The translations under genes and the position numbers were made by a program. A stretch of 64,000 bases of DNA from Patescibacteria group bacterium. Its GTDB lineage: Bacteria; Patescibacteriota; Patescibacteriia; GWA2-46-9. The stretch is taken from contig JBAZXG010000006.1 in NCBI GenBank assembly GCA_041660005.1, positions 1,879 to 65,878 on the forward strand, in the 5' to 3' direction. Positions 1 to 64,000 of this stretch are shown here, one piece after another. How positions within the stretch are numbered: the stretch's first letter is position 1; each line of letters starts with the position of its first letter. The notes below the pieces were generated by a model, which did no database searches, was not told the origin of the DNA, and worked only from the letters and a program-made list of their open reading frames with translations.

Positions 1-3000
1 ACTGTTCCATTGAATATGAGTACAAGGTGCTGCCGAGTCGTCTCCGGTACTGCCGGCGCTATTACTAAAACTGTTAGCAACGGTAACCTCTGTTTTCTTC
101 AGTTGGAAAACGCGCAGCTGGAAACCGGTTTCTTCCGACCCTTCCCAGGTGTAGAACGTACCACCGTCGCTACCGCCCGATTTCTCGCAAAACTGCAACT
201 GCTGATAATACTCACGCGCTTCACCGCCAGACGCCTCTTTGTCAAGGTTCGTAAATTCGTCACAGCCAACAGCGGCGGCACTACATTGCTTGGCCGTCGT
301 TGGTATCAAGTCAACAAACTTTGCCTGCTCAAAAAAGGTTGTACCAGCAGTATAGGTATCAAACCCAACGCATTCGCGCGGGCACATCTCCCCACTTATT
401 GCAGTGATGGCTGATGTTCCGTTCGTCGGAGTGTAACGTGCACAACCCACTTCTTGCGGCAAACAATAGCGCGCGTACGGTGCGCAAACCGGTTGATCGG
501 CGTTCGCATCCGCAGCATTGGTCGCTACTCCTGTTGGTCGACAACTGAGTGTGTCTTCGCTCGGTGCTTTGTAATTTGCATCCTTCTCCGATCGATAATA
601 TGGCGCACGTTTAATGTGCGTCAATGTTGTAGCATATGGCAAATACGTACCTGGCGCCTGACCGACTGTCAGCGTAAGTGCGTCAATATCTGTTCCTTCA
701 GGAACCTGCAGAGTGAGCTTCGCAGTATTTGAAGAAGTCGTAACAGGGAACGAAGTCGTTCCCTCAAACCTTGCCCAAGTGTCAGTGAGTGGTTGGTCTG
801 GTGTTGTGAACGAGGTACTTTCGCTGTCCCCGACTATGCTATAAGAGATCGTCCCTGTACCACTCGCCTGCTTGGCATAGAAGCTAAAACCTAATGTTTG
901 AGCACTCAGCGGTCCCGTTAAAATAGTAGATTGACTCAGCTCAGCATTAGCAGTGAGTGCGTGCAAATACCGCTCACCGTTATACACTCCGGAATCTTTG
1001 GTTGGGACAAATGCCCCTGTATTGTACGACCAGCCTTCTGGACTATCGTCGGTAGACGATATCACTGCCTCAAAACTGGCGTTGCGCAGTAAATTATTTT
1101 TTTCTGCCATGGCAACACCTGCGCCGGTACGCACAAAAGCACGGCAACCGTCGTTCTTGTCGTCACACGTCTTGGCTTGCGCATTCAAATAAACCGTAGC
1201 CGCCGGATCAAGACTCCACTGCTCATTACCAAGGTTCTGAAGACTGTAACGATGACACCCAACGGAACTGGCGTCACAACCATCGAAGTCAACGGTATTC
1301 AAAAGGTAAGAAACAGACGCTCCTGATTCCACATTCGACAATGTTGTGCAACTCGCAAATTGCGGCTGACAATCTGCCCGCCCAAAATCCCAGGTTCGTT
1401 TCTCTTCAGTGCAGTAACCATAGAATTGACAGTTTCCTGCGCTATCCCGCTGAATGCACGTTTGCTCGTCAGCACAATAATTATCATCGCGCGTTATGTT
1501 CAGAGTTGGCGGCTCGTCTCCGGGCGACACGTAGAGACCGTCACCATCAGCATCTGTACCTGCACTAACGTTGCGTGAAATGATTTTCGGACCCGGTCCT
1601 TGCAGACGACAGAATGCATCGGGTGGCACAAAAACCCAATTGGGATCAACGAGGTGATAGAAAGGATTACTCACATCCTTAGTTGGAGCCGTGTCGTAAG
1701 CATCAATAAGCTGTCGCAACGTAACGCGCTGTTGGCCGAAATGCTGAATATAACGGGCCGCCAGCTCCCAACCAACCGGCACAATGCGGTACTTTCGTAG
1801 AATTAAAATAGTGCGGTAGGGAATCCCGTCATTGTAACTCGGTTCGATGGGCTGTGGATTCCAACCGACGAAGCCAAAAGGAGTATCACCGTTAACGAGA
1901 CCTTTCTCAACCGCCTCACTGACAGTCAATTTTTGCGTTATGGCAGTTCTAAAGTTGTCGTTGATAACGCAGTCCGTAGGACCAACGTTGGAGCTATCGT
2001 CGCAAGAAACAAGTTTCGAAAGAACATCATAGCGGCCTGGCGTGCTGAAGTCCGGTCTTATTTCTTGCGCGAGACGAGTTTTTGCGCCAAGAACACCTTC
2101 GCCTGGTAGTTGTGCTTCGTAATTAGTCAAATTTGCCTTCTTGCTACCACTACCACCAGTGAACCCTTGCGTCAACAAGTTGTTAAGAAGAGTACTCGCT
2201 AATGTTTTGGTGAAGACATCAACGGCGTCGGCAATCACATTTCCGGTAAAGCTGATTTCGCCACCCTCAACAGTTCCAAATGTCTCTTTCCATAAATCCC
2301 GCACAGCGGTTCCAGGGAATGTAATAACCTCATTCACTTTCCCTGCCACATCTTTAAATCCGCCTCCACTTAATCGCGTCAGTGTGGCATTCAAGCCGGA
2401 TTGCCACTGTTTCGAAACAAGATTCGTTTGAACAGCAAGAGCGGTGCTGAGATCAGACTCACCCGGGTTAAACGAGCGATTAAACTCCGGAATAAAGTTT
2501 GCTTTGGTAATGGCCTGACTCCAGTTGTTTTTTAAAGTGCTAAATGTACAACGCGGTCGCGCTTGACCGGCATTGGTTAGACCTAAGTTAATCTTTAACC
2601 GCACGGTCAGGTTAGGCGCGCACAAATTTAATCCTTCCCAAATGCCCCCTTTGCCAGTCAGGTTGCCACCTTCTAACCAGTGACATGTAGCGCCCGCACC
2701 ATTAATCGGGTTACTGATACATGCATCAATATCTTTTACCAACGGCGTGGCAACGATGGTTCCGTTCCCGTTACGACACTCGCAACTACCTGCTCCAGAT
2801 TGCCCTGTAATCATACCGTCCAAGAAAACACCAGCCGTTTGGTCAGCTGCGTCAAGAAGGTATGCTCCCCATCCTTGTGTCTCAAAGAGTGGTTGTTGTC
2901 CTCGACCTCCGCTGGCAATCCAGGTAGCAGTATCTGCTGCAATTTTTCTCAAAAAGAACTTAACACCCTGACGGAAAGACAGAGCAGCTGAGGTCTTTAA

Positions 3001-3252
3001 ACTTTCGACTAATTTATTCCAACTGAAATTTTGTGCCCAAGATTTTAGATCGCTGGCAATCTGTTTCGGTGCATCTCCTACAATTACCGTCCCTTCTATA
3101 GGCACGTTTCCGCTTTGTGCGTAGGCATCTTTTGTTGAATACGCAAGACTAGAAACGAGAATAGTAGAATACGCAATACTAGAAACGAGAATAAACAAAA
3201 GCACTAAAGCAAAATGTTTTTTCTGTTTTTTGTTTGTGTTGTTTGGTTGCAT
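1..3252 (-). CDS. Large secreted/anchored Cys-rich surface protein, 5'-partial in window (>1083 aa; continues past position 1). N-terminus MQPNNTNKKQKKHF + hydrophobic stretch (signal/anchor), then Cys-rich, Gly/Thr/Asn-rich extracellular region
   Basis: Hand translation of the minus strand from ATG (complement of 3250-3252) down to position 1 in one frame gave no stop codons. Frame was verified at several spot-checked segments (e.g. 3001-3060 IASDLKSWAQNFSWNKLVES; 1501-1560 GTDADGDGLYVSPGDEPPTL; 1-60 SAGSTGDDSAAPCTHIQWNS). All plus-strand ORFs of the track in this span are short shadow ORFs. Not in the ORF track, presumably because no stop lies in the window. Confidence 0.75.
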   Translation of the reverse strand, partial: MQPNNTNKKQKKHFALVLLFILVSSIAYSTILVSSLAYSTKDAYAQSGNVPIEGTVIVGDAPKQIASDLKSWAQNFSWNKLVESLKTSAALSFRQGVKFFLRKIAADTATWIASGGRGQQPLFETQGWGAYLLDAADQTAGVFLDGMITGQSGAGSCECRNGNGTIVATPLVKDIDACISNPINGAGATCHWLEGGNLTGKGGIWEGLNLCAPNLTVRLKINLGLTNAGQARPRCTFSTLKNNWSQAITKANFIPEFNRSFNPGESDLSTALAVQTNLVSKQWQSGLNATLTRLSGGGFKDVAGKVNEVITFPGTAVRDLWKETFGTVEGGEISFTGNVIADAVDVFTKTLASTLLNNLLTQGFTGGSGSKKANLTNYEAQLPGEGVLGAKTRLAQEIRPDFSTPGRYDVLSKLVSCDDSSNVGPTDCVINDNFRTAITQKLTVSEAVEKGLVNGDTPFGFVGWNPQPIEPSYNDGIPYRTILILRKYRIVPVGWELAARYIQHFGQQRVTLRQLIDAYDTAPTKDVSNPFYHLVDPNWVFVPPDAFCRLQGPGPKIISRNVSAGTDADGDGLYVSPGDEPPTLNITRDDNYCADEQTCIQRDSAGNCQFYGYCTEEKRTWDFGRADCQPQFASCTTLSNVESGASVSYLLNTVDFDGCDASSVGCHRYSLQNLGNEQWSLDPAATVYLNAQAKTCDDKNDGCRAFVRTGAGVAMAEKNNLLRNASFEAVISSTDDSPEGWSYNTGAFVPTKDSGVYNGERYLHALTANAELSQSTILTGPLSAQTLGFSFYAKQASGTGTISYSIVGDSESTSFTTPDQPLTDTWARFEGTTSFPVTTSSNTAKLTLQVPEGTDIDALTLTVGQAPGTYLPYATTLTHIKRAPYYRSEKDANYKAPSEDTLSCRPTGVATNAADANADQPVCAPYARYCLPQEVGCARYTPTNGTSAITAISGEMCPRECVGFDTYTAGTTFFEQAKFVDLIPTTAKQCSAAAVGCDEFTNLDKEASGGEAREYYQQLQFCEKSGGSDGGTFYTWEGSEETGFQLRVFQLKKTEVTVANSFSNSAGSTGDDSAAPCTHIQWNS

Positions 3253-3256
3253 ACGG

Positions 3257-3988
3257 CTACGGCTTCTGCGATATCTTTAGTTGTTCAAGCGTCTGCTGAT
3301 ATAACTGCAAGAGTTCCGCATCAGTAACTTCGGAAAGCGTTGCGTCGTCAATTCCGTCTTGTTTCAACAAAGCACGCAGCTCAGACGGAGAAAGATTTTG
3401 TATCTTTTGAGCTGCCGCATTTTGCTGTTGCGTTGCTAGCGCCTGCTGGTAACTCGCTATGAGCTGTGCGTCAGTGAGACCCGCAATTTCTTGCTCCGAC
3501 ATTCCGGATTGCTTCAGTAGTGCCCGCAACTCTGTAGGTGTCGGCGTCGGAGTAGTCGCAGTAGGATTTGCTCCTGTGATCGGCACAATGGCTGTCCCGG
3601 CACCAGCAGCCGGCGCAGGCGAAGAACAGTCTTGCCCTGTCGGACAGTTTGGATCAGTACTATTGGCAATTTCCTGCCCATCAGGAATGCCGTCTGAGTC
3701 TGAATCAGCTAAATATGGACTTGTTTTGTAAACATTTACTTCGTCAGCGTCCGACAGACCGTCTCCGTCAGTATCAATGTTAGAGTTCGTGATGCTACCA
3801 TTTGCTGCTGCAAAAATATCTTGATTTTGGCCATCAGAAGAGACTGCAAAAGGCGCATAGACTGATTTACGGATACTGATTCCGCCAAGAATAATTGCGC
3901 TCCCCCCAATAATAAAAATGGTCGTTAAAAGAAGCCCTTGTGTATGGCGAGACAGTTGGCGCTTGATGACTTTTTTAAAACTCAACAT
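3257..3988 (-). CDS. Membrane-anchored protein with thrombospondin-type-3-like Ca-binding Asp repeats (DTDGDGLSDADE, DSDSDGIPDGQE) and two ~32 aa internal repeats (ELRALLKQ.G...)
   Basis: ORF track 243 aa with N-terminal TM helix and DxDxDG motifs. Its stop codon lies 4 nt before the start of the downstream giant CDS (same strand), suggesting translational coupling. Confidence 0.65.
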   Translation of the reverse strand: MLSFKKVIKRQLSRHTQGLLLTTIFIIGGSAIILGGISIRKSVYAPFAVSSDGQNQDIFAAANGSITNSNIDTDGDGLSDADEVNVYKTSPYLADSDSDGIPDGQEIANSTDPNCPTGQDCSSPAPAAGAGTAIVPITGANPTATTPTPTPTELRALLKQSGMSEQEIAGLTDAQLIASYQQALATQQQNAAAQKIQNLSPSELRALLKQDGIDDATLSEVTDAELLQLYQQTLEQLKISQKP

Positions 3989-4020
3989 TTGAGACAGATA
4001 ATCTCGTAAAATAGGCCAAT

Positions 4021-4050
4021 TGATTTATTCATTATAGCAGAGAACGACCT
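4021..4050 (-). promoter_or_regulatory. Sigma70-like promoter (TTGACT-N18-TATAAT on minus strand) upstream of the 243 aa / giant-protein gene pair
   Basis: Reverse complement of 4021-4050 reads TTGACTttgcaggtcgttctctgcTATAAT, ~35 nt upstream of the ATG at 3988. A hairpin at 4052-4086 lies just upstream. Confidence 0.35.
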
Positions 4051-4131
4051 GCAAAGTCAAAGAGAGTGGAGATGACTCCACTCTCTTTTTGTTTCTTTAA
4101 TGAAAAAGGACAAAATGTCTTTGTTCAGTAT

Positions 4132-4488
4132 TTAATATGCCCACCAACGGGTTGCTTGAAATGCAGATCCCGGAGCACCAAGTCCAAGAACCCAACCGCC
4201 CGGTCGAGGCTGAGGAAGACCTCCGGCTCTCGTTGCAGGATTAACCGCAACAAAATCCTGTGAACCCATGCCGCTCACAACCGTATAGGGTGTCATGAGG
4301 CCCCAGGGTGTACAAGGATTAGCAGGAGGTACGGTACAAACAACAATTGCTCCTACCCGTTGATAAAAAGGCATACCAGCACCATTAGCAAGCTTAACAC
4401 CCACACCAATGACGACCAAAATAACGAGAAGCATTCCCAAGGAAACTTCGCTCAATGGTTTAACCCAACGCTTTGGAATAATTTGCAT
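4132..4488 (-). CDS. Small membrane-anchored hypothetical protein (Pro/Gly-rich, 2 Cys)
   Basis: ORF track 118 aa with a hydrophobic segment LGMLLVILVVIGVGV, in the same co-directional gene string. Confidence 0.4.
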   Translation of the reverse strand: MQIIPKRWVKPLSEVSLGMLLVILVVIGVGVKLANGAGMPFYQRVGAIVVCTVPPANPCTPWGLMTPYTVVSGMGSQDFVAVNPATRAGGLPQPRPGGWVLGLGAPGSAFQATRWWAY

Positions 4489-4499
4489 ATAGCTATAGA

Positions 4500-5354
4500 C
4501 TATCGCACCTTATGCTCTTTTTCAATGGTGCTGAGGTAACACGCAAGATCATGCCAAGACTTAACCGACAGCTCTTGGGCTCTGGCTTTAGCGGATATTT
4601 TTGCAGCGACAAATGCAGCATCAATTGTTTCTCTCTTTAGCAAAAGTCCACCCGTGAGGTTATTGTGTAGTTGTTTGCGCTTTTTTGAAAAACCAATTTT
4701 TACAACTCGCCAAAAGAACTTTTCTGTAACGTCTTTATAAGGGAAAGAATGCACGGTATCAATTTGCAAAAGTACGCTGTCCACCGCCGGCTGCGGCGTA
4801 AAACACTCACGCGAAACTTGACGAACGATTCGCGCCTTGGCGTAGAGCTGAACGCTCAGCCCGAGTAAGCTGAGCGTTCCAGGTGTTGCTACGACTCTCT
4901 CTCCCACTTCTCGTTGCACGAGTAGGGTCATGCTTTTGGGTCGGAGGTCATCAGCTAAAAACTTTTTCAATATTGCTGCGGTAATGTTATAAGGAATGTT
5001 CGCCACAATTTTGTAGGGCTGCGTAATGCCATGCGCTGCAACTGAGTGGGCGAGTACATCACCATGAACAAGTTTAATATTTTCAGTCTTTGAAAACCGC
5101 TCTTGCAAAACCCGAAACAGCCGCGCATCGATTTCAATTGCGGTAACTGAGCCAGCACGTTCAGCCAAACGTGCAGTGAGCGTACCGAGGCCCGGACCAA
5201 CTTCTAAAACCGCGTCGCGCGCCGTAACTCCAGCACTCCCTAAAATGTCTTCATAAACTGTGTCATCAACTAAAAAATGCTGACCGCGGCGCTTGTCGGC
5301 AGTAATGGCATTCTGAGCACACAGTTGACGCACTTCTTTGAGGGATTTCTGCAT
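4500..5354 (-). CDS. rsmA: 16S rRNA (adenine1518/1519-N6)-dimethyltransferase RsmA/KsgA
   Basis: QHFL, VLEVGPGLGTLT (SAM-binding) and NIPYNI motifs. The track ORF starts at 5402; the start at MQKSL (5354) is more likely. Confidence 0.85.
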   Translation of the reverse strand: MQKSLKEVRQLCAQNAITADKRRGQHFLVDDTVYEDILGSAGVTARDAVLEVGPGLGTLTARLAERAGSVTAIEIDARLFRVLQERFSKTENIKLVHGDVLAHSVAAHGITQPYKIVANIPYNITAAILKKFLADDLRPKSMTLLVQREVGERVVATPGTLSLLGLSVQLYAKARIVRQVSRECFTPQPAVDSVLLQIDTVHSFPYKDVTEKFFWRVVKIGFSKKRKQLHNNLTGGLLLKRETIDAAFVAAKISAKARAQELSVKSWHDLACYLSTIEKEHKVR

Positions 5355-5358
5355 AGTA

Positions 5359-6522
5359 TTACTGCAACAAATATAACAGCGAAACAAACCCGGTGAGCAC
5401 AAACACCATCGGCCACGCTACTGCGGTCGAAAAAAAGATAAAAATAGAAAAAGCAACAGCGATAAACAGCAGGCGACCAAGTAATGTACTCATTTCGTAC
5501 AGCACGGCGGTGCGCATCGTATGATGACGGCTGCGCCCGCGCTCATATACCAACGCCAACTGAGGAACTTGCAAAATGGTATGGGTGAGTCGCGATGACA
5601 TGTCGGCAATAAATATGCCGCCGAGACTCGGCAAAAAGGGGCGCAACCACCAGCTCAGTGCGTACAGCAAGGTTGTGGGTTTGAGAATGCTCCGTTTATT
5701 TTTGTGATCCGCCAAACGGCCAATATATAAAACGGCAAGCATAGTAACAAGTGAACTTACTCCAACAAGACTGCCGAGCGTAAAAGGATTACTACCAAGA
5801 AAGAGAAACAAAAAAAGCGGCCAAAGTACCCGTAAACTGATTAACTCAGCGTTACCGGTCATCGCCAAAACAAAGCGCCACTTTAACGCGCTAAACATAC
5901 GGCGCATCGCATCAACATAAGGGAAATGATGAACTTCAATAACGGTTCTATCAAATAAAAGCGGAATACAGGAGAGCAGCATTACTAACGAAGCGACAAT
6001 AAAGAGCACCGTAAAGGAGCTCAAAATGAGGATGAGTCCGCCCAAAAATGGGGCAAGTGCATCAGCAATAATTTCCAACACGACCCGAGCGCTGACTTCC
6101 CGACCGCTCTCCTGGTCTCTTCCAAACTGGGCATACTCAAAATGAAACGCAGGCCAATAAAAAGTATGGTTGGCAGCATTTGCTATGAGTGCAATTGGCA
6201 GGGCAAGTGGCGTAATGCCGAGTGCAAACAGTGACGCGTAGTAAACAATCTCTAGGAGCGAACTCAAAATGAGAGAGCGCTGGTGTCCATACCGCAACAC
6301 AAACTTGCCACCGAGTGGGGACATAAAGAAGCACAGTGCAAAAAACGCACCATAGAACAAAAGTATCTCAGCTATACTGAACCCCAACTTATGAAAATAA
6401 ATCGGCTCAAACAGTGAAAACAACGAAGTGCCGAAATGAATGAGCGCTGTGTTGACATACAAGTCCTTTAAAGGCTCCGACAAGTGCCGTGGAATAAATT
6501 TTCTTATCAAAGATGCAATCAT
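5359..6522 (-). CDS. MFS-type transporter (12-TM-like integral membrane protein)
   Basis: Many predicted TM helices. GRLADHKNKRSIL matches MFS motif A (G-x-L-a-D-r-x-G-r-k). Confidence 0.6.
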   Translation of the reverse strand: MIASLIRKFIPRHLSEPLKDLYVNTALIHFGTSLFSLFEPIYFHKLGFSIAEILLFYGAFFALCFFMSPLGGKFVLRYGHQRSLILSSLLEIVYYASLFALGITPLALPIALIANAANHTFYWPAFHFEYAQFGRDQESGREVSARVVLEIIADALAPFLGGLILILSSFTVLFIVASLVMLLSCIPLLFDRTVIEVHHFPYVDAMRRMFSALKWRFVLAMTGNAELISLRVLWPLFLFLFLGSNPFTLGSLVGVSSLVTMLAVLYIGRLADHKNKRSILKPTTLLYALSWWLRPFLPSLGGIFIADMSSRLTHTILQVPQLALVYERGRSRHHTMRTAVLYEMSTLLGRLLFIAVAFSIFIFFSTAVAWPMVFVLTGFVSLLYLLQ

Positions 6523-7133
6523 GAGTGAATCAAATACTTAGCAGCGATGCGCACGCTTCCTTGCCTCAACACCGTCAGCAGGTTGCCATGAACACGCAAA
6601 ATAGTTGAAGGACGACGTCGAGGTAATGAGCCACTAGCGAGAAAAAAAACATTATCAGCACGGTCAGCAAATGCGGAAAAAACTGCTCGCTCAGTATAGG
6701 AATCAATCGCGCCACTTCTGTTGGCGCTGGTCGCAGTGATGACACCTCCAACCATACGCGCAAGAGAACGAGCTTGTCGCAACTCCGAAACGCGAATTGC
6801 AATGGTTCCATCTTTTGAACCGAGACGTTTCGCAAACAACTTTTGACGTGCTGGCAAAATTAATGTGAGTGCACCTGGCCAATTTTTTTTTGCAAGCGAT
6901 AGAGACCACGGTGAAAATGAAACATAACGCTTGGCATCCGCCAAGGAAGCAGCGATGAGTGAGAGTGGTTTACTACGATCTCTACCCTTGATGGCAAAAA
7001 TACGCTTCAACGCTACTTGTGAAGATGGGTCTACGCCAAGGCCGTAGCTCGTTTCTGTTGGATAGACAACCATCTCTCCGGAGCGCATGAGTTTTGCTGC
7101 CTCAGCAACTGAATGAACAAAAATAACCGGCAT
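6519..7133 (-). CDS. tsaC: L-threonylcarbamoyladenylate synthase TsaC/YrdC family (t6A biosynthesis)
   Basis: YPTETSYGLG hallmark of the YrdC/Sua5 domain; 204 aa. Confidence 0.8.
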   Translation of the reverse strand: MPVIFVHSVAEAAKLMRSGEMVVYPTETSYGLGVDPSSQVALKRIFAIKGRDRSKPLSLIAASLADAKRYVSFSPWSLSLAKKNWPGALTLILPARQKLFAKRLGSKDGTIAIRVSELRQARSLARMVGGVITATSANRSGAIDSYTERAVFSAFADRADNVFFLASGSLPRRRPSTILRVHGNLLTVLRQGSVRIAAKYLIHS

Positions 7134-7139
7134 AGCAAT

Positions 7140-9635
7140 CTACTCTGTAACAACAAAATTTACCAACTTCCCTGGACGTACGATTGTTTTTTGAATAGTT
7201 TTTCCTAGAAACCACCGCGCCACATTTTCATTACCATGCGCAGCAGCAATATACTCTTCTTCGGTTGCGCCGATCGACAAGCGAACGGTTCCGCGCAGTT
7301 TGCCGTTTACTTGAACAGCAACGACGACTTCATCTTCAACAATGTCTTCTTCTTTATATCTTGGCCACGGAGCAAGCCAAACAACTACCTGCTCTTTACT
7401 TACCCGCTCCCAGAGTTCTGCGGTTAAATGCGGCGCGAACGGTTGCAATACCACCAGTAAAACCTTAAGTGCTTCGAGAGGAATGGGCGTCTTTGCTGAT
7501 TCACATGCATAGGCGTAATTCACAAACTCCATCATAGCTGCAATGGCGGTGTTAAACCGAAACGCTTCAATATCTTCGGTTACCTTCTTAATCAATTTCG
7601 CTACATGACGCTTTGTTGTGTCGCTTGTCTGACCGCGCTCTGCCTCATTTTCATAAGGCAGTGCTAAATACCAAACGCGATCGAGAAAACGACGAACGCC
7701 GCTAATACCTTGCGTGTTCCACGGAGCTGCATCCGCAAAAGGACCAATGAAAAGCTCATACACACGTATCGTGTCCGCACCGTACGTCGTAATAACGTCG
7801 TCAGGGTTCACTACATTTCCACGGGACTTCGACATTTTTTGACCATCTTCACCGAGCACCATACCGTGTGAAGTTCGCTTGGCATAGGGTTCAGACGTCG
7901 GTACAACTTTGATATCAAACAAGAACTTGTGCCAGAAGCGCGAGTAGAGCAGATGGAGCGTGGTGTGCTCCATACCGCCGTTGTACCAGTCGACCCCGCC
8001 TTCGCACTTCGTGCTACGGGAGGGCGAGTTCGGTGTACATAACCAGTACTTTAGTTTCTCCGGCGAAGCAAGCTGTTTACTGTTGTGCGGGTCGCAATAC
8101 CGCAAAAAATACCAGGAACTCCCCGCCCAGTTCGGCATGGTGTCGGTTTCACGTTCAGCTTCACCCTTACACTTCGGACACGTTGTTTTAACCCAATCAC
8201 GCATTGCAGCCAAAGGCGACTCGCCAGTGTCTGTAGGTTCGTACTTTTCAACTTGCGGCAACAAAATAGGTAAATCTTTTTCTGGCACCGGTACCCAGCC
8301 CGAAGATGCTGATCCTGTCGCAGCACAATTTTTGCAGTAAACCATGGGAATCGGCTCTCCCCAATATCGTTGGCGAGAAAACACCCAGTCGCGAAGTTTG
8401 TATTGAACAGAGGGCTGGCCAAATTTTTTTGCCATCTTTGGTATGGCTTCATCGCTCGTTAATCCAGAAAATTCCTCCGAATCGTACAGTACACCTTTTT
8501 CAGAAAAACAAATTTCTAACTTTCTAATCTCTGTATCGTCACTTCCGTCAATGGGTTTAATGGTGGTTTTCAGGGGGATATTATATTTTTTTGCAAACAT
8601 AAAGTCACGTTCGTCATGCGCATCAGCAAACACTATTCCTGTTCCGTACCCCATTAGGACAAAATCTGCTATCCAAATCGGAATTGCTTCATTGGTAGCG
8701 GGGTTAATGGCAAAGCTACCAGTAAAAACTCCAGTTTTGTCTTTATCTTCAGCTTTGCGCTCAAGTTCTGTTTTGCTTCTCGTTGCTCCGATATAGTCAT
8801 CAACTGCAATTTTCTGCTCTGCGGTAACGAGGTTTTCCAGCAATGGATGTTCGGGAGCCATCACAATAAATGTTCCACCAAATAATGTATCAAGCCGCGT
8901 CGTAAATACCTTAATTTTTAATTCGCTATCCGTAATTTTAAAATTGACAGTATACCCTTCCGATTTTCCAATCCAATTTTGTTGCTGTGTTTTTATGCGC
9001 GATGCATAGTCAACGGTTTCAAGATCGGCCAATAATCGATCAGCATATTCAGTAATCTTTAACATCCACTGCTCTTTTTCCCGCTGCTCAACTTGAGTAC
9101 CACAGCGCTCGCATTTTCCGTCTACCACCTCTTCGTGCGCCAAGCCAATTTTGCACGATGGACACCAGTTAATGACGGCCTTCGCTTTATAAGCTAGGTT
9201 GTGCTTGTAGAGCTGCAAAAAAATCCATTGCGTCCAGCGGTAGTAAGACGGGTCAGTGGTAACGACCTCACGCGACCAATCAAACGAGTAGCCCAAACTT
9301 TTTAACTGCCGACGAAAATTATCAATATTTTGCTTCGTGATGACCGCAGGGTGCTGCCCGGTTTTAATGGCATAGTTTTCTGCGGGCAAACCAAAAGCGT
9401 CGAACCCCATGGGGTAAAGAACATTTTCACCATTCGCGCGACGCTTCCTGGCGAGTACGTCCATGGCGGTATAGGAACGCGGATGCCCAACATGCAAACC
9501 TTCCGCCGAAGGGTAAGGAAATTCAACCAAAAGATATGTTTTTTTCTTACCAGTATCTTCGGTAACAACAAAAGCGCTGGTACGTTCCCAGAGTTCCTGC
9601 CACTTTTTTTCAATAGATTTGTGGTCGTAGACCAT
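7140..9635 (-). CDS. leuS: Leucine--tRNA ligase
   Basis: 831 aa; HIGH motif (HVGHPRSY), KMSKS motif, editing domain, class I LeuRS architecture. Confidence 0.95.
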   Translation of the reverse strand: MVYDHKSIEKKWQELWERTSAFVVTEDTGKKKTYLLVEFPYPSAEGLHVGHPRSYTAMDVLARKRRANGENVLYPMGFDAFGLPAENYAIKTGQHPAVITKQNIDNFRRQLKSLGYSFDWSREVVTTDPSYYRWTQWIFLQLYKHNLAYKAKAVINWCPSCKIGLAHEEVVDGKCERCGTQVEQREKEQWMLKITEYADRLLADLETVDYASRIKTQQQNWIGKSEGYTVNFKITDSELKIKVFTTRLDTLFGGTFIVMAPEHPLLENLVTAEQKIAVDDYIGATRSKTELERKAEDKDKTGVFTGSFAINPATNEAIPIWIADFVLMGYGTGIVFADAHDERDFMFAKKYNIPLKTTIKPIDGSDDTEIRKLEICFSEKGVLYDSEEFSGLTSDEAIPKMAKKFGQPSVQYKLRDWVFSRQRYWGEPIPMVYCKNCAATGSASSGWVPVPEKDLPILLPQVEKYEPTDTGESPLAAMRDWVKTTCPKCKGEAERETDTMPNWAGSSWYFLRYCDPHNSKQLASPEKLKYWLCTPNSPSRSTKCEGGVDWYNGGMEHTTLHLLYSRFWHKFLFDIKVVPTSEPYAKRTSHGMVLGEDGQKMSKSRGNVVNPDDVITTYGADTIRVYELFIGPFADAAPWNTQGISGVRRFLDRVWYLALPYENEAERGQTSDTTKRHVAKLIKKVTEDIEAFRFNTAIAAMMEFVNYAYACESAKTPIPLEALKVLLVVLQPFAPHLTAELWERVSKEQVVVWLAPWPRYKEEDIVEDEVVVAVQVNGKLRGTVRLSIGATEEEYIAAAHGNENVARWFLGKTIQKTIVRPGKLVNFVVTE

Positions 9636-9675
9636 AATTGCGAATTTCGAATTGAGTATTAAGAATTATTACACA

Positions 9676-10056
9676 CTATGCTGCTTTTGACTTTCTATAG
9701 GTGTCGAGATAGCGAATGAAACCACCGATTTCTTTTCCCAATTTTAGAAACATATCGTTTAAATCCTCGAACAAGTTAGTAGAAACATAACCAATATTAC
9801 GGGCTATATAAAGCTGATTTCTAACTTCACCCGTAGAACCTTTGGCGATCCGTAAATATCGAATTAACTCATTCGTACTGTTTTTCTCAAAACCCTCTAC
9901 TATGTTGGAGCTTATTGAAACTGTGGCTCTACGAATTTGATCTCGCAGTCCGAAATCTTTCGACCAACTCCCCCTTGATGTTATGTCGTATATCTTTGTA
10001 GTAACCTCAATAGCTGAAATCCAGACTGGTAATTCTTCAAAGCGGCTATATTTCAT
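9676..10056 (-). CDS. Four-helix-bundle protein (23S rRNA intervening-sequence-protein family, TIGR02436-like)
   Basis: 126 aa; VSISSNIVEGFEKNS...LRIAKGSTGEV motif typical of this family. Confidence 0.75.
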   Translation of the reverse strand: MKYSRFEELPVWISAIEVTTKIYDITSRGSWSKDFGLRDQIRRATVSISSNIVEGFEKNSTNELIRYLRIAKGSTGEVRNQLYIARNIGYVSTNLFEDLNDMFLKLGKEIGGFIRYLDTYRKSKAA

Positions 10057-10117
10057 ATAATTCTAATCGTCGTCCTTAATTTTCAATCTGTAATGCTTAA
10101 TCCGTAATTCGTAATCC

Positions 10118-12934
10118 TTAATTCCTAAATGCCTTCTTCAAGTACTGCCCCGTATACGACCCATGTACTTTGGCTACATCATGCGGCGTACCCGCAGCCA
10201 CCACTTCGCCGCCAGCAATGCCACCTTCTGGACCGAGGTCAATAACCCAGTCTGCTGACTTAATCACATCCAAATTGTGCTCGATAACTAATATAGAATT
10301 TCCTTTATCAACCAACCGCTGCAAAATAGTGAGGAGATGTTTCACATCCTCAAAATGCAGACCTGTTGTCGGCTCGTCTAAAATGTAGAGGGTTTTACCC
10401 GTGGCGCGACGCGATAACTCAGTAGCTAGTTTTACCCGCTGTGCTTCTCCGCCAGACAGAGTCGTCGCCGGTTGACCAAGGTGGATGTACCCAAGCCCGA
10501 CGTCATAGAGTGTATCGAGTTTGGCTTTAATGGCTGGAATATTCTGAAAAAAGTCTCTCGCCTCTTCAACCATCATATTGAGGACCTCTGCAATATTTTT
10601 ACCACGGTAGTGAATCTCCAACGCCGAAGCATTGTAGCGGGTCCCATGACACTCGTCGCAATCAACGTAGACGTCAGACAAAAATTGCATCTCAATGGCT
10701 ACCTGACCCTCACCCTGACAAGCTTCACATCTGCCACCTTTAACATTAAAACTAAAACGTCCGGGTTTATAGCCGCGAATATTCGACTCGGGAAGCGCAG
10801 CAAAGAGATCACGAATTGGCGTAAAGAGCCCAGAGTAGGTCGCAGGGTTTGAGCGCGGGGTACGACCAATCGGCGACTGGTCGATAGTGATAACTTTATC
10901 AAGATGTTCGAGACCGCGAATGGCTCTGTGTTTCCCGGGATTATCTTTTGTTCGGTAAAACTTCTGCGCGAGCGCCTTGGAAAGAATTTCTGTAACGAGC
11001 GTCGACTTGCCGGAACCGGAAACACCGGACACCACCACTAGTTTCCCTAAAGGAATGGTAACATCAACATTTTTCAAGTTAAACTCTGATGCACCAAGAA
11101 TGGTAAGCTCTTTACCGTTGCCTTTACGACACGCTTTCGGCGCACTGATCACCCGCTTACCCGAAAGATACTGGCCGGTAAGCGAACGAGGATTTTTTGC
11201 CACAGCACTTGGTGTACCTTGTGCGACAATGCGACCACCGTGCTTGCCCGCACCCGGACCAATATCAATAAGTTCGTCTGCGGCCAGCATTGTTTCTTCG
11301 TCGTGCTCCACCACGATCACCGTATTCCCTAAATCACGAAGCGACTTTAAGGTTGCAATAAGCCGTGCGTTGTCTCGCTGATGAAGACCGATCGACGGCT
11401 CATCAAGTATATAGATGACGCCGACAAGGCTCGAACCAATTTGCGTTGCCAAACGAATACGCTGCGCTTCACCGCCGGAAAGCGTTGTAGCAGAACGATC
11501 CAGCGTTAGGTAGTCAAGGCCGACGTTATGCAAAAACGTGAGTCGCGCGCGAATTTCTTTCAAGATTTGTTTGGCTATTTCCTGTTCTTTTTTTGTGAGT
11601 AACGTTTCCTTACTATCAAGGCCAGCAAAAAAATCTATCGCCCGATCGATACTGAGCATGGTCACGTCAGCAATAGAACGATTAGATACCGTCACCCCAA
11701 GTACCTCTGGCTTCAAACGTTTGCCGCCACAGCTCGGGCAAGGAGTAACCCGCATGTATCCTTCAATCTCGCTTCGGAAATAGTCAGAGTCAGTATCCTG
11801 ATAACGTCGCTCGAGGAATGGTATAACGCCCTCGAAGTCGTTTTCTGCATCACCGTAAAATACATAGTCGAGTTCGCTTTTTTTCATGCTACTCACCGGA
11901 ACGGTCAATACAAAATGTCGTCGCTTGGCTACTGTCTCGAGTTTAGACATATGCCAATACTGACTTGCTGCAGAACGCGACCATGGTCGAATTGCCCCCT
12001 CGGCAATAGAGAGGCGCGGGTTTGGGATGACAAGCTCTGGATCAATCTCCTGCTTGGTGCCAAGTCCGGTACATTTAGGACAAGCACCGTGCGGGCTGTT
12101 GAATGAAAAGTTTCTTGGTTCAAGTTCGGGCAAATCAATGCCACAAGTGGCACAGGCCAAGTGTTCGCTCATGAGATGATCGGTTTCACTAGCAACTTCG
12201 TGCACGATAACTAGACCGTTACCGAGATCAAGCGACTGCTCAATTGCTTCTCTGAGTCGTGTGGCGAGTTCACCACTTGCCGCTTTCCCCTGAAGCGGTA
12301 ACTCTAGCCGATCAACTACCACATCAAGACTGTGTTTCTTTTGCTTATCAACGGGCAATGCTTCCGCTTCTTGCAGTGTGTAGAAAAAGCCATCAAAACG
12401 AACCCGAGCGTATCCTGCTTTTTCAACTTCTTTCAATACTTTCTTGTGCTCTCCCTTCTGATCACGGACAACCGGTGCAAGCACCATAATACGTTCCGTG
12501 TTGAGCTTGAGTACTCGCCCCACGATTTGCGCAGTGGTTTGTCGAGAAATTTCTTGACCACATTTCGGGCAGTGAGGGTGACCCGCGCGAGCATACAACA
12601 AACGAAGATAGTCATAAATTTCAGTAACCGTACCAACGGTTGATCGCGGGTTATGGGAAACTGATTTCTGATCAATCGATATAGCCGGCGACAAACCGTC
12701 AATTTGGTCGACATCTGGTTTGTCCATGAGCCCCAAAAACTGTCGAGCGTAGGCAGAGAGCGACTCGACGTAACGGCGCTGACCTTCTGCGTAAATCGTA
12801 TCAAATGCGAGCGACGACTTGCCTGAACCAGAGAGACCCGTCAGCACGACAAGCTTGTCACGAGGAATCGTAACGTCAATATTTTGCAGATTGTGCACCC
12901 GCGCACCTTTAATGACAATGTTACTAGACAGCAT
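10118..12934 (-). CDS. uvrA: Excinuclease ABC subunit A
   Basis: 938 aa, two ABC ATPase modules ([10 protein letters not shown] / [18 protein letters not shown] x2), Zn-finger Cys clusters. Confidence 0.95.
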
Positions 12935-12940
12935 AAGACA

Positions 12941-13990
12941 CTAGTAACTGGTGCGGGCGCACACGCCAAGGTCTGGCGTATTATCGTAGTGAACATCGCG
13001 CGCATTACAAATTAGGCCAGCTGCGCAGTCACCATGATCGTCACCAATGATTCCATCATTTAAACAGGGTTCTCCTTCTCTCGCCATAGGGAGGCAACAA
13101 CCAGCAAAATCTGAAGGCCATGACAGTAAGGTATAAGGAATTGAGGTCCTTTGTTGGGGTGACTCTTGACTGAAAGGCGCGCAAGACCAGGCCTTATTGC
13201 AAGCATACCCATGCACCGTATCGCACTGAACATCGGCCAAACAATATCCTGCTTGTTTTTGTTCCTTTAACTGAGCTTGGCATTGTGCAAGATTAGAACA
13301 GCTACCTTTCGCACTATTCAGCTGGCAAGTGCTACCGGGATTATTCTTTTGACATATAGACAATGCCGCTTGTTGGCGTTCAGTCTCGCCATAGGAAGCA
13401 AAAGTGCAGGATGGATCAATAGTTTGGCATTCTGCCTGACTTATTGTTTTCTTCTGCACGTTATTTGGACAGGTGCAATCACCGAGTATCGTCGCAGGCG
13501 CATCGGTGCAAGTAGTCGCATTGGCAGTACTGTTACATAAACAACAATAGGTTTCCTGATCAATAACAGGTATACCAACATGACCGATGTTCATTATCTG
13601 ATCGAGCGGTTTAAAAGTTACCAGCGCAGGATTGATTGTATTTAAAAGTACCCAGGAAACAAGCAGCAAAACATAGCCTGAAAGCGCCCCATTAATGTAA
13701 CTTTTTGCCCGTTCAATTTGCGTCGTGTTACCAGCAGACGTTAGCCATAAAAAACCGCCAACAGCCAAAATTATGCCAGCTAACACCCCTGCAGCGTATA
13801 CGGAAAACGTGTAGACCGATAAAATATACTTTCCAATGGTGTCGTTTGCTATGTTAACGGTTGAATTGGCATTTCCAAAACCTGGCAAACCGACTTGCAA
13901 TTTCAGCGATACCGCCAACACTTGGCTGCCAGCCATCAATCCAACAAAAACAAATAGTATAAATAATTGCAGCGCTCTTTTTTTTGTCAT
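12941..13990 (-). CDS. Signal peptide + two-TM TrbC/VirB2-like pilin-type N-terminus with a long Cys-rich (~40 Cys) extracellular C-terminal domain
   Basis: 349 aa; N-terminal [26 protein letters not shown], two further TM helices, then a Cys-dense region. Assigning it to the TrbC/VirB2 family is inference from topology only. Confidence 0.55.
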
Positions 13991-13992
13991 AA

Positions 13993-14742
13993 TTACTGCT
14001 TTGTTGAAGTAAGAAGCATATCGACAACTTGTTGGAACAAATCCTTCGGAATCGCCCCAGCAATTTTATGACCGTTAATAAACCACGTTGGAGTACCCTC
14101 TACGCCGAGCGCCGTACCGTCTGCAATATCTCGCTCAACAACACTTTTATACCGATGACCCGAGAAGCAGGTAGTAAAGCGCTGACTATCGGCTCCAACC
14201 TGGCGTGCGTACGTAAGCAAGCTTGTCTCGTCAAGTGCCGATTGATTAAGAAACAGCCGGTCGTGGTATGGCAAAAATTTATCTTGCTCGGCTGCGCACA
14301 TTGAGGCCTCTGCCGCCAACATTGCGTCTGGATGCAGTGATGCCACAGGAAATTGCCGATACACAAACCTCAAACCATCCGGATACTGTGCCATTAAAGA
14401 CCGTATAATAGGAAAAGACTCCTCACAAAATGGACATTGGAAGTCTCCAAACTCAACGACCGTTACTGGTGCATCGGATCGGCCCACTACCAGACTATCG
14501 CTCCGTATCAACTTTTCTGCGTCGCTCGCGCTTACCGCCGGCGGGAGACTACTTTCGCTAAAAGGGTTTTGATTTTGGCCTGTTGTTGACTGAGATAACC
14601 GAGCGTAAATCCGAGAACTAATAGAGAGAACTAAAAGCACTACTCCGCCCAAAATAAAAAGCAGTGCAATTCCCCACCACCGACGCCACCATGGTTTTGG
14701 TGTTGAAACAGCAGAATAGGATGGAGATAAAAAATCGTTCAC
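13993..14742 (-). CDS. Membrane-anchored DsbA-family thiol:disulfide oxidoreductase (thioredoxin fold, CPFC active site)
   Basis: 249 aa, N-terminal TM, VVEFGDFQCPFC motif, GTPTWFING near C-terminus. Confidence 0.75.
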   Translation of the reverse strand: MNDFLSPSYSAVSTPKPWWRRWWGIALLFILGGVVLLVLSISSRIYARLSQSTTGQNQNPFSESSLPPAVSASDAEKLIRSDSLVVGRSDAPVTVVEFGDFQCPFCEESFPIIRSLMAQYPDGLRFVYRQFPVASLHPDAMLAAEASMCAAEQDKFLPYHDRLFLNQSALDETSLLTYARQVGADSQRFTTCFSGHRYKSVVERDIADGTALGVEGTPTWFINGHKIAGAIPKDLFQQVVDMLLTSTKQ

Positions 14743-14868
14743 GTGTTGCCTAATAATGCTCTAAATAGCTACACTATAAGAACCACTGTAACATTCCACA
14801 TACTTTACGGTAAGTATAATAGCGGTGTCCTAGTCTAACATGTTCACCGGGTGCTGTCTACCAATTAT

Positions 14869-15030
14869 ATGAAAAGAAAGGCAACAAAAGAGAATGAATA
14901 TGCAATACCGCAAAATCAAGCGGCTCGTTGGAAACGTCGCGACCGTAAACGTAATCCTACAATGCAGGTCAGCGGTAGAGGAGTAAAACGCTTAGCAGCA
15001 CTGCTGGAAAACAAGAAAAAGTTTGGTTGA
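14869..15030 (+). CDS. Small basic ORF (53 aa, MKRKATKENEYAIPQNQAARWKRRDRKRNPTMQVSGRGVKRLAALLENKKKFG); possibly a real small protein or leader peptide
   Basis: ATG-to-TGA ORF found by hand in the intergenic region upstream of secG (below the track's 60 aa cut-off). No recognisable family. Confidence 0.2.
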   Translation: MKRKATKENEYAIPQNQAARWKRRDRKRNPTMQVSGRGVKRLAALLENKKKFG

Positions 15031-15055
15031 CAGCAGAGGTACAATATGCTACAGT
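15027..15055 (+). promoter_or_regulatory. Sigma70-like promoter TTGACA-N17-TACAGT (extended -10 TGn) for secG
   Basis: Sequence ttgacaGCAGAGGTACAATATGCtacagt located ~60 nt upstream of the secG ATG. Confidence 0.4.
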
Positions 15056-15112
15056 CATCACTGAGTAATCGTACTTAATTTGCACTGCCCGCAGGGCTTT
15101 TCTTTTTTACCT

Positions 15113-15340
15113 ATGAATCAACTTAAAGCAGCACTCCCGATAATCCAAATAGTTCTCTCGGTACTTCTTATTATTACGGTGCTTCTTCAACAGAGAGGGA
15201 GCGAAGTTGGTGGCGCATTTGGCGGAGCTGGTGGCGCAGTGTATCGAACAAAACGTGGTATTGAAAAAACACTATTTCGCGCGACAATTGTTCTTGGAAT
15301 ACTGTTCGCGGGCGCCTCTCTTCTGCGTCTACTCATTTAG
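15113..15340 (+). CDS. secG: Preprotein translocase subunit SecG
   Basis: MNQLKAALPIIQIVLSVLLIITVLLQQRGSE...GGAGG motif typical of SecG. The track ORF begins at a TTG (15080); ATG 15113 is preferred. Confidence 0.8.
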   Translation: MNQLKAALPIIQIVLSVLLIITVLLQQRGSEVGGAFGGAGGAVYRTKRGIEKTLFRATIVLGILFAGASLLRLLI

Positions 15341-15374
15341 GTCTTAGCAAACCGCATGGTTTGCAGGGAACTTA

Positions 15375-17201
15375 TTGAGTACTAAACCTATGAAACAAAG
15401 GGAACCTTTTGATGGCCAAAACACTGAACCGGCGAACCCGGCTTCAGCAAGACGGCACATGGTTTTGCTAAATCAAATTCGTAACCTCTACCAATCTACC
15501 AAGAGCAAACTTCCCACAGTACGGCAACTGGCTCACTGTGGTCTCGTTTTCTCTAAACGAGAACGACAGCTTTTGGCAGGATGCTTTGCTATTATTACCG
15601 CTTCTCTCATTTGGCTCGGGGTTAACCAAGTCAGCGCTCACCTTGTAATAAATCCTGCGGTTGGCGGCGCTTACCAAGAAGCTATTGTCGGTCAACCAAG
15701 CTTTCTCAATCCCATCTTTGCCAACGCACGGGCCGTTGATGTTGATCTTACGCGACTCACCTTTTCCGGATTGATGCGCTACGATGTAAACCTCAAGCCA
15801 GTACCCGACCTCGCTGATTCAGTTACGGTGAGCGACGATGGCAAAACATACACGTTCACCCTTCACGACAACTTGCTTTGGCACGACAACGAAGCACTCA
15901 CCGTTGATGACGTCATCTTCACCTACGAAAGCTTAACTGATCCGGAACTTCGAAGCCCACTCAGCACCACCTTTCGCGGTGTAGTTGTAGAACGCGTAAA
16001 CGACAAAACAGTCCGATTCACTTTGAAAGAACCCTACGCTGACTTTTTAGATACTTTAACTGTCGGAATTATTCCGCAGCACATTTGGGGGAAGATCCCA
16101 GCAGCACAATGGCGACTCGCTGACTTTAATATCCGCCCTGTCGGCAGCGGTCCATGGCAATTCGCTAGTCTCAACCAAGACCGTGATGGTTTTATTAAAA
16201 GCTATACCATGACGCGCGCCGATAGTCGCCCTGTGGCCGGGTATCTTGACCGCCTCGTTTTTAAATTTTTCACCGACGAACCCAGCGCCATCAGCGCCTT
16301 ACGTAACCACAGCGTTGATGGATTCACCCTTCTTTCTTCTGACGGCTTTCGTGAGTTCGCCCGTCGAGATGGCGGCTTTACTCACTACGACCTCCATCTG
16401 CCAGCAGTAAGCGCTGTCTTCTTTAATCTCGGTCAATCAGGACCACTCGGCACTCTCGCTATTCGACAAGCACTTGATTTAGCAGTTGACCGACGCGCTC
16501 TCGTACTAGATACATTGCCCGGAGAAGCCGCTGTCAGCACCGGACCACTGCCAACAATTTCCTACGATGCTGAGACCAAAGAGAGTCCGCATTTTGATAA
16601 AGAGGGTGCAGAAAAATTACTGGACCAAGCTGGCTGGAAACTTGACGGCAATACCAGAAAAAATAAAAAAGGCGATGCACTAGAGATAACGCTCACTATT
16701 CTCGACCGGGATCCCGACCGAACCGCCGGCCAATTTATTCAGACTGCTTGGCAAGCAATCGGCGTTAACACAAAAATTGACCTCATCTCCCCCGCAACAC
16801 CCATGAACGTGCAGAGAACCGTTCTCCGACCGCGCGCTTATCAAGCACTACTCTACACCATTGTCTACGGGGCGCGACCTGATCCTTACCCGTTTTGGCA
16901 TTCATCGCAGCGTGTCGACCCAGGTCTTAACTTATCGCTTTTTAATGATAGCGATGCCGACAAAGCGATAGAAAAAATTCGTCGCTCTAACGACGAAGCA
17001 ATAAGAAACCAAGGATATGATGATCTACGTAAAGCCATCGGCAATGCAGTCCCTGCCGTCTTCCTGTATACGCCAACCAAGGAGTATATTATCAACGATG
17101 ACGTACGCGGTATAACGGTTAACGCTATTGCTAGCTTAGCTGACCGACTCAATAATCTTGACTCCTGGTACATTAAAACAACTCAGCATATCATTTGGTA
17201 A
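15375..17201 (+). CDS. ABC transporter substrate-binding protein, family 5 (oligopeptide/dipeptide OppA/DppA-like), N-terminal membrane anchor
   Basis: 608 aa; DDGKTYTFTLHDNLLWHDNEALTVDDVIFTYE is typical of the SBP_bac_5 fold. No cognate permease genes adjacent. Confidence 0.65.
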   Translation: MSTKPMKQREPFDGQNTEPANPASARRHMVLLNQIRNLYQSTKSKLPTVRQLAHCGLVFSKRERQLLAGCFAIITASLIWLGVNQVSAHLVINPAVGGAYQEAIVGQPSFLNPIFANARAVDVDLTRLTFSGLMRYDVNLKPVPDLADSVTVSDDGKTYTFTLHDNLLWHDNEALTVDDVIFTYESLTDPELRSPLSTTFRGVVVERVNDKTVRFTLKEPYADFLDTLTVGIIPQHIWGKIPAAQWRLADFNIRPVGSGPWQFASLNQDRDGFIKSYTMTRADSRPVAGYLDRLVFKFFTDEPSAISALRNHSVDGFTLLSSDGFREFARRDGGFTHYDLHLPAVSAVFFNLGQSGPLGTLAIRQALDLAVDRRALVLDTLPGEAAVSTGPLPTISYDAETKESPHFDKEGAEKLLDQAGWKLDGNTRKNKKGDALEITLTILDRDPDRTAGQFIQTAWQAIGVNTKIDLISPATPMNVQRTVLRPRAYQALLYTIVYGARPDPYPFWHSSQRVDPGLNLSLFNDSDADKAIEKIRRSNDEAIRNQGYDDLRKAIGNAVPAVFLYTPTKEYIINDDVRGITVNAIASLADRLNNLDSWYIKTTQHIIW

Positions 17202-17302
17202 AAGCAGACAGCGTCTGGTGTTCGTGCTATCGTAGGCGCAGAACATGATTGACCGTGAGCCGTAGCTGCACTCCCCTAACTAATCGCATCTAACAATACT
17301 GC

Positions 17303-17389
17303 GCAGGCGTGGCGGAACTGGTATACGCGTACGCTTCAGGAGCGTATGGGAGTAATCCCGTGAGGGTTCGAGTCCCTCCGCCTGCACCA
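17303..17389 (+). tRNA. tRNA-Leu (anticodon CAG), type II with long variable arm, CCA encoded
   Basis: Acceptor GCAGGCG/CGCCTGC, anticodon arm TACGC-TTCAGGA-GCGTA, T-arm GAGGG-TTCGAGT-CCCTC. Confidence 0.85.
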
Positions 17390-17580
17390 AAAGGTTAAGG
17401 CAAACCTTCCGGTTTTCCTTAATATTCCTTTCTCTCAGCAGAGGACGTGAAGTAATCATTCCGTGCGCAAGCAGGCAAGCCCTACGGCCTGCGTACTCAT
17501 TCTTACTTCACTCGCGAAGAACAGTTCGAGACAACATCATGCCTGTCCGCCTTTGGCGGAGTTTTCTCGAATATCTATTC
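17390..17580 (+). repeat. Copy 1 of modular tRNA-flanking structured repeat family (modules A-D-C), starting 5 nt after tRNA-Leu(CAG)
   Basis: Shares long near-identical blocks with 23354-23690, 37380-37805 (reverse complement) and 52795-52875. One module is gtgaagtaatcattccgtgcgcaagcaggcaagccctacggcctgcgtactcattcttacttcac (nested hairpins); another is ttcgagacaacatcatgcctgtccgcctttggcggagttttctcgaa. Confidence 0.6.
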
Positions 17581-17684
17581 CCTTCCCATTAATTTTTCTT
17601 CGTAATTTATTCTTATTTATTTTATTTTTGGCTGCATCATCCCTGTGAGAACAGCGAGACGCATGCCACCACAACTACATACGT

Positions 17685-19511
17685 ATGACTGAACAGCATA
17701 AGTTCAAAAGCCGCCCACCTCGTGGGCAAGGCCGCCATCGTTACCATGGCGCAAAAACAGTGAGCGGTAACAAAGAGCACCACAAGGAAGAACAAAAAGA
17801 AGACAGCAACCGATTGAGCAAACCGGTCTTGACGAGCGCCACGCCAAAAGGAACCCTACGGGTAATTCCGATTGGTGGTCTCGAAGAAATTGGCCGCAAC
17901 TGCACCGTGTTTGAATATGGCGATGATATCATCGTTGTCGATATGGGCATTCAGTTCCCCGAAGAAGACATGCCGGGTATCGACTTTATTATTCCAAATT
18001 TAAGCTACCTCAAAGGCAAGGAGAAGCGTATTCGAGGTGTCTTTATCACGCACGGACACATGGATCACCTCGGGGCTATACCGTACCTCTTTCAACAAAT
18101 TGGTAATCCACCGGTCTACAGTGCACCACTGACGCTCGGCATCATCCAGCGACGCCAGGAAGAATTTCCGCGTGCACCAAAACTGCACCTGATAAAAATT
18201 GACTCAACGAAACGTGTACCAATAGGCAAGCACTTTGTCATTGAACCGTTCCACGTCAATCACAACATCACCGATTCATTCGGGCTCCTCATTCATACAC
18301 CCGTCGGCACGATTGCTCATACTGGTGACTTTAAGTTTGACTATACCCCGGTTGATGAAAAACCTGCTGAGATTGCACGACTGGCAGAAATTGGTAACAA
18401 AGGTGTTTTGGCGCTCATGGCTGACAGCACCAATGCTACCTCGCCGGGATACCAAATCTCTGAAAAAGACGTCGGGGAAAATCTTGAACAGCTTATTCGA
18501 AAAGCTGATGGACGCATCATTATTGGTGCATTTGCTTCCCTCTTAACACGTCACCAACAAATCATCGACATTGCCGAAAAAGTTGGACGAAAAGTACTTC
18601 TCCTCGGGCGTAGTATTCACAACTACGTTGAAATTGCTCAGCGTCTCAAATACTTTAAGGTACCCAAAGGCATTCTCATTGAAGACGCTGACTTCAATAA
18701 GCTGCCCGACAATAAGGTCCTAGTCATTTGCACGGGCGCCATGGGGCAAAAAAACTCTGCACTTATGCGCATCGCCAGTAACGAACACCGTCTCATTACC
18801 TTAAAAAAGGGCGATACCATTCTCTTTTCCTCCTCGGTTATTCCAGGTAACGAGCGTACCGTTGAACGCCTACAGGATTCGTTGGTGCGCAAAGGCGCTA
18901 ACGTCTATAACAACGCCATGATGGACATTCACTCCGGTGGTCACGCCAAGCAAGAGGATCTCAAACTGCTCCAGCGCCTCATTCGACCCAAATACTTCAT
19001 CCCGATTCACGGTAACCACTTCCGCCTAAAAATTCACGGCGAGCTGGCAACTGAAACGGGCGTTGAACAAAAAAATGTGTTCATTGCAGACAACGGGCAA
19101 GTGATTGAATTCACCAAAGCTGGCGGTCAACTTACGAAAAAACATGTCCCGGCGGATCACGTATTCGTCGACGGACTGGGAGTTGGCGACGTCTCAAATG
19201 TGGTTCTCCGAGAACGTCAGGCCATGGCTGAAGAGGGTATGTTTGTCATTATTACAACGATCGATAATAAGACCGGAAAACTGGTCGGCGAACCCGATAT
19301 TATTTCCCGAGGATTTATCTACATGAAAGAGAACCCTCGATTAATAGAAAAAGTACGCGACAAGGTTAAAAAAATTCTCGAGGACTCAAAAACCGACACG
19401 CCTGCCTTTGACGCTTACATCAAAGAAAAAATTCGCAACGAAGTTGGCCAACTCCTCTACGCGCATACGCGCCGACGACCAATGGTACTGCCAGTAGTAA
19501 ACGAAGTTTAG
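17685..19511 (+). CDS. rnj: Ribonuclease J (metallo-beta-lactamase/beta-CASP RNase)
   Basis: 608 aa; HGHMDHLGAIPYL motif, beta-CASP motifs, basic N-terminal extension. Confidence 0.9.
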   Translation: MTEQHKFKSRPPRGQGRHRYHGAKTVSGNKEHHKEEQKEDSNRLSKPVLTSATPKGTLRVIPIGGLEEIGRNCTVFEYGDDIIVVDMGIQFPEEDMPGIDFIIPNLSYLKGKEKRIRGVFITHGHMDHLGAIPYLFQQIGNPPVYSAPLTLGIIQRRQEEFPRAPKLHLIKIDSTKRVPIGKHFVIEPFHVNHNITDSFGLLIHTPVGTIAHTGDFKFDYTPVDEKPAEIARLAEIGNKGVLALMADSTNATSPGYQISEKDVGENLEQLIRKADGRIIIGAFASLLTRHQQIIDIAEKVGRKVLLLGRSIHNYVEIAQRLKYFKVPKGILIEDADFNKLPDNKVLVICTGAMGQKNSALMRIASNEHRLITLKKGDTILFSSSVIPGNERTVERLQDSLVRKGANVYNNAMMDIHSGGHAKQEDLKLLQRLIRPKYFIPIHGNHFRLKIHGELATETGVEQKNVFIADNGQVIEFTKAGGQLTKKHVPADHVFVDGLGVGDVSNVVLRERQAMAEEGMFVIITTIDNKTGKLVGEPDIISRGFIYMKENPRLIEKVRDKVKKILEDSKTDTPAFDAYIKEKIRNEVGQLLYAHTRRRPMVLPVVNEV

Positions 19512-19519
19512 CCCTGAAT

Positions 19520-19660
19520 TTTTCGACTTTCACCATTCGCTATTTGCGATTAGCTATTTGCTATTAGCCATTCGCGATTAGTTCCGACGATTAGTCGGAA
19601 CCCCGATTCAATAAATTTTTCTAATCTAGCGTCGGGGCTATTTGCCATTTGCTATCTGCT
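19520..19660. repeat. Degenerate tandem (C/T)ATT(T/C)GC(G/T)ATTAG heptamer/12-mer repeats plus hairpin ttccgacgattagtcggaa, in the convergent gap rnj / PBP gene
   Basis: cattcgctatttgcgattagctatttgctattagccattcgcgattag ... ctatttgccatttgctatctgc. The same TATTTGC/CATTTGC motif recurs inside the 16S expansion segment (~27355-27385). Confidence 0.4.
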
Positions 19661-20791
19661 ACTGGACGCGTAAGGTACAAGCGCTCCTTGCTTGACGCGA
19701 TAGAGTGCGAAGTTCGAAAGTATATCCCCGTTACCGTCGAAGGTGATCTGACCACTTGCACCTTTATAGCCAGAGACACTGCTTAGCCCATCACGAACAC
19801 AAGACCCTGAAACCGAGGTACAAGACCGTGCGATGCGTCCGACAATTTCCAGTGCATCAAAGGCCCGTGCCGCGTAAATATGCTCTGGCCGAACAGGTTC
19901 ATGGTAGGTCTTCAAATAAAGGTCCTTGAACCTGTCCACGCTTGCTGACCCTTCAAAAGGAGCACCTACAACCAACAAACCCTCAGCTGCCGTACCAGCA
20001 GCATCAAAAAAGCCCTGTGCACCAAGGAGGGCTGTTGAAGAGATGAACTGCATAGTCAATCCGAGCTCCCGAGCTTGTCGCAAAATGAGCGCCCCTTCAT
20101 TTGGATAACTCGCAAGATAAATCACCTGAGAATTTTTTTGTTTCAACTTTGTTAACTGCATCCGAAAATCCGTATCTCCAATGGTGAATAGCTCCCTGTC
20201 GTTAACAACACCACCTGCTTTTTCAAAAGCATCAGAAAGTGCTTGACTAACACCAACTCCATAATCGTTATTCACTGACAAAAGAGAAATATTTTTTTGA
20301 TTCAGTGTACTCAAAAGGGCATCCGCTACATAACTACCTTCAGCTGACGCTGACGGATAATTTCTAAATGTAAAGTCACTTAGCGTACTATAAAGCGGGG
20401 TTGCTGTTGCCACTCCCATCTGTACAACACGATCGTTATTTACAATCGGAGTAAGCGCCGTACCAACACCAGAACCCCAGGTAAAAACGAGTGGAAATGC
20501 ATACCGAGTTTTTAAACTATTGTATTCACTGATTGCCACCGTTGAATCGCCACCCTGACTATCGCCGTAAACAATGCGAACAGGGGGTCCAGACTGTGCG
20601 TTGAGATCATTTGCTGCAAGCTCTAACCCTCGACGTACCCACTCTCCTTGATCGGCACCGTTGCCTGATAAAGGAAGAATGGCAGCAAGTATAATTTCAG
20701 ACTTCGTTCGTGACCTATACCTTGTCACTACAAATACTGCACTACTCGCTAATAACAAAAGAACAACAAGCAGTAACAACCTCTTATTCAT
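19652..20791 (-). CDS. Periplasmic-binding-protein type 1 (LivJ/branched-chain amino acid-binding-like) lipo/anchored protein
   Basis: 379 aa, N-terminal hydrophobic anchor, ILPLSGNGADQGEWVRRGLELA is typical of the Peripla_BP_6 fold. Confidence 0.65.
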   Translation of the reverse strand: MNKRLLLLVVLLLLASSAVFVVTRYRSRTKSEIILAAILPLSGNGADQGEWVRRGLELAANDLNAQSGPPVRIVYGDSQGGDSTVAISEYNSLKTRYAFPLVFTWGSGVGTALTPIVNNDRVVQMGVATATPLYSTLSDFTFRNYPSASAEGSYVADALLSTLNQKNISLLSVNNDYGVGVSQALSDAFEKAGGVVNDRELFTIGDTDFRMQLTKLKQKNSQVIYLASYPNEGALILRQARELGLTMQFISSTALLGAQGFFDAAGTAAEGLLVVGAPFEGSASVDRFKDLYLKTYHEPVRPEHIYAARAFDALEIVGRIARSCTSVSGSCVRDGLSSVSGYKGASGQITFDGNGDILSNFALYRVKQGALVPYASSSR

Positions 20792-21575
20792 CTTTCTTTC
20801 CTAAAATCTTTTTGATCACTCTTCTCAGTTCCTCTTCGCTATAAAAATGAATGGTAAGCGCGCCTGAGCCTTCGTGATCATTGATTTCTACCTTTGTGGC
20901 AAGCTCGCCCTCAAGGAGTCCTCGGTAGTGGTCGAGTAAATCATCCCCATCGTCTTCATTGGACGATGTGGCGTTACTTTTTTGACGCAATTTACGAACT
21001 GCTTGCTCAGTCTCTCTCACTGAAAAATTTCCCGCTACTAAACGGTCAAAAAAACGAATCTGCTGCGGTTCCGGAAGACCGGCGATAACCTTGGCATGAC
21101 CCTCACTGATACGATTGGTACGTAGCGCCTCCTGTATCTGCTCTGGCAAATCGAGCAAGCGCAGCGCATTGGCAACCGCGGAACGCGTTTTTCCAACTTT
21201 TTCAGCAGCGGCAGCCTGCGTCAGTTTAAATTCTTGCATGAGCCGACGAAACGCTTCTGCTCGCTCAATAGGGTTTAAATCTTTACGTTGAATATTCTCA
21301 ACAATAGCCAACGAGAGACGCTCTTGTTCGTCGGCTTTGCGGACAATGACAAAAACTTTTGAAAGCCCAGCTTGCTTTGCTGCTCTAAAGCGGCGCTCGC
21401 CTGCAATAAGTTGGTAGCGACCATTGGGCTCTTCAGTAACAACAAGTGGCTGCAAAATACCGTGCTCTTTAATGGACTGGGCTAGACCAGTAAGCTCCTC
21501 GGCGTTGAACTCTTGGCGTGGCTGCCACGGGTTGGCATCAATGGACGCAAGCGTAATAGATCGCATTTCAGACAT
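20784..21575 (-). CDS. parB: Chromosome partitioning protein ParB/Spo0J
   Basis: GILQPLVVTE..YQLIAGERRFRAAKQAGL ParB box, HTH; no parA seen adjacent in window. Confidence 0.85.
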   Translation of the reverse strand: MSEMRSITLASIDANPWQPRQEFNAEELTGLAQSIKEHGILQPLVVTEEPNGRYQLIAGERRFRAAKQAGLSKVFVIVRKADEQERLSLAIVENIQRKDLNPIERAEAFRRLMQEFKLTQAAAAEKVGKTRSAVANALRLLDLPEQIQEALRTNRISEGHAKVIAGLPEPQQIRFFDRLVAGNFSVRETEQAVRKLRQKSNATSSNEDDGDDLLDHYRGLLEGELATKVEINDHEGSGALTIHFYSEEELRRVIKKILGKKDE

Positions 21576-21682
21576 ACAGAGAGATTGATAACATTAAGTA
21601 TGATCAGTATATAGAGTTATCGGCCGCTTTGACAACGGCAGCATTCACCAATAGAATAACCGAACCCTGATTGATTGACGAA

Positions 21683-21710
21683 ATGCACACCTGATGCCGC
21701 GGTGGCGGAA
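21683..21710 (+). repeat. Partial 5' copy of tRNA-Leu(CAA) (first 15 nt of the tRNA plus 12 nt of its 5' flank) 51 nt upstream of the intact gene
   Basis: tgcacacctgatGCCGCGGTGGCGGAA vs tgtacacttgatGCCGCGGTGGCGGAA at 21735-21761. Confidence 0.5.
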
Positions 21711-21746
21711 AATAAAATACAAAAAAAGACGAAGTGTACACTTGAT

Positions 21747-21833
21747 GCCGCGGTGGCGGAACTGGTATACGCGCAGGACTCAAAATCCTGTGGGGGCAAC
21801 CTCGTGAGGGTTCGATTCCCTCCCGCGGCACCA
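21747..21833 (+). tRNA. tRNA-Leu (anticodon CAA), type II, CCA encoded
   Basis: Acceptor GCCGCGG/CCGCGGC, anticodon arm CAGGA-CTCAAAA-TCCTG, long variable arm, T-arm GAGGG-TTCGATT-CCCTC. Confidence 0.85.
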
Positions 21834-21878
21834 AGTGTACGTTTCATAAGAAATACGCGTCCCGGCACAAAGCCGGGA

Positions 21879-21921
21879 TGGGGGCAACCTCGTGAGGGTT
21901 CGATTCCCTCCCGCGGCACCA
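21879..21921 (+). repeat. Exact 43-nt direct repeat of the 3' end of tRNA-Leu(CAA) (variable-arm end + T-arm + acceptor + CCA), 45 nt downstream of the gene. att-site-like scar
   Basis: tgggggcaacctcgtgagggttcgattccctcccgcggcacca identical to 21791-21833. Intervening 45 nt contain hairpin cccggcacaaagccggg. AAGTGTAC direct repeats flank the tRNA (21732-21740, 21833-21840). Confidence 0.6.
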
Positions 21922-21922
21922 A

Positions 21923-21958
21923 AAAGTTCCTGACCCAAATTGGGTCAGGAACTTTTTT
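21923..21958 (+). terminator. Rho-independent terminator (perfect 12-bp stem GTTCCTGACCCA/TGGGTCAGGAAC + T6)
   Basis: aaaaGTTCCTGACCCAaatTGGGTCAGGAACtttttt; A-tract upstream means it may act bidirectionally. Confidence 0.7.
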
Positions 21959-22108
21959 ATGTATAGTCAGAGGGAATCGAACGGGCAAGACACTCAAAAT
22001 AAGTTTGGCGAAGTGACCTATGTTGAGCTTATTGAGTCAGTCGGGAAAAGCTTTGCCCTTCGACTCACTTCGTTCGCTCAGGACACTTCGACTCGAGAAG
22101 AGTCGAAG

Positions 22109-22185
22109 TGGTGGGCGCGGATGGACTCGAACCATCGACCTCTTCATTATCAGTGAAGTGCTCTAACCAGCTGAGCTACGCGCCC
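22109..22185 (-). tRNA. tRNA-Ile (anticodon GAT), CCA encoded
   Basis: Reverse complement GGGCGCGTAGCTCAGCTGGTTAGAGCACTTCACTGATAATGAAGAGGTCGATGGTTCGAGTCCATCCGCGCCCACCA. It is not in an rRNA spacer here. Confidence 0.85.
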
Positions 22186-22330
22186 TTATTGTTGAATTTT
22201 ACGTGCGGGCACTATAGCAAGGTGAGTCGGGAGTGTAAAGTATACAATATCTCAAATTCCAGGGAATTTGAATCGAGGTTGTTCGTTTCTAGGATTCCTT
22301 GGTCTTCTATTTTCTGCTAAGATAGTGACC

Positions 22331-23155
22331 ATGAATAAGCTTATTGGTTTTATCGGACAAGGATTTATCGGCAAAGCGTATGCCGATGATTTTGAAGCGC
22401 GCGGTTTTAAAGTTGTGCGCTACAGTCAAGAACCTGAATATATCGCTAATAAAGAAAAAATCGCTGATTGCGACATTGTTTTTATTGCCGTACCAACGCC
22501 AACAACTCGAGAAGGTTTTGATGACCGAATATTAATTTCGGTTATGCCAGTCGTTGGCAAGGGTAAGGTAGCGGTTATTAAATCCACCATTACGCCTGCA
22601 ACTGTAGATAAACTAGAAAAATTGTATCCGGACATTTTTATTATCCATTCTCCAGAATTCTTGCGTGCAGCCACGGCTACTGAGGACGCCAAACACCCTC
22701 ACCGCAATATTGTTGGCGTTACAGAAAAATCAAAACCGTTTGCTGAAGAAGTGTTGAGCGTTTTACCCCAGGCCCCGTACAATAAAATAGTCGATGCCAA
22801 AACGGCCGCACTGATTAAGTATGGTGGCAACGTTTTCCGCTATTTTAAAATTCTTTTTGTGAATTCGCTTTATGAATTGTGCCAAGCCGAAGGAGTTGAT
22901 TACGAAAAAGTTCGTGAGGCATTGGTTGCTGATCCTTTTATCGAAGAATCTTTTACGCAAGCAGTTCACGAAGGAGGGCGGGGGGTTGGTCGACACTGTC
23001 TCATCAAGGACTTTGCGGCTTATAGGGCTCTACTACAAGAAACGTCTCACGATCCAAAACTTATAGACTTTTTACTATCAGCAGAAAACTATAATAAGGA
23101 ACTATTAGAAAATTCAGGAAAAGATATTGATATACTTAAAGGAGTATATTCTTAG
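22331..23155 (+). CDS. Short UDP-glucose/GDP-mannose dehydrogenase-family-like NAD-binding protein (Rossmann GxGxxG)
   Basis: IGFIGQGFIGKAYA ... VFIAVPTP resembles the N-terminal and central parts of nucleotide-sugar dehydrogenases. Only ~275 aa, so possibly a truncated or divergent family member. The track ORF starts upstream (22268) at an alternative codon. Confidence 0.5.
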   Translation: MNKLIGFIGQGFIGKAYADDFEARGFKVVRYSQEPEYIANKEKIADCDIVFIAVPTPTTREGFDDRILISVMPVVGKGKVAVIKSTITPATVDKLEKLYPDIFIIHSPEFLRAATATEDAKHPHRNIVGVTEKSKPFAEEVLSVLPQAPYNKIVDAKTAALIKYGGNVFRYFKILFVNSLYELCQAEGVDYEKVREALVADPFIEESFTQAVHEGGRGVGRHCLIKDFAAYRALLQETSHDPKLIDFLLSAENYNKELLENSGKDIDILKGVYS

Positions 23156-23276
23156 TTTTCACAAATGTCTCATTTAGTTTCTTATTTCGGCAACCTTGAT
23201 TTTTTCGGCGATTTTTAATACTATTGGGTAACGTCCGGCGCCATTCGGCCGCCGGTTTAAAGTCTCTTTAAACTTT

Positions 23277-23351
23277 GCCGAGGTAGCTCAGTGGTAGAGC
23301 AGTGGTCTGAAGAACCACGTGTCGTCAGTTCGATTCTGACCCTCGGCACCA
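23277..23351 (+). tRNA. tRNA-Phe (anticodon GAA), CCA encoded
   Basis: GCCGAGGTAGCTCAGTGGTAGAGCAGTGGTCTGAAGAACCACGTGTCGTCAGTTCGATTCTGACCCTCGGCACCA. Confidence 0.85.
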
Positions 23352-23353
23352 AG

Positions 23354-23690
23354 CCTTTCGAGACAACCACTTGGTTTTCTCGAATAACTCTTTCCTTCCA
23401 GAGAGGACGCAACTATTTTTCTCCGCTTCCACAACTAGCCAAGCAAGATTGTGGTTCTCGAAAAAAAGTTGCTCGAAGTTTGTTCTTTTGAGCCAACCTT
23501 CCGGCGACCAAGGGAGGTCCCTGTGGGATTTTCCTTAATATTCCTTTCCCTCAGCATGAGGTCGTTCAAAAATTATTTTGTGCGTCAGCGAACAAAGTTC
23601 TACGGCCGACGTACTCATAATTTTTTCACTCGCGAATGTTCCCTCTTTGCCGAGAAGTCGTTCTGTATCGCCCATGAAGTAGTTTGCCTT
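23354..23690 (+). repeat. Copy 2 of the modular tRNA-flanking repeat family (modules C'-B-A-E/D'), filling the whole tRNA-Phe / tRNA-Pro spacer
   Basis: Long identities to 37380-37805 (reverse complement), e.g. aaccttccggcgaccaagggaggtccctgtgggattttccttaatattcctttccctcagcatgaggtcgttcaaaaattatt. It ends with agtttgcctt, an inverted copy of the aaggcaaacct start motif, which is TIR-like. Confidence 0.6.
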
Positions 23691-23692
23691 AT

Positions 23693-23769
23693 CGGGCTGT
23701 AGCGCAGTTGGCTAGCGCGTCTGCTTTGGGAGCAGAAGGTCGCGAGTTCGAGTCTCGCCAGCCCGACCA
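23693..23769 (+). tRNA. tRNA-Pro (anticodon TGG), CCA encoded
   Basis: CGGGCTGTAGCGCAGTTGGCTAGCGCGTCTGCTTTGGGAGCAGAAGGTCGCGAGTTCGAGTCTCGCCAGCCCGACCA; G37 is consistent with a TrmD substrate. Confidence 0.85.
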
Positions 23770-23792
23770 TTGATTGTCAGGACAAACAACTT

Positions 23793-24212
23793 ATGGACTA
23801 CACAATAATTCTCACGGCTATAACTGCGGTAATAAGTGCTGCTCTTTCTTCTTGGCTGACTTACACATTTGCTGTCAAGAAAATAAAGAGCGAATCTGCG
23901 TTGAGGTTTAAAGAAGAGAAATACGCAAATCTTCTATCGTTAATGCAGGGATTTATAGGTCAGACTACTTCAGGTGAAACAAAAAAGAAGTTTTTTGAAG
24001 AACAGTATAAATCTTGGCTTTACTCATCTGATGAGGTAGTTCTAGCAGTTAATGACCTTGTTAAATTACTTATTGCAGAAAGAGGAAAAGCCCCTGATCC
24101 CGAAAAAGGTAGAGAAGTTGTGGGAAGCATTGTTTTACAAATGAGAAAAGATCTTTATGGAAAAACAAAGTTAAAATACAACGACTTTAGTTACACAGAT
24201 GTTCTGAATTAG
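23793..24212 (+). CDS. Hypothetical protein with N-terminal TM helix
   Basis: ORF track 139 aa, no recognisable motif; located in the tRNA-rich accessory patch. Confidence 0.35.
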   Translation: MDYTIILTAITAVISAALSSWLTYTFAVKKIKSESALRFKEEKYANLLSLMQGFIGQTTSGETKKKFFEEQYKSWLYSSDEVVLAVNDLVKLLIAERGKAPDPEKGREVVGSIVLQMRKDLYGKTKLKYNDFSYTDVLN

Positions 24213-24220
24213 AAAGTAAC

Positions 24221-24406
24221 TTACCTAAAAATACCTTTCAAAAAATTTACATCCGAATCCTTCCCGATCAAGTACACCCTCAAATCCTTAATCGCCATGT
24301 CTATTGTTTTATCCCCAACTTCCAATAACCTTTTGGCACTTGGTTCGAGTTGTGGTTTGAAAGCCCGACCATTCGACTCGCTTTCGATAAACTCAGGCTC
24401 GCTCAT
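24221..24406 (-). CDS. Small hypothetical ORF (61 aa)
   Basis: ORF only; could be non-coding. Confidence 0.2.
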   Translation of the reverse strand: MSEPEFIESESNGRAFKPQLEPSAKRLLEVGDKTIDMAIKDLRVYLIGKDSDVNFLKGIFR

Positions 24407-24420
24407 GGTAAACTATCCAT

Positions 24421-24684
24421 ATGGAATCTATTGAGCAACAGATTCAACAAATTCAGGAACGCAATAAAAGGGTTGAAGTGGACAAGGCCTGGGAAACGAG
24501 TTTAGCTCGAAAAATAATTGTCGCAATTCTTACCTATTTTATAATTGTTCTATTTTTTACTTTTGTTGATCTTCCTAAACCGTTTGTTAATGCCACTATT
24601 CCAACTTTGGCATTTATCCTTTCAACATTTTCGTTGCCACTATTTAAAAAAATGTGGTTGAAATATTTTTATAAACAGGATTAA
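24421..24684 (+). CDS. Small hypothetical membrane protein (87 aa, two hydrophobic helices)
   Basis: ORF track; N-terminal coiled-coil-like QQIQQIQERNKRVE then TM helices. Confidence 0.3.
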   Translation: MESIEQQIQQIQERNKRVEVDKAWETSLARKIIVAILTYFIIVLFFTFVDLPKPFVNATIPTLAFILSTFSLPLFKKMWLKYFYKQD

Positions 24685-24763
24685 ATATTATATGTAAACA
24701 ATTCTCTCACTCTGGTGTCTCGTGTTATAACCATCACCTCTCCACAAGGAGAGTTTTTTGTTT

Positions 24764-25615
24764 CTACCAACCAATGATATGAATAACTTCAAGTAAGCCC
24801 CATGCGGCAATACCGATAAAAGCGACTGAACCGAACAGTGCAATAACCGGGTTCTTGACGGCTTGGATCGTCCGGCTTGGCGAAAGGTAAAGAAAAATAT
24901 TTAAAATCATGTGCCCGACAAAAACACCAATAGCAAACCCAAAAACATTCACGACATTAAAAAGTGTTACATAACCTGCAAAGTCGTCTAACCCAAGAAT
25001 AAAAGGCACAGAAAACGCCAGTGAAAAAACAGCGGCGAATGTTCCTCGCCCCACACTTTTCATTTTTAGATCAGGCAAAATATATTGCACTATTGGCAAA
25101 AAGAGACGATTGATTGGTCGCAAGAACCGTTCAATGGCTCTAGCTATGATAACTACCCAGGAAGAAGCAAGTGGTGCGTCCCGCTTCGTAGCGTGTTCAA
25201 GACTGTCTTCGGCGAGACGTAACAGCACAAAGGAAGCAATAGTGACCATGAGCGCCAACAGCCAACGAACCTCTTTAAAGAATGCCCAAACAACAAGAAT
25301 TGCCATGGTTCCAACACCATTGCCAAGCGCTGTGCCGATTTCGATAGCAACGCGATTCTTCCACCCGTGGTGTTTCGCCATGAGATTTCCTATGTAGATG
25401 GCAAAATCAACTGACGTTTTGAGATATATTGTTAAACCAATAGCGACGTCCCACCAACGAATCTCTAAATGTACCGGGGTTAACGTGAACTGGTTGACCA
25501 AAGTAATTTCAACCCATAAAAGACTAACAAGAACGCCACAAACAAAAACTGTCAATGACAGCGGTATGACTTGTGCTTGTAAAACGGTTTCTTGCGAAGT
25601 CGGAGAATCTGACAT
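24764..25615 (-). CDS. Polytopic integral membrane protein (7-9 TM), family not assigned
   Basis: 283 aa, hydrophobic throughout; ends 260 nt before the 16S 3' end. Confidence 0.55.
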   Translation of the reverse strand: MSDSPTSQETVLQAQVIPLSLTVFVCGVLVSLLWVEITLVNQFTLTPVHLEIRWWDVAIGLTIYLKTSVDFAIYIGNLMAKHHGWKNRVAIEIGTALGNGVGTMAILVVWAFFKEVRWLLALMVTIASFVLLRLAEDSLEHATKRDAPLASSWVVIIARAIERFLRPINRLFLPIVQYILPDLKMKSVGRGTFAAVFSLAFSVPFILGLDDFAGYVTLFNVVNVFGFAIGVFVGHMILNIFLYLSPSRTIQAVKNPVIALFGSVAFIGIAAWGLLEVIHIIGW

Positions 25616-25707
25616 GACTAAAGTCTACATAAAAAACAACAAAAAGAGAACTTAGCAACGATCTTGCGCTGCAAACTTGCTCAAGCACCACATTTTTTTA
25701 CATACAA

Positions 25708-25737
25708 CAAACCCTTCGACATAAGTCGAAGGGTTTG
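25708..25737 (-). terminator. Hairpin (13-bp stem CAAACCCTTCGAC/GTCGAAGGGTTTG) downstream of the 16S rRNA; likely rRNA transcript terminator
   Basis: On the minus strand the hairpin is followed by ttgttgtatgtaaaaaaa (weak T tract). Confidence 0.45.
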
Positions 25738-25878
25738 TGATTCACAATTGCAAAGTGGTAAGAAATTCTCCGTGTCTATTTCGTATGTTTTGTGCCACCC
25801 CTTGCGGGGACTCCGATATATACCGGAGGTCGACTGGCTGTGTACCAACGTGAGATCGGTACACGTAAATCTCCTTAG

Positions 25879-27465
<1,587 letters not shown>

Positions 27466-27559
27466 TTAATCCTCTTTGCTCCGAAGAACAAAGAGGGGTG
27501 GTTGCGATATAGACACACCGTCTATACCAACAACCGAAAAGAAATTTAACGGAGGTTTC

Positions 27560-27592
27560 TTACCACTTTGCAATTGTTAATGTTCGAACTTC
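27560..27592 (-). promoter_or_regulatory. 16S leader half of the leader/trailer processing stem (pairs with 25750-25781 downstream of the 16S)
   Basis: The leader sequence caattgcaaagtggtaagaaacctccg is the near-exact reverse complement of the trailer cggagaatttcttaccactttgcaattg. This is the classic RNase III-type pre-16S stem. Confidence 0.6.
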
Positions 27593-27789
27593 CGTCAGAG
27601 CAGTTGCTAGCCCTACTTCGTTTTTGAAAACGAAGCTACTCAAGGACTTTTTACGCTACCGCTGTTGTCGGAAGAAAAAAGAGAGAAACCTAGGTTTCGC
27701 CCTTTTTCCTTCCCCCGAACTATGCTCGGAGACACGCGCTAAAGTTGCTTAAAAGGTATGGTCGGTAAGTTGTTAACTAATGAATGAGC

Positions 27790-27826
27790 TACATAATAAT
27801 AAAACCCCTTAGCGGGGTTGTCAAGG
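27790..27826 (-). promoter_or_regulatory. Candidate rRNA promoter TTGACA-N17-TATTAT on the minus strand, ~330 nt upstream of the 16S
   Basis: Minus-strand sequence cccTTGACAaccccgctaaggggtttTATTATgtagc. Confidence 0.35.
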
Positions 27827-28347
27827 GTCATTTTTGCCGAGTCCGAGGAGGGAGACAAGCTACGACTTCTGTCGCACTTGCTCCCTCCAGGGCTCGGTTT
27901 TGCCTCTAAGAAGAGGGCTGCGGCTTTTCCCTTGCCCGACGGGCTGCGAGCGATCGCTCGCTCATCCATCCAAGAAGAAAGGGTAAGCCATTTGCCACAT
28001 AGAGTGCGGCGTTCAACAACAACTGGTCGTGAGCCATGACTGAAAACCTCCTCCGGTTGATTGCAAAGTATATTACAGAGAATTATTAAAAGAGTCAATA
28101 GTTGTGGCGAGGCCGAAGGAAAACGCGCGTGCGCTTCCTCCGGCCTCAAAAAACGCTACCCGTAAATCCGGTGGTAGATGATGTCTACGTCCCGGAAGTA
28201 ATTCCTCAGCGCCCGCCATCGAGCGCGAATCTTTGCCGAGTAGATACGGACAACATATGCAATCGCGATTGCGCTCATGACGGACACCTCCATCGTATTC
28301 CCGGCCGTTGCCAGGTATTATTATCCTAGAGACAGCAGTTCCCCTGG

Positions 28348-29049
28348 TCAAGCACCCTTTTTGCGTTTATTTTTTCTCCACTTATCAATGTTGCTATGGT
28401 CGCCGCTCAACAATACCTTCGGTACACGATATTTTTTGCCTTTCCAAATGAGTACTTCAGGACGGGTATAATGTGGGTATTCCAATTGGCAATTTTCTTC
28501 TGTCTCTTCCTTAACCAAAGCGTCCCCGTGTGATTCTTCGGCAAGCGATTCCTCGCGAATAACTCCAGGAACTAAACGCGCCACCGCAGAAACGAGTACC
28601 ATGGCGGCAACATCCCCATCGGTGGTAATGTACGGCCCAATAGAAACTTCTTCGGCTTTTAAAATTTTTGTTACCCGCTCATCGATACCTTCATAGCGCC
28701 CGCTTATAAAAATGAGTTCGTCATAATTCTTTGCATAGCGATAAGCTAACGTTTGTGAAAATGGCTTTCCCTTTGCAGAGAGAACGACTACCTTTCGCCT
28801 CAATTTTCGCTTCCCATCTTTGTGAACGATCATAGCGACGGTTTTTAAAATGGGTTCCGCCATCATCACCATGCCAGCGCCGCCGCCATAGGGTCGGTCG
28901 TCGGTGGTGTGATGCCGATCAACGGTATAATCACGAATGTTATGAATACAAACTTCTACTAAACTACTCTGCCGAGCACGCTTCAAAATAGACTCATTAA
29001 AGTATGAATCAAAAATGTGTGGGAAGAGAGTTACGATATCAATGCGCAT
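28348..29049 (-). CDS. trmD: tRNA (guanine37-N1)-methyltransferase TrmD
   Basis: 233 aa; SPOUT-fold TrmD motifs (IDIVTLFP, RPYGGGAGMV, SGRYEGIDER). Confidence 0.9.
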   Translation of the reverse strand: MRIDIVTLFPHIFDSYFNESILKRARQSSLVEVCIHNIRDYTVDRHHTTDDRPYGGGAGMVMMAEPILKTVAMIVHKDGKRKLRRKVVVLSAKGKPFSQTLAYRYAKNYDELIFISGRYEGIDERVTKILKAEEVSIGPYITTDGDVAAMVLVSAVARLVPGVIREESLAEESHGDALVKEETEENCQLEYPHYTRPEVLIWKGKKYRVPKVLLSGDHSNIDKWRKNKRKKGA

Positions 29050-29125
29050 GACAAAATGCTAACAGGAAAAGATGTCCTTGCACAGAGTCCACTTCAAAAA
29101 TAATTTTTGAGCTGGTCTCTCGTTA

Positions 29126-29160
29126 CAGCAAAACAGGCGACCCAAAGGCCGCCTGTTTTG
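29126..29160. terminator. Bidirectional-looking hairpin (AAACAGGCG.../...CGCCTGTTT + T run) between KH gene and trmD; possible attenuator inside the rpsP-KH-trmD cluster
   Basis: aaaacaggcgacccaaaggccgcctgttttg. Confidence 0.35.
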
Positions 29161-29175
29161 TAATTGAGACAATCC

Positions 29176-29553
29176 TTAAATTCTCAGGTCGTCGACTGCA
29201 CTGGTATCGACATCTTCCAGCTCATTCCTTACTGGGGCTGGAGCCGATGCCGGACGTCGTGGCGCGATGCCACTTGCCTCACGCTGCTCTTGACGGGCTC
29301 GACGAATTTCTTCCGGTTCGTAAATCTTAAGATTTACCCGGGCATTATTCTTGGCACCAACAATGCGAAGCAAAGTTCTGAGCGAGCGAGCAGTTTGCCC
29401 GCTGCGTCCAATGATGTAGCCCATGTCTTCTTTATCAACATGCAGCGTAATCAAAACGCCCATCTCGTCGACGGTTCGCTCGGTCCTTACCGCTTCCGGC
29501 TTATTGACCAATGCCTTTACCATGTACTCGACAAATTCTTGATCTTTTTCCAT
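29176..29553 (-). CDS. KH-domain RNA-binding protein (YlqC/UPF0109-like) with Ala/Pro/Arg-rich acidic C-terminal tail
   Basis: 125 aa; VLITLHVDKEDMGYIIGRSGQTARSLRTLL has a KH GxxG loop. Typical position between rpsP and trmD. Confidence 0.7.
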   Translation of the reverse strand: MEKDQEFVEYMVKALVNKPEAVRTERTVDEMGVLITLHVDKEDMGYIIGRSGQTARSLRTLLRIVGAKNNARVNLKIYEPEEIRRARQEQREASGIAPRRPASAPAPVRNELEDVDTSAVDDLRI

Positions 29554-29734
29554 TATTTTCGTTTACTAATCTATACTGTTGTAACTTCCAGTACTGTCGA
29601 CCTATTTTTTATGATCTGGCCAAAAGCCGATCCATCCAGTCTGGTGCATCGAAAGTAGCATCAAATACGCTAACCGTCAACGACAAAGCCCCGGACAACC
29701 CGGGGCTTTGGTTTTTATCGCAGTATAATGAATC

Positions 29735-30181
29735 CTAAACAGTGGCCTCTTTAACCTCTTCTGCTGGTGATTCTTTGGTTTCAGCAGCTGCTACTTCAGC
29801 CGCCGCAGCGTCATCTTTTGCCTTCTTTGCCGCTTGCTCTTTCGCTTCAAGCGCTGCTTCTGTTTCTTTCTGCTTGGCTGCGACTGCAATTACTGCCGCT
29901 TGTTTCTTCCGACTAATTTTAACGATACGGCTCTTTTCACCTTGAATGATTTTTTGATCAATAAGAATGTTCCGAACCGTGTCTGATGTTGTCGCCCCCT
30001 GACCGAGCCAGTACTTGATACGATCCTCTTTCAAAACAAAGGTACGAGGATTCGTTCGAGGATTAAAGTGGCCTAAAATTTCTATATGCTTTCCCCACGG
30101 ATCGCGCCCTTTTTCCTGGGCGACAAACCGGTACGTTGGCTGTTTTCTTTTTCCAATGCGTGTCAATCGAATAGTTACCAT
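29735..30181 (-). CDS. rpsP: 30S ribosomal protein S16 with Lys/Ala/Glu-rich C-terminal extension
   Basis: MVTIRLTRIGKRKQPTYRFVAQEKGRDPWGKHIEILGHFNPRT. Confidence 0.9.
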   Translation of the reverse strand: MVTIRLTRIGKRKQPTYRFVAQEKGRDPWGKHIEILGHFNPRTNPRTFVLKEDRIKYWLGQGATTSDTVRNILIDQKIIQGEKSRIVKISRKKQAAVIAVAAKQKETEAALEAKEQAAKKAKDDAAAAEVAAAETKESPAEEVKEATV

Positions 30182-30277
30182 AAAAACATTAAGTTACAAG
30201 TTCCCGCACTATAAAGGAAAAACGAAACTTCGTCAACTAGCTAGGGATGCTCCTCAACGGTTATGCTACCCTTTGTG

Positions 30278-32497
30278 CTATTTTTTCTGAATGTCCTCCA
30301 ATTTCAAGGAAAGCACTTTTGATGCACCTTCCTCCCCCATAGTAATGCCATAGAGAATATTTGCTTGCTGCATACTAGCGCGATTGTGGGTAATTACGAT
30401 GAACTGGGTGCGGTGAGAGAGTTGATCAATGATCTCTGCGAATCGCACTGAGTTTGCTTCGTCAAGCGCGGCGTCGACTTCGTCTAAAACAACGAACGGG
30501 GATGGATTTGAAGAAATGATAGCGCAGATAAGCGCCAGTGACGTCAGCGCTCGTTCACCACCAGAAAGCATACTAATATTTTTTAACCGCTTGCCGGGAG
30601 GTGTTGCTTGAATATCAATGCCAAGACGTTCTGTCGATGCACTGCTCGCAACAACTTCACCGTCTTCGTCTCCTTCATCGTCAGCATCTACCGCACCGCC
30701 ACCAACCGTAGGTAGTGCTACGCGCACCAATTTAGCCATACCACCACTAAATAGAATTTTGAAAAATCGCTCAAAGTCAACACTGATCCGATGAAACGAC
30801 TCGTTAAATTTCCTTTGAATCGTCTCGTCAAGTTCTCGGATTATTTTGCGCAGGTCAACAATGGCGCGCCGCAGGTCATCAGATTCAGCGACCAAGAAGT
30901 CATTGCGTTTTTTTGTCTCCTCGTACTCTTTCGCCGTTTCCTCGTCAATGGTCCCTATCTCCGCTAGACGGCATTTTAAACCTTCAATTTGCTGACGCAT
31001 ATTACCCTTCTCAGGAGACGAATAAACGGTAGTGTCCGGCTCTGGGACAACGCCACTCAACTCCTCGGCAATCTCTCGATCAAGTGCTTCTTTCTCAGCG
31101 GTTAAACGAGCCAGCATCACGTTATGTTCGTTCTCTCTGTCAATGAGGGCGCGCAATGAGTCTCGTGTCTGTCGAATCTTTCGTTCAAGTTCAAACACCG
31201 CCTTATTCTTCTTCTGCTCCTCCTCATGAAACCGTTTCATGTCGTCCCCGAGAGCGGTCAGTGTGGCAGCTATTTTTCCTTCTTCATCCTGTAATTTGGC
31301 TACCTCCTGTTCAAGTGCACTGCGCTCTACTGTTGACGCGCTATCGTCCCCTAACACTTGCTGTTTCAAGCGTCGTATATGATTGGTTAACCGCTCGAGC
31401 GATCGGCGCAATATTGCATGGGCCTCATCTGGTGACTGCTCAGCCGCAATAACGAGCTCTTTTACCGCGGCTTCCAGGTCGTAGTAAATGCCCGCGAGCT
31501 CCTCTGGCGAAGACTCCCCTTTACGCTGCCGCTTCACCTCGGAGGTCAAAACGGTTCGTGCTTCAACAAGTTTTTCCCTGAGAACGGTGCGGGCATCCCA
31601 TAGACGTTGATGATCTGCTTCTAGTTTTTTAAAACGCTCATCAACTGATGTTGCTTGCTCTAACTTAGCAAACGACTCTTCTAACTGCGCGAGCTCACGC
31701 TCAGCTGCTTCACGCTTTGCTTGCGCCTCATTTTTTTCCTTACGACTACGGGTAAGCGCCGAACTGTTTTCATAGCACACCGAACCATAATATTTTTTAC
31801 GCGCGAGATCGAGCTCCTGCATCACCGCTTCACGACGTTCTAAGCGGTGCACCTGTCGCGTCAATGATCTCAGCCGTGGGGTTATTTCTTGGATAAGCAC
31901 TTCACCCTGACGAAGGTTATCTTCTGTTTGTTCAAGTTTGTGCTCGGCATCTTCACGCTTCAACTGCAATGGACGTGTACCAGATGCCTCATCAAAATAA
32001 ACTTTTCGCTCGAGTGGGCTCGCCATTAAAATTGCATCGACCATTCCCTGTCCAATGATGCTGTACGTTTTTTGACCAAAGCTTGCCTCTGCAAGCAGCA
32101 TGGTAACATCTTGCAGGCGAACACGTTTCTTATTGACAAGATATTCTGATTCTCCACTTCGGAACAACCGACGAGTAATGACCACCTGACTATAGTCGAT
32201 AGGCGCCTGCTTATCTTCATTATTGAGGTAGAGGGAAACTTCGGCCAAACCGACACGAGAAAGTTTTTCGGTGCCAGAAAAAATAACATCCTCTGATTTT
32301 TTTCCTCTGAGCGACTTCAAACTCTGCTCACCCATGACCCAACGCAGCGCATCGGCGAAATTCGATTTTCCTGATCCGTTTGGGCCAACAATTGCCGCAA
32401 CACCACGCCGCTCACCCCCACGTGGTTGCGGAAAATTAAGCGTCGTTTTATGTACGAAAGTTTTAAATCCCTGTAACTCAAGTTTCTCTAAATGCAC
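30278..32497 (-). CDS. SMC-family ATPase (short, 739 aa; Walker A N-terminus, long coiled coil, C-terminal LSGGE signature/Walker B), possibly a minimal chromosome-condensation SMC
   Basis: GPNGSGKSN near N-terminus; LSGGERALTSLALICAIISSNPSPFVVLDEVDAALDEAN near C-terminus. No obvious hinge-length middle domain. Confidence 0.7.
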   Translation of the reverse strand: MHLEKLELQGFKTFVHKTTLNFPQPRGGERRGVAAIVGPNGSGKSNFADALRWVMGEQSLKSLRGKKSEDVIFSGTEKLSRVGLAEVSLYLNNEDKQAPIDYSQVVITRRLFRSGESEYLVNKKRVRLQDVTMLLAEASFGQKTYSIIGQGMVDAILMASPLERKVYFDEASGTRPLQLKREDAEHKLEQTEDNLRQGEVLIQEITPRLRSLTRQVHRLERREAVMQELDLARKKYYGSVCYENSSALTRSRKEKNEAQAKREAAERELAQLEESFAKLEQATSVDERFKKLEADHQRLWDARTVLREKLVEARTVLTSEVKRQRKGESSPEELAGIYYDLEAAVKELVIAAEQSPDEAHAILRRSLERLTNHIRRLKQQVLGDDSASTVERSALEQEVAKLQDEEGKIAATLTALGDDMKRFHEEEQKKNKAVFELERKIRQTRDSLRALIDRENEHNVMLARLTAEKEALDREIAEELSGVVPEPDTTVYSSPEKGNMRQQIEGLKCRLAEIGTIDEETAKEYEETKKRNDFLVAESDDLRRAIVDLRKIIRELDETIQRKFNESFHRISVDFERFFKILFSGGMAKLVRVALPTVGGGAVDADDEGDEDGEVVASSASTERLGIDIQATPPGKRLKNISMLSGGERALTSLALICAIISSNPSPFVVLDEVDAALDEANSVRFAEIIDQLSHRTQFIVITHNRASMQQANILYGITMGEEGASKVLSLKLEDIQKK

Positions 32498-32635
32498 AAT
32501 AACTGACGACTAGGTAATAATCCGCCCCGTGATACCGACAGCGGTCTTCTGCTAGTAGTATACGGGAAAAAGTGGTTTTCCGTCGAGAGCATATCGCCTG
32601 CAAAACTGGTTGCTGTATGATACAATGAGGCCAGT

Positions 32636-33400
32636 ATGTTTTTAGCAATTCAGAACATCGGCATTTTAGTAAATGCTTTTATCTGCGCAACAGTTGCTGG
32701 CACTGCTTTTGCGCTCACTCTTGCCCTCTTCCTGAGAAGAGAGCAGCAAAATCCTGCAACCGAAGCCTACGCTTGGTTTTGGTGGTTTACGGCTCTCGTC
32801 TGGTCATTCTCGGCAATACGCTACGTTGCCGTAAGCTTTGGCTACACAGGCGTATGGGTTGAGCACACTGATGTTCTCGTGCAAGCTTCCGTTTTTTTAG
32901 GGGGACCTGCCCTTTTCTATTACCTCCTAACACGCGTCTTTGGTTCAGCGAAAATTGCCTACATCGGCAGTTCGTGTTCGCTCGTTGCGGGTCTCATCGC
33001 TCTCGGACTTGCTTTACAGCAGGGCGGGGTACCGCTTGGTGACGTTACTCACTTTTCAGCTGAATCTACCATCAACGCCAAGTCCTTTGCTATCTTTGGT
33101 GCTGAAATCGCTTTTATTATACCGCTTGCCATCTTTGATCTCATACATAGGTTACGTGCATGGGGAAAACAAAAACGTTCAGTTCTTCTTTACGACGCAC
33201 TCCACACAGCCCCTCTTTTGCTGTACGTACTACTCGGTGCCATTGATGAATCAAAAATCATTACTTCCTGGCCTTTAGTCATTTTCCGCATTCTCTACGT
33301 TGCAGGTTTTCTCTTCGTTTATATTGTCATTACGCAGGAAGAAGTTCTAAAGGAGGACTACCTTTTCCAAAAAACTGAGACGACAGCGACCTATGCCTGA
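32636..33400 (+). CDS. 7-TM integral membrane protein, co-transcribed with (4-nt overlap) the downstream histidine kinase; possible membrane sensor module
   Basis: 254 aa, seven hydrophobic helices. Confidence 0.5.
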   Translation: MFLAIQNIGILVNAFICATVAGTAFALTLALFLRREQQNPATEAYAWFWWFTALVWSFSAIRYVAVSFGYTGVWVEHTDVLVQASVFLGGPALFYYLLTRVFGSAKIAYIGSSCSLVAGLIALGLALQQGGVPLGDVTHFSAESTINAKSFAIFGAEIAFIIPLAIFDLIHRLRAWGKQKRSVLLYDALHTAPLLLYVLLGAIDESKIITSWPLVIFRILYVAGFLFVYIVITQEEVLKEDYLFQKTETTATYA

Positions 33401-34661
33401 AACAACAATTGTCGAAAAAGTAGAGCCACGTAATCCTCCAGAGCTTCCTGAAAACCCATTCACTGTCGCTTCTCCTACACCAACACTACCAACAAGAAAG
33501 GCGGTAATGCACGACAGTCGGCGCCGTTCCGTTTTTTTAAGAATTTTAATTACCTTCTTTTTGCTTTCGGTAACACCGATTGCAATATCTGCAGGGCTAA
33601 CAGCTACCGTATATCAAAGCTCTATCCGCCAATTTTTGCCAGCAACAAGCGTTGACCAAGTTGAACAAGTACTTTTAGCACAAAACATTCTCATACTCAT
33701 CCTGGTTGTAATCATGGTTATTTTTGCCGGAAGTCTCATCTCTGCGTCGCTCGTCCGCCCACTGAACCGGCTCGTCAAACTAACGCACCTGGTTGGCGAA
33801 GGAGAGCTTCGGTATCGCCTTAAGGCAACCTCACGCGACGAAATTTCAGAACTTACGGAAGCATTTAACATCATGGTTGATCGGCTAGAAGAGCAGCGCC
33901 GTCGCGAACGTCTCATTAGTCAAATGAAATCAGAATTTATTTCTATTGCCGCACATCAACTGCGTACACCGCTCTCTGCCGTCAAATGGACGTTGCGCAT
34001 GCTTGAGGAGGGTGATATTGGTCCGCTCTCAGAAGAACAGCGTGAATTTATTGAGCGCGGATATCGAGTTAACGAGCGCATGATTCGCCTGGTCGGGGAT
34101 CTCCTTAATGTTGCCCGTATTGAAGAGGGGCGATTCGGCTACGAACGTATTGCAACTGATTTTCTTGCTTACCTTTCGCAAACGGTTGAAAAGTTCCGCG
34201 TGGAAGCGGCAGCTCAAGGTGTCGGCTTGTCCTACGAAAAACCGAACTTCACCCTACCGAAACTGCTTATTGACCCAGCGAAGATGGAGCTTGCAATACA
34301 AAACATTATTGAAAACGCCATTAAATATTCACAACCCGGCGGTCTCATTAATGTTGGCGTTACCCGTAAGACCGACAAAATCGAAGTAACGATCGAGGAC
34401 CACGGCGTCGGTATTCCAGAACATCAGATGCACCGCCTTTTTACCAAGTTCTTTAGGGCTGACAATGTCGTGCGTATGCAGACCGAAGGATCGGGTCTTG
34501 GTCTTTTCATTGTGAAGAACATTATAAAAAATCACGGCGGAGATATCCGCGCTGAATCGAAAGAAGGCCAGGGAACAAAAATGATATTCAATCTTCCTCT
34601 CTCCGCTACCGCAATTCCACAAAAAGAAACGACTTTCGAAGAATTTGTCGGCGGTCTCTAG
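33393..34661 (+). CDS. Sensor histidine kinase (2 TM + HAMP-like + HisKA + HATPase_c); no response regulator nearby
   Basis: H-box ISIAAHQLRTPLSAV, N-box NAIKYS, G-boxes DHGVGIP / GSGLGL. Confidence 0.8.
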   Translation: MPETTIVEKVEPRNPPELPENPFTVASPTPTLPTRKAVMHDSRRRSVFLRILITFFLLSVTPIAISAGLTATVYQSSIRQFLPATSVDQVEQVLLAQNILILILVVIMVIFAGSLISASLVRPLNRLVKLTHLVGEGELRYRLKATSRDEISELTEAFNIMVDRLEEQRRRERLISQMKSEFISIAAHQLRTPLSAVKWTLRMLEEGDIGPLSEEQREFIERGYRVNERMIRLVGDLLNVARIEEGRFGYERIATDFLAYLSQTVEKFRVEAAAQGVGLSYEKPNFTLPKLLIDPAKMELAIQNIIENAIKYSQPGGLINVGVTRKTDKIEVTIEDHGVGIPEHQMHRLFTKFFRADNVVRMQTEGSGLGLFIVKNIIKNHGGDIRAESKEGQGTKMIFNLPLSATAIPQKETTFEEFVGGL

Positions 34662-34681
34662 TAGTGAACTCACTATGCTGG

Positions 34682-37345
34682 TTAGGCCGTAGCGTAACGC
34701 GGTGATTCGGTCACCGACCAGGTTCTTGTAAAACGTTTAACAATTTCAATGGTTGTGATATCAAAAACCGCCACACCAACAATGAAGAGTAGATGACTTG
34801 GAACAAGCGGAACAGTGCCTAGTAAATAATTAAAGAACGGCATGTAGATTGTGGCCAGAGCAATGAGAAGACTTCCGGCGGTGGTGAACAACAAGAAGCG
34901 GTTTCCGTTAATACCCGTAACCCAAATAGGCCGATCCAACGAACGCAGTGAGAAAATGTAAAGCAACGGATTAATAGCGATAATAGCAAACATGATGGTT
35001 CGCGCGTACGGTATATCAACGCCAAGACGCTGTGCAAAGTATCCGAAACCAGCAAGGAGAAGCAGATCCCGAACGATAGCAGTACCAAATACGATAATCT
35101 GACCCTGTGCTGTTAAAATAGGCGCCGTTCTTCCGACGGGAGCACGCTGCATAACATTCGGCTCTCCTGGTTCAAAGGCAAGAGAAAAGGTTGGCAAACC
35201 GTCTTGAATCATATTTGCCCAAAGAATCATTACCGGTGTTAACGGCAACGGTAGACCAAGGAGCAAGGTTCCAAGAATTAAAATAAGCTCGGTAAACGAT
35301 GCGGAGAGTAAGAAGAGGGTCACCTTGCGTATATTGTCAAACGTAATCCGTCCCTCTTTTACCGCAGCAGTAATGGTGCTCAGTCCATTATTCAGCAAAA
35401 CCAGGTCGGCAGCTTCTTTGGTGGCGTCAGTAGCAGACACCGTTGCTACGCCGATATCAGCAGCTCGCAATGCCGGAGCGTCATTAATACCGTCACCCGT
35501 CATGGCCACTGATTCTCCATTAGCCATGAGCGCGCGTACGATGCGTAACTTATGCTCGGCAGTAACGCGGCAGTAGATAGCAACATCATGAACGACGCGA
35601 CGTAACTGCTCGTCTGATAATGTATCAAGAAAGGCACCAGTAACAACACTTTCTTCTGTTGTTGTGGAAAAACCAAGTTCCCGACCGATCGCCGTTGCGG
35701 TGAGCAGATGATCGCCAGTTATCATAAGAACGCGTATACCCGCTTTCCTGGTAACCGCCAAGGTTTCTTTTACATCAGAGCGGATTGGATCGCGTAATGC
35801 CACAATGCCGCGAAAATGCAGTTCAGAAACAAGCGCCCGCAATTTTGTAACATGGTTCACAGGTGTATTTCTTGGTAAGACTCTGTCAGCGATGCCAATA
35901 AGTCGATACCCCTCGGATGCCAGACGCTCCTGGAGAACGAGTAGATTCTTTCGGTCCTCCTCTTTCAATACAGCGGCGTTCCCGAGAAACTTTGAGGAAG
36001 TTAGCAACAACTCAGGAGCACCCGTAACTAGACAGTGCAGAGCGTCTGGTTTTTCTTTGTCGTTAACAAATGCGGCAATGTATTTGGTATGTGAGGTAAA
36101 TGGCAAAAAGGCAACCTCACTAAAGCGTACCCTGTTTTGCACTAAATCAGCGTTTTCTTTTAAAACAAACTCAAGCTTGGCTCGATCGGTGGCACCACCG
36201 CGAAAGACGAACGAGTCTCCATCTTTTTCGCTCACTGCTTCATTGGCAAGAGCCAAAGCAAGAAGAGCAGTCTCGTGGTCTCCTTCCAAAAAAGCTTGCT
36301 CAACCTTCATCACACCTTCGGTTAAAGTACCGGTTTTGTCGGCGCAAATAACGGTCGTCGACCCCAACGTCTCGGCGGCAATTGGTTGGCGAACAAGTCC
36401 TTTCTGCTTAAGGATCCGTGTTGTTGAAACAGCGAGTACCACAGAAAGTGCCGCCACTAAACCTTCAGGAATAGCTGCCACTGCCACCGCTACTGCAGTT
36501 TCAAATGAGGCAAAAAATCCTAACCCCCCAAAAGCACCGACAGAAATAATAATGATTCCAACCGCTACAACAGCGATACTGATACGATTGGCTAAATGCC
36601 GCAAACGAATTTGCAAAGGAGTGAGGTGGTTGTCAGCAAGGGCGGTCAACGTCGCAATTCGACCGAGCTCTGTATTGGCACCAGTTGCCACAACGACAAC
36701 CTGACCACTACCGCGTTCAACAACCGTACCCATCCACACCATATTCGATTGGTCGGCGAGCGGAGTTTTCTGGGAAACAGGATCAGTATTTTTTTTCACC
36801 AAGGTCGATTCCCCGGTCAAAATAGCCTCGTTTGTTTCAAGATCACGTGTTTGAATAATTCTGCTGTCAGCTGGTATCATCGCGCCGGCTTTAAGGTGCA
36901 CGAAGTCTCCGGGTACAAGATCTCTGGCGTCAATCTCGCGGAGCATACCCTCTCGCCACACCAAAGCAGAAACACGCACAATGCGACGTAAGGAAACTAA
37001 CGTTTTTTCTGAACGGTGCTCCTGGTAAAAACCAATAGCGGCATTCAAAACGACAACCATTAATATGACGGCGGTGTCCCCATATTCTTGCAGCCAAAAA
37101 GTCAGAGCGGCCGCAACTAACAAAATATAAATGAGCGGACTTACAAACTGATGCGCAAGCAAACGAAACCAACTAAACTTTTTTCCCACTGGCAGTTCGT
37201 TGGCTCCATAGAGTGACCGCCGATCGAGAACTTCATTGTTGGTTAATCCTGTTTCTTTGCTCGTGCGTAACGATGAGAGTACCTCGCTACCAGAAAGCGC
37301 ATGCCAGAAAATTGAACTGTTTAACTGCCCCGTGGTATTCGCCAT
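34682..37345 (-). CDS. Cation-transporting P-type ATPase (P2-type, Ca2+/Mg2+-transporting-like)
   Basis: 887 aa; TGES, ICADKTGTLT (phosphorylation site), MITGD, MTGDGINDAPAL, 10 TM. Confidence 0.9.
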   Translation of the reverse strand: MANTTGQLNSSIFWHALSGSEVLSSLRTSKETGLTNNEVLDRRSLYGANELPVGKKFSWFRLLAHQFVSPLIYILLVAAALTFWLQEYGDTAVILMVVVLNAAIGFYQEHRSEKTLVSLRRIVRVSALVWREGMLREIDARDLVPGDFVHLKAGAMIPADSRIIQTRDLETNEAILTGESTLVKKNTDPVSQKTPLADQSNMVWMGTVVERGSGQVVVVATGANTELGRIATLTALADNHLTPLQIRLRHLANRISIAVVAVGIIIISVGAFGGLGFFASFETAVAVAVAAIPEGLVAALSVVLAVSTTRILKQKGLVRQPIAAETLGSTTVICADKTGTLTEGVMKVEQAFLEGDHETALLALALANEAVSEKDGDSFVFRGGATDRAKLEFVLKENADLVQNRVRFSEVAFLPFTSHTKYIAAFVNDKEKPDALHCLVTGAPELLLTSSKFLGNAAVLKEEDRKNLLVLQERLASEGYRLIGIADRVLPRNTPVNHVTKLRALVSELHFRGIVALRDPIRSDVKETLAVTRKAGIRVLMITGDHLLTATAIGRELGFSTTTEESVVTGAFLDTLSDEQLRRVVHDVAIYCRVTAEHKLRIVRALMANGESVAMTGDGINDAPALRAADIGVATVSATDATKEAADLVLLNNGLSTITAAVKEGRITFDNIRKVTLFLLSASFTELILILGTLLLGLPLPLTPVMILWANMIQDGLPTFSLAFEPGEPNVMQRAPVGRTAPILTAQGQIIVFGTAIVRDLLLLAGFGYFAQRLGVDIPYARTIMFAIIAINPLLYIFSLRSLDRPIWVTGINGNRFLLFTTAGSLLIALATIYMPFFNYLLGTVPLVPSHLLFIVGVAVFDITTIEIVKRFTRTWSVTESPRYATA

Positions 37346-37379
37346 AATGGTTTATTAAACCAGTATAGCATAGAGATTA

Positions 37380-37805
37380 CGGCTGCTTGACGCACGGAAT
37401 AATTTTTGAACGACCTCATACTGAGGGAAACCTGCCCGACTGTGTCATTCAGGCGGGGGAACATTAAGGAAAATCCCACACCCTAAACAATCCGCCTGCG
37501 AGTGAAGTAATCATGAGCACGCAGGCCGTAGGGCTTGCCTGCTTGCGCGCGGAATAATTACTTCACGACCTCACGCAGAGGGAAAGAGTTATTCGAGAAA
37601 ACTCCGCCAAAGGCGGACAGGCATAATGTTGTCTCGAAAGAGCTATTACTGAGTGAGAACTTTTCGAGAACCACAATCTGTCTATGACAGTTGTGGAAGC
37701 GGAGAAAAGTTCGAACGTCCTCTGCTGAGGGAAAGGAACATTAAGGAAAATCCCACAGGGACTTCCGTTGGTCGCCGGAAGGTTTGCCTTAACTCTTGAA
37801 AGGAG
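37380..37805 (-). repeat. Copy 3 (longest, modules A-B-C-D-A'-E) of the tRNA-flanking repeat family, immediately 3' of tRNA-His on the minus strand
   Basis: The reverse complement matches copies 1 and 2 module by module (e.g. gtgaagtaattattccgcgcgcaagcaggcaagccctacggcctgcgtgctcatgattacttcac). It begins gttaaggcaaaccttccgg just 3' of the tRNA, as at tRNA-Leu(CAG). Confidence 0.6.
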
Positions 37806-37809
37806 CCAC

Positions 37810-37885
37810 TGGGGCGGCCAGAGGGAGTTGAACCCTCACCGAAAGGTCCACAACCTTTTGTGCTAACCGCTACACCATGGCCGCC
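37810..37885 (-). tRNA. tRNA-His (anticodon GTG) with encoded G-1 and CCA
   Basis: Reverse complement G-GCGGCCA-TG-GTGT-AGCGGTTA-GCAC-A-AAAGG-TTGTGGA-CCTTT-CGGT-GAGGG-TTCAACT-CCCTC-TGGCCGC-C-CCA. G-1:C73 is the hallmark of tRNA-His. Confidence 0.8.
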
Positions 37886-37974
37886 CCACTAGCACCTTTC
37901 TTAAAGTGTGCTTCATCATAACGTTTCAGACGACAAACTGTAAAGGTTGACACGAAGCTTCCATACTTTAAGAT

Positions 37975-38472
37975 ATGTCCATCAAGCGAAGGAGGCCTAG
38001 CATGGGCAAGTCAGGAGACGCCCCACATGATGTCCATAACAAGGTCGTCGGGTGGGTGAAGCGAAGAATCAGGAACATCGGCTATGAGGTCCGAGCACCT
38101 AACGGTCGCAGTAACTCGTGCTGCTGCTGCGACCTATTGGTGAGCCATAACGGAAACCGTCCGCTGAGGGTAGCAATCAAAGCTGTGACGATGAGGAGGT
38201 ACACGAATCGCCAAATCAATGGCAACGGCAGTACGCGAAAGTACCACTACCGTGCAGCAAGAACAAACCTACACGACTGCCGGCTATCACGGAGGGCGTC
38301 TGCCGAAGTAGCAGTCATTTGCGTCTTGGAAGACGACCGTATCGTGGTCAGCTACGTTCTTCCATGGCGCGAACTGAGACGAAGGCGGAGCGTGTTCATT
38401 CAACCCGCAGAGACCGTCAGTGGCACGAAGTGGTATGACCAGTATGAGGAGACCTGGTCGCTACTGGGCTGA
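37975..38472 (+). CDS. Hypothetical basic protein, markedly GC-richer than its surroundings, with a CCCC tetracysteine; likely horizontally acquired
   Basis: ORF track 165 aa (start may be the internal MGKSGD). No family recognised. Lies between tRNA-His/repeat and the dikinase operon. Confidence 0.35.
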   Translation: MSIKRRRPSMGKSGDAPHDVHNKVVGWVKRRIRNIGYEVRAPNGRSNSCCCCDLLVSHNGNRPLRVAIKAVTMRRYTNRQINGNGSTRKYHYRAARTNLHDCRLSRRASAEVAVICVLEDDRIVVSYVLPWRELRRRRSVFIQPAETVSGTKWYDQYEETWSLLG

Positions 38473-38496
38473 GTGTAGCTCTCCTCTAACAACCAA

Positions 38497-38529
38497 GCGA
38501 CCCCCTGCAAAGCACAAGCAGGGGGTCGC
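38497..38529. terminator. Strong bidirectional terminator hairpin (12-bp GC stem GCGACCCCCTGC/GCAGGGGGTCGC)
   Basis: Between convergent genes 37975-38472(+) and 38546-39526(-). Confidence 0.6.
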
Positions 38530-38545
38530 ACACGTTTACCAATAA

Positions 38546-39526
38546 TTAATGTAGGGTCGTAATCGGTCGCGACTGAGTGATGTAAAACTTTTTCTTATAC
38601 AACGCCCATTCAATATCTTGTGGGTGTTTATAATGGCGTTCAATCAATACGCAAATTTTTGCGAGTTCTATAATTTGTTTACCTGTGAGCTTTTGCTTGC
38701 CACCAACCTTCGGACTTAACTTTTTTTCTATAGTACCTTTTTGCGCTCTAACAATCGCCATTCTTTGCTCAGATACATTAATGTCGAGAAGTGAATAATT
38801 TTTCTTCAAAATAACGTAGGTGTCAGGGGTGACCTGTCCAGAAACAATCGCTTCTCCTAACCCAAAGCCAGCTTCAATGACTATTTGATCTCGATCGTTC
38901 GTTACAGGATGAGTAGTGAAGGCAATGCCAGAAACTTCAGATTGCACCATTTGCTGCACCACAACAGCGACGGATACAGGCACACGATGCAGTTTTTTCT
39001 CAAAACGATAAAAGATCGCGCGTGGGGTGAATAACGACGACCAACATTTCATTACTGATTGAGTAAGATTTTTTTCAGATACGTTCAAGTATGTTTCTAA
39101 CTCACCTGCCCAGGAAGCAACTTTTGAGTCTTCGGCTGTGGCAGATGAACGCACTGCAACAAGAATTTTTTTGCCTTTGCTTAACTGTTTATACGCTGCC
39201 TTAACTTCTCTTTGCAAGTTTAATGGCATTTTCTCTCGGTGTATAATGTCACGAATTTTAACCGACGCCTTTTCGACCGAGTTAATATCTTTGGGCTTCA
39301 CACTGTGCAAAATGTTTTCGAGTTCAATATTAATGTCTGTTTCTGCCATAAACGCATCAAAAGCAGATGCTAGCACAACAAAACCAGGCGGCACGAATCC
39401 CTGGGCTTGCCCGCCGAATCCTTGGAGAAGGTGGGTCATTTCGCCCAAGGAAGCACCTTTGCCACCAGCGATTTTTACGTCACTATTAGTTATTTTTTCA
39501 AAAACTTTTGTGAACAATAAACTCAT
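38546..39526 (-). CDS. Stand-alone PEP synthase/pyruvate phosphate dikinase N-terminal ATP-grasp (PPDK_N) nucleotide-binding domain protein; last gene of the operon
   Basis: 326 aa; GGKGASLGEM, VPPGFVVLASAF, VAVRSSATAEDS..SWAGELETYLNV, QDIEWA..FYITQSRPIT. These are the canonical PPDK_N blocks, with no His or PEP-binding domains. Confidence 0.85.
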   Translation of the reverse strand: MSLLFTKVFEKITNSDVKIAGGKGASLGEMTHLLQGFGGQAQGFVPPGFVVLASAFDAFMAETDINIELENILHSVKPKDINSVEKASVKIRDIIHREKMPLNLQREVKAAYKQLSKGKKILVAVRSSATAEDSKVASWAGELETYLNVSEKNLTQSVMKCWSSLFTPRAIFYRFEKKLHRVPVSVAVVVQQMVQSEVSGIAFTTHPVTNDRDQIVIEAGFGLGEAIVSGQVTPDTYVILKKNYSLLDINVSEQRMAIVRAQKGTIEKKLSPKVGGKQKLTGKQIIELAKICVLIERHYKHPQDIEWALYKKKFYITQSRPITTLH

Positions 39527-41034
39527 ACTTTTTTTATTATACCTCTATTCGCATCAACCTCAATAATATCGCCCTCCTTAATTTGTTCTAAAACGCCCTG
39601 CGCACCAACAACCGCCGGTATTTTTAACTCCCGCGACACAATTGCCGCGTGCGAAGTAATACCTCCTTCTTCCGTCACAATACCACCAGCAATTTTCATA
39701 ACGGGTATATACTCTGGGCGAGTGTTTGGCGCAACAAGAATGTCGCCACGTTGGAACTTTTTAAAATCTTTTTGACTAAGCACAATCTTGGCAGTACCAA
39801 TAACTTTACCAGGATACGCCGTTCGACCAACTACGTTATCAGTAACAACCAAACTATTCATAAACTGTAATAACGCCTTTGCTTCCCGACCGCTGACAAA
39901 CTGAAGAGTTGTTTTTTTAGGAATAGCAACAAAAATCCCTCGCCTACGTGTTTGTAATATCTTACGATACTGTGATGTCGGCGAAAGTAATTTTTCCGCC
40001 TCCCAATACAAGGCGTACTCCGCTTCACGTAATGGCACACGACTTCTTCTAGTAAATTCTTGAAGGTACCGCTTCAGTAGTTCGTTCCCCATTTGGTTCA
40101 TAGCTTTTCGCTCATCCCGCCAGGTGGCAACAATACTGATCATGTTCGCTACCAACAAAACGGCATGCGGAATTTTCATGCGGCGAATAAATACTTTTTT
40201 CTTTAATAAGTCCCTCTTCAAAACAGCAGGCAATCGTAACTCATTATTTAATTTCTTAGGATTTTTTAGCAGTTCACGAATTGTATTTAAAAAATGACTT
40301 GATGTCAGGCGACGTACAAACGCATAATCACTGAGTGACCAAAAATATGTATCAGTGTGTGCTTTAATTTTCTGAACAAAAAATGGAAACCGCTTAGTAA
40401 TAACACCAATACTTGCACCTTTTTTAATCAAACCCTGAAGAGCAGGATTTCTTTCTGCAGCGGCGGCAAGGCGAGCAATATCTAGACGTTCAATTTGTGT
40501 TGGTAGCAAATAAGGACTCTGAACTAGTAGGTCAACTTCGGCTGAAGTTAGACGCACTCCTGCTTTATCGCACACGTTGTAAATAAGTGTCTCTCCGAAC
40601 ACATCAAAAGCATCATGAAACATTGATTCGCGCCAGAGAGAGTGATACTTTTCAATTTCAACATAGTAGCACTTCAAAAGTTCTGCATTACTTAATTGTT
40701 GTATGCCAGCCCACGGCAGTCCTTTAACGACCGAATCTTGAAACTGTTTATATGATTTACGCCATTTTTGGTAGCGACTCCACATATCACCGGGAATGTT
40801 TTGCTCACGATGTAAAAAATAGTTTGTAACTCGCTTCGCATCTTTCTTGGAAAAAAACAGGGTTGCATAATCGTTACTAAAGTAGGTTAAAAAACAAAGC
40901 TGCAAATCCACTGTTTTTTGATCTACGGTCATAGCGACACAGCTACTGTATGGTGGCGAAATATACAAAATTTTAACTGCGGCACCTTGACGGTACCATT
41001 TCAGTTTTGCCAGCTCTTTTTGGACAAATTTCAT
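39523..41034 (-). CDS. Paralog 6: divergent ~410 aa N-terminal domain + C-terminal PEP-utilizing-enzyme phosphohistidine (swivel) domain
   Basis: C-terminus RGDILVAPNTRPEYIPVMKIAGGIVTEEGGITSHAAIVSRELKIPAVVGA (TSHAAI catalytic His). ATGA overlap with the downstream ATP-grasp gene. Confidence 0.8.
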   Translation of the reverse strand: MKFVQKELAKLKWYRQGAAVKILYISPPYSSCVAMTVDQKTVDLQLCFLTYFSNDYATLFFSKKDAKRVTNYFLHREQNIPGDMWSRYQKWRKSYKQFQDSVVKGLPWAGIQQLSNAELLKCYYVEIEKYHSLWRESMFHDAFDVFGETLIYNVCDKAGVRLTSAEVDLLVQSPYLLPTQIERLDIARLAAAAERNPALQGLIKKGASIGVITKRFPFFVQKIKAHTDTYFWSLSDYAFVRRLTSSHFLNTIRELLKNPKKLNNELRLPAVLKRDLLKKKVFIRRMKIPHAVLLVANMISIVATWRDERKAMNQMGNELLKRYLQEFTRRSRVPLREAEYALYWEAEKLLSPTSQYRKILQTRRRGIFVAIPKKTTLQFVSGREAKALLQFMNSLVVTDNVVGRTAYPGKVIGTAKIVLSQKDFKKFQRGDILVAPNTRPEYIPVMKIAGGIVTEEGGITSHAAIVSRELKIPAVVGAQGVLEQIKEGDIIEVDANRGIIKKV

Positions 41035-42548
41035 AACTTTCTTACTAATCCTTGATCACTATCAATTTCGACAAAATCACCATTCTTTAATACTTTCGTG
41101 GCGACTTTGGTGCCAATTATACAAGGGATGTTCAGTTCACGGGCAATAATTGCTGCATGGCACGTTATACCACCTTCGTCGGTAATAATGGCCCTGGCTT
41201 GACGCACAAGCGGCATAAATTCCGGCCGCGTCATTGTTGTTACCAAAATTGAACCTTTTCTAAATTTCGATTTACTGACCTCAAGCACTACCTGAACACG
41301 ACCTTGAATTTTTTTTACTGGCGAAGCAACAACTTGCCCTTTAATTTCTTTTTTACTTGCTTGGTTAATAAAAATAACACTCCAAATTTTTTTTGCACTG
41401 CTACCTGTATAAATATGTTCATAATTTATACCATTTCGTTTTGTCTGAACGAAAGCTGAAAACTTGCGACGTAGAGCTAATTCGCGTTTATTTGGTATTT
41501 TACCGCCACGCAATAACTGATGACGTTCTTCAATACTCAAATATTTTATCTCCCAAATATTTAGCTTGCTCCGCCGTTCAAGTTCGTTAGCATAAACCTC
41601 AAAATACAGATTAGCAATTAGTGCCAAATGCTTCCTTTCGTCTATCCAACTCATCCAAAAAGACAGTAGTTTAAAGGCAGTTTTTAATTCGTAAGAAAGT
41701 CTAAATTGTTTACGTAAGCGGAACTGTGCTAATCTTAGTCTCTTTATTTTTGATAGTAAATTATACAACTCGACTTTTAACTTTTTTTGAGAGTTCTCTT
41801 CGCATTGTCGTCGTACCTCTTTATAAAGAATGCTAGGAATCAATAAATTGGATTTCTTATAGTTTGAATTAAGCCAGAAATATTTTTTTGATAACAGATT
41901 GACAGTTTTTTGAAGCGCTGTCGGACTTTTTGACAAAGAACTGAATCTACGAACTACGCCGTACCATCGAACGGCTACTTCTAGAACTTCACATTGATAC
42001 TCCTCAAGAAAACTTAACTTTAATGGTTGCGATAAAGTTGCCATGATATTTGTTACCTCCGCTGGTGTAAGCTGCGGTAGCTCCCGAGATAGTAACTTCG
42101 GTAATTCATACGTTGTAAAAACATCTGCCGATTCTAATACCCAAGTAATTCGCCAATGGTCAAGAACGAGCCGATTAAAACGGTCCATGGATTTGATTAC
42201 TTCCTGATCGCTCAACCCATTTCTTGATTTAATAAAAAAATCTCCCTCTCTATTAATACCACGCCTAACTTCCCGCCAGAGTTCATAATTCTTTCGCTGC
42301 AATGTTGAACCTCTTTGATACTTTTTCCAAAGATAATGCCAGATTGCCAATTTTTGATCCTCGGGTGTCTCTTCAAATACAAAATCCGATTTGAAAAATG
42401 CTACCATAAAGTTTGGCAACGTTGGATGCCAAAATTTTGACTGCTCAACAAAAGCACGAACCCAAATAGAAAACATGGGCACCGCTGGTGCCTCCTCCGA
42501 CCAGTAAGTATGTTTTTTTGTTTCTTTCAACGTTCTTTCTAAACTCAT
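41031..42548 (-). CDS. Paralog 5: N-terminal unknown domain + PEP-utilizing swivel domain
   Basis: C-terminus KGSILVTTMTRPEFMPLVRQARAIITDEGGITCHAAIIARELNIPCIIGT; ATGA overlap both sides. Confidence 0.8.
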   Translation of the reverse strand: MSLERTLKETKKHTYWSEEAPAVPMFSIWVRAFVEQSKFWHPTLPNFMVAFFKSDFVFEETPEDQKLAIWHYLWKKYQRGSTLQRKNYELWREVRRGINREGDFFIKSRNGLSDQEVIKSMDRFNRLVLDHWRITWVLESADVFTTYELPKLLSRELPQLTPAEVTNIMATLSQPLKLSFLEEYQCEVLEVAVRWYGVVRRFSSLSKSPTALQKTVNLLSKKYFWLNSNYKKSNLLIPSILYKEVRRQCEENSQKKLKVELYNLLSKIKRLRLAQFRLRKQFRLSYELKTAFKLLSFWMSWIDERKHLALIANLYFEVYANELERRSKLNIWEIKYLSIEERHQLLRGGKIPNKRELALRRKFSAFVQTKRNGINYEHIYTGSSAKKIWSVIFINQASKKEIKGQVVASPVKKIQGRVQVVLEVSKSKFRKGSILVTTMTRPEFMPLVRQARAIITDEGGITCHAAIIARELNIPCIIGTKVATKVLKNGDFVEIDSDQGLVRKL

Positions 42549-43996
42549 ATTTTCCTCACAACTCCGGTGTTTCCGTTTACTTCAATTCTGTCACCCGTTT
42601 TAAATACAGCTGTAGCTATCTCTGTTCCCGTAACGCAGGGTATCCTAAGTTCACGAGAAATAATGGCTGCGTGCACGGTTACTCCACCTTCGTTCGTTAC
42701 CACGGCCACAGCTTTTTTCATGGCCGGAACAAAATCAGGGGTCGTCATTGGTGTAACTAAAATGTCTCCCTTTTTCAAAAATTTTATGGCTCGGCGAGGG
42801 TCCTCGGTCACAAATGCCCTACCGGTCGCGATACCAGCCGAGGCTGGTGCACCTTTAACAGAGGTTAGATTATTATTCTTTAATTTCAACTTATTATCAA
42901 TAAAGCGTAACGCTTGTTTACCGGTTTTTTCTAATTTTTTTGAGCCGTTCATAACAACCAAATAACCAGATTTACGATCAATTACTGTACGCTTTGGAAT
43001 TTTGCCGGTTCGAATAACACGACGCAGCTCATTTGGTTTCAGCCAAACGAGATCGGCCATTTTTAAACTATACGTCCGAGCAACTTTTCTTCTAATTTCA
43101 TCCATTAAAAAGAGCGAGCGCATCTGAATTTCTTTTCTTTGATCGTGCATGCGAGCGATCTTGTCAAGAACCGTCAAATAAGGTCGCACTACTTTTTCCG
43201 GCACTTGAAAACGCTTAAGAACGGCACGCCTATTTTCAGCAATTCTTTTTGCGTAGTCTAAAATATACTTTCTCTCTTGTTGATATTCTATTGATGTCAA
43301 TTTCGCACAAGCTCGAGTTTCTTGTTTTATTTTTTTTCGGGTCAACACCCCTCTTCCACCCCAACCTATAGTCAACCAATAATACTTTCGATAAATGTGC
43401 TCGACGTCTTGAGCGCTGACTAGAAATTTTTTATTTTTGATTTTTTTAGAGAGTTCAAGTATGGCCAATTTATAATTCAAAACTTCACTTCTGTACGCTG
43501 GTTGTAAAACCTTGGACCAGGCATCTTTGTCGTCTACTAAGTTCGGATATCCCTGACGTGAAACTTCTCTGGTCACTATTTCTTCAAAAAAGTCATCGAA
43601 CGCATCAATGCCAACACCAACGATACGGCAATGTTCAACAGCTAAGTCATGTATGGTTGTGTACACTTTGATTAAAGCTTCTGTGTTTTTCGGCAAAGTG
43701 GAAGAAATCAATAACGAAAAATACGCCAGAGCATTTTTGTAGTGCTTATTTTCCACTCTATAAAATCTTCCGTTCACACCACTTGTTATCATTTTTTGAA
43801 CCCACTTTACCCCAACATTTTTATACTCAGGCATCCCATAGGCCCAATAAATATGCGACCCCTTAAGCGCAACGGCTAAACGTGGAGCAATATGATACTC
43901 GACGCCGCGCATGGGTTTTGCCATAGATTCAAAGTATGGCTGAAGCGCTGCAAAGGTTACGCCATCCCGTTCATAAAGTTTGTACTGTGCATTCAT
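42545..43996 (-). CDS. Paralog 4: N-terminal unknown domain + PEP-utilizing swivel domain
   Basis: C-terminus KGDILVTPMTTPDFVPAMKKAVAVVTNEGGVTVHAAIISRELRIPCVTGT. Confidence 0.8.
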   Translation of the reverse strand: MNAQYKLYERDGVTFAALQPYFESMAKPMRGVEYHIAPRLAVALKGSHIYWAYGMPEYKNVGVKWVQKMITSGVNGRFYRVENKHYKNALAYFSLLISSTLPKNTEALIKVYTTIHDLAVEHCRIVGVGIDAFDDFFEEIVTREVSRQGYPNLVDDKDAWSKVLQPAYRSEVLNYKLAILELSKKIKNKKFLVSAQDVEHIYRKYYWLTIGWGGRGVLTRKKIKQETRACAKLTSIEYQQERKYILDYAKRIAENRRAVLKRFQVPEKVVRPYLTVLDKIARMHDQRKEIQMRSLFLMDEIRRKVARTYSLKMADLVWLKPNELRRVIRTGKIPKRTVIDRKSGYLVVMNGSKKLEKTGKQALRFIDNKLKLKNNNLTSVKGAPASAGIATGRAFVTEDPRRAIKFLKKGDILVTPMTTPDFVPAMKKAVAVVTNEGGVTVHAAIISRELRIPCVTGTEIATAVFKTGDRIEVNGNTGVVRKI

Positions 43997-45465
43997 ACTT
44001 TTTTGACCGTGCCTGTTTTGGTATTAACTTCGACAATATCACCATCTTTAAATACTTTAGTCGCCGCACCAGTGCGAACAAGGCAAGGGATACCCAGTTC
44101 ACGAGATACCACGGCTGCATGAGAGGTCATACCGCCAGTATCTGTAACAACTGCGGCTGCTTTTCGCATCAAAATAACAAACTCTGGAGATGTCATTGGG
44201 GCCACGAGAATATCCCCCTTTTTCATCTTTTTTTGATCTTTAAAGGGGTCTCTAATTATTTTGACTGCCCCTCTAACGTTGTAACCGTTTCCCCGACTAA
44301 CAACCAACCCCCTCACTTCTTTTATACTTTGACTGACTCTTGAGTCATACTTTTTTAGTAACGACTCGGCTTGCTTCCCGTAATATTCTTTTACTTTTTC
44401 TTTTCCAGAAACCCAACAGTAAACTTTAGCTCGAGAGATTATTTTTTTATAATCAAGTTTCTGCCTTTGTGCTAATTGCGTAACCTCCCACGGCCAACAC
44501 CAAACAATATCGTTAAATTTCCAATTGTTTCGCCAAGCAATTTCCTTCACTAACTTGTCTGTGTAAAACTGCATCCTCCAAATGTACATTTTGCGTAAAT
44601 CCTGCCACCAAATTGAGTTGCTGAGTTGTTCAGCCGTGAACTGAACATTTTTCGAAAGTCCGACATTTTTAACTAATGCTCTTTTCTTTTTTTGAGCGTC
44701 GATCATTCGACCCTCAATTTTTCTTATTCTTTTCTGCACATCGGATCGTGACGACAATCTCTTCACCTTTTTTTCAAAATATTGCTCACTCAAAATCTTA
44801 CTTCCCGCATAGTTACTCAGTAGCAAACGATATAGCTCTGCATGTTTCAAAAAAGCATTCAGCCGCTTTTTTTTGTTTTTTATCAATGCCAACCGTAACA
44901 AATCAAGCTCCTCCTGTTGAGTAAAGGAAAGTTTTGTGAGCGCTGACAAAGTTTCTAAATAATCTTCGGCCTTGTTTGCATCAATTTTTTTCAGACTATC
45001 ATAAAGAATTTTTTCTCCTCCCCAATTGGCAATCTCTGGTATATGCACAATACACCACAATGCATCCATGCAAACGTACGTAATCTCATAGAGAAGCAAT
45101 AAATCTTTGTCTGACAATCTTTTTACATCAACCGCTTCTAAAAAACTTATAATTTTCCTGGATTCGAGTACCCACCTTTCCCACCGTGACCAAAGCAACT
45201 GATAATTTTTTTTGTTTAAAAAATATTTTATAAAATACTTCTGACCCGTTTGTTCAAGGATGTTGTATTCAACAATCCCTACAATTTTTCCATCTTGAAA
45301 AGCCGCTACCATAGATGGCCATGGCCAAGGATAATCTTTCTTATTTTTTCTTCCTGGACCTTTTAAGGTATCACCCCAAATTCCAACGTACAATGGACGA
45401 CCCTCTACGGGTCCCCATTTAAAGAGTGACCTTTGCGGATTCACCATATAAGACGACCGGTGCAA
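43993..45465 (-). CDS. Paralog 3: N-terminal unknown domain + PEP-utilizing swivel domain
   Basis: C-terminus KGDILVAPMTSPEFVILMRKAAAVVTDTGGMTSHAAVVSRELGIPCLVRT. Confidence 0.8.
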   Translation of the reverse strand: MHRSSYMVNPQRSLFKWGPVEGRPLYVGIWGDTLKGPGRKNKKDYPWPWPSMVAAFQDGKIVGIVEYNILEQTGQKYFIKYFLNKKNYQLLWSRWERWVLESRKIISFLEAVDVKRLSDKDLLLLYEITYVCMDALWCIVHIPEIANWGGEKILYDSLKKIDANKAEDYLETLSALTKLSFTQQEELDLLRLALIKNKKKRLNAFLKHAELYRLLLSNYAGSKILSEQYFEKKVKRLSSRSDVQKRIRKIEGRMIDAQKKKRALVKNVGLSKNVQFTAEQLSNSIWWQDLRKMYIWRMQFYTDKLVKEIAWRNNWKFNDIVWCWPWEVTQLAQRQKLDYKKIISRAKVYCWVSGKEKVKEYYGKQAESLLKKYDSRVSQSIKEVRGLVVSRGNGYNVRGAVKIIRDPFKDQKKMKKGDILVAPMTSPEFVILMRKAAAVVTDTGGMTSHAAVVSRELGIPCLVRTGAATKVFKDGDIVEVNTKTGTVKKV

Positions 45466-45468
45466 TAA

Positions 45469-46479
45469 CTAATGCTGTGCATCTTCGGCTTCAAACTTCG
45501 TTTGTGCCGCCGCAGCTAACTCAATTATTTTATCCCAATCTAAAGAAACTTTTTTACCCTCAAAAAGCTTTGCGCGCGCTGGGTCGGTAAACTCACAAGA
45601 AATTTCCGTATCTCGAGTAAAATCAGCAATATTTCGAGGATCGCCAAGCCGAGTATCCCTTTGAAGCTTAAGACGTAAGGCTGTCGCTTGGCTTGTAAAG
45701 CCGCCAATTTCGTCAACATCATCAAAGCCAATTTTTCTCTCTCCCGTTTTTTCATCCTCAACAACTAAAGCATATTTGTATAAAGATTCAGCGAACATAC
45801 CACTGCCGACAATTGGAATGGCTTTTGTTTCTCCTCCCTTCACTCCACGGCGAGAAAGTTCTAGGGTCTTCATGAGCTCATATGCCTCATTTTCTGCCAT
45901 AGTCCTAACTTCGGGTTCCTTTTGCATGGCTTTTCTGAAAGCAATGTTTTGTGCCATCTCCACATATTTCACTCTAAATTCTGGGTCCTGCTTAAATCTC
46001 TCCTGCTCTTCCGGACTTAGACCAGAAACCAGTCGACTAATCTCTGTACTCACAAGTTCCATTTCAGCTCTAAATTTATCAAGAAGACCCGCCCCCTTAT
46101 AGTCAACACCAATGCCACGACGCGTACCAATCACTTTACCTTTTCCATTACGCACTCGAGCTGGGCCGAGATCTTTTGACAGTCTTCCGACACCAAACCG
46201 TCCGCTCCCTTTTAATATATCTTCCCCTGTCTCACCATGGCGCGACTCGTCTCCGCCTCTTGGATGAACGAGAGTCACTTCTGGTGGGTAGGCCTCACCA
46301 AATTCTCTAGACATTTGTTTACCGGCAGGGGTCAAATCTGTTGGATCTTTGAAAGTAATAATACTGCCATCACTGAACGTAATCTTTCTCTCTCCTCCAT
46401 AACGACTACCGTGTCGTCCTAGGTCAATATAGGTAGTTGCAACAAATTGTTTTTCAGCCTCTGGGTTTCTTTCTACCAT
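45469..46479 (-). CDS. Hypothetical protein, possibly histidine-phosphatase-like (RHG motif: IDLGRHGSRYGGE)
   Basis: 336 aa. The family call is weak and rests on one motif. Confidence 0.35.
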   Translation of the reverse strand: MVERNPEAEKQFVATTYIDLGRHGSRYGGERKITFSDGSIITFKDPTDLTPAGKQMSREFGEAYPPEVTLVHPRGGDESRHGETGEDILKGSGRFGVGRLSKDLGPARVRNGKGKVIGTRRGIGVDYKGAGLLDKFRAEMELVSTEISRLVSGLSPEEQERFKQDPEFRVKYVEMAQNIAFRKAMQKEPEVRTMAENEAYELMKTLELSRRGVKGGETKAIPIVGSGMFAESLYKYALVVEDEKTGERKIGFDDVDEIGGFTSQATALRLKLQRDTRLGDPRNIADFTRDTEISCEFTDPARAKLFEGKKVSLDWDKIIELAAAAQTKFEAEDAQH

Positions 46480-46480
46480 A

Positions 46481-47074
46481 TTAAAAGATGCTAAATAAAT
46501 CTTTTTTAAGTTGGCCTACTGACGTATAGAGTAGCACTTTCATACCCGCATCGTTAGCACCTTGCACCCTTTCAGGGCGATCGTCAATATAGACGGCCTC
46601 TTCTCCTTTAACCCCTGCCCTTGCAAGGGCTAAATCAAAAATTCTTTTGTCCGGCTTTCGAATATGGTCGAACCCCGACACCGTTTTTACGGTAAACAAA
46701 TTGTCCCATCCGTAGCTACTGTTTAAATACTCAAACCACTCCTTGGGATTATTGGATATCACTCCGAGAATGAATTTTCCTTTCAATGTCTTTATAAATT
46801 CATAGAGCTCAGTATTGGGAGCAAAATGTCCGTAGATGTTTTTATTTAGCTCAACAATATTGAGTTCACCCTTAAAATCTTTTTTTAGTTCTTCGTAATA
46901 TTTTTTTTCAGAAATATTCCCTAGGGTAAACTCCTTCCAATACGGCCGATCGTGGGCTGAGGCGTAAAGCTCGCCCGCGTTTAAACCATGTGACTCTTCA
47001 TACTGCCGAATACCGGGATTATACCCTTCGGTCACTAACACACTACCGGAATCGAAGAATATTGCCTTCACCAT
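46481..47074 (-). CDS. HAD-superfamily-like hydrolase/phosphatase
   Basis: 197 aa; motif I-like IFFDSGSVL, motif II VISNN, motif III/IV K...VYIDDRPE. Confidence 0.55.
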   Translation of the reverse strand: MVKAIFFDSGSVLVTEGYNPGIRQYEESHGLNAGELYASAHDRPYWKEFTLGNISEKKYYEELKKDFKGELNIVELNKNIYGHFAPNTELYEFIKTLKGKFILGVISNNPKEWFEYLNSSYGWDNLFTVKTVSGFDHIRKPDKRIFDLALARAGVKGEEAVYIDDRPERVQGANDAGMKVLLYTSVGQLKKDLFSIF

Positions 47075-47086
47075 ACTGTTTAGGCT

Positions 47087-48583
47087 CTATTTTGCCCGTT
47101 CAAGAATACGGACGATTCCTTTTTGCGCATCAACTTCCAATAAATCATTGTCACGAATAATGCGCGTGCCATTCTCTGTAGCGATAACGCACGGCACGCC
47201 GAGTTCGCGCGAAACAATTGCCGCATGTGATGAAAGCCCACCCTGATCTGCCACAACTGCCGCCGCTTTTTCCATAGCTGGTACAAAATCTGGCGTAGTG
47301 AATTGAGCAACGAGAATATCACCCCGGTTTACTTTGCCGATTTCACTTTTGTCCAGACACACCTTGGCTCTTCCTTTGATGATTCCACCAAGACAAGCCA
47401 TTCTTCCAAAAATTTCTTCTTCTTGTTTAACATCAACATAATACTTTTTTTCTAACTGCTTAATCCTTGCAGGATCAGTAATCAGTTCAGTAACGGCATT
47501 CCTAACCAGCATTGCATAGTCGCGAAGTCGCCGTTGCATCTCAGATATGTTCGGCAGTGATTTACCCTTGAGCGCACCAAACATTTCTGGCACCGACACC
47601 TCCATTATCCAGTCTTCATTAAACTTGGAACGCTTGGCAACTTCGGCATACATGAAACTTGCGCCATAGTCAGCATTAAAAAAAGCTTCCACTCTGCGGT
47701 TACGCATATACGAATGCATTCTTGCTTGCTTGATGATATGTAGAAAATCCTTTTTGGGTTTAATTTTCTTTAACGCCCACTTATAGTCATCTTTAATTTT
47801 CTGCTCAGAAGCTTGGTAAATTAAATCGCTGATAGACTCCCCCGCACTAATCTGCTTCTTTATTTCCTTTAACCTATCCACGATGTCCTTGAAGTTGTAC
47901 GGCTTACTTGTTGCGAGCCCCCTGTTAATATACGCAAATTTATCTAAATGCTTCTCAATAATTCCTGTTGCTTTTTTTGACAAGTGGCTAAGATCTTCTT
48001 TTCTTTCGGCAAATACTTTGGCGATACGGACAAGCTTCCACCGCTCTTCGGCGACATCGGTCATGTCCTCTGGGTCGGTAAAGATCAGCACATATTTCCT
48101 AAAATCCGGATTATCGGCAGATATATAGGACAACAATTGTTCTTCAATTAATCCTTCAAAATAAATATCAAGTGAATACTGTGCGTACCATGCGCACATT
48201 AGTGGACTATACTCTTCGAGGAGTGTCTTAAGAACGGACTCCATTTGTTTATTCGTCTTTTTGCTCCAGTCAACCTTTTTAAGTGCGAGTCCTTTTTTAT
48301 ACAAATGCTCGGCCCTCTTTAATTGCTGCTTAGCATATTTTTCAAACCAGCCGTCATTCTTTTTCATGTGACCAAGAAGCTCTTCTTCGAAAGGATTATA
48401 CTCTTCAGCTGACCAATACATCATGTGGTGCAAATATGCTCTATTAGGCAAGGTACGAGTGAAATAAGATTTTTTCGCGTTTTCGGCAGTGAACGACGCA
48501 TTAATGATAAACCTGATAAAAATCGGCAGTTTCCCCGATGGTTTGATTCTCCATTTTCCCGAATGCATAACAGCTCCAATCAT
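47087..48583 (-). CDS. Paralog 2: N-terminal unknown domain + PEP-utilizing swivel domain
   Basis: C-terminus RGDILVAQFTTPDFVPAMEKAAAVVADQGGLSSHAAIVSRELGVPCVIAT. Confidence 0.8.
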   Translation of the reverse strand: MIGAVMHSGKWRIKPSGKLPIFIRFIINASFTAENAKKSYFTRTLPNRAYLHHMMYWSAEEYNPFEEELLGHMKKNDGWFEKYAKQQLKRAEHLYKKGLALKKVDWSKKTNKQMESVLKTLLEEYSPLMCAWYAQYSLDIYFEGLIEEQLLSYISADNPDFRKYVLIFTDPEDMTDVAEERWKLVRIAKVFAERKEDLSHLSKKATGIIEKHLDKFAYINRGLATSKPYNFKDIVDRLKEIKKQISAGESISDLIYQASEQKIKDDYKWALKKIKPKKDFLHIIKQARMHSYMRNRRVEAFFNADYGASFMYAEVAKRSKFNEDWIMEVSVPEMFGALKGKSLPNISEMQRRLRDYAMLVRNAVTELITDPARIKQLEKKYYVDVKQEEEIFGRMACLGGIIKGRAKVCLDKSEIGKVNRGDILVAQFTTPDFVPAMEKAAAVVADQGGLSSHAAIVSRELGVPCVIATENGTRIIRDNDLLEVDAQKGIVRILERAK

Positions 48584-48601
48584 ATATTTCAGTTGAATTG
48601 A

Positions 48602-49171
48602 TTAAAGTAGTTTGTCGAAACAATGCGGATGTTCTATATAATATGAAAGCTCGCGCACAAAAGTTTCTACTAAGTTAATTTTGTTTTGTTGATGTAGTGC
48701 CCAAACTTCCTGTAGGTCGAAGGCATCAAAATCACTAATTTCAACTTTATTCGGAACGAATGGGCCGTCTGTTTGTCCTATGTACCAATATACCATGATG
48801 CCTCCTATCGATAAATCGGGCATGGGCAAAATTTTAAATAGGGTAATTTCTGTGTCGATCGACAGCTCCTCAGACAATTCACGCTTTGCTTCTTCTAGAA
48901 TTTCCTCTTTCGTGCTCGCGCCTGCGCCTACAAAACCACCGACTGCATACGACCAGCAATTGGGCTGTAAGTCTTTTGTAGCGCTACGCTGTTGTAGCCA
49001 AAATTTCCCGTCAGTATTACGTAACCAAATATGGGCTGACCGTCTCATTATTTTTTTGTTTGTTAAAAACTCTCTCCTACTCGCTCGACCAATGACCCTG
49101 TCGTTCATGTCAACAATATCATGAAGCTCTTCCAGCGAGTCAGTGGTATTGGTTAAGTTGACTTGACTCAT
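48602..49171 (-). CDS. NUDIX hydrolase
   Basis: Nudix box GGFVGAGASTKEEILEEAKRELSEELSI (GX5EX7REUXEEXGU). Confidence 0.8.
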   Translation of the reverse strand: MSQVNLTNTTDSLEELHDIVDMNDRVIGRASRREFLTNKKIMRRSAHIWLRNTDGKFWLQQRSATKDLQPNCWSYAVGGFVGAGASTKEEILEEAKRELSEELSIDTEITLFKILPMPDLSIGGIMVYWYIGQTDGPFVPNKVEISDFDAFDLQEVWALHQQNKINLVETFVRELSYYIEHPHCFDKLL

Positions 49172-49174
49172 AAA

Positions 49175-49813
49175 CTATTCGTGTAATTTTTGTTCTACGT
49201 CTTGCAGGTCATACAGATTTCCTATTTCTGCATAACCTTGCTTCACTCTGGCACCTTTATTGTCGTTTTGTATATGATAGGTGCGGTATGTAAAATCAGG
49301 GAGTTCACTAATCAATTCATCGGCAGCTTCGATAAACGACTGGCAGTTAATTACCCTGTCGTCGGTATAGACAACTGTCTTAAATCCTTCATTATATTTT
49401 CTTTTTAATAAGTCCTTCAACATCTCTTTTGTTTTGCAGTTAGTGTCTCCGTAATCAAACGTGCTATTAATTTCTTCTATGAAATCACGAAAATCAAACC
49501 CGCAACGAGGATTCAAATATTCTGCACGCCAATCAAGTTGCTCGCGGTTACCTTGAGTAAAAACAATATTATTTTTTGTCCATGTTAAAACATCTTTAAA
49601 TCCTTTATTCGGACCCAATTTGAACATCCCTTTTTTGTAAGGTTTTTCATAAAGCCACTCATAGTCACGCGGGCTAATTGTTTTTAAGTCATATCCTAAG
49701 GATTCGACATACGCGCCCATGTTCGAAAAACCTGTACCCTCAGCATCCCAAGGTTCGAGTATGATGGTATTTGCAATGTCCCAAATATAGAGGGTTTTAC
49801 TCTCGCTCGTCAT
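49175..49813 (-). CDS. Hypothetical protein, weakly HAD-like (LYIWDIANTII ... VVYTDDRV), paralogous to 46481-47074
   Basis: 212 aa; motif resemblance only. Confidence 0.35.
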   Translation of the reverse strand: MTSESKTLYIWDIANTIILEPWDAEGTGFSNMGAYVESLGYDLKTISPRDYEWLYEKPYKKGMFKLGPNKGFKDVLTWTKNNIVFTQGNREQLDWRAEYLNPRCGFDFRDFIEEINSTFDYGDTNCKTKEMLKDLLKRKYNEGFKTVVYTDDRVINCQSFIEAADELISELPDFTYRTYHIQNDNKGARVKQGYAEIGNLYDLQDVEQKLHE

Positions 49814-49815
49814 AT

Positions 49816-51348
49816 TTATATTTTTTTCACCACTCCATGATTTGCGTTAACTTCTACAAGGTCTCCGTCTTTCAAAACCTCTGTGGCTATTTTAGTTCCA
49901 ATAATACAAGGTATTCCGAGTTCCCTCGAAATAATTGCGGCGTGTGAAGTAACGCCACCTTCGTCAGTTACAATCGCAGCAGCTAACTTCATGGCAGATA
50001 TGTAATCAGGCCTCGTCATAACGGCTACCAGAATATCGCCTCTCTGAATCTTATTAACTTCTTTTACGCTTTTTAGCACCTTAACTCTCCCAACGACTTT
50101 TCCAGTAGAAGCAGCTAACCCTCTGAATTCGTTCATACCTGATACATCGGTACTGCCGAAAATTTTTTCTTTTACGGCATCCGCATCGTGACCAGACAAT
50201 GCTTCATGGCCTTCTTTGTCCCAATAAAAAACACAACCTTTTCTCCTCTCCCTTAACTCTTTTACCTTTGGCTTTTCCTGAAAAATTTTCGACACCTCTC
50301 TCGGGCTCAAATACTTAAGCTCTTCCAAGGGAATTCTTACCCTGCGGCTAATCTCTCCCAAAATTAAACTCATGTAATGCATTGTCCAAAACACCGCCTT
50401 TTTACGATCATCCTGCCACTTAGTAAAATCTTCTGAAATAGTGATCATTGCTTTGAGCTCACTCGATAGCTGCAATTTTTTCATCATTTCTTGCTTCTTT
50501 TTCTTATTCAACGCTGGCGTTTCTTTAACCCTTTTGAGTTCCTCTTTTATATTAAGCTTCAGTTTTTTAAGATTCGCTATTTCTTTTTTAAAATAGTCAA
50601 CACTCAACACATGATGATCCACATAATTATTATGAATCCAGAAGTAACTTTGCTGATGCTTTTTTAATGCTTCCCGACCCCCCTGCAGCGCAACGCTAAG
50701 TAAGCTCACCTCTGCTTCATTAATAAAAGAAAGATGTACCGGAGCGGTTAAAATAGAAAAAACATCTGTAAAACGGTGAGTGTTTTTTATCTTGGACTGG
50801 TTATACGCCACTTGGATCTTTTTTGCCACCAACTCATCAGTGCCAAGAGCAAAAGCGTCAATTAAGGAACTAGAGCTATTTCTCTTTAATATAACTTCTA
50901 CAAAGTCATCATGGAGCTGCATCAACGCTCGATTATTGAGCTTTGTTAACTTCTTTTGTTTAACTTCTTTGCATTTCTGATAAAATGCTACCTCATCTTT
51001 TTTCCAGAGCTCCATAAAGTAACGACTGACATGGGGAATCTTTTTCGCTCTTTTAAGTATGGCAGTATATGTTCTTTTGATGTCTCGCATCAAAATGTAC
51101 CAACTCATCCCTCCATCTCTAAAAAAACCATAATGTACACTACAGTCACCACCGAGCTTCCTTTCTTTGTGTACCTGAATTTCTGCTTCCGCAATGAAGT
51201 GAACAAAGTAGGGCGAGGCATCAAATGCTTGAAGATACCACTGTTTCCGAGTCCACAAATGTAGTTTTCTTTTTGTTAACCCTTTAATGTATTGCATGAA
51301 ATTTTTATTGCCGAGGATAGCGAGTGAAGCGCAAATAGCAATTTGCAT
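49816..51348 (-). CDS. Paralog 1 (first gene of operon): N-terminal unknown domain + PEP-utilizing swivel domain
   Basis: C-terminus RGDILVAVMTRPDYISAMKLAAAIVTDEGGVTSHAAIISRELGIPCIIGT. A shared N-domain motif (S/K)YFW..NY is seen in several paralogs. Confidence 0.8.
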   Translation of the reverse strand: MQIAICASLAILGNKNFMQYIKGLTKRKLHLWTRKQWYLQAFDASPYFVHFIAEAEIQVHKERKLGGDCSVHYGFFRDGGMSWYILMRDIKRTYTAILKRAKKIPHVSRYFMELWKKDEVAFYQKCKEVKQKKLTKLNNRALMQLHDDFVEVILKRNSSSSLIDAFALGTDELVAKKIQVAYNQSKIKNTHRFTDVFSILTAPVHLSFINEAEVSLLSVALQGGREALKKHQQSYFWIHNNYVDHHVLSVDYFKKEIANLKKLKLNIKEELKRVKETPALNKKKKQEMMKKLQLSSELKAMITISEDFTKWQDDRKKAVFWTMHYMSLILGEISRRVRIPLEELKYLSPREVSKIFQEKPKVKELRERRKGCVFYWDKEGHEALSGHDADAVKEKIFGSTDVSGMNEFRGLAASTGKVVGRVKVLKSVKEVNKIQRGDILVAVMTRPDYISAMKLAAAIVTDEGGVTSHAAIISRELGIPCIIGTKIATEVLKDGDLVEVNANHGVVKKI

Positions 51349-51584
51349 TTCCGAGCGACGATAGAATCAAAGGGTTTAATACCCCGCGGCTACGCCGCGA
51401 TCCCTTTCTCAATCCGCCCACTGGCGGATTGATGGATCCAGGGCTTTGCCCTGGGGTTAATACCATTTATTTGCTTTTCTGTGAGATACCGTTACTTTAG
51501 CCGGTAATGAAAGTTTAGGCAAATCAAAAAACTACGAATTTTCTAAGAAAAACGGGCATTTTCTCAGTATTTTCCGCTTAACCA

Positions 51585-51613
51585 TTGACACATTTCAAGG
51601 GATGCGCTATGCT
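51585..51613 (+). promoter_or_regulatory. Sigma70-like promoter TTGACA-N17-TATGCT on the PLUS strand, reading into the ORF-free structured region
   Basis: accaTTGACAcatttcaagggatgcgcTATGCTact. Confidence 0.4.
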
Positions 51614-51619
51614 ACTTAG

Positions 51620-52580
51620 TTCCTTAAATGGAACATCCCGCTCTTTCATAGATTTAAAACCATACAGGGGAGAGAGACTCTGTAGAACCAAGGGCAGCGC
51701 ACGCTGTTTTTGGCGATACGCAAAAAGGCGTAACTCTCTCGAGTTGCGTCTTTTTGCTAAAGACGAGGTGACTACCGACTTCTGGGGCTAGACCTGTTCC
51801 GCTTTATGTGGACGGGATGGCTGACGGAAAGAATGGGCTGGTGCATAACTAGCTTGCTCCTTCTTTAAAGCCCCACACTTGGACGGCTTTCGAGCCAAAC
51901 CCAAGCCCTAGCCCGGAGGTCGGTGGACATCTCACAAGATGCACACTTTTGTGGTGGTCCTGTTATCAGGGCACCCACCGATGTGGAGGGTTAGAATCGT
52001 TCCGCCGACAGTGCGGACGATCGTTTTGAAGGAAGGATTGTTCTGGTTTATACTAGAACGCACCTTCTTGAGAAACATACCCAACGAATACCTTCGGGTA
52101 ACACGTTGGCCTAACCTCCAAATCGGTGGGTTTGTAAAAAACTCACAAACAGTGCGACGCGCGTGTGCGACGATAATCCACTCCTCATGGGAGGGAGAGT
52201 GGACAAGGGTCAGGAATACACAATTTTCCTACCCGCTCGCACACTACGCCGACGGATGTGGATGGCTCTGGCACACATCCCTTCCGTCGAAATTTGGCCA
52301 CATGGTCACGCTTCTAACCTGCTCTGAGGAGTACGGCTAAAGCCCGTCCGTGGCCAAAAGTTGAGAGACGACCGCATAATCGTCTCGCCAACATTGGAGG
52401 AGTCGTCTTGCTAATACCAAGCGACTCCTCCTACCACTTTATTTTTATAATAGGTACGTCGCCCTTTGCGATGAACGTCTCAATGCGTTAATCTCAGTGG
52501 GCGCCTAGTGCCTCCTTCGCGCAAAAGGGTGGCGGAGACGTGACCTTTACGCCTCCGCCACTCGCAAATCTTTTTTGCGG
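51620..52580 (+). ncRNA. Candidate large structured non-coding RNA (~0.95 kb), GC-enriched relative to coding flanks, ending at an intrinsic-terminator-like hairpin + T6 (52531-52576)
   Basis: No ORF >133 aa in any frame across 51349-53375; only short composition-biased ORFs. Dense local hairpins. Promoter at 51585-51613 and hairpin GGCGGAGACGTGACCTTTACGCCTCCGCC followed by ...tctttttt. No match to the rRNA, RNase P, tmRNA or SRP hallmarks I checked by eye. Confidence 0.3.
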
Positions 52581-52794
52581 CCTCCTCCCCTGAGGTCGCA
52601 AAGGGGGGAGGGTGCGCTTGTGCAAAACCGTGCATGTCGTGCCCTCCTCACCTCTCTTTTCTATACACCGGCGAGCTCGCACTCTCGCCTCTTCTCAAGG
52701 GGCAAGTAGTTCTCAAACACAAACGTCTCCTAAACAGGAAACGTATGCCGCGAGATAAATCTCTCTCCTCCTACTTGCCCCTTGAGAAGAAAAG

Positions 52795-52875
52795 CTTTAA
52801 AGGAAACCACACGGTTTCCTTTAATATTTCTTTCCCTCAGCATGAGGTCATTCAAAAATTATTCCGTGCGAGAAC
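52795..52875 (+). repeat. Copy 4 (fragment, modules A3'/E) of the tRNA-flanking repeat family, not next to a tRNA
   Basis: ggtttcctttaatatttctttccctcagcatgaggtcattcaaaaattattccgtgcg vs 23528-23590 and the reverse complement of 37386-37440. Confidence 0.55.
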
Positions 52876-53375
52876 ATTGTTACTCTTTTGCTTGTCCGAA
52901 TTTATTAACAAGAGCGAGTCCGCCGGAGGCGGATCCGCCTTCGGCGGAAAAATGACACCCGAAGGACTCGGCTGGGGGCTTGCTTCAGTGAGTGGGTCGA
53001 CGACCATGAACTTGTCGTCCGCACAATGGCGGACTCCTCAAACAGCATGGTCGTTTCTCGGCTCACTTTCCTCGCAAACTCCTACGCCGATCCTATAGGT
53101 AGTTTCACTCGGCTCTGACAAACCCCATCATCGACCGAGGAGAGCAGACAGACGAAACGAACACGAAAGAGCGGCAATGCTGTCTGAAGCGTAGCAAGTT
53201 CATTGCCGCCGTGTTCGTTTCGGCATGGCTGCCGACCAGGAGCGTCGATGCGGGGCGCCCTTCTTTTGGTTCGTTTTCTTGGGCGTGCAAGAAAATGAAC
53301 AACCGGCGGCCCTGCATCGCAGGACAAGTTTATTGAGCGAAAATTTTAGAAGGTTACGTTATAAAACGTATACCA

Positions 53376-54179
53376 TTAGCCAACCACTTCCACTTCTTCT
53401 CTTAATTGCTTAATGCTTAGCGCCTTTTGAGAATTCTCATCAATCTCTACCAACACCGCATTAACAATGCAGGTGCCTGATTCTGGAATTTCATGGCGCA
53501 CTGGCTGCTGCGTCAAAAAGCCATGAATAATGTTTTCCTTATCAACCCCAAGCACCGTTCCTTTGGCTCCAATCATGCCAGCGTCAGTTAGGTAGGCCGT
53601 ACCGCCTGGTAACACTTCTGCGTCACTGGTTGGAACATGAGTATGTGTTCCGAGCACAGCGCTTACTCGTCCATCAACATACAATCCAAAAGCAACTTTT
53701 TCACTCGTCGCTTCGGCGTGAAAATCAACAATCGTTCCTGCACGCTCAACATTTTTGTACTCTTCCAAAATGGCGTCTATGGCGCGGAATGGACAATCTA
53801 AATTCTCGTTCATGAATACCCGGCCCAAAAGATTCACCACCAACAATTTTTGAGTTCCCACCGTTACAAACACAACACCACGACCAGGAACTCCTGGCGG
53901 GTAGTTTGCCGGCCGCAACAATGCTATTTTTTCATCATCAATGATCTCGTAGACTTCGGGTTTCTTGAAGATATGGTTACCGCTTGTGAACACATTAACT
54001 CCAGCCGCCTGTATTTCACTAATTGTTGCCATTGTAACACCTTTGCCATGCGCCAAATTTTCTACATTTGCGATAATCAAGTCCGGTCGATAACGGTCTT
54101 TCCAGTGCGGCAGCACCGCAGCAACACCCCGCCGTCCAATCCGCCCCATAACGTCGCCGAAGAAAAGTATGCGAAGCAT
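53376..54179 (-). CDS. ymdB: YmdB-family metallophosphoesterase (2',3'-cyclic-nucleotide phosphodiesterase-like, TIGR00282)
   Basis: 267 aa; ILFFGDVMGRIGR, GNHIF, calcineurin-like metal ligands. Conserved partner downstream of rny. Confidence 0.8.
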   Translation of the reverse strand: MLRILFFGDVMGRIGRRGVAAVLPHWKDRYRPDLIIANVENLAHGKGVTMATISEIQAAGVNVFTSGNHIFKKPEVYEIIDDEKIALLRPANYPPGVPGRGVVFVTVGTQKLLVVNLLGRVFMNENLDCPFRAIDAILEEYKNVERAGTIVDFHAEATSEKVAFGLYVDGRVSAVLGTHTHVPTSDAEVLPGGTAYLTDAGMIGAKGTVLGVDKENIIHGFLTQQPVRHEIPESGTCIVNAVLVEIDENSQKALSIKQLREEVEVVG

Positions 54180-54318
54180 AAGTCAAAAGGCAAAAACCAA
54201 AAGTCAAAACTGCAACTTAAAACTTATCACTTCACTACTAAACCACTTACAACGTATCTGAAAACTAGTTTTGAATTTTGAATTGAAGTTTTGCATTCTA
54301 ACTTTTGAATTTTAATTT

Positions 54319-55842
54319 TTACCGAGCGTACTCCACAACTCTCGTCTCGCGAATACAGTTAACCTTGATTTCTCCGGGGTAGTTCAACTCCGCTTCAATG
54401 TTTCGCGCAATTTGCTGAGCAAGTTTTACCATGCCAAGATCATCAATTTCGGTCGGCGTAACGAATACGCGCACCTCACGTCCAGCCTGAATGGCGTAGG
54501 CCTTGGTTACACCAGGAATAGCCGTCGCCACTTTTTCAATCTCTTCAAGACGTTGAATGTAGCGCTCCACCGTATCGCGCCGCGCACCCGGTCGTGAACC
54601 AGAAATAGCATCAGCCGTGCGCACGATTACGCCTTCAATGGTTTCTGGACGATCTTCGTGGTGAGCAATTGCCATGTAGGCCATCTTTTCAGGAATGCCA
54701 TACTTCTTCATTAAACGGTACCCCAACTCAGTGTGAGCGCCCTGCACTTCATGGTCGACCGCTTTGCCGATGTCATGAAAGAGACCACCCTTTTTACAGA
54801 TAGTAACGTCCGCTCCCAGTTCTTCGGCAAGTAACCCAGAAAGCACGCCGACTTCAATTGAATGCTGTAGCACGTTTTGACCAAAACTCGTGCGGAATTT
54901 GAGGCGTCCTAAAATCTGCACAAGCTTCGGGTCAACCCCCGTAAGACCCAGTTGATACATAGCCTCTTCGCCTGCTTTTTTCATTTCGAGCGCCAATTCT
55001 CGCTTAGCTTCCTGTACGGCTTCTTCAATACGGGTCGGGTGAATTCGCCCATCGAGCATTAACCGCTCTATGGCGCGCTTTGCCAAATGACGGCGCACCA
55101 AGTTGAATCCAGAAATCATGATGCTCCCCGGCGTATCGTCAACAATAATTTCAACACCGGTCAACTGCTCCAACGCTTTAATGTTGCGCCCTTCTTTTCC
55201 AATAATGCGGCCCTTCATATCGTCGGACGGCAAATCAACGGTTGTGGTCATGGTGTCCGCGGCATGCGAAATAGCACAGCGCTGAATAACCATAGCGAGC
55301 ACTCGCTTTGCCTTTTCTTCAATTTCAACGGCGCCCTCATCCTGTAATTTGCGAATACGCACGACAATGTCTTCTTTCACTCCACTCTCAATGGTTGCCA
55401 TGAGCTGTTCCGTTGCTTCTTCACGACTGAGCTTTGCTACTCCTTCGAGTTTTGTAACCGCCTCTTTTTCGAGTACAACCAACTTAGCGGACTGCTCAAC
55501 AAGCGTCGCTTTTGCTACGTCGATCTTTTTTTCTTTTTCGTCAACGTCGAGGAGCTTCGTTTCAAAAAGAGCTTCACGCTTTTCTAACCGCTTGTGTTGC
55601 TCTTTTAACTCTTGCCGCTCGGTCGTAATTTCCTGCTTCGCTTCATCGATAATTTTTATCGACTTCTGCTTAGCCGACAAAACCGCTTCCTGCTCCTGGT
55701 GCTTTGCTGCCGCCAGAATTTCCTGCGCTTTCGTCTCTGCTGAATTGACTGTTCGTGCGCCAAGAAACTGACGCACGACATAACCAATGCCGAAACCAAT
55801 AGCTACTCCGGCTGAAACCGTAATTAATATATTTGCTGACAT
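54319..55842 (-). CDS. rny: Ribonuclease Y (N-terminal TM, coiled coil, KH and HD domains)
   Basis: 507 aa; KH GxxG (IIGKEGRNIKALE), HD motif (LFHDIGKAVDHE). Confidence 0.9.
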   Translation of the reverse strand: MSANILITVSAGVAIGFGIGYVVRQFLGARTVNSAETKAQEILAAAKHQEQEAVLSAKQKSIKIIDEAKQEITTERQELKEQHKRLEKREALFETKLLDVDEKEKKIDVAKATLVEQSAKLVVLEKEAVTKLEGVAKLSREEATEQLMATIESGVKEDIVVRIRKLQDEGAVEIEEKAKRVLAMVIQRCAISHAADTMTTTVDLPSDDMKGRIIGKEGRNIKALEQLTGVEIIVDDTPGSIMISGFNLVRRHLAKRAIERLMLDGRIHPTRIEEAVQEAKRELALEMKKAGEEAMYQLGLTGVDPKLVQILGRLKFRTSFGQNVLQHSIEVGVLSGLLAEELGADVTICKKGGLFHDIGKAVDHEVQGAHTELGYRLMKKYGIPEKMAYMAIAHHEDRPETIEGVIVRTADAISGSRPGARRDTVERYIQRLEEIEKVATAIPGVTKAYAIQAGREVRVFVTPTEIDDLGMVKLAQQIARNIEAELNYPGEIKVNCIRETRVVEYAR

Positions 55843-56126
55843 ACAGGTGTTCGTAGGAACACCATTCCGGCACTTGTGACGTGTTGGGGTAACGAAAAAC
55901 TCGGACCGTAATTACGTTCCGATACCTATCGTCTGACTTCTGCTAATAGTCGAATCATGGGAAGACAGAAAAAACCGCAACAACCGTCAACAAATAACCA
56001 AAACCGGTGTTCGTCGTCATTAATAGTTAAGAGGATGACTTGCGGCGCAACTGTACCATGATTGCCCGGTAAAGGCAAGCAGTAAAAAATGGCGTAGAAA
56101 CGCTATTCAAAAGATAATGACCTATC

Positions 56127-56726
56127 TTAACTCCTTGGGGTAGCCGAAATAATTTTATCAACAATACCGTACGTCAAAGCTTCTTTGGCGGTCATAAACC
56201 GATCTCGGTCGGTATCTTTCTCGACCTTACTAACCGGCTGCCCAGTATGACTGGCGAGAATTTTATTAAGTCGATCTTTGACACTGAGAATATGTTCGGC
56301 ACGAATTTTTACGTCAGATGCCTGCCCCTCGGCGCCACCCATTACCTGGTGCACCATGACTTCAGCATTCGGCAATATGAACCGTTTGCTCTTGGCTCCA
56401 GCAGCCAACAGTACCGCGCTCATGCTCGCCGCCATGCCAATGCAGATTGTTGAGACGTCCGCTTTTACATACTGCATCGTGTCGTAGATAGCGAGACCGG
56501 AGGTTACTGAACCACCGGGTGAGTTAATGTAGAGCTTAATGTCTTTTTTTGAACTGTCGGAGTCAAGAAAGAGCAGCTGCGCAATGACCGTGTTTGCCAC
56601 GGCGTCATCGACAACATCCCCGAGAAAAATGATGCGCTCTTTTAATAGGCGCGAGTAGATGTCGTAGGCACGCTCTCCAAAGTTCGATTTTTCAATCACG
56701 GTAGGTATCAGTGTCATAGTACGCAC
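56127..56726 (-). CDS. clpP: ATP-dependent Clp protease proteolytic subunit
   Basis: 199 aa; catalytic Ser motif [11 protein letters not shown], His (VMVHQ). Confidence 0.9.
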
Positions 56727-56793
56727 ATCCTAGCAGAATATGACCTTGGGGTAAAGCGAGAACCCATTTCAAAATTAGTTTTCGAGCTGGATT

Positions 56794-57765
56794 CTAAATA
56801 ACGCGCCACCCCTTACCATCGCGAACGATACGACCCGAAATGGTAAAACCTGCGGCCTTGCGATGCCCGCCTCCTCCTAACATTTGCGCCAAACGCCCAA
56901 CATTGACATCATCACGAGTGGTCCGAAAACTTCCCCGTACTTCTCCGTTCGGCAGCTCCTTTAGGATAAGTGCCGCGCGCATGTCACGAATACCATTTAA
57001 AAAATTGGCAAGTCCTTCGGTGGATTCGTCGTCAATCTGATGGTTCGAAAAATCTTCCTGCAAAATAACCGTGGTAACAATTCCTAACTTTTCATTCTTG
57101 GTGAGGCGCGCAAGAATATCTCCCCAGAGCTTTAAGGCATCGAAAGGTTTTGAGTGATAGAGTGCCTGAATGATGCGCCGATTCTCCGCCCCTTTGGCGT
57201 AGCAGTGCGCGGCAATCTCTAGGGCTCGAATAGTCGTACCACCATTTGAAAAATTCCCGGTATCCGCAATGATACCTGCTAAAATTGCAGTAGCGACGTC
57301 GCGAGTAATGTTCCAACCGCCTAGCTTTAAGACGTCATATACTAAAACGGTCGTGGCCGACGCTTCCGTATCGACTAAATTAGTGCTGCCAAACGGTGCA
57401 GCCATTTGATGATGATCAATATTTAACAATGGTACGCCAGAGTCACGCAGCGCTTTTAACTCCTCCTCAATGCCTGTTCGGCCGAGGTGACCAGCGTCTA
57501 CAACAGTGATGGCATCAATAGTCGAGCGGTTTATTTTAGAAAAATCCTGTACCAGTGGTATGCGTGGTTGCAAAAGAAATTGCAGCGATTCCGGGATCTC
57601 ACCAAGACAAAACAGCACCGGCGTTGATCCTTGCTCCTCCATGGCGTGTGCCATAGCCATAGTGGACCCTAGGGCGTCGGCATCAACATCCTTCAATAGC
57701 ACGAGCAGTGGATGACGTGCGTGGCGTAAGGTCTCAGCAACTTTTTGATATGCAGAAAAAGTCAT
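56794..57765 (-). CDS. nrnA: DHH/DHHA1 phosphoesterase, NrnA-like oligoribonuclease / pAp phosphatase
   Basis: 323 aa; DHH motif (NIDHHQ), DHHA1 GGGH motif (GGGGHRKAAG). Confidence 0.8.
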   Translation of the reverse strand: MTFSAYQKVAETLRHARHPLLVLLKDVDADALGSTMAMAHAMEEQGSTPVLFCLGEIPESLQFLLQPRIPLVQDFSKINRSTIDAITVVDAGHLGRTGIEEELKALRDSGVPLLNIDHHQMAAPFGSTNLVDTEASATTVLVYDVLKLGGWNITRDVATAILAGIIADTGNFSNGGTTIRALEIAAHCYAKGAENRRIIQALYHSKPFDALKLWGDILARLTKNEKLGIVTTVILQEDFSNHQIDDESTEGLANFLNGIRDMRAALILKELPNGEVRGSFRTTRDDVNVGRLAQMLGGGGHRKAAGFTISGRIVRDGKGWRVI

Positions 57766-58133
57766 GACGTCTTTATGGTGTCCTCCGGCGGCAAAGTGCG
57801 CGCTACTTGATTCAACAAAAGCTCCATCTCAGCGGCTTTCGTTTCAACATCATCCATCACAAAACGAACTTTGGGCACAATTTTAATTGGCAGTTCGTGA
57901 AAAAGAGACCGGTTAAGCGACGAAGAGAGGCGACGCAGTGCGGAGAGCGTGCCGCCGCGCTTCCCTTCAGGGAAAATGGTCACATACGCTACGGCATGTT
58001 TTAAATCCGCTGCTGTTTTTACGGTCGTCACCGTGCAGAGTACACCAACGGGTAGTTCTTCTTTGTGAGCAATGAGATACCTACTAATCTGCGACTGCAA
58101 CTCTGCGCTCATCTGGTCGGTCCGCCGCGACAT
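57762..58133 (-). CDS. rbfA: Ribosome-binding factor A
   Basis: 123 aa, KH-like fold signature; canonical position right after infB. Confidence 0.7.
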   Translation of the reverse strand: MSRRTDQMSAELQSQISRYLIAHKEELPVGVLCTVTTVKTAADLKHAVAYVTIFPEGKRGGTLSALRRLSSSLNRSLFHELPIKIVPKVRFVMDDVETKAAEMELLLNQVARTLPPEDTIKTS

Positions 58134-58135
58134 AG

Positions 58136-60121
58136 CTAGGCAATGAACCTGCGCTGCTCAACCTCGGTAAAGATATCCATCATGTCCCCCTCGGCTAGTT
58201 TGGGAGCACTGATAATTTCAAAGCCGCACTCGGATGAACTTGCAGCTTCCCGTATTTCTTCTTTCCCCGACTGAATTTTTTTAATAATACCAGTACCAAT
58301 ACGCTCGCCCTGCCGACGGATGGCAATTGTTGCATCTACCTTAGCGAGTCCTTTTGTTACCCGTACCCCAACCACCTGCCGCTTCGCCTCTTGAATGAAT
58401 ATTTTAAGGATTTTACCTTCGCCAAGATCGGTGTGAATTATTTCCGGTGTTAATTCGGCAGAAATTTTGGCTTTGAGATCATTGATAAGAGAATAAATAA
58501 CGTCATAGCGCTTGATATCAACTTTCAATTCATCAGCCAGCGCAGCAGCTTCTTTGGTCGTCTGCACTCGGAACGCTGCAATGAAGGCGTTCGCCGTTGC
58601 AGACGCGCGCTGTACATCACCCTCCGTGATGTTACCGAGGCCCTTACTAACGACCTGCACGCGAACCTCTGGCTGAGAAAGTTTTTCTATAGATTCCAAA
58701 ATTGCTTCCAAAGACCCCAGAACGTCAGTTTTTACTACCACTGGCATAACTTTCTGGCCAGCCGCCTCTGAGTCGTCACGGGGGGCAGTAATCGTCACGG
58801 CAGAACTCTGACGACGTAATCGTTTGCGTTTCGCTGTTTTGTACTCTTTCAGCGGATCACTAACCTCAAGTACATCACCAACCTCGGGCGCATCTTTCAA
58901 ACCAAGAATTCGAATAGGCGTTGAGGGCAACGCTTCGCGCACAACTTCTCCTAAATAATTTTTTAAAACGCGCGCCTTGCCGACAAACGAGTCACCGTGC
59001 ACTAACACATCATCCTGATGTAACGTTCCGTTCTGCACGAGCAGCGTTGCCACTGGACCTTCGCCGGGATCAACGCGCGCTTCAATCACCGAACCAAGCG
59101 CTGAGGCACCAGCGTCGGCAACAATACGTTCAGCATACAAGTCAGCGACCAGCAGTACCATCTCGAGTAGCTTATCAATATTCTCTCCGCTCTTTGCAGA
59201 AATTGGCACGCAAATTGTTTTTCCACCCCAATCTTCTGGCAACAAATTGATTGCCGCCAGTTCTTGTTTAACGCGTTCTATATTTGCTCCCGGCTTATCG
59301 GTTTTATTAATCGCCACAACAAAAGGAAGGCCAGCACCCTGAATCATGCCGAGTGCCTCATGGGTTTGCGGTTTCAACCCATCATCTGCGGCAACAACCA
59401 AAATCGCAATATCTGCCACTTTGGCTCCCCGAGAACGCATCGTACGAAAGGCCTCGTGGCCCGGTGTATCGATGAATGTTATAATTTTCCCTTCATGACG
59501 CACTTGGTAGGCACCAATGTGCTGCGTGATACCACCACTTTCGCGAGCAGCAACGTCGCTTTTCCGAATAGCATCAAGTAATGTTGTCTTACCGTGATCC
59601 ACATGACCCATAACAACGACCACCGGAGGACGAGGCTGCGTTTCTACGTTAAGTAACACTCTCTTTAAGGTTTCCGCGACGCCAACCGTCCCCTCGCCAG
59701 AACCGCTTTCGCCTTTCTCCTTAACGGTAAAACCAAGATCCTCAGCCACAACAGCGGCAGTCGCAAAATCAAGACGCTCGTTTACTGATGAAAGAATTCC
59801 GTTTTTTAAAAGCTCGGTCATCAGCAAAGGAACACTGATGCCAAGAGTTTCCGCGAGTTCCCGAACAGTAATCTCAGACGGCAAGGCAACGCCAGTACTG
59901 GCAGCAGCAACGGCTTCCTGAATTTCCGCTTGCTTCTTTTCTTCTTTTTGGCGATGCTCAATATCACGCATCGCGGCAGCATAAGTGCGCAAAATCTTCG
60001 TCGCCACCCGATCGTCAACCTTAATGGCTTTACGCCCAATATCAAAACCAAGCTTAGGAAGATTTTCCTTAAGGTCGTTGGGTGAGACTTTCAACCGTCT
60101 CGCGAGTTCGCTAAGATTCAT
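58136..60121 (-). CDS. infB: Translation initiation factor IF-2
   Basis: G-domain [29 protein letters not shown]. The track ORF extends to 60286 at an alternative start. The start at [10 protein letters not shown] (60121) is preferred because the IF2 N-domain begins there and this leaves room for the divergent truB. Confidence 0.85.
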
Positions 60122-60169
60122 AAGGTTTTGATTATAGAAGAAATATACCAAAACGTCAACAATTCTACT

Positions 60170-60889
60170 ATGACTCCCCAAGGTTTTCTCTTTGTTGATA
60201 AGCCAATCGGCCCAACTTCTCACGACGTGGTCGCTCATGTTCGCCGTGTACTGTCCGTCGGCAGTGGCAAGGTTAAAGTTGGTCACGCCGGCACACTCGA
60301 CCCACTAGCAAGTGGGCTCCTGATTCTTGGCATAGGAAGTGCTACTAAAGCGCTTGGTCTTCTGGTGGGACTCCCTAAACGCTACCAGTGTTCAATACGG
60401 CTAGGCGCAACAACGATTACGGACGATAGCGAGGCGCTTCCTGAACCAACAGAAGGCGCTCACGCACCAGGTAAACATGAAATCGATCAAGTACTCCAGC
60501 ATTTTATTGGCAAACAAGAACAGCGGCCACCTGTTTTCTCAGCAAAAAAACAACAAGGTACTCCGCTTTATAAATTGGCTCGCGCCGGAAAAAACGTTGA
60601 ACCTAAGAACCACTGGATTAGTATTACCGAACTATCCTGCGTAAATTTTGCCTACCCAAAGCTCGACATTGACGTTGCCTGTTCATCTGGAACCTACATT
60701 CGCTCTCTAGCACGAGACATTGGCGAATCTCTGAAAACGGGAGGATATGTTCAAAAACTACGCCGAACCGTAATTGGTCCTTTTGAGGTAACCGCAAGTG
60801 TCCCCTATGAACAGCTAACCTTTGAAACAATCATGAAAAACTTAATAACACCTGAAAATGTACTTATTATTGCGAATAAGGCGAAGTAG
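60170..60889 (+). CDS. truB: tRNA pseudouridine(55) synthase TruB
   Basis: FLFVDKP..., catalytic Asp in GHAGTLDPLASGLL. The track ORF starts at 60128 and the preferred start is MTPQGF at 60170. Divergent from infB. Confidence 0.85.
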   Translation: MTPQGFLFVDKPIGPTSHDVVAHVRRVLSVGSGKVKVGHAGTLDPLASGLLILGIGSATKALGLLVGLPKRYQCSIRLGATTITDDSEALPEPTEGAHAPGKHEIDQVLQHFIGKQEQRPPVFSAKKQQGTPLYKLARAGKNVEPKNHWISITELSCVNFAYPKLDIDVACSSGTYIRSLARDIGESLKTGGYVQKLRRTVIGPFEVTASVPYEQLTFETIMKNLITPENVLIIANKAK

Positions 60890-60966
60890 TAAGAAAAAGA
60901 CGACTCGTGTTGACGTTGTACAAAAATCTGCTATGCTGATTCCTACCTTTATCCGTTATTAACTTT

Positions 60967-61230
60967 ATGCCTAATAAACCAAGCGCTGCAAAAGCCCTTC
61001 GTCAATCCATTAAAAAAACCGTTATCCATCTTAAGGTCAAGGATGAATTGAAGCGCTCTCTCAAGCGTGCCCGCCGCGCAGTTGAGGCAAAATCAGCCGA
61101 TGCAGAAATGGCAGTTAAAGAGGCCGCTCGTCTGATTGATCGCTCAATCAGAAAAAAAATACTGAAAAAAAATGCTGCAGCGCGAACAAAGTCGCGTCTG
61201 GTCAAACTTTTGCAGAAACGTAAGTCGTAA
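60967..61230 (+). CDS. rpsT: 30S ribosomal protein S20
   Basis: 87 aa, MPNKPSAAKALRQSIKKTV... highly basic helical protein typical of S20. Confidence 0.85.
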   Translation: MPNKPSAAKALRQSIKKTVIHLKVKDELKRSLKRARRAVEAKSADAEMAVKEAARLIDRSIRKKILKKNAAARTKSRLVKLLQKRKS

Positions 61231-62149
61231 GAAAACGTACCAGCGCGGTTTTTCCGTCTAACTGTCCAGTTTTAATTGCCAGGTCTACATCCGCTAACGC
61301 GGTGTAGGCCTCTTTTGTATGTAACGGATCTGCTGCACGCGCTACGTTTGTCAGCTTCTTAATAACATACGGATGCACGCCGAAAAGCGCTTTCTTATTG
61401 GTAGGTGATGAATCCGTCAGTAAAAAAATAATGCGTAGTTGCTGTTCCAGAAGTGTAATTAATAACTCAGGAGCCAACCCATTATCGAGTTGCTCACTCA
61501 AGCGCGGCAGAGCAGCAGCAAGATCCCCGGAAGTGATTGCCTCCACCAAACCAAAAATGTTGTCGTCAACGCTCGGAACACTGAGCTGCATTACTGTAGC
61601 AGTGTCCACTGCCGCGGCTCGCGGCAGGTAGGCGTCAATTTTCTGTATGGCATTGCTGAGGGCCCAAGGGTCATCACCTACACGGCGCAATAGGTCATCG
61701 ACAGCTGCTGGCACTATCTGACGTTCGCGATTATTAAATTCTTCTTTTACAAAACGTTGTAATTCAGCGTGTCCCATTTTCGGAAACGACTGGCAGTAAG
61801 CATGACGACGCAGCCAAGCCAAGAGTTTATGTTTAGTTTTTGGCTCATCTTCTTCATAAAAAATAATAACGTTGCCGTCTTTTACCTGTTGGCTAATTGC
61901 TTCTTCAACAGCATCAAATACGGCGAGCTTTTTTTGTGAGAATAAATTTTCAATAATGAGTAAGCGGCGGCGAGCAATCAGCGACCCCGTACTGAGGTGG
62001 TGTCGAACATCAGCAACTTCAAGCGTACTTCCGTCAATGGTACTACTCGAAAGGCCTGAACTATCAACCTCTGTATAGAACTTGTCACGCAAGGAAGCTA
62101 ACTTCTTACGCGCTCGATAACTATCGGGTCCGGTAATTAAAAAAACCAT
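61202..62149 (-). CDS. holA: DNA polymerase III subunit delta (HolA-like clamp-loader subunit)
   Basis: 315 aa; N-terminal MVFLITGPDSYRARKK and overall length/position next to polA. Convergent 29-nt overlap with rpsT. Confidence 0.65.
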   Translation of the reverse strand: MVFLITGPDSYRARKKLASLRDKFYTEVDSSGLSSSTIDGSTLEVADVRHHLSTGSLIARRRLLIIENLFSQKKLAVFDAVEEAISQQVKDGNVIIFYEEDEPKTKHKLLAWLRRHAYCQSFPKMGHAELQRFVKEEFNNRERQIVPAAVDDLLRRVGDDPWALSNAIQKIDAYLPRAAAVDTATVMQLSVPSVDDNIFGLVEAITSGDLAAALPRLSEQLDNGLAPELLITLLEQQLRIIFLLTDSSPTNKKALFGVHPYVIKKLTNVARAADPLHTKEAYTALADVDLAIKTGQLDGKTALVRFLTTYVSAKV

Positions 62150-62151
62150 AG

Positions 62152-64000
62152 TTATACGATATTGAAAGCTTTGAGATTACCCCAGCTGTCCCCTGCTTTC
62201 ATATTAACTTCAATCGGTGCGGCAAGAGAAGCAACAACAACCATAGAATCCCGCACAACTTTACCTACGAGAGCAACCTCTTCACGAGGAACCTCAAGAA
62301 CGAGTTCGTCGTGAACCTGGAGCACTAATTTTGTACGCGGCGAAATGCCAGGCAAAAGGTCAAAAACGCGAATCATAGCGAGCTTCATGATGTCCGCAGC
62401 TGTTCCTTGAACTGGCATATTTACCGCCATCCTCTCTCCGGACTGGCGCACCTGTGCTACTCCTGAATTCAATTCAGGTAAGTAGCGACGTCGTCCAAAA
62501 AGTGTTTCTGCGTATCCTAACTTTCGCGCCGACACAACCACCTCATCTAAGTATTGTTTAATGCCGTCAAACGTAGAAAAGTAACGATCAATAAACGACC
62601 GCGCTTCCTCATTTGAAAGGCCAGTTCTGGAAGCAAGCCCCCACGCTCCCATACCATAAAGAACGCCAAAGTTAACTTCTTTGGCAGCATAACGCATGGT
62701 GCTCGTAACCTCGGCTAGTGACACATTATTAATGCGGGCAGCGGTTGCCTGGTGAATATCTTCACCACGTTTAAAAATGCCGAGCATTGTTGCGTCATTA
62801 GCTAACGACGCAACAATACGCAGCTCAATTTGAGAATAGTCAGCGGACAAGAGCAGCATGCCGCTCTCGGCAATGAAAGCATTGCGAACTTCGGCACCCA
62901 GTTCGGTCCGAACCGGAATATTCTGGAGATTTGGCTCAGACGACGAAAGTCGCCCCGTTGCTGTTATGGTTTGGTTGAAACTGGTGTGGAGTCTGTTAGT
63001 CTTGCTGTCGATCATGGCAGGCAAGGCATCAAGGTAGGTCGACCGTAATTTTGCCAGTTCCCGATATTCAAGAATGGCATCAATAATAGGATGGGAGCCA
63101 CGCATCTTGTCCAATTCAGCTGCGGCAGTTGAAAATCCCGTCTTCGTTTTGCTGATGCCAGACGTTGAAAGCTTCATTTTTTCAAAAAGAATGTGACCCA
63201 ACTGTTTCGGGGAAGCTACATTGAAAGAAGTACCGGCAAGCGTGGTAATCTTCTGCTCAAGTTCCGTAAGCCGCTTACTAACGCGACTGCTCAAACGACC
63301 CAAAATAGCCGGATCAAGTTTGATACCATTTTCTTCCATGGTCGCCAAAACGGGTATGAGCGGCACCTCTATGGTAGCAAAAAGTTTCGCGAGGCCATTA
63401 TCTTGTAATGCTTGACCGAGTTTTTTAGACAACCGATAAGTGTAATCAGCATCTTCACAGGCGTACTCAGCTAGTTCATCAAGCGGTACATCCGCCATGC
63501 TCTTCTGCTCTCCCTTTGCTTCTCCAATAAGATGAGTAATAGGGATTTTTCGATGACCAAACTCAGTAAAAGTAACCGTATTTAAATCGTGCGACCGTGA
63601 TCCCGGATTCAATAAGTATGAAGCGACCATGGTATCTCCGGCTATACCCGCTAAAGAAACCCCAGCTTGCCGCAGCACTTCCATGTCATACTTAATGTTA
63701 TGCCCCCACTTTTTCACACTGCTACTTTCTAAAATGGGGCGCAATGCTTCCAAGTACTCTGCGTGCTTTGCGACGGCAATGTAATATGCTTCACCCTCAC
63801 TCCAAGAGAACGACAGACCAAGTAAGGTAGCCGCAAACGGGTTAATATCTGTTGTTTCAGTGTCGAGCGCGAAAATTTGCTGCTCTTTTATTTTCTTTAA
63901 TACCTGATCAAATGCTTTATCGTCGTTTACGAGCAAGTAGTGCTCTTGACGCTGACGGTCCTCGTGCGAGCCATTCTGACGCTCTCTTGTTTTTGCGCTC
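62152..64000 (-). CDS. polA: DNA polymerase I, 3'-partial view (3'-5' exo + polymerase domains in window; N-terminal part continues past 64000)
   Basis: Pol A motifs (DYSQIELR, RRxAKxxNFGxxYG, VHDE). The track ORF begins at a TTG at 63936, but the frame stays open to the window edge. Confidence 0.9.
   Translation of the reverse strand, partial: SAKTRERQNGSHEDRQRQEHYLLVNDDKAFDQVLKKIKEQQIFALDTETTDINPFAATLLGLSFSWSEGEAYYIAVAKHAEYLEALRPILESSSVKKWGHNIKYDMEVLRQAGVSLAGIAGDTMVASYLLNPGSRSHDLNTVTFTEFGHRKIPITHLIGEAKGEQKSMADVPLDELAEYACEDADYTYRLSKKLGQALQDNGLAKLFATIEVPLIPVLATMEENGIKLDPAILGRLSSRVSKRLTELEQKITTLAGTSFNVASPKQLGHILFEKMKLSTSGISKTKTGFSTAAAELDKMRGSHPIIDAILEYRELAKLRSTYLDALPAMIDSKTNRLHTSFNQTITATGRLSSSEPNLQNIPVRTELGAEVRNAFIAESGMLLLSADYSQIELRIVASLANDATMLGIFKRGEDIHQATAARINNVSLAEVTSTMRYAAKEVNFGVLYGMGAWGLASRTGLSNEEARSFIDRYFSTFDGIKQYLDEVVVSARKLGYAETLFGRRRYLPELNSGVAQVRQSGERMAVNMPVQGTAADIMKLAMIRVFDLLPGISPRTKLVLQVHDELVLEVPREEVALVGKVVRDSMVVVASLAAPIEVNMKAGDSWGNLKAFNIV

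Follow-up and report, generated by a model that had tools for sequence, protein, structure and literature searches.

An operon linking one stand-alone ATP-grasp protein to six putative dikinase substrate/swivel paralogs in a candidate-phyla bacterium

Small-molecule dikinases made of two components have been described: phenylphosphate synthase PpsAB, CreHI and HpeHI each consist of an ATP-grasp subunit and a subunit with a RIF-binding-domain-like fold and a swivel domain, paired 1:1 (PMC12167813). They act on phenols in the aromatic catabolism of Proteobacteria and Actinobacteria, and the same source records, for a split enzyme of this type, transient complexes and a substrate subunit that carries out the phosphotransfer unaided. 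The split form of the enzyme is thus already known, contrary to the sequence-only reading of the locus reported here, which knew of no described system of this architecture. Rifampin phosphotransferase (RPH), which acts on rifamycins, is one polypeptide with one module (PDB 5HV1, 5FBS; mechanism in PMC4844700). The prodigiosin ligases PigC and RedH are RPH-like three-domain enzymes, single fused proteins of pigment clusters, whose scaffold is usable for condensation by phosphoryl activation as well as for stable phosphate ester formation. In plants, glucan, water dikinase phosphorylates a non-pyruvate acceptor by way of a swivel His and an ATP-grasp, which sets a precedent for polymers or sugars as acceptors; this eukaryotic enzyme is a single polypeptide with another domain order and carbohydrate-binding modules.

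The operon examined here lies in a 64-kb window (the whole stretch of DNA analysed) from a small-genome candidate-phyla bacterium. It consists of eleven same-direction genes on the minus strand (38546–51348), encoding one PPDK_N ATP-grasp protein, six paralogs of ~500 aa, a NUDIX hydrolase, a HAD phosphatase, a histidine-phosphatase-fold protein and a weakly HAD-like protein (Table 1). An ORF check recovered all eleven where the sequence-only reading had placed them. Neighbouring genes overlap by 4 nt at four junctions and are otherwise 1, 2, 3, 3, 12 and 18 nt apart; the sequence-only reading had given 2–18 nt for the gaps.

Table 1. Genes of the operon in order of transcription
Feature	Coordinates	Strand	Evidence
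Gene 1, dikinase substrate/swivel subunit, most widely conserved subfamily	49816..51348	-	RIF-binding-domain fold and phospho-His swivel
Weakly HAD-like protein, 212 aa, motif I W-D-I-A-N-T	49175..49813	-	BLASTP E 0.03 to operon HAD
NUDIX hydrolase, RE-x-x-EE core of Nudix box present	48602..49171	-	PF00293 E 3.7e-10
Paralog 2, dikinase substrate/swivel subunit, opens triad with HAD and histidine-phosphatase-fold protein	47087..48583	-	PF00391
HAD-IA phosphatase, paralog 2 partner	46481..47074	-	PF00702 E 3.8e-15, PF13419
Histidine-phosphatase superfamily protein, 336 aa, RHGxR	45469..46479	-	Fold-level similarity, without Pfam model
Paralog 3, dikinase substrate/swivel subunit, TTG start (longest ORF)	43993..45465	-	PF00391
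Paralog 4, dikinase substrate/swivel subunit, identical to P0002	42545..43996	-	PF00391
Paralog 5, dikinase substrate/swivel subunit	41031..42548	-	PF00391
Paralog 6, dikinase substrate/swivel subunit	39523..41034	-	PF00391
Stand-alone ATP-grasp (nucleotide-binding) subunit, final gene	38546..39526	-	PF01326

Domain searches agreed with the same reading on the separation of the ATP-grasp. Pfam placed PF01326 (PPDK_N) in the final gene alone (E 4.5e-93, aa 18–324 of 326, near full length), where the motifs GGKGASLGEM and VAVRSSATAED are seen, and PF00391 at the C-termini of the six paralogs (E 1e-24 to 1e-27). The PEP-utilizers_C TIM barrel, which had been raised as a possible identity of the N-domains, was found by Pfam in none of the eleven proteins. 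No other ATP-grasp was detectable within the window, the part of the genome seen here. Against NCBIfam the protein matched the N-terminal third of PEP synthase (E 1.5e-98) and RPH (E 5.9e-81), in alignments confined to the first ~315–340 model positions. Stand-alone orthologs of 311–315 aa occur in five related loci (L006, L019, L020, L084 and L089).

The catalytic His of the C-terminal swivel domain, within GG-x-[TS]-x-HAA, is kept in all six paralogs, as that reading had noted; of the 364 family members that reach 400 aa or more, 342 keep it too. The N-domains had been described as homologous yet highly diverged, and they are both: the swivel domains have a mean pairwise identity of 48.1% and the N-domains one of 17.4%, while hhalign joined the paralog-2 and gene-1 families with a probability of 99.6% (E 1e-23). 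A gene-1-family N-domain HMM also detected paralogs 3 (E 2e-26), 5 (E 1.6e-21) and 6 (E 2.3e-23), and the paralog 3 N-domain is 30–36% identical to members in L007, L003, L002 and L005. The database record of gene 1 (P0001, 493 aa) starts 17 codons downstream of the longest-ORF start, probably at 51297; an alternative call for paralog 3 begins 24 codons further in.

RPH is the only solved structure that matched a whole substrate/swivel subunit. N-domain and swivel share its fold at ~15–17% sequence identity, as separate proteins with six modules rather than one polypeptide. By phmmer, aa 314–480 of paralog 4 align to RPH-Lm 701–863, reaching upstream of the swivel domain; NCBIfam RPH-type models match paralog 4 from aa ~237, and PRK06241-type (RPH-like) models match paralog 5 from aa ~234. 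The family's conserved W-x-D-x-R-K, E and R could not be matched to RPH Arg666, Glu667 (the catalytic pair) and Lys670, the sequence register being off by ~8 residues. PEP synthase (PpsA) is nearest in sequence to the ATP-grasp and to the swivel domains (E ~1e-32), and GG-x-T-[SC]-H is common to PEP synthase and the operon swivel domains. Unlike PEP synthase and PPDK, the operon's proteins are split, lack a PEP/pyruvate-binding barrel and carry an unrelated helical substrate domain before the swivel. PigC and RedH models matched the ATP-grasp and swivel parts at ~65–221 bits, against cut-offs of 1300–1350, and no pyrrole-pathway genes lie at the operon.

With HpeHI, CreHI and PpsAB the operon has in common a separate ATP-grasp subunit of ~310–360 aa encoded by an adjacent gene, a second subunit combining a RIF-binding-domain-like fold with a C-terminal swivel His and, presumably, conversion of ATP to AMP, Pi and a phospho-acceptor via phospho-His. 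It differs in ratio (six substrate subunits to one ATP-grasp gene, elsewhere up to 10 or more), in hosts (CPR and DPANN), in substrate subunit length (~490–510 versus ~610–650 aa) and at position −2 of the His motif (Thr versus Met). PRK08296-type models match only the swivel domain of the operon subunits, under cut-offs.

Among the accessory proteins, two had been called HAD-like from the sequence. One, the partner of paralog 2, is a HAD, with counterparts at the same position in L084, L085, L089 and L090. The other is only weakly so: it has no Pfam match even at E ≤ 5 and an Ala at the Asp+2 position of motif I, and its BLASTP alignment to the operon HAD is colinear across motifs II–IV. Its ortholog holds the same position in L084 (53% identical), as does that of the NUDIX hydrolase, and the two genes adjoin in a Doudnabacteria cluster. 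The nearest named models to the NUDIX protein, YfcD (NCBIfam, 55.6 bits against a cut-off of 152) and IPP-isomerase-type, score far under their cut-offs. The protein first noted for an RHG motif indeed has a histidine-phosphatase fold, branch-2/acid-phosphatase-like; its relatives are mostly labelled Patescibacteria, and it resembles sugar-phosphate and inositol-polyphosphate phosphatases, the phytase-like similarity being at fold level only. Phosphatases of four to five superfamilies (HAD, NUDIX, His_Phos, HD and LMWPc) recur in related clusters, and dikinase subunit, HAD and histidine phosphatase form a conserved triad. Elsewhere a dikinase subunit is fused to a HAD (P0257, P0392) in the order of the adjoining window genes, and the HAD part of P0257 is 28% identical to the operon HAD (E 1e-15). 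The sequence-only reading had the accessory hydrolases process phosphorylated or nucleotide by-products; these fusions suggest that they may act in the same pathway as the dikinase subunits.

The N-domain profile matched ~4,760 cluster representatives (50% identity). The same architecture was seen across dozens of genomes, with identical genes on two independent contigs (L001 and L086); the number of modules varies from 1 to more than 10, and accessory genes differ too. Clusters L006 (10 His-bearing ORFs), L019 (six), L084 and L089 each have one stand-alone ATP-grasp. In other relatives the ATP-grasp is fused in RPH order to a single module (L037, 828 aa), or to two (L011, L029, P0254), three (P0247), four (L031, P0164) or six (P0270) modules, and L015 has eight swivel domains behind it in one 3,761-aa ORF. 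The fusions lend independent support to the earlier proposal that one ATP-grasp may serve several modules. Paralog 2 orthologs in L084 and L085 are 70–74% identical, and more than 100 cluster representatives, nearly all labelled Patescibacteria, share 53–68% N-domain identity with it. Across phyla or domains, ortholog identity is 53–74% for paralog 2 and ~57% for gene 1, set in a conserved gene block. Some gene-1-type orthologs have no nearby ATP-grasp (L004, L087). Others carry a fused XRE helix-turn-helix, a hint that this subfamily may be regulatory. We found no literature description of the arrays of Patescibacteria and DPANN archaea with ratios from 1:6 to 1:10+, of the family behind the matching representatives, or of the fused megaproteins, the dikinase subunit-HAD fusions and the triad. 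For ultrasmall bacteria and archaea, neither the one-to-many arrays nor the giant fusions seem to have been described.

We regard it as fairly probable that the operon encodes a two-component small-molecule dikinase (RPH, PpsAB, HpeHI type) enlarged to several substrate subunits around one shared ATP-grasp. Domain content, fold, catalytic His conservation, gene linkage and gene fusions are observed; the sharing of the ATP-grasp, the AMP + Pi stoichiometry, the small-molecule acceptors and the physiological role are inferred. On this best reading the battery would transfer phosphate to several small molecules, or to several sites of a single molecule. The single ATP-grasp protein would bind ATP, and the swivel domains of the six subunits would dock on it in turn; the conserved His would attack the beta-phosphate, AMP being released and the gamma-phosphate lost as Pi. 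The phospho-His domain would then swing back to its own RIF-binding-domain-like N-domain and phosphorylate the bound ligand, and the HAD, histidine-phosphatase-fold, NUDIX and HAD-like proteins would act on the phosphorylated products. The swivel domains would be alike because they have a common ATP-grasp partner, and the N-domains diverged because each takes an acceptor of its own or a distinct position on a common one. Counted against this proposal are the kinase beside phosphatases, which could be a regulatory or futile cycle, the eight swivel domains of one polypeptide that would all need one ATP-grasp, the gene-1-type orthologs with XRE fusions or without a nearby ATP-grasp, the residues out of register with those of RPH, and a second ATP-grasp that might lie outside the 64 kb of this genome seen here.

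The modules might instead work one after another on a single scaffold molecule, for instance a polyol, sugar, inositol or biosynthetic intermediate. They would install several phosphates, or turn one hydroxyl or carbonyl group after the next into a phosphate leaving group in the manner of PigC/RedH, with phosphatases and other tailoring enzymes finishing the product. Channeling explains an eight-module fusion more easily than unrelated substrates do, and DPANN clusters hold tailoring-type genes (five methyltransferases, a PLP enzyme and hexapeptide transferases); the PigC and RedH matches and the sugar- or inositol-phosphatase resemblance fit as well. Yet module number and accessory genes vary between genomes, two subfamilies show conservation independent of the others and may be present as single genes, a search of the clusters yielded no gene for a precursor or scaffold, and the phytase-like likeness stops at the fold; we consider this rather unlikely. 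The sequence-only reading had raised xenobiotics or antibiotics as possible acceptors; in such a resistance or detoxification battery every paralog would phosphorylate, and thereby disable, a compound of its own, in the way RPH treats rifamycins. Such a role could draw on the whole-subunit match to RPH, the diverged substrate domains, the GC content (0.40 in the operon, 0.47 in the flanks), a nearby tRNA gene, the transposase, toxin-antitoxin and conjugation-type genes of related clusters, and an earlier survey that scored 'rph-like' matches in CPR genomes (PMC8651080). However, the NCBIfam RPH model gave 273 bits against a cut-off of 999, over the ATP-grasp only, PADLOC returned no significant defence-model match, and the linked phosphatases would reverse an inactivating phosphorylation. 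The tight conservation of two of the six paralogs and of their gene block, in order with HAD and histidine phosphatase, is atypical of accessory resistance genes and resembles core metabolism more than a set of resistance enzymes under fast evolution. The suggested role is unsupported, and we hold it improbable.

Very improbable, in our view, is a regulatory phosphorelay whose swivel-His proteins, instead of working as metabolic kinases, would carry phosphate or act as sensors (as in Enzyme I/PTS or PEP synthase regulation) and signal ATP/AMP or ligand status to proteins or DNA. The XRE-bearing gene-1 subfamily keeps the catalytic His and forms tandem pairs without a nearby ATP-grasp, CBS-domain genes adjoin some family members, and the PEP-synthase-type Thr is kept two residues before the His, the regulatory site in PpsA and PPDK (PMC12167813). 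But six to eleven 500-aa paralogs would be a heavy signalling cost for a ~1-Mb genome, the N-domain has a fold that in an enzyme binds substrate, and fusion partners include ATP-grasp and HAD enzymes. An artefact, whether mis-assembly or frameshifted and duplicated fragments of an ordinary ppsA, can be practically discounted. The closeness of the swivel and ATP-grasp domains to true PEP synthase might invite it, but every ORF is intact and encodes both an N-domain and a swivel domain, PEP-utilizers_C is nowhere present, and the independent contigs, the dozens of genomes and the many profile matches contradict it; the ppsA-fragment possibility raised at the outset is refuted.

The proposed shared-ATP-grasp dikinase system, a trait conserved in Patescibacteria and DPANN archaea, would most likely serve the ATP-driven trapping or activation of scavenged metabolites.

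All eleven ORFs lie on the minus strand, running from 51348 down to 38546, just where the sequence-only reading had placed them (see table). Four of the gene junctions are 4-nt overlaps, and the remaining genes are 1-18 nt apart. Pfam bore out the main domain assignments of that reading: within the operon PPDK_N (PF01326) is confined to a 326-aa ATP-grasp protein (aa 18-324, E 4.5e-93), and a PEP-utilizers swivel domain occupies the C-terminus of six proteins of ~483-510 aa. There are six substrate subunits to one ATP-grasp, both in the operon and across the 64-kb window. The catalytic His is invariant in all six paralogs (GG-x-[TS]-x-HAA, within T/N/D-x-x-GG-x-x-x-H). The PEP-utilizers_C barrel (PF02896) was found by Pfam in none of the 11 operon proteins, and two accessory proteins, of 336 and 212 aa, had no Pfam match, for the latter at E<=5.

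Features of the operon and its surroundings, with arrays and fusions of the same kind at related loci in other genomes (L handles) and in homologous database proteins (P handles)
Feature	Location	Strand	Details
Gene 1, substrate/swivel subunit	49816-51348	minus	
212-aa protein	49175-49813	minus	
NUDIX	48602-49171	minus	Pfam
Paralog 2	47087-48583	minus	
HAD	46481-47074	minus	Pfam
336-aa protein	45469-46479	minus	
Paralog 3	43993-45465	minus	
Paralog 4	42545-43996	minus	
Paralog 5	41031-42548	minus	
Paralog 6	39523-41034	minus	
ATP-grasp	38546-39526	minus	Pfam
165-aa ORF, unannotatable, convergent	37975-38472	plus	directly downstream of operon
tRNA-His	37810-37884	minus	directly downstream of operon
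Array	L002		about 10 paralogs in 21 kb
Array	L003, Woesearchaeota		8 paralogs
Array	L007		11-13 swivel-bearing ORFs
Array	L006		10 swivel-bearing ORFs + one stand-alone ATP-grasp
Array	L019		6 swivel-bearing ORFs + one stand-alone ATP-grasp
Array	L089, 960-kb contig		8 swivel-bearing ORFs + one ATP-grasp
Fusion, RPH-order single module	L037		828 aa
Fusion, ATP-grasp + two modules	L011, L029, P0254		1,311 aa (L011)
Fusion, ATP-grasp + three modules	P0247		
Fusion, ATP-grasp + four modules	L031, P0164		1,994 aa (L031), 2,309 aa (P0164)
Fusion, ATP-grasp + six modules	P0270		2,648 aa
Fusion, ATP-grasp (aa 4-313) + eight swivel-His domains	L015 6212-17497, Woesearchaeota MAG		uninterrupted 3,761-codon ORF

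The part of each substrate subunit that precedes the swivel domain, here the N-domain, has diverged far more than the swivel domain itself. Pairwise identities among the six paralogs are 12.6-21.8% (mean 17.4%) for N-domains, against 38-57% (mean 48.1%) for swivel domains. An HMM of the gene-1 family, built with the window's other paralogs excluded, recovers four of them, with E-values between 1e-11 and 1e-26 when scaled to a nominal 1e6 sequences, and hhalign aligned paralog 2 with the gene-1 family over 364 columns (probability 99.6%, E 1e-23). These comparisons indicate that the six N-domains are mutually homologous despite their divergence.

An AlphaFold2 model of gene 1, from an alignment of 78 sequences, reached a mean pLDDT of 93.2. 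Its top six Foldseek matches were all entries for RPH-Lm, a rifampin phosphotransferase (RPH), at E 5.7e-14 to 7e-12 and query-normalised TM of 0.37-0.56. In several paralogs, matches to NCBIfam models of RPH type (PRK06241) continue to the N-terminal side of the swivel domain. The six-sequence N-domain profile was marginal against RPH (E ~0.8), so the link rests on structure and on the partial NCBIfam matches. On the modelled structure, the substrate subunit is assigned a fold like the RPH RIF-binding domain followed by a C-terminal swivel domain. The comparison with RPH domain order made from sequence was therefore apt. The same reading had named two outcomes that would have spoken against it, that the N-domain is a TIM barrel or that the paralogs are frameshifted pieces of ppsA; Pfam, NCBIfam and the structure search rule out both, and the RPH-like fold was found instead. 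In RPH the swivel travels >40 Å, and Arg666 and Glu667 are required in the second half-reaction (PMC4844700). A conserved W-x-D-x-R-K in the family lies ~27 residues upstream of the segment aligning to RPH position 701, 8 residues out of register with Arg666.

The structural interpretation first put forward was largely right, but its statement that no such architecture had been described was wrong. PpsAB (phenylphosphate synthase), CreHI and HpeHI are known as 'two-component small-molecule dikinases', with one subunit homologous to the RPH ATP-grasp and another homologous to its rifampin-binding and swivel domains (PMC12167813). In HpeHI the conserved His is indispensable, no stable complex forms between the two proteins, and the substrate subunit alone moves phosphate between acceptors (PMC12167813). 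The window proteins resemble these systems in having the ATP-grasp on its own polypeptide, with PF01326 as its only domain, in the RIF-binding-domain-like fold and C-terminal swivel domain of the second subunit, and in the catalytic His of the swivel motif ([TS]xxGGxxxH in those systems), kept in six of six paralogs; they differ in that the known systems are 1:1 pairs acting on phenols, whereas the operon is 6:1. NCBIfam PRK08296 models of PpsA/HpeH type cover no more than the last ~100 residues and score 47-96 bits, below their cut-offs of 578-730. RPH is a single ~865-aa polypeptide, whereas its domains are on separate proteins here; against the RPH models NF041857 and NF000283 (cut-off 999 bits) the ATP-grasp protein scored 273 bits and the paralogs 56-78. 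In sequence, both the ATP-grasp and the swivel domains come nearest to genuine PEP synthase, an enzyme with three domains in one chain and the C-terminal, PEP/pyruvate-binding TIM barrel (PF02896) that is missing here. With the PEP synthase models TIGR01418 and PRK06464 the similarity is confined to positions 1-340 for the ATP-grasp and ~340-460 for the swivel domain, and the scores of 104-331 bits stay below the cut-offs (598-740). Two positions ahead of the His, PEP synthase and the window paralogs share a Thr, where RPH and HpeH have Met. With the two-component systems already described, the claim of novelty narrows: what appears undescribed is the one-to-many arrays, the poly-swivel megaproteins, the CPR/DPANN distribution, and the triad of subunit, HAD and histidine phosphatase.

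We found 4,760 representatives of 50%-identity clusters matching the six-N-domain profile at E<=1e-3, and 3,102 at E<=1e-10; no Pfam model covers the N-domain in any of them. Where a source is named, it is in the great majority of cases one of the Patescibacteria (Doudna-, Kerfeld-, Uhr-, Staskawicz-, Falkow-, Nealson-, Buchanan- and Moranbacteria) or of the DPANN archaea (Woesearchaeota, Nanoarchaeota, Micrarchaeota); a few records are otherwise labelled. The multi-module fusions to an ATP-grasp support, as Rosetta-stone evidence, the working of a single ATP-grasp with many modules. In the eight-module megaprotein of L015, modules 1-3, with an acceptor part of ~250 aa, are shorter than modules 4-8 (~380 aa); just upstream of its ORF lies a CTP_transf_like gene of small size (4766-5176). 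Our literature search found no description of arrays or poly-swivel proteins in CPR/DPANN; a survey of CPR genomes merely counted 'rph-like' resistance matches (PMC8651080).

Two of the six paralogs, gene 1 and paralog 2, fall in tight orthologous groups. The gene 1 N-domain shares ~57% identity with members from L002 and from a Woesearchaeota genome, and such identity between bacterial and archaeal orthologs suggests inter-domain transfer. A gene-1-type subunit can also stand alone, beside a CBS protein and an anion transporter (L004). A related subfamily carries an N-terminal XRE helix-turn-helix and retains the catalytic His and a WQD[DE]RK motif; its genes come two in tandem, without an ATP-grasp gene in the neighbourhood, and it may be a ligand- or phosphorylation-responsive regulator. 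Its members include L087 8001-9755 and 9843-11543, and P0060, P0065, P0066, P0069, P0071, P0085 and others.

Paralog 2 has >100 cluster representatives at 53-68% N-domain identity. It is followed by HAD and then the 336-aa protein in every case (L084, L085, L089, L090), and is fused to HAD, in the same order as the window genes, in P0257 and P0392. A Doudnabacteria cluster (L084) keeps the whole block order of 212-aa protein, NUDIX, paralog 2, HAD and 336-aa protein. The window's accessory genes were essentially absent from the first 83 related loci; they are conserved only in a Patescibacteria subset, found by way of the 336-aa protein and paralog 2. By fold and by its RHGxR catalytic motif, the 336-aa protein belongs to the histidine phosphatase superfamily. 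The 212-aa protein is weakly HAD-like (pairwise E 0.03 to the operon's HAD); its motif I is D-I-A-N-T, with Ala at Asp+2, where the HAD consensus is DxDx[TV], and this is kept in its ortholog.

Other clusters have alternative accessory phosphatases (HD, His_Phos_1, LMWPc), and also methyltransferases, small nucleotidyltransferases and hexapeptide-repeat proteins. Several genomes have small genes for CTP_transf_like (~140 aa) and Flavokinase (~135 aa) proteins adjoining or within dikinase clusters (L084 1-731; L085 10696-11121 and 14384-14779; L014 6927-7316; also L015). The pair resembles a split FAD synthetase and, as a matter of neighbourhood, may point to cofactor salvage. Two DPANN-type clusters share a three-gene block after a dikinase subunit (L002 11514-14315, L003 18459-21293), consisting of a ~364-aa hexapeptide-repeat protein and two proteins without Pfam match. 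Another unannotated family recurs adjoining an ATP-grasp gene or fused dikinase (L006 13858-14535, L011 4920-5747, L085 4941-5906), its only hint being a PTP-like phytase Pfam match at E 0.066. A connection to inositol polyphosphates would be speculative, drawn from that one match and the fold-level likeness of the phosphatase to phytases and MINPPs.

GC content is 40.2% in the operon and 47.3% over the remainder of the window. Housekeeping genes flank the operon: a P-type ATPase and SMC lie to one side, YmdB, RNase Y, ClpP, IF-2 and Pol I to the other. A 16S rRNA gene is found elsewhere in the window. The tRNA-His gene, the convergent ORF and the 7-point GC drop would be in keeping with the operon having been acquired as an island. 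That 165-aa ORF was also seen on an independent short contig (L001). Mobile or selfish elements were noted in or beside two related clusters (L089 4146-4709 and 17288-20323; L084 11406-12097 and 15412-15597), comprising an IS200-type Y1 transposase, PrgI/TraC-like/TraG-type conjugation genes, and RHH-PIN and MazE-type toxin-antitoxin genes. In a promoter/terminator scan, promoters were not above shuffled expectation, so we claim no operon boundaries from it. A PADLOC scan gave no defence-system match, only two at chance level (E 0.0013 and 0.0043).

Between gene 1 and ymdB are ~2 kb (51349-53375, GC ~0.50) without a convincing ORF, in an otherwise gene-dense window. Neither a RiPP-like precursor nor any other small ORF there was convincing, Rfam gave no match at gathering or E<=1 thresholds, and the region has several inverted repeats but no tandem or direct ones. 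A decayed gene, or an RNA not described before, could account for it. A 40-56-nt intergenic element occurs three times in the window at 91-95% identity (52815-52870, 23530-23584, 37391-37430). One copy separates tRNA-Phe from tRNA-Pro, and another closely follows the P-type ATPase gene. The operon-proximal copy adjoins a hairpin with a 12-bp stem (52797-52824).

The best-supported reading of the observed domain content, fold, His conservation, linkage and fusions is a battery of dikinases sharing one ATP-grasp; the dikinase chemistry, the sharing and the small-molecule acceptors we infer by homology. ATP would be bound by the ATP-grasp protein, the swivel His of each subunit would accept the beta-phosphate with release of AMP and Pi, and the swivel domain would hand the phosphate to an acceptor held in the RPH-like cleft of the same subunit. 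A single shared partner and many acceptors would fit the uniform swivel domains and the diverged N-domains. With phosphatases both linked and fused to the subunits, dephosphorylation would belong to the same pathway. As to the role, we guess that scavenged metabolites are trapped or activated, in view of the reduced metabolism of CPR/DPANN lineages and the scavenging argument made for HpeHI.

The megaproteins, and the tailoring genes in the clusters, would also suit an assembly line or multi-site machine acting on one scaffold. Such a 'poly-dikinase', CPR/DPANN-specific and shared by gene transfer, would have one ATP-grasp charge a series of swivel phospho-His carriers, up to eight or more in number and each paired with an acceptor-binding domain of its own, for ordered phosphorylations or phosphoryl activations on that scaffold; it might store phosphate or energy by making a polyphosphorylated polyol or sugar, or drive stepwise condensations. 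Module number varies, however, and we think this rather unlikely. RPH similarity, the low GC of the operon and mobile-element neighbours could instead speak for a battery of resistance enzymes, an improbable reading given the conserved orthology, the synteny and the linked phosphatases. A regulatory phosphorelay would draw on the HTH fusions, the PEP-synthase-type Thr and the neighbouring CBS genes, and seems very improbable. That the operon is an artefact is refuted.

CPR bacteria and DPANN archaea have ~1-Mb genomes from which most biosynthesis is missing. Many nonetheless devote 10-20 kb to dikinase clusters (12.8 kb in the window), and a single gene elsewhere takes up to 11.3 kb. A natural set of swappable acceptor domains on one ATP module would be of use in biocatalytic phosphorylation. 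Identifying the acceptors would extend the range of swivel-His dikinases past PEP synthase, PPDK, RPH and phenol kinases, and could show how episymbionts capture or activate scavenged metabolites.

Follow-up and report, generated by a model that had tools for sequence, protein, structure and literature searches.

What occupies about 2 kb of DNA between two genes of a Patescibacteria (CPR) bacterium? The gap lies at 51349-53375 of the window, by which we mean the whole 64,000-nt stretch of DNA analyzed here, and is bounded by the start of a 510-aa PEP-utilizers ORF and the ymdB stop. A sequence-only reading of this DNA had proposed a structured non-coding RNA of ~950 nt, transcribed on the plus strand from a promoter at 51585. 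Our analysis bears this out, with a conserved promoter, strong covariation and no conserved reading frame. We assign a probability of roughly 85% to the reading that 51585 to about 52830 on the plus strand is an undescribed large structured ncRNA gene of an uncultured, Uhrbacteria-like Patescibacteria (CPR) bacterium. The RNA gene occupies only this part of the 2 kb and probably consists of two separable units. The features are collected in Table 1.

Table 1. Features of the gap and its two neighbors (window coordinates).
Feature	Position	Strand	Remarks
PEP-utilizers ORF, 510 aa	49816-51348	minus	Left neighbor of the gap
Spacer between PEP-utilizers operon (minus) and RNA gene (plus)	51349-51584		Divergent-promoter / 5'-UTR; three GC-rich hairpins
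Sigma-70-type promoter TTGACA-N17-TATGCT	51585-51613	+	10/12 consensus positions
5'-terminal hairpin GTTCC-TTAAAT-GGAAC	51619-51634	+	Putative transcript start; formed in the MFE fold
Leader with purine motif and terminator-like hairpin	51668-51757	+	Alignments of relatives
Terminator-like hairpin GCAAAAAGGCGTAAC / GTTGCGTCTTTTTGC	51720-51757	+	U-run; between promoter and domain A
Junction domain A	51767-51931	+	Models R1 and R2; covariation
Junction domain B, diverged tandem copy of A	51975-52129	+	Architecture and size as in A
Hairpin-rich, fast-evolving 3' extension	52130-52576	+	Alignable with L031 only
13-bp hairpin, then T6	52529-52561; T6 52571-52576	+	T-run starts 9 nt past the stem
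Second conserved structured element	52690-52790	+	L031, L034/L036 and L039, same orientation
Intrinsic terminator, 12-bp hairpin and T-rich tail	Hairpin 52797-52824; whole 52797-52834	+	Terminator scan
Dispersed intergenic repeat copy	52797-52950	+	Terminator hairpin, 40-mer and two palindromes
Hairpin-rich spacer up to ymdB stop	52951-53375		Not conserved; 13-bp inverted repeat at 53153-53222
ymdB	53376-54179	minus	Right neighbor; stop codon faces the gap

Coding potential and known RNA families

The longest ORF within the gap is 154 aa, and six-frame translations of the gap gave no Pfam match at E ≤ 0.1, in agreement with the earlier statement that the gap contains no credible ORF. Comparison of the conserved core with the homologous locus L031 yielded similar scores in all six frames (69-102 bits, 36-40% identity), and the mismatches were distributed 45/47/45 over the codon positions. 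As a control, ymdB behaved as coding DNA, with 431 bits in its true frame. The GC content (300-nt windows) was 0.51-0.55 from about 51650 to 53300, compared to 0.36-0.39 in the left flank and 0.44-0.49 in the right flank; that of the whole window is about 0.46-0.48. The reported GC enrichment over the flanking coding DNA is therefore strong against the left flank only. A candidate second large non-coding region, at 1-3257 of the window, was also considered and was rejected, as it is a 1092-codon minus-strand ORF running past the window edge.

A cmscan search of the whole window at gathering thresholds returned 16S rRNA and tRNAs only. Permissive Rfam searches (E ≤ 10, lax filters) of 51000-53700 and 51600-52200 gave only sub-threshold miRNA/sRNA noise, and the Rfam search of the homologous loci L031, L039 and L040 gave nothing at the position of the RNA. 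Membership in a known family was rejected on this basis, Rfam being empty at both gathering and permissive settings in the window and the three homologs. This covers the families that had been named for checking: no covariance model of GOLLD, ROOL, OLE or HEARO matched in the window or the three homologs; there was no Rfam match to RNase P RNA, tmRNA, SRP RNA or 6S RNA, and ARAGORN found no tmRNA in the window; and no group I or group II intron model matched, a result that is weak when taken alone, these models being known as insensitive. No tRNA or rRNA halves flank the RNA, which has its own conserved sigma-70 promoter upstream and terminators downstream. Of the earlier proposal of a large structured RNA, with GOLLD/ROOL-class RNAs named for comparison, the large structured RNA is supported and the family assignment is not. 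A search of the available literature found no report of a large ncRNA from CPR bacteria or Uhrbacteria.

Promoter and leader

The plus-strand promoter described in the sequence-only reading is present and is conserved in five lineages. An equivalent promoter, matching 10-11 of the 12 consensus positions, stands at the same place in L031, L039, L040 and L049, and all five lineages share TTGACA and GCTAT without change. Transcription would start at about 51619-51621, at the foot of a hairpin that has an invariant GTTC and a stem covarying among the aligned lineages. Since a strong terminator lies directly upstream of the RNA promoter in L040, the RNA appears to be an independent transcription unit. 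A weak minus-strand promoter-like site is found at 51598-51569.

Within the leader, the purine motif GGGAGAG (51668-51674) is invariant, and the loop of the terminator-like hairpin, CUCUCUC, is complementary to it. The stem of this hairpin is entirely different in sequence in L039 with its pairing kept, and the hairpin was called as a terminator in L040 by the terminator scan. RNAalifold predicted pairing between GGGAGAG and CUCUCUC; both sides are invariant, so this pairing is possible and carries no covariation support. A terminator-like hairpin with a U-run upstream of domain A is an odd feature for a single stable RNA.

Two tandem four-way-junction domains

The conserved core is a four-way-junction domain of ~160 nt, present here in two tandem copies, A and B. 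In domain A, a closing helix of about 23 bp, with GGGYUAG / CUARCCC beside the junction, encloses three hairpins, one of which has a UUCG tetraloop. Domain A scored 262 bits with model R1 (over 51664-51940) and 156 bits with model R2 (over 51768-51930). Domain B scored 85.9 bits against R1 model positions 112-266, and with R2 it scored 148.7 bits on the plus strand compared to 45.9 bits on the minus strand. Across the instances, R2 scores were 113-156 bits in the sense and at most 46 bits in the antisense direction. The domain duplication is also present in L031, and the spacing GGGYTAG, 94-97 nt, YTTCGR, 13-16 nt, CTARCC is kept in six instances.

Base-pair covariation in the related genomes supported this structure. 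RNAalifold on four sequences gave 74 pairs, 27 of them compensatory. In the seven domain instances, 91.3% of cells are paired and both partners vary in 38 of the 66 pairs, compared to 9-14 in the slid-partner controls, and none of 500 shuffles reached any of the observed pairing measures; these statistics rest on seven related rows, and an alignment fitted to the model leans toward the structure. The seven instances include L049, an independent sequence that was kept out of model building and fits the domain structure. Compensatory change in excess of controls and shuffles, together with the lack of a conserved reading frame, supports the locus as a structured non-coding RNA gene.

The plus strand from 51620 to 52580 folds to –431 kcal/mol (z = –17.5 versus shuffles), and the single-sequence MFE fold reproduces both junction domains. 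The minus strand folds less stably, by 44 kcal/mol, and the plus-strand structure contains many G-U pairs. The G-U pairs and the model scores identify the plus strand as the RNA strand.

The 3' region and its terminators

Several hairpins of the 3' extension, including the terminal one, keep their pairing relative to L031 via compensatory changes, and blastn found 82% identity to L031 over 52460-52525. The terminal hairpin had been described as part of a hairpin+T6 terminator at 52531-52576. The hairpin (52529-52561) is real and covaries in L031, but its T-run starts 9 nt past the stem, for which reason the terminator scan did not call it. The site is a possible first 3' end of the RNA.

Further downstream, the second conserved element combines an 11-bp stem that does not vary, GGGGCAAGUAG / CUACUUGCCCC, with an outer stem that covaries and the unpaired stretch AAAUCUCUCUCCUYC, which is likewise invariant (RNAalifold: 40 pairs, 15 compensatory). 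It was not found in L040 or L049 and is present without the junction domain in L036, where an IS1595 transposase gene adjoins it. This indicates that the second element is separable from the junction domains; it would be either the 3' terminus of the large RNA or a small RNA in its own right. All four lineages that carry the element have a hairpin with a T-run behind it. With this conservation in four lineages, the terminator at 52797-52824 is a better candidate than 52531-52576, and plus-strand transcription probably ends at 52797-52834.

Outer parts of the gap

Both sides of the gap (51349-51584 and 52830-53375) consist of dispersed repeat copies and lineage-specific hairpins. The left spacer shows no conservation in L031 and contains a copy of the palindrome TCCGCC-N-GGCGGA at 51413-51428; this family has 5 copies in the window versus 0.03 expected. 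Two of these palindromes (52919-52948) and a conserved 40-mer, TTTCCCTCAGCATGAGGTCATTCAAAAATTATTCCGTGCG (52831-52870), belong to the dispersed repeat that follows the second element. Other copies of the repeat lie downstream of tRNA-Leu (17395-17467), tRNA-Phe (23530-23584) and tRNA-His (37391-37430, 37546-37602 and 37710-37749), always in the orientation of the tRNA concerned. Between the repeat and ymdB (52951-53375), similarity to relatives is limited to short blocks in inverted orientation, with none that is collinear, and several metagenome assemblies break inside this part. A nested inverted repeat had been singled out here at 53145-53225; its 13-bp repeat is real and is not conserved in the relatives.

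Distribution and genomic context

Five Uhrbacteria-like CPR lineages (YmdB 63-79% identical; homologs L031, L039, L040/L041 and L049) have the RNA and its promoter; all five were found by looking near ymdB and thus form a biased sample. Between the window and L031, 51585-52154 is 74% identical over 577 nt compared to 72% for the ymdB CDS, and by this measure the core is more conserved than the neighboring coding sequence. The divergence of the RNA tracks that of YmdB. Structure conserved in all lineages is confined to the 160-nt domain(s), the rest being conserved only between the window and L031; the transcript predicted from promoter and terminator motifs is 0.7-1.2 kb in all lineages. No copy was found in the contigs fetched for the close relatives L038, L044 and L045, so the RNA is either not essential to the clade or located elsewhere in these genomes. 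Each fetched contig holds one RNA locus, and the 64-kb window contains no further copy.

The simplest arrangement is that of L049 and L040, with the RNA gene and tRNA-His transcribed divergently. In the window, the PEP-utilizers gene array stands between the two, and the RNA is on the 5' side of tRNA-His. The tRNA association raised in the sequence-only reading thus holds in one sense, as linkage to tRNA-His. The RNA is found at two different positions relative to rny-ymdB. It is convergent with ymdB in four of the five lineages, L040 being the exception; the terminator of the L049 RNA directly adjoins the ymdB stop. The PEP-utilizers array is island-like and low in GC, and is absent from L038, L040, L044 and L049. 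A functional link between the RNA and this array was rejected, as the RNA occurs without the array in L040 and L049, and arrays occur without the RNA in L046-L048. On the RNA strand, three small genes follow in L040, and the L049 transcript includes an ORF of 86 codons with a Shine-Dalgarno-like motif; no gene on this strand precedes the convergent ymdB in the window, L031 or L039. Conserved small proteins downstream of the RNA were looked for in L040, L039 and L049 and rejected, none being common to the loci.

A YmdB search of genome contigs gave a best locus with 54% identity and none with similar DNA or with the RNA; the clade of the window is not represented among the loci of that search. 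A metagenome DNA scan with a gapped domain pattern returned two matches, both in long ORFs and without a model match, which we regard as chance; the pattern was too strict, requiring exact matching in helices that covary. Scans of viral contigs for the domain and 3'-element patterns gave no match, and neither did blastn against phage and plasmid records.

Proposed function and alternative explanations

From its near-consensus sigma-70 promoter, the gene would produce a transcript of about 950-1200 nt, running from the 5' hairpin through a short leader and the two tandem four-way-junction domains into a hairpin-rich tail, with its 3' end at either the hairpin+T6 (52529-52576) or the conserved terminator (52797-52834); both ends of the transcript are read from sequence motifs only. 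The fixed domain size, the invariant GGGYUAG/CUARCCC helix and the invariant apical pairs suggest that the junction domains would be the functional units, serving as platforms that bind or assemble a protein or another RNA. The freely varying flanks would provide stabilizing or spacer structure. Our best guess, which we hold tentatively and at somewhat below even odds, is a stable trans-acting RNA with such binding or assembly platforms. No observation singles out a specific binding partner. Taken jointly, the novel plus-strand structured RNA gene and the trans-acting platform mechanism make a reading that we moderately favor.

We consider it unlikely that the RNA is instead a cis-acting or antisense element, either a long leader or attenuator for genes on the same strand or a regulator or insulator of rny-ymdB 3' ends. 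Such an element would account for the attenuator-like hairpin, its loop complementary to the purine motif, that precedes domain A in all lineages, for the three same-strand genes in L040 and the ORF with its Shine-Dalgarno-like motif in L049, and for the convergence with ymdB in four of the five lineages, with abutting ends in L049. However, the window, L031 and L039 lack a same-strand gene before ymdB, the ORFs found downstream in L040 and L049 have no conserved counterpart in the other loci, the RNA of L040 is not convergent with ymdB, and in the window the terminator lies about 550 nt from ymdB, leaving no antisense overlap. The conserved part, moreover, is the junction domain and not the leader. 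Equally improbable in our view is the RNA of a mobile or integrative element, or of its remnant, that is linked to tRNA-His and serves as island cargo or in maintenance rather than in a host function. The patchy distribution among close relatives, the two positions relative to rny-ymdB and the linkage to tRNA-His would agree with it, as would the neighborhood: the island-like array that is absent from four relatives, the IS1595 transposase gene beside the 3' element in L036, the flanking dispersed repeats, and the adjoining contig breaks and short inverted blocks. Nevertheless, in the window the RNA has neither an integrase or transposase gene nor direct att-like repeats at its borders; it lies on the 5' side of tRNA-His, and islands usually integrate at the 3' side of tRNA genes. 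The single locus per fetched contig and in the window, the lack of matches in phage, plasmid or viral collections, and an RNA divergence that follows that of YmdB, as vertical descent predicts, also argue against a mobile element.

That the RNA belongs to a known family (RNase P RNA, tmRNA, group I/II intron, GOLLD, ROOL, OLE, HEARO, 6S or SRP) but has diverged beyond recognition by the Rfam models appears very unlikely. The size of 0.7-1.2 kb and the tRNA adjacency recall descriptions of GOLLD and ROOL, but the Rfam searches were empty in the window and the three homologs down to E ≤ 10 with the laxest filters, ARAGORN found no tmRNA, and the own promoter and missing exon halves speak against an intron. 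A tandemly duplicated four-way junction is not known from any of those architectures. Divergence as such would not be surprising, as one study describes RNA genes of CPR bacteria as often divergent or intron-interrupted (PMC13011429). Still more remote is a decayed protein-coding gene or decayed mobile element without present function. The two outer parts, 51349-51584 and 52951-53375, are repeat- and hairpin-rich and not conserved, and may well be non-functional. For the core, decay was rejected: it is Pfam-negative in every frame, no frame dominates and no codon periodicity appears in the comparison with L031, its conservation exceeds that of the neighboring CDS, and it combines compensatory base-pair changes with a conserved promoter.

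Relation to known RNAs and significance

We regard the structured RNA gene as a new family within a known kind of RNA, one whose known distribution is narrow. Like GOLLD, ROOL and OLE, the CPR RNA would be large (a predicted 0.7-1.2 kb); its structure is dense and covariation-supported, it lacks coding capacity, it has a predicted transcription unit of its own, and its distribution is patchy; like GOLLD and ROOL, it is associated with a tRNA gene. It differs from the three in showing no sequence or structure match to their Rfam models, in its CPR host and in the lack of any phage association found for it. Also, in place of their long conserved multi-domain fold, it has a 160-nt module in one or two copies between variable flanks. 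GOLLD, ROOL and OLE were recently shown to form RNA-only multimeric assemblies, as homo-oligomers (PMC12286853). A repeated junction module would be compatible with such self-assembly.

The CsrB/RsmZ-type sponges, 6S RNA and bacterial Y RNAs offer a working analogy only. These RNAs are abundant and stable, have strong promoters and a small functional unit, and their repeated or defined modules bind a protein partner. The CPR RNA has no Rfam match to these families, and its modules are large four-way junctions, unlike short GGA hairpins or a promoter-mimic bubble. No partner candidate is consistently adjacent to it: rny and ymdB are neighbors, but the RNA does not keep one position relative to them. 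The tandem junction domain of about 150-170 nt also resembles tandem riboswitch aptamers (glycine) and large junction aptamers (lysine, cobalamin) in its fixed size, its invariant junction nucleotides and the terminator-like hairpin nearby. Unlike in riboswitches, this hairpin stands before the domains and not after them, three of the five CPR lineages lack a same-strand downstream gene, and no riboswitch model matched. Nearly an even bet, in our estimate, is a new class of large, abundant, CPR-clade-specific RNAs with one or two 160-nt modules and linkage to tRNA-His, acting as an RNP scaffold or self-assembling.

Few large structured RNAs of unknown function are known from bacteria, and each discovery has led to new biology or a new RNA architecture. 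CPR/Patescibacteria, with genomes of about 1 Mb and mostly uncultured, have hardly been mined for RNAs. The known distribution of the present RNA is narrow: five lineages, with no copy in the contigs fetched for some close relatives. On the other hand, a non-coding transcript of ~1 kb that has a consensus promoter and carries a duplicated junction domain of constrained size implies a selected function, and the ~160-nt module, with its strong covariation and invariant junction nucleotides, is directly usable for genome-wide Infernal searches, in vitro structure work and pull-downs. If the RNA does represent such a new class, it would have a standing comparable to that of GOLLD, ROOL and OLE, yet be unrelated to them, and it would offer a first entry into the RNA-based biology of tiny-genome organisms of largely unknown physiology.

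Results

A structured, non-coding gene between a dikinase-like array and ymdB

The gap at 51349–53375, which the sequence-only reading had described as about 2 kb of GC-enriched, hairpin-dense DNA without a credible ORF, proved to be so. Its longest ORF does not exceed 154 aa, its six-frame translations gave no Pfam match with E below 0.25, and GC over ~51650–53300 was 0.51–0.55, compared to 0.36–0.39 in the left flank and 0.44–0.49 in the right. The inverted repeats are real, and the plus strand of 51620–52580 folded at –431 kcal/mol (z = –17.5). The promoter proposed earlier, TTGACA-N17-TATGCT, was present at 51585–51613 with 10 of 12 positions matched. The NCBI protein for the gene on the left border is 493 aa (P0121) versus 510 aa for the longest ORF; if the annotated start is used, the gap would begin ~51 nt earlier, near 51298.

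Coordinates of features in and around the gap
Feature	Position	Strand	Remark
510-aa ORF, C-terminal PEP-utilizers swivel domain	49816-51348	minus	start borders gap's left side
5' hairpin	51619-51634	plus	between promoter and domain A
Invariant GGGAGAG motif	51668-51674	plus	leader, before domain A
Terminator-like hairpin	51720-51757	plus	leader; L039 stem wholly different, pairing kept
Domain A	51767-51931	plus	
Domain B	51975-52129	plus	
Tail	52130-52576	plus	after domain B
3' element	52690-52790	plus	
ymdB	53376-54179	minus	stop codon borders gap's right side
rny	54319-55842	minus	precedes ymdB
Dispersed repeat copies	17395-17467, 23530-23584	plus	just downstream of tRNA-Leu, tRNA-Phe
Dispersed repeat copies	37391-37430, 37546-37602, 37710-37749	minus	just downstream of tRNA-His
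Dispersed repeat copy	52797-52870	plus	just downstream of new RNA
Palindrome copies	17546, 37603, 51413, 52919, 52934		three in gap; two inside tRNA-flank repeats

We compared the gap with contig stretches fetched around YmdB homologs of relatives (L029 from the same organism; L030/L031 at 79% YmdB identity; L034–L037 and L044 at 69%; L038 and L045 at 65%; L039 at 64%; L040/L041 and L049 at 63%). The closest named relative by YmdB was Candidatus Uhrbacteria bacterium CG10_big_fil_rev_8_21_14_0_10_48_11 (79%); NCBI assigns the protein of the neighbouring gene to a Patescibacteria MAG, and the host is accordingly a CPR bacterium. Positions 51585–52154 aligned to L031 with 74% identity over 577 nt (blastn), and the ymdB coding DNA with 72%. 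Profile and covariance-model searches also found the element in L039, L040/L041 and L049; the fetched stretches of L038, L044 and L045 held no copy. A sigma-70 promoter lay in the same place in five of five lineages (10–11 of 12 positions matched); invariant across them were TTGACA, GCTAT and GTTC, the predicted start of the transcript. In L040 the promoter is directly preceded by a strong terminator, indicating that the RNA is a separate transcription unit.

The four-way-junction domain

Of the 74 pairs that RNAalifold gave on four sequences, 27 showed compensatory changes. The covariance model built from these four sequences (R1) found the main domain twice in tandem in the window, the second copy scoring 85.9 bits, and the domain is likewise duplicated in tandem in L031. 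It forms a four-way junction, in which a closing helix of ~23 bp with a nearly invariant junction-proximal GGGYUAG/CUARCCC encloses three hairpins, one capped by UUCG. Domain size was strikingly constant in six instances (spacings of 94–97 nt and 13–16 nt). Pairing was kept in 91.3% of cells across seven domain instances, including that of L049, which had been left out of model building; six rows were also tested. Both sides had changed in 38 of 66 pairs, compared to 9–14 when the partners were slid by 1–3 columns, and none of 500 shuffles reached any observed pairing measure. We assigned the RNA to the plus strand because of its many G-U pairs, a fold 44 kcal/mol better than that of the minus strand, and the scores of the junction-domain-only model R2 (113–156 bits sense, at most 46 antisense).

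Leader, tail and 3' element

The loop of the terminator-like leader hairpin, CUCUCUC, is complementary to GGGAGAG; this pairing never varies and so has no covariation support. In L049 an 86-codon ORF (3917–4177, minus) falls in the part of the transcript that separates the 5' hairpin from the junction domain; it follows a Shine-Dalgarno-like GGGAGA motif and has no homolog in the window or the other fetched loci. The tail could be aligned with L031 only, and several of its hairpins stay paired there through compensatory changes. Among these is the hairpin at 52529–52561, expected earlier to end a ~950-nt RNA together with a T6 run, which starts 9 nt later.

The 3' element has two stems, one of 11 bp that is invariant and an outer one that covaries, and its unpaired stretch AAAUCUCUCUCCUYC does not vary either; RNAalifold gave 40 pairs, 15 of them compensatory. 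A plus-strand hairpin and T-run follow it in all four carrying lineages (window, L031, L034/L036, L039), and in L039 it is closely preceded by a promoter-like site. The element is separable, since it is missing from L040 and L049 and occurs without the junction domain in L036, where it adjoins an IS1595 transposase gene. That IS1595-family gene (6674–7450, minus) lies immediately upstream on the same strand, at the site where other lineages hold the junction-domain RNA. The 3' element may be an independent small RNA, and the window product, judged from sequence, would be either one RNA of ~1.2 kb or RNAs of ~950 nt and ~150 nt.

The terminator at 52797–52824 and the next 40-mer belong to a dispersed intergenic repeat made up of a terminator-like hairpin and a conserved 40-mer, TTTCCCTCAGCATGAGGTCGTTCAAAAATTATTCCGTGCG, which CAAGCAGGCAAGCCCTACGGCCTGCGTACTCAT continues in three copies. 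The repeat always lies just 3' of a stable-RNA gene, in that gene's orientation. The palindrome TCCGCC-N(3-4)-GGCGGA is REP-like, with 5 copies in the window versus 0.03 expected by chance. No conservation in relatives was seen for 52951–53375; short blocks at 52877–52988 and 53253–53295 match L031 and L034 with orientation and order both reversed with respect to ymdB. Independent metagenome assemblies, at least six of them (L001, L029, L032, L033, L035, L037), end 30–340 nt downstream of ymdB. The segment 52870–53375 may be invertible or variable among strains, or may be a small mobile repeat. On either side of the RNA, the gap is ordinary.

Genomic neighbourhood

The order in L049 is rny, ymdB, the RNA gene (transcribed towards ymdB), its promoter, a divergent promoter driving tRNA-His, and a cation ATPase gene. 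The RNA/tRNA-His pair lies upstream of rny in L040; in the remaining three lineages (window, L031, L039) a PEP-utilizers gene array stands between its two members. This pairing in L049 and L040, and occurrence independent of the array, link the RNA to tRNA-His. A link to the dikinase-like array was ruled out: the array is missing from L038, L040, L044 and L049, of which L040 and L049 carry the RNA alone, and the arrays of L046–L048 are without it.

The array in the window (38546–51348, minus) is island-like (GC 0.36–0.43). Its six paralogous proteins of ~500 aa (483–510) join a ~400-aa N-terminal region without Pfam match to a C-terminal PEP-utilizers phosphohistidine swivel domain; a single stand-alone PPDK_N ATP-binding protein (38546–39526), a HAD hydrolase and a NUDIX protein are also encoded. 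The array resembles a multi-substrate dikinase system in split form. Similar arrays occur in L039 (6319–14966), L046 and L048 (at least 10 copies). Close homologs are found in many CPR bacteria and also in DPANN archaea (Woesearchaeota, Nanoarchaeota); some of them carry an XRE HTH domain at the N-terminus. In the fetched stretch of L044, a gene with bAvd / 23S_rRNA_IVP domains (191–565, plus), the type of accessory protein that belongs to diversity-generating retroelements, takes rny's place directly upstream of ymdB. The 16S rRNA gene of the window (25879–27467, minus) matched the full bacterial model (1–1533) over 1589 nt; a 283-aa ORF, and no 23S or 5S, is directly next on its 3' side, and tRNA-Ile (22109–22185, minus) is 3.7 kb off. 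The host's rRNA genes appear unlinked.

Discussion

The gap might be a decayed gene. Compared with homologous regions, the six frames were alike in score (69–102 bits, 36–40% identity) and mismatches in the core were spread evenly by codon position (45/47/45); for ymdB, the control, the true frame was distinct (431 bits, 79% identity). The RNA could also be a divergent member of a known family, such as the GOLLD/ROOL class named in the sequence-only reading. Rfam 15 gave no match at gathering thresholds, and cmscan at E ≤ 10 returned no GOLLD/ROOL match and nothing meaningful on either 2.7 kb or 600 nt; the corresponding sites of L031, L039 and L040 likewise gave nothing. ARAGORN found no tmRNA, and we found no such RNA described in the literature. 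As for cargo of a mobile island, phage records, plasmid records and viral contigs held no similarity to the RNA.

The element is conserved, promoter-equipped, non-coding and plus-strand, carries a covariation-supported four-way-junction domain once or twice, and matches no known RNA family. A cis or antisense regulatory role is a competing view of its function; most lineages have no downstream gene to regulate. This, the restriction of constant size and specific junction and apical nucleotides to the domain, and flanks that vary freely, with room even for the 86-codon ORF of L049, suggest that the junction domains would be the functional units, serving as binding or assembly platforms of a stable trans-acting RNA. 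The feature is real: a new RNA family of the large structured bacterial ncRNA kind, with a narrow known distribution.
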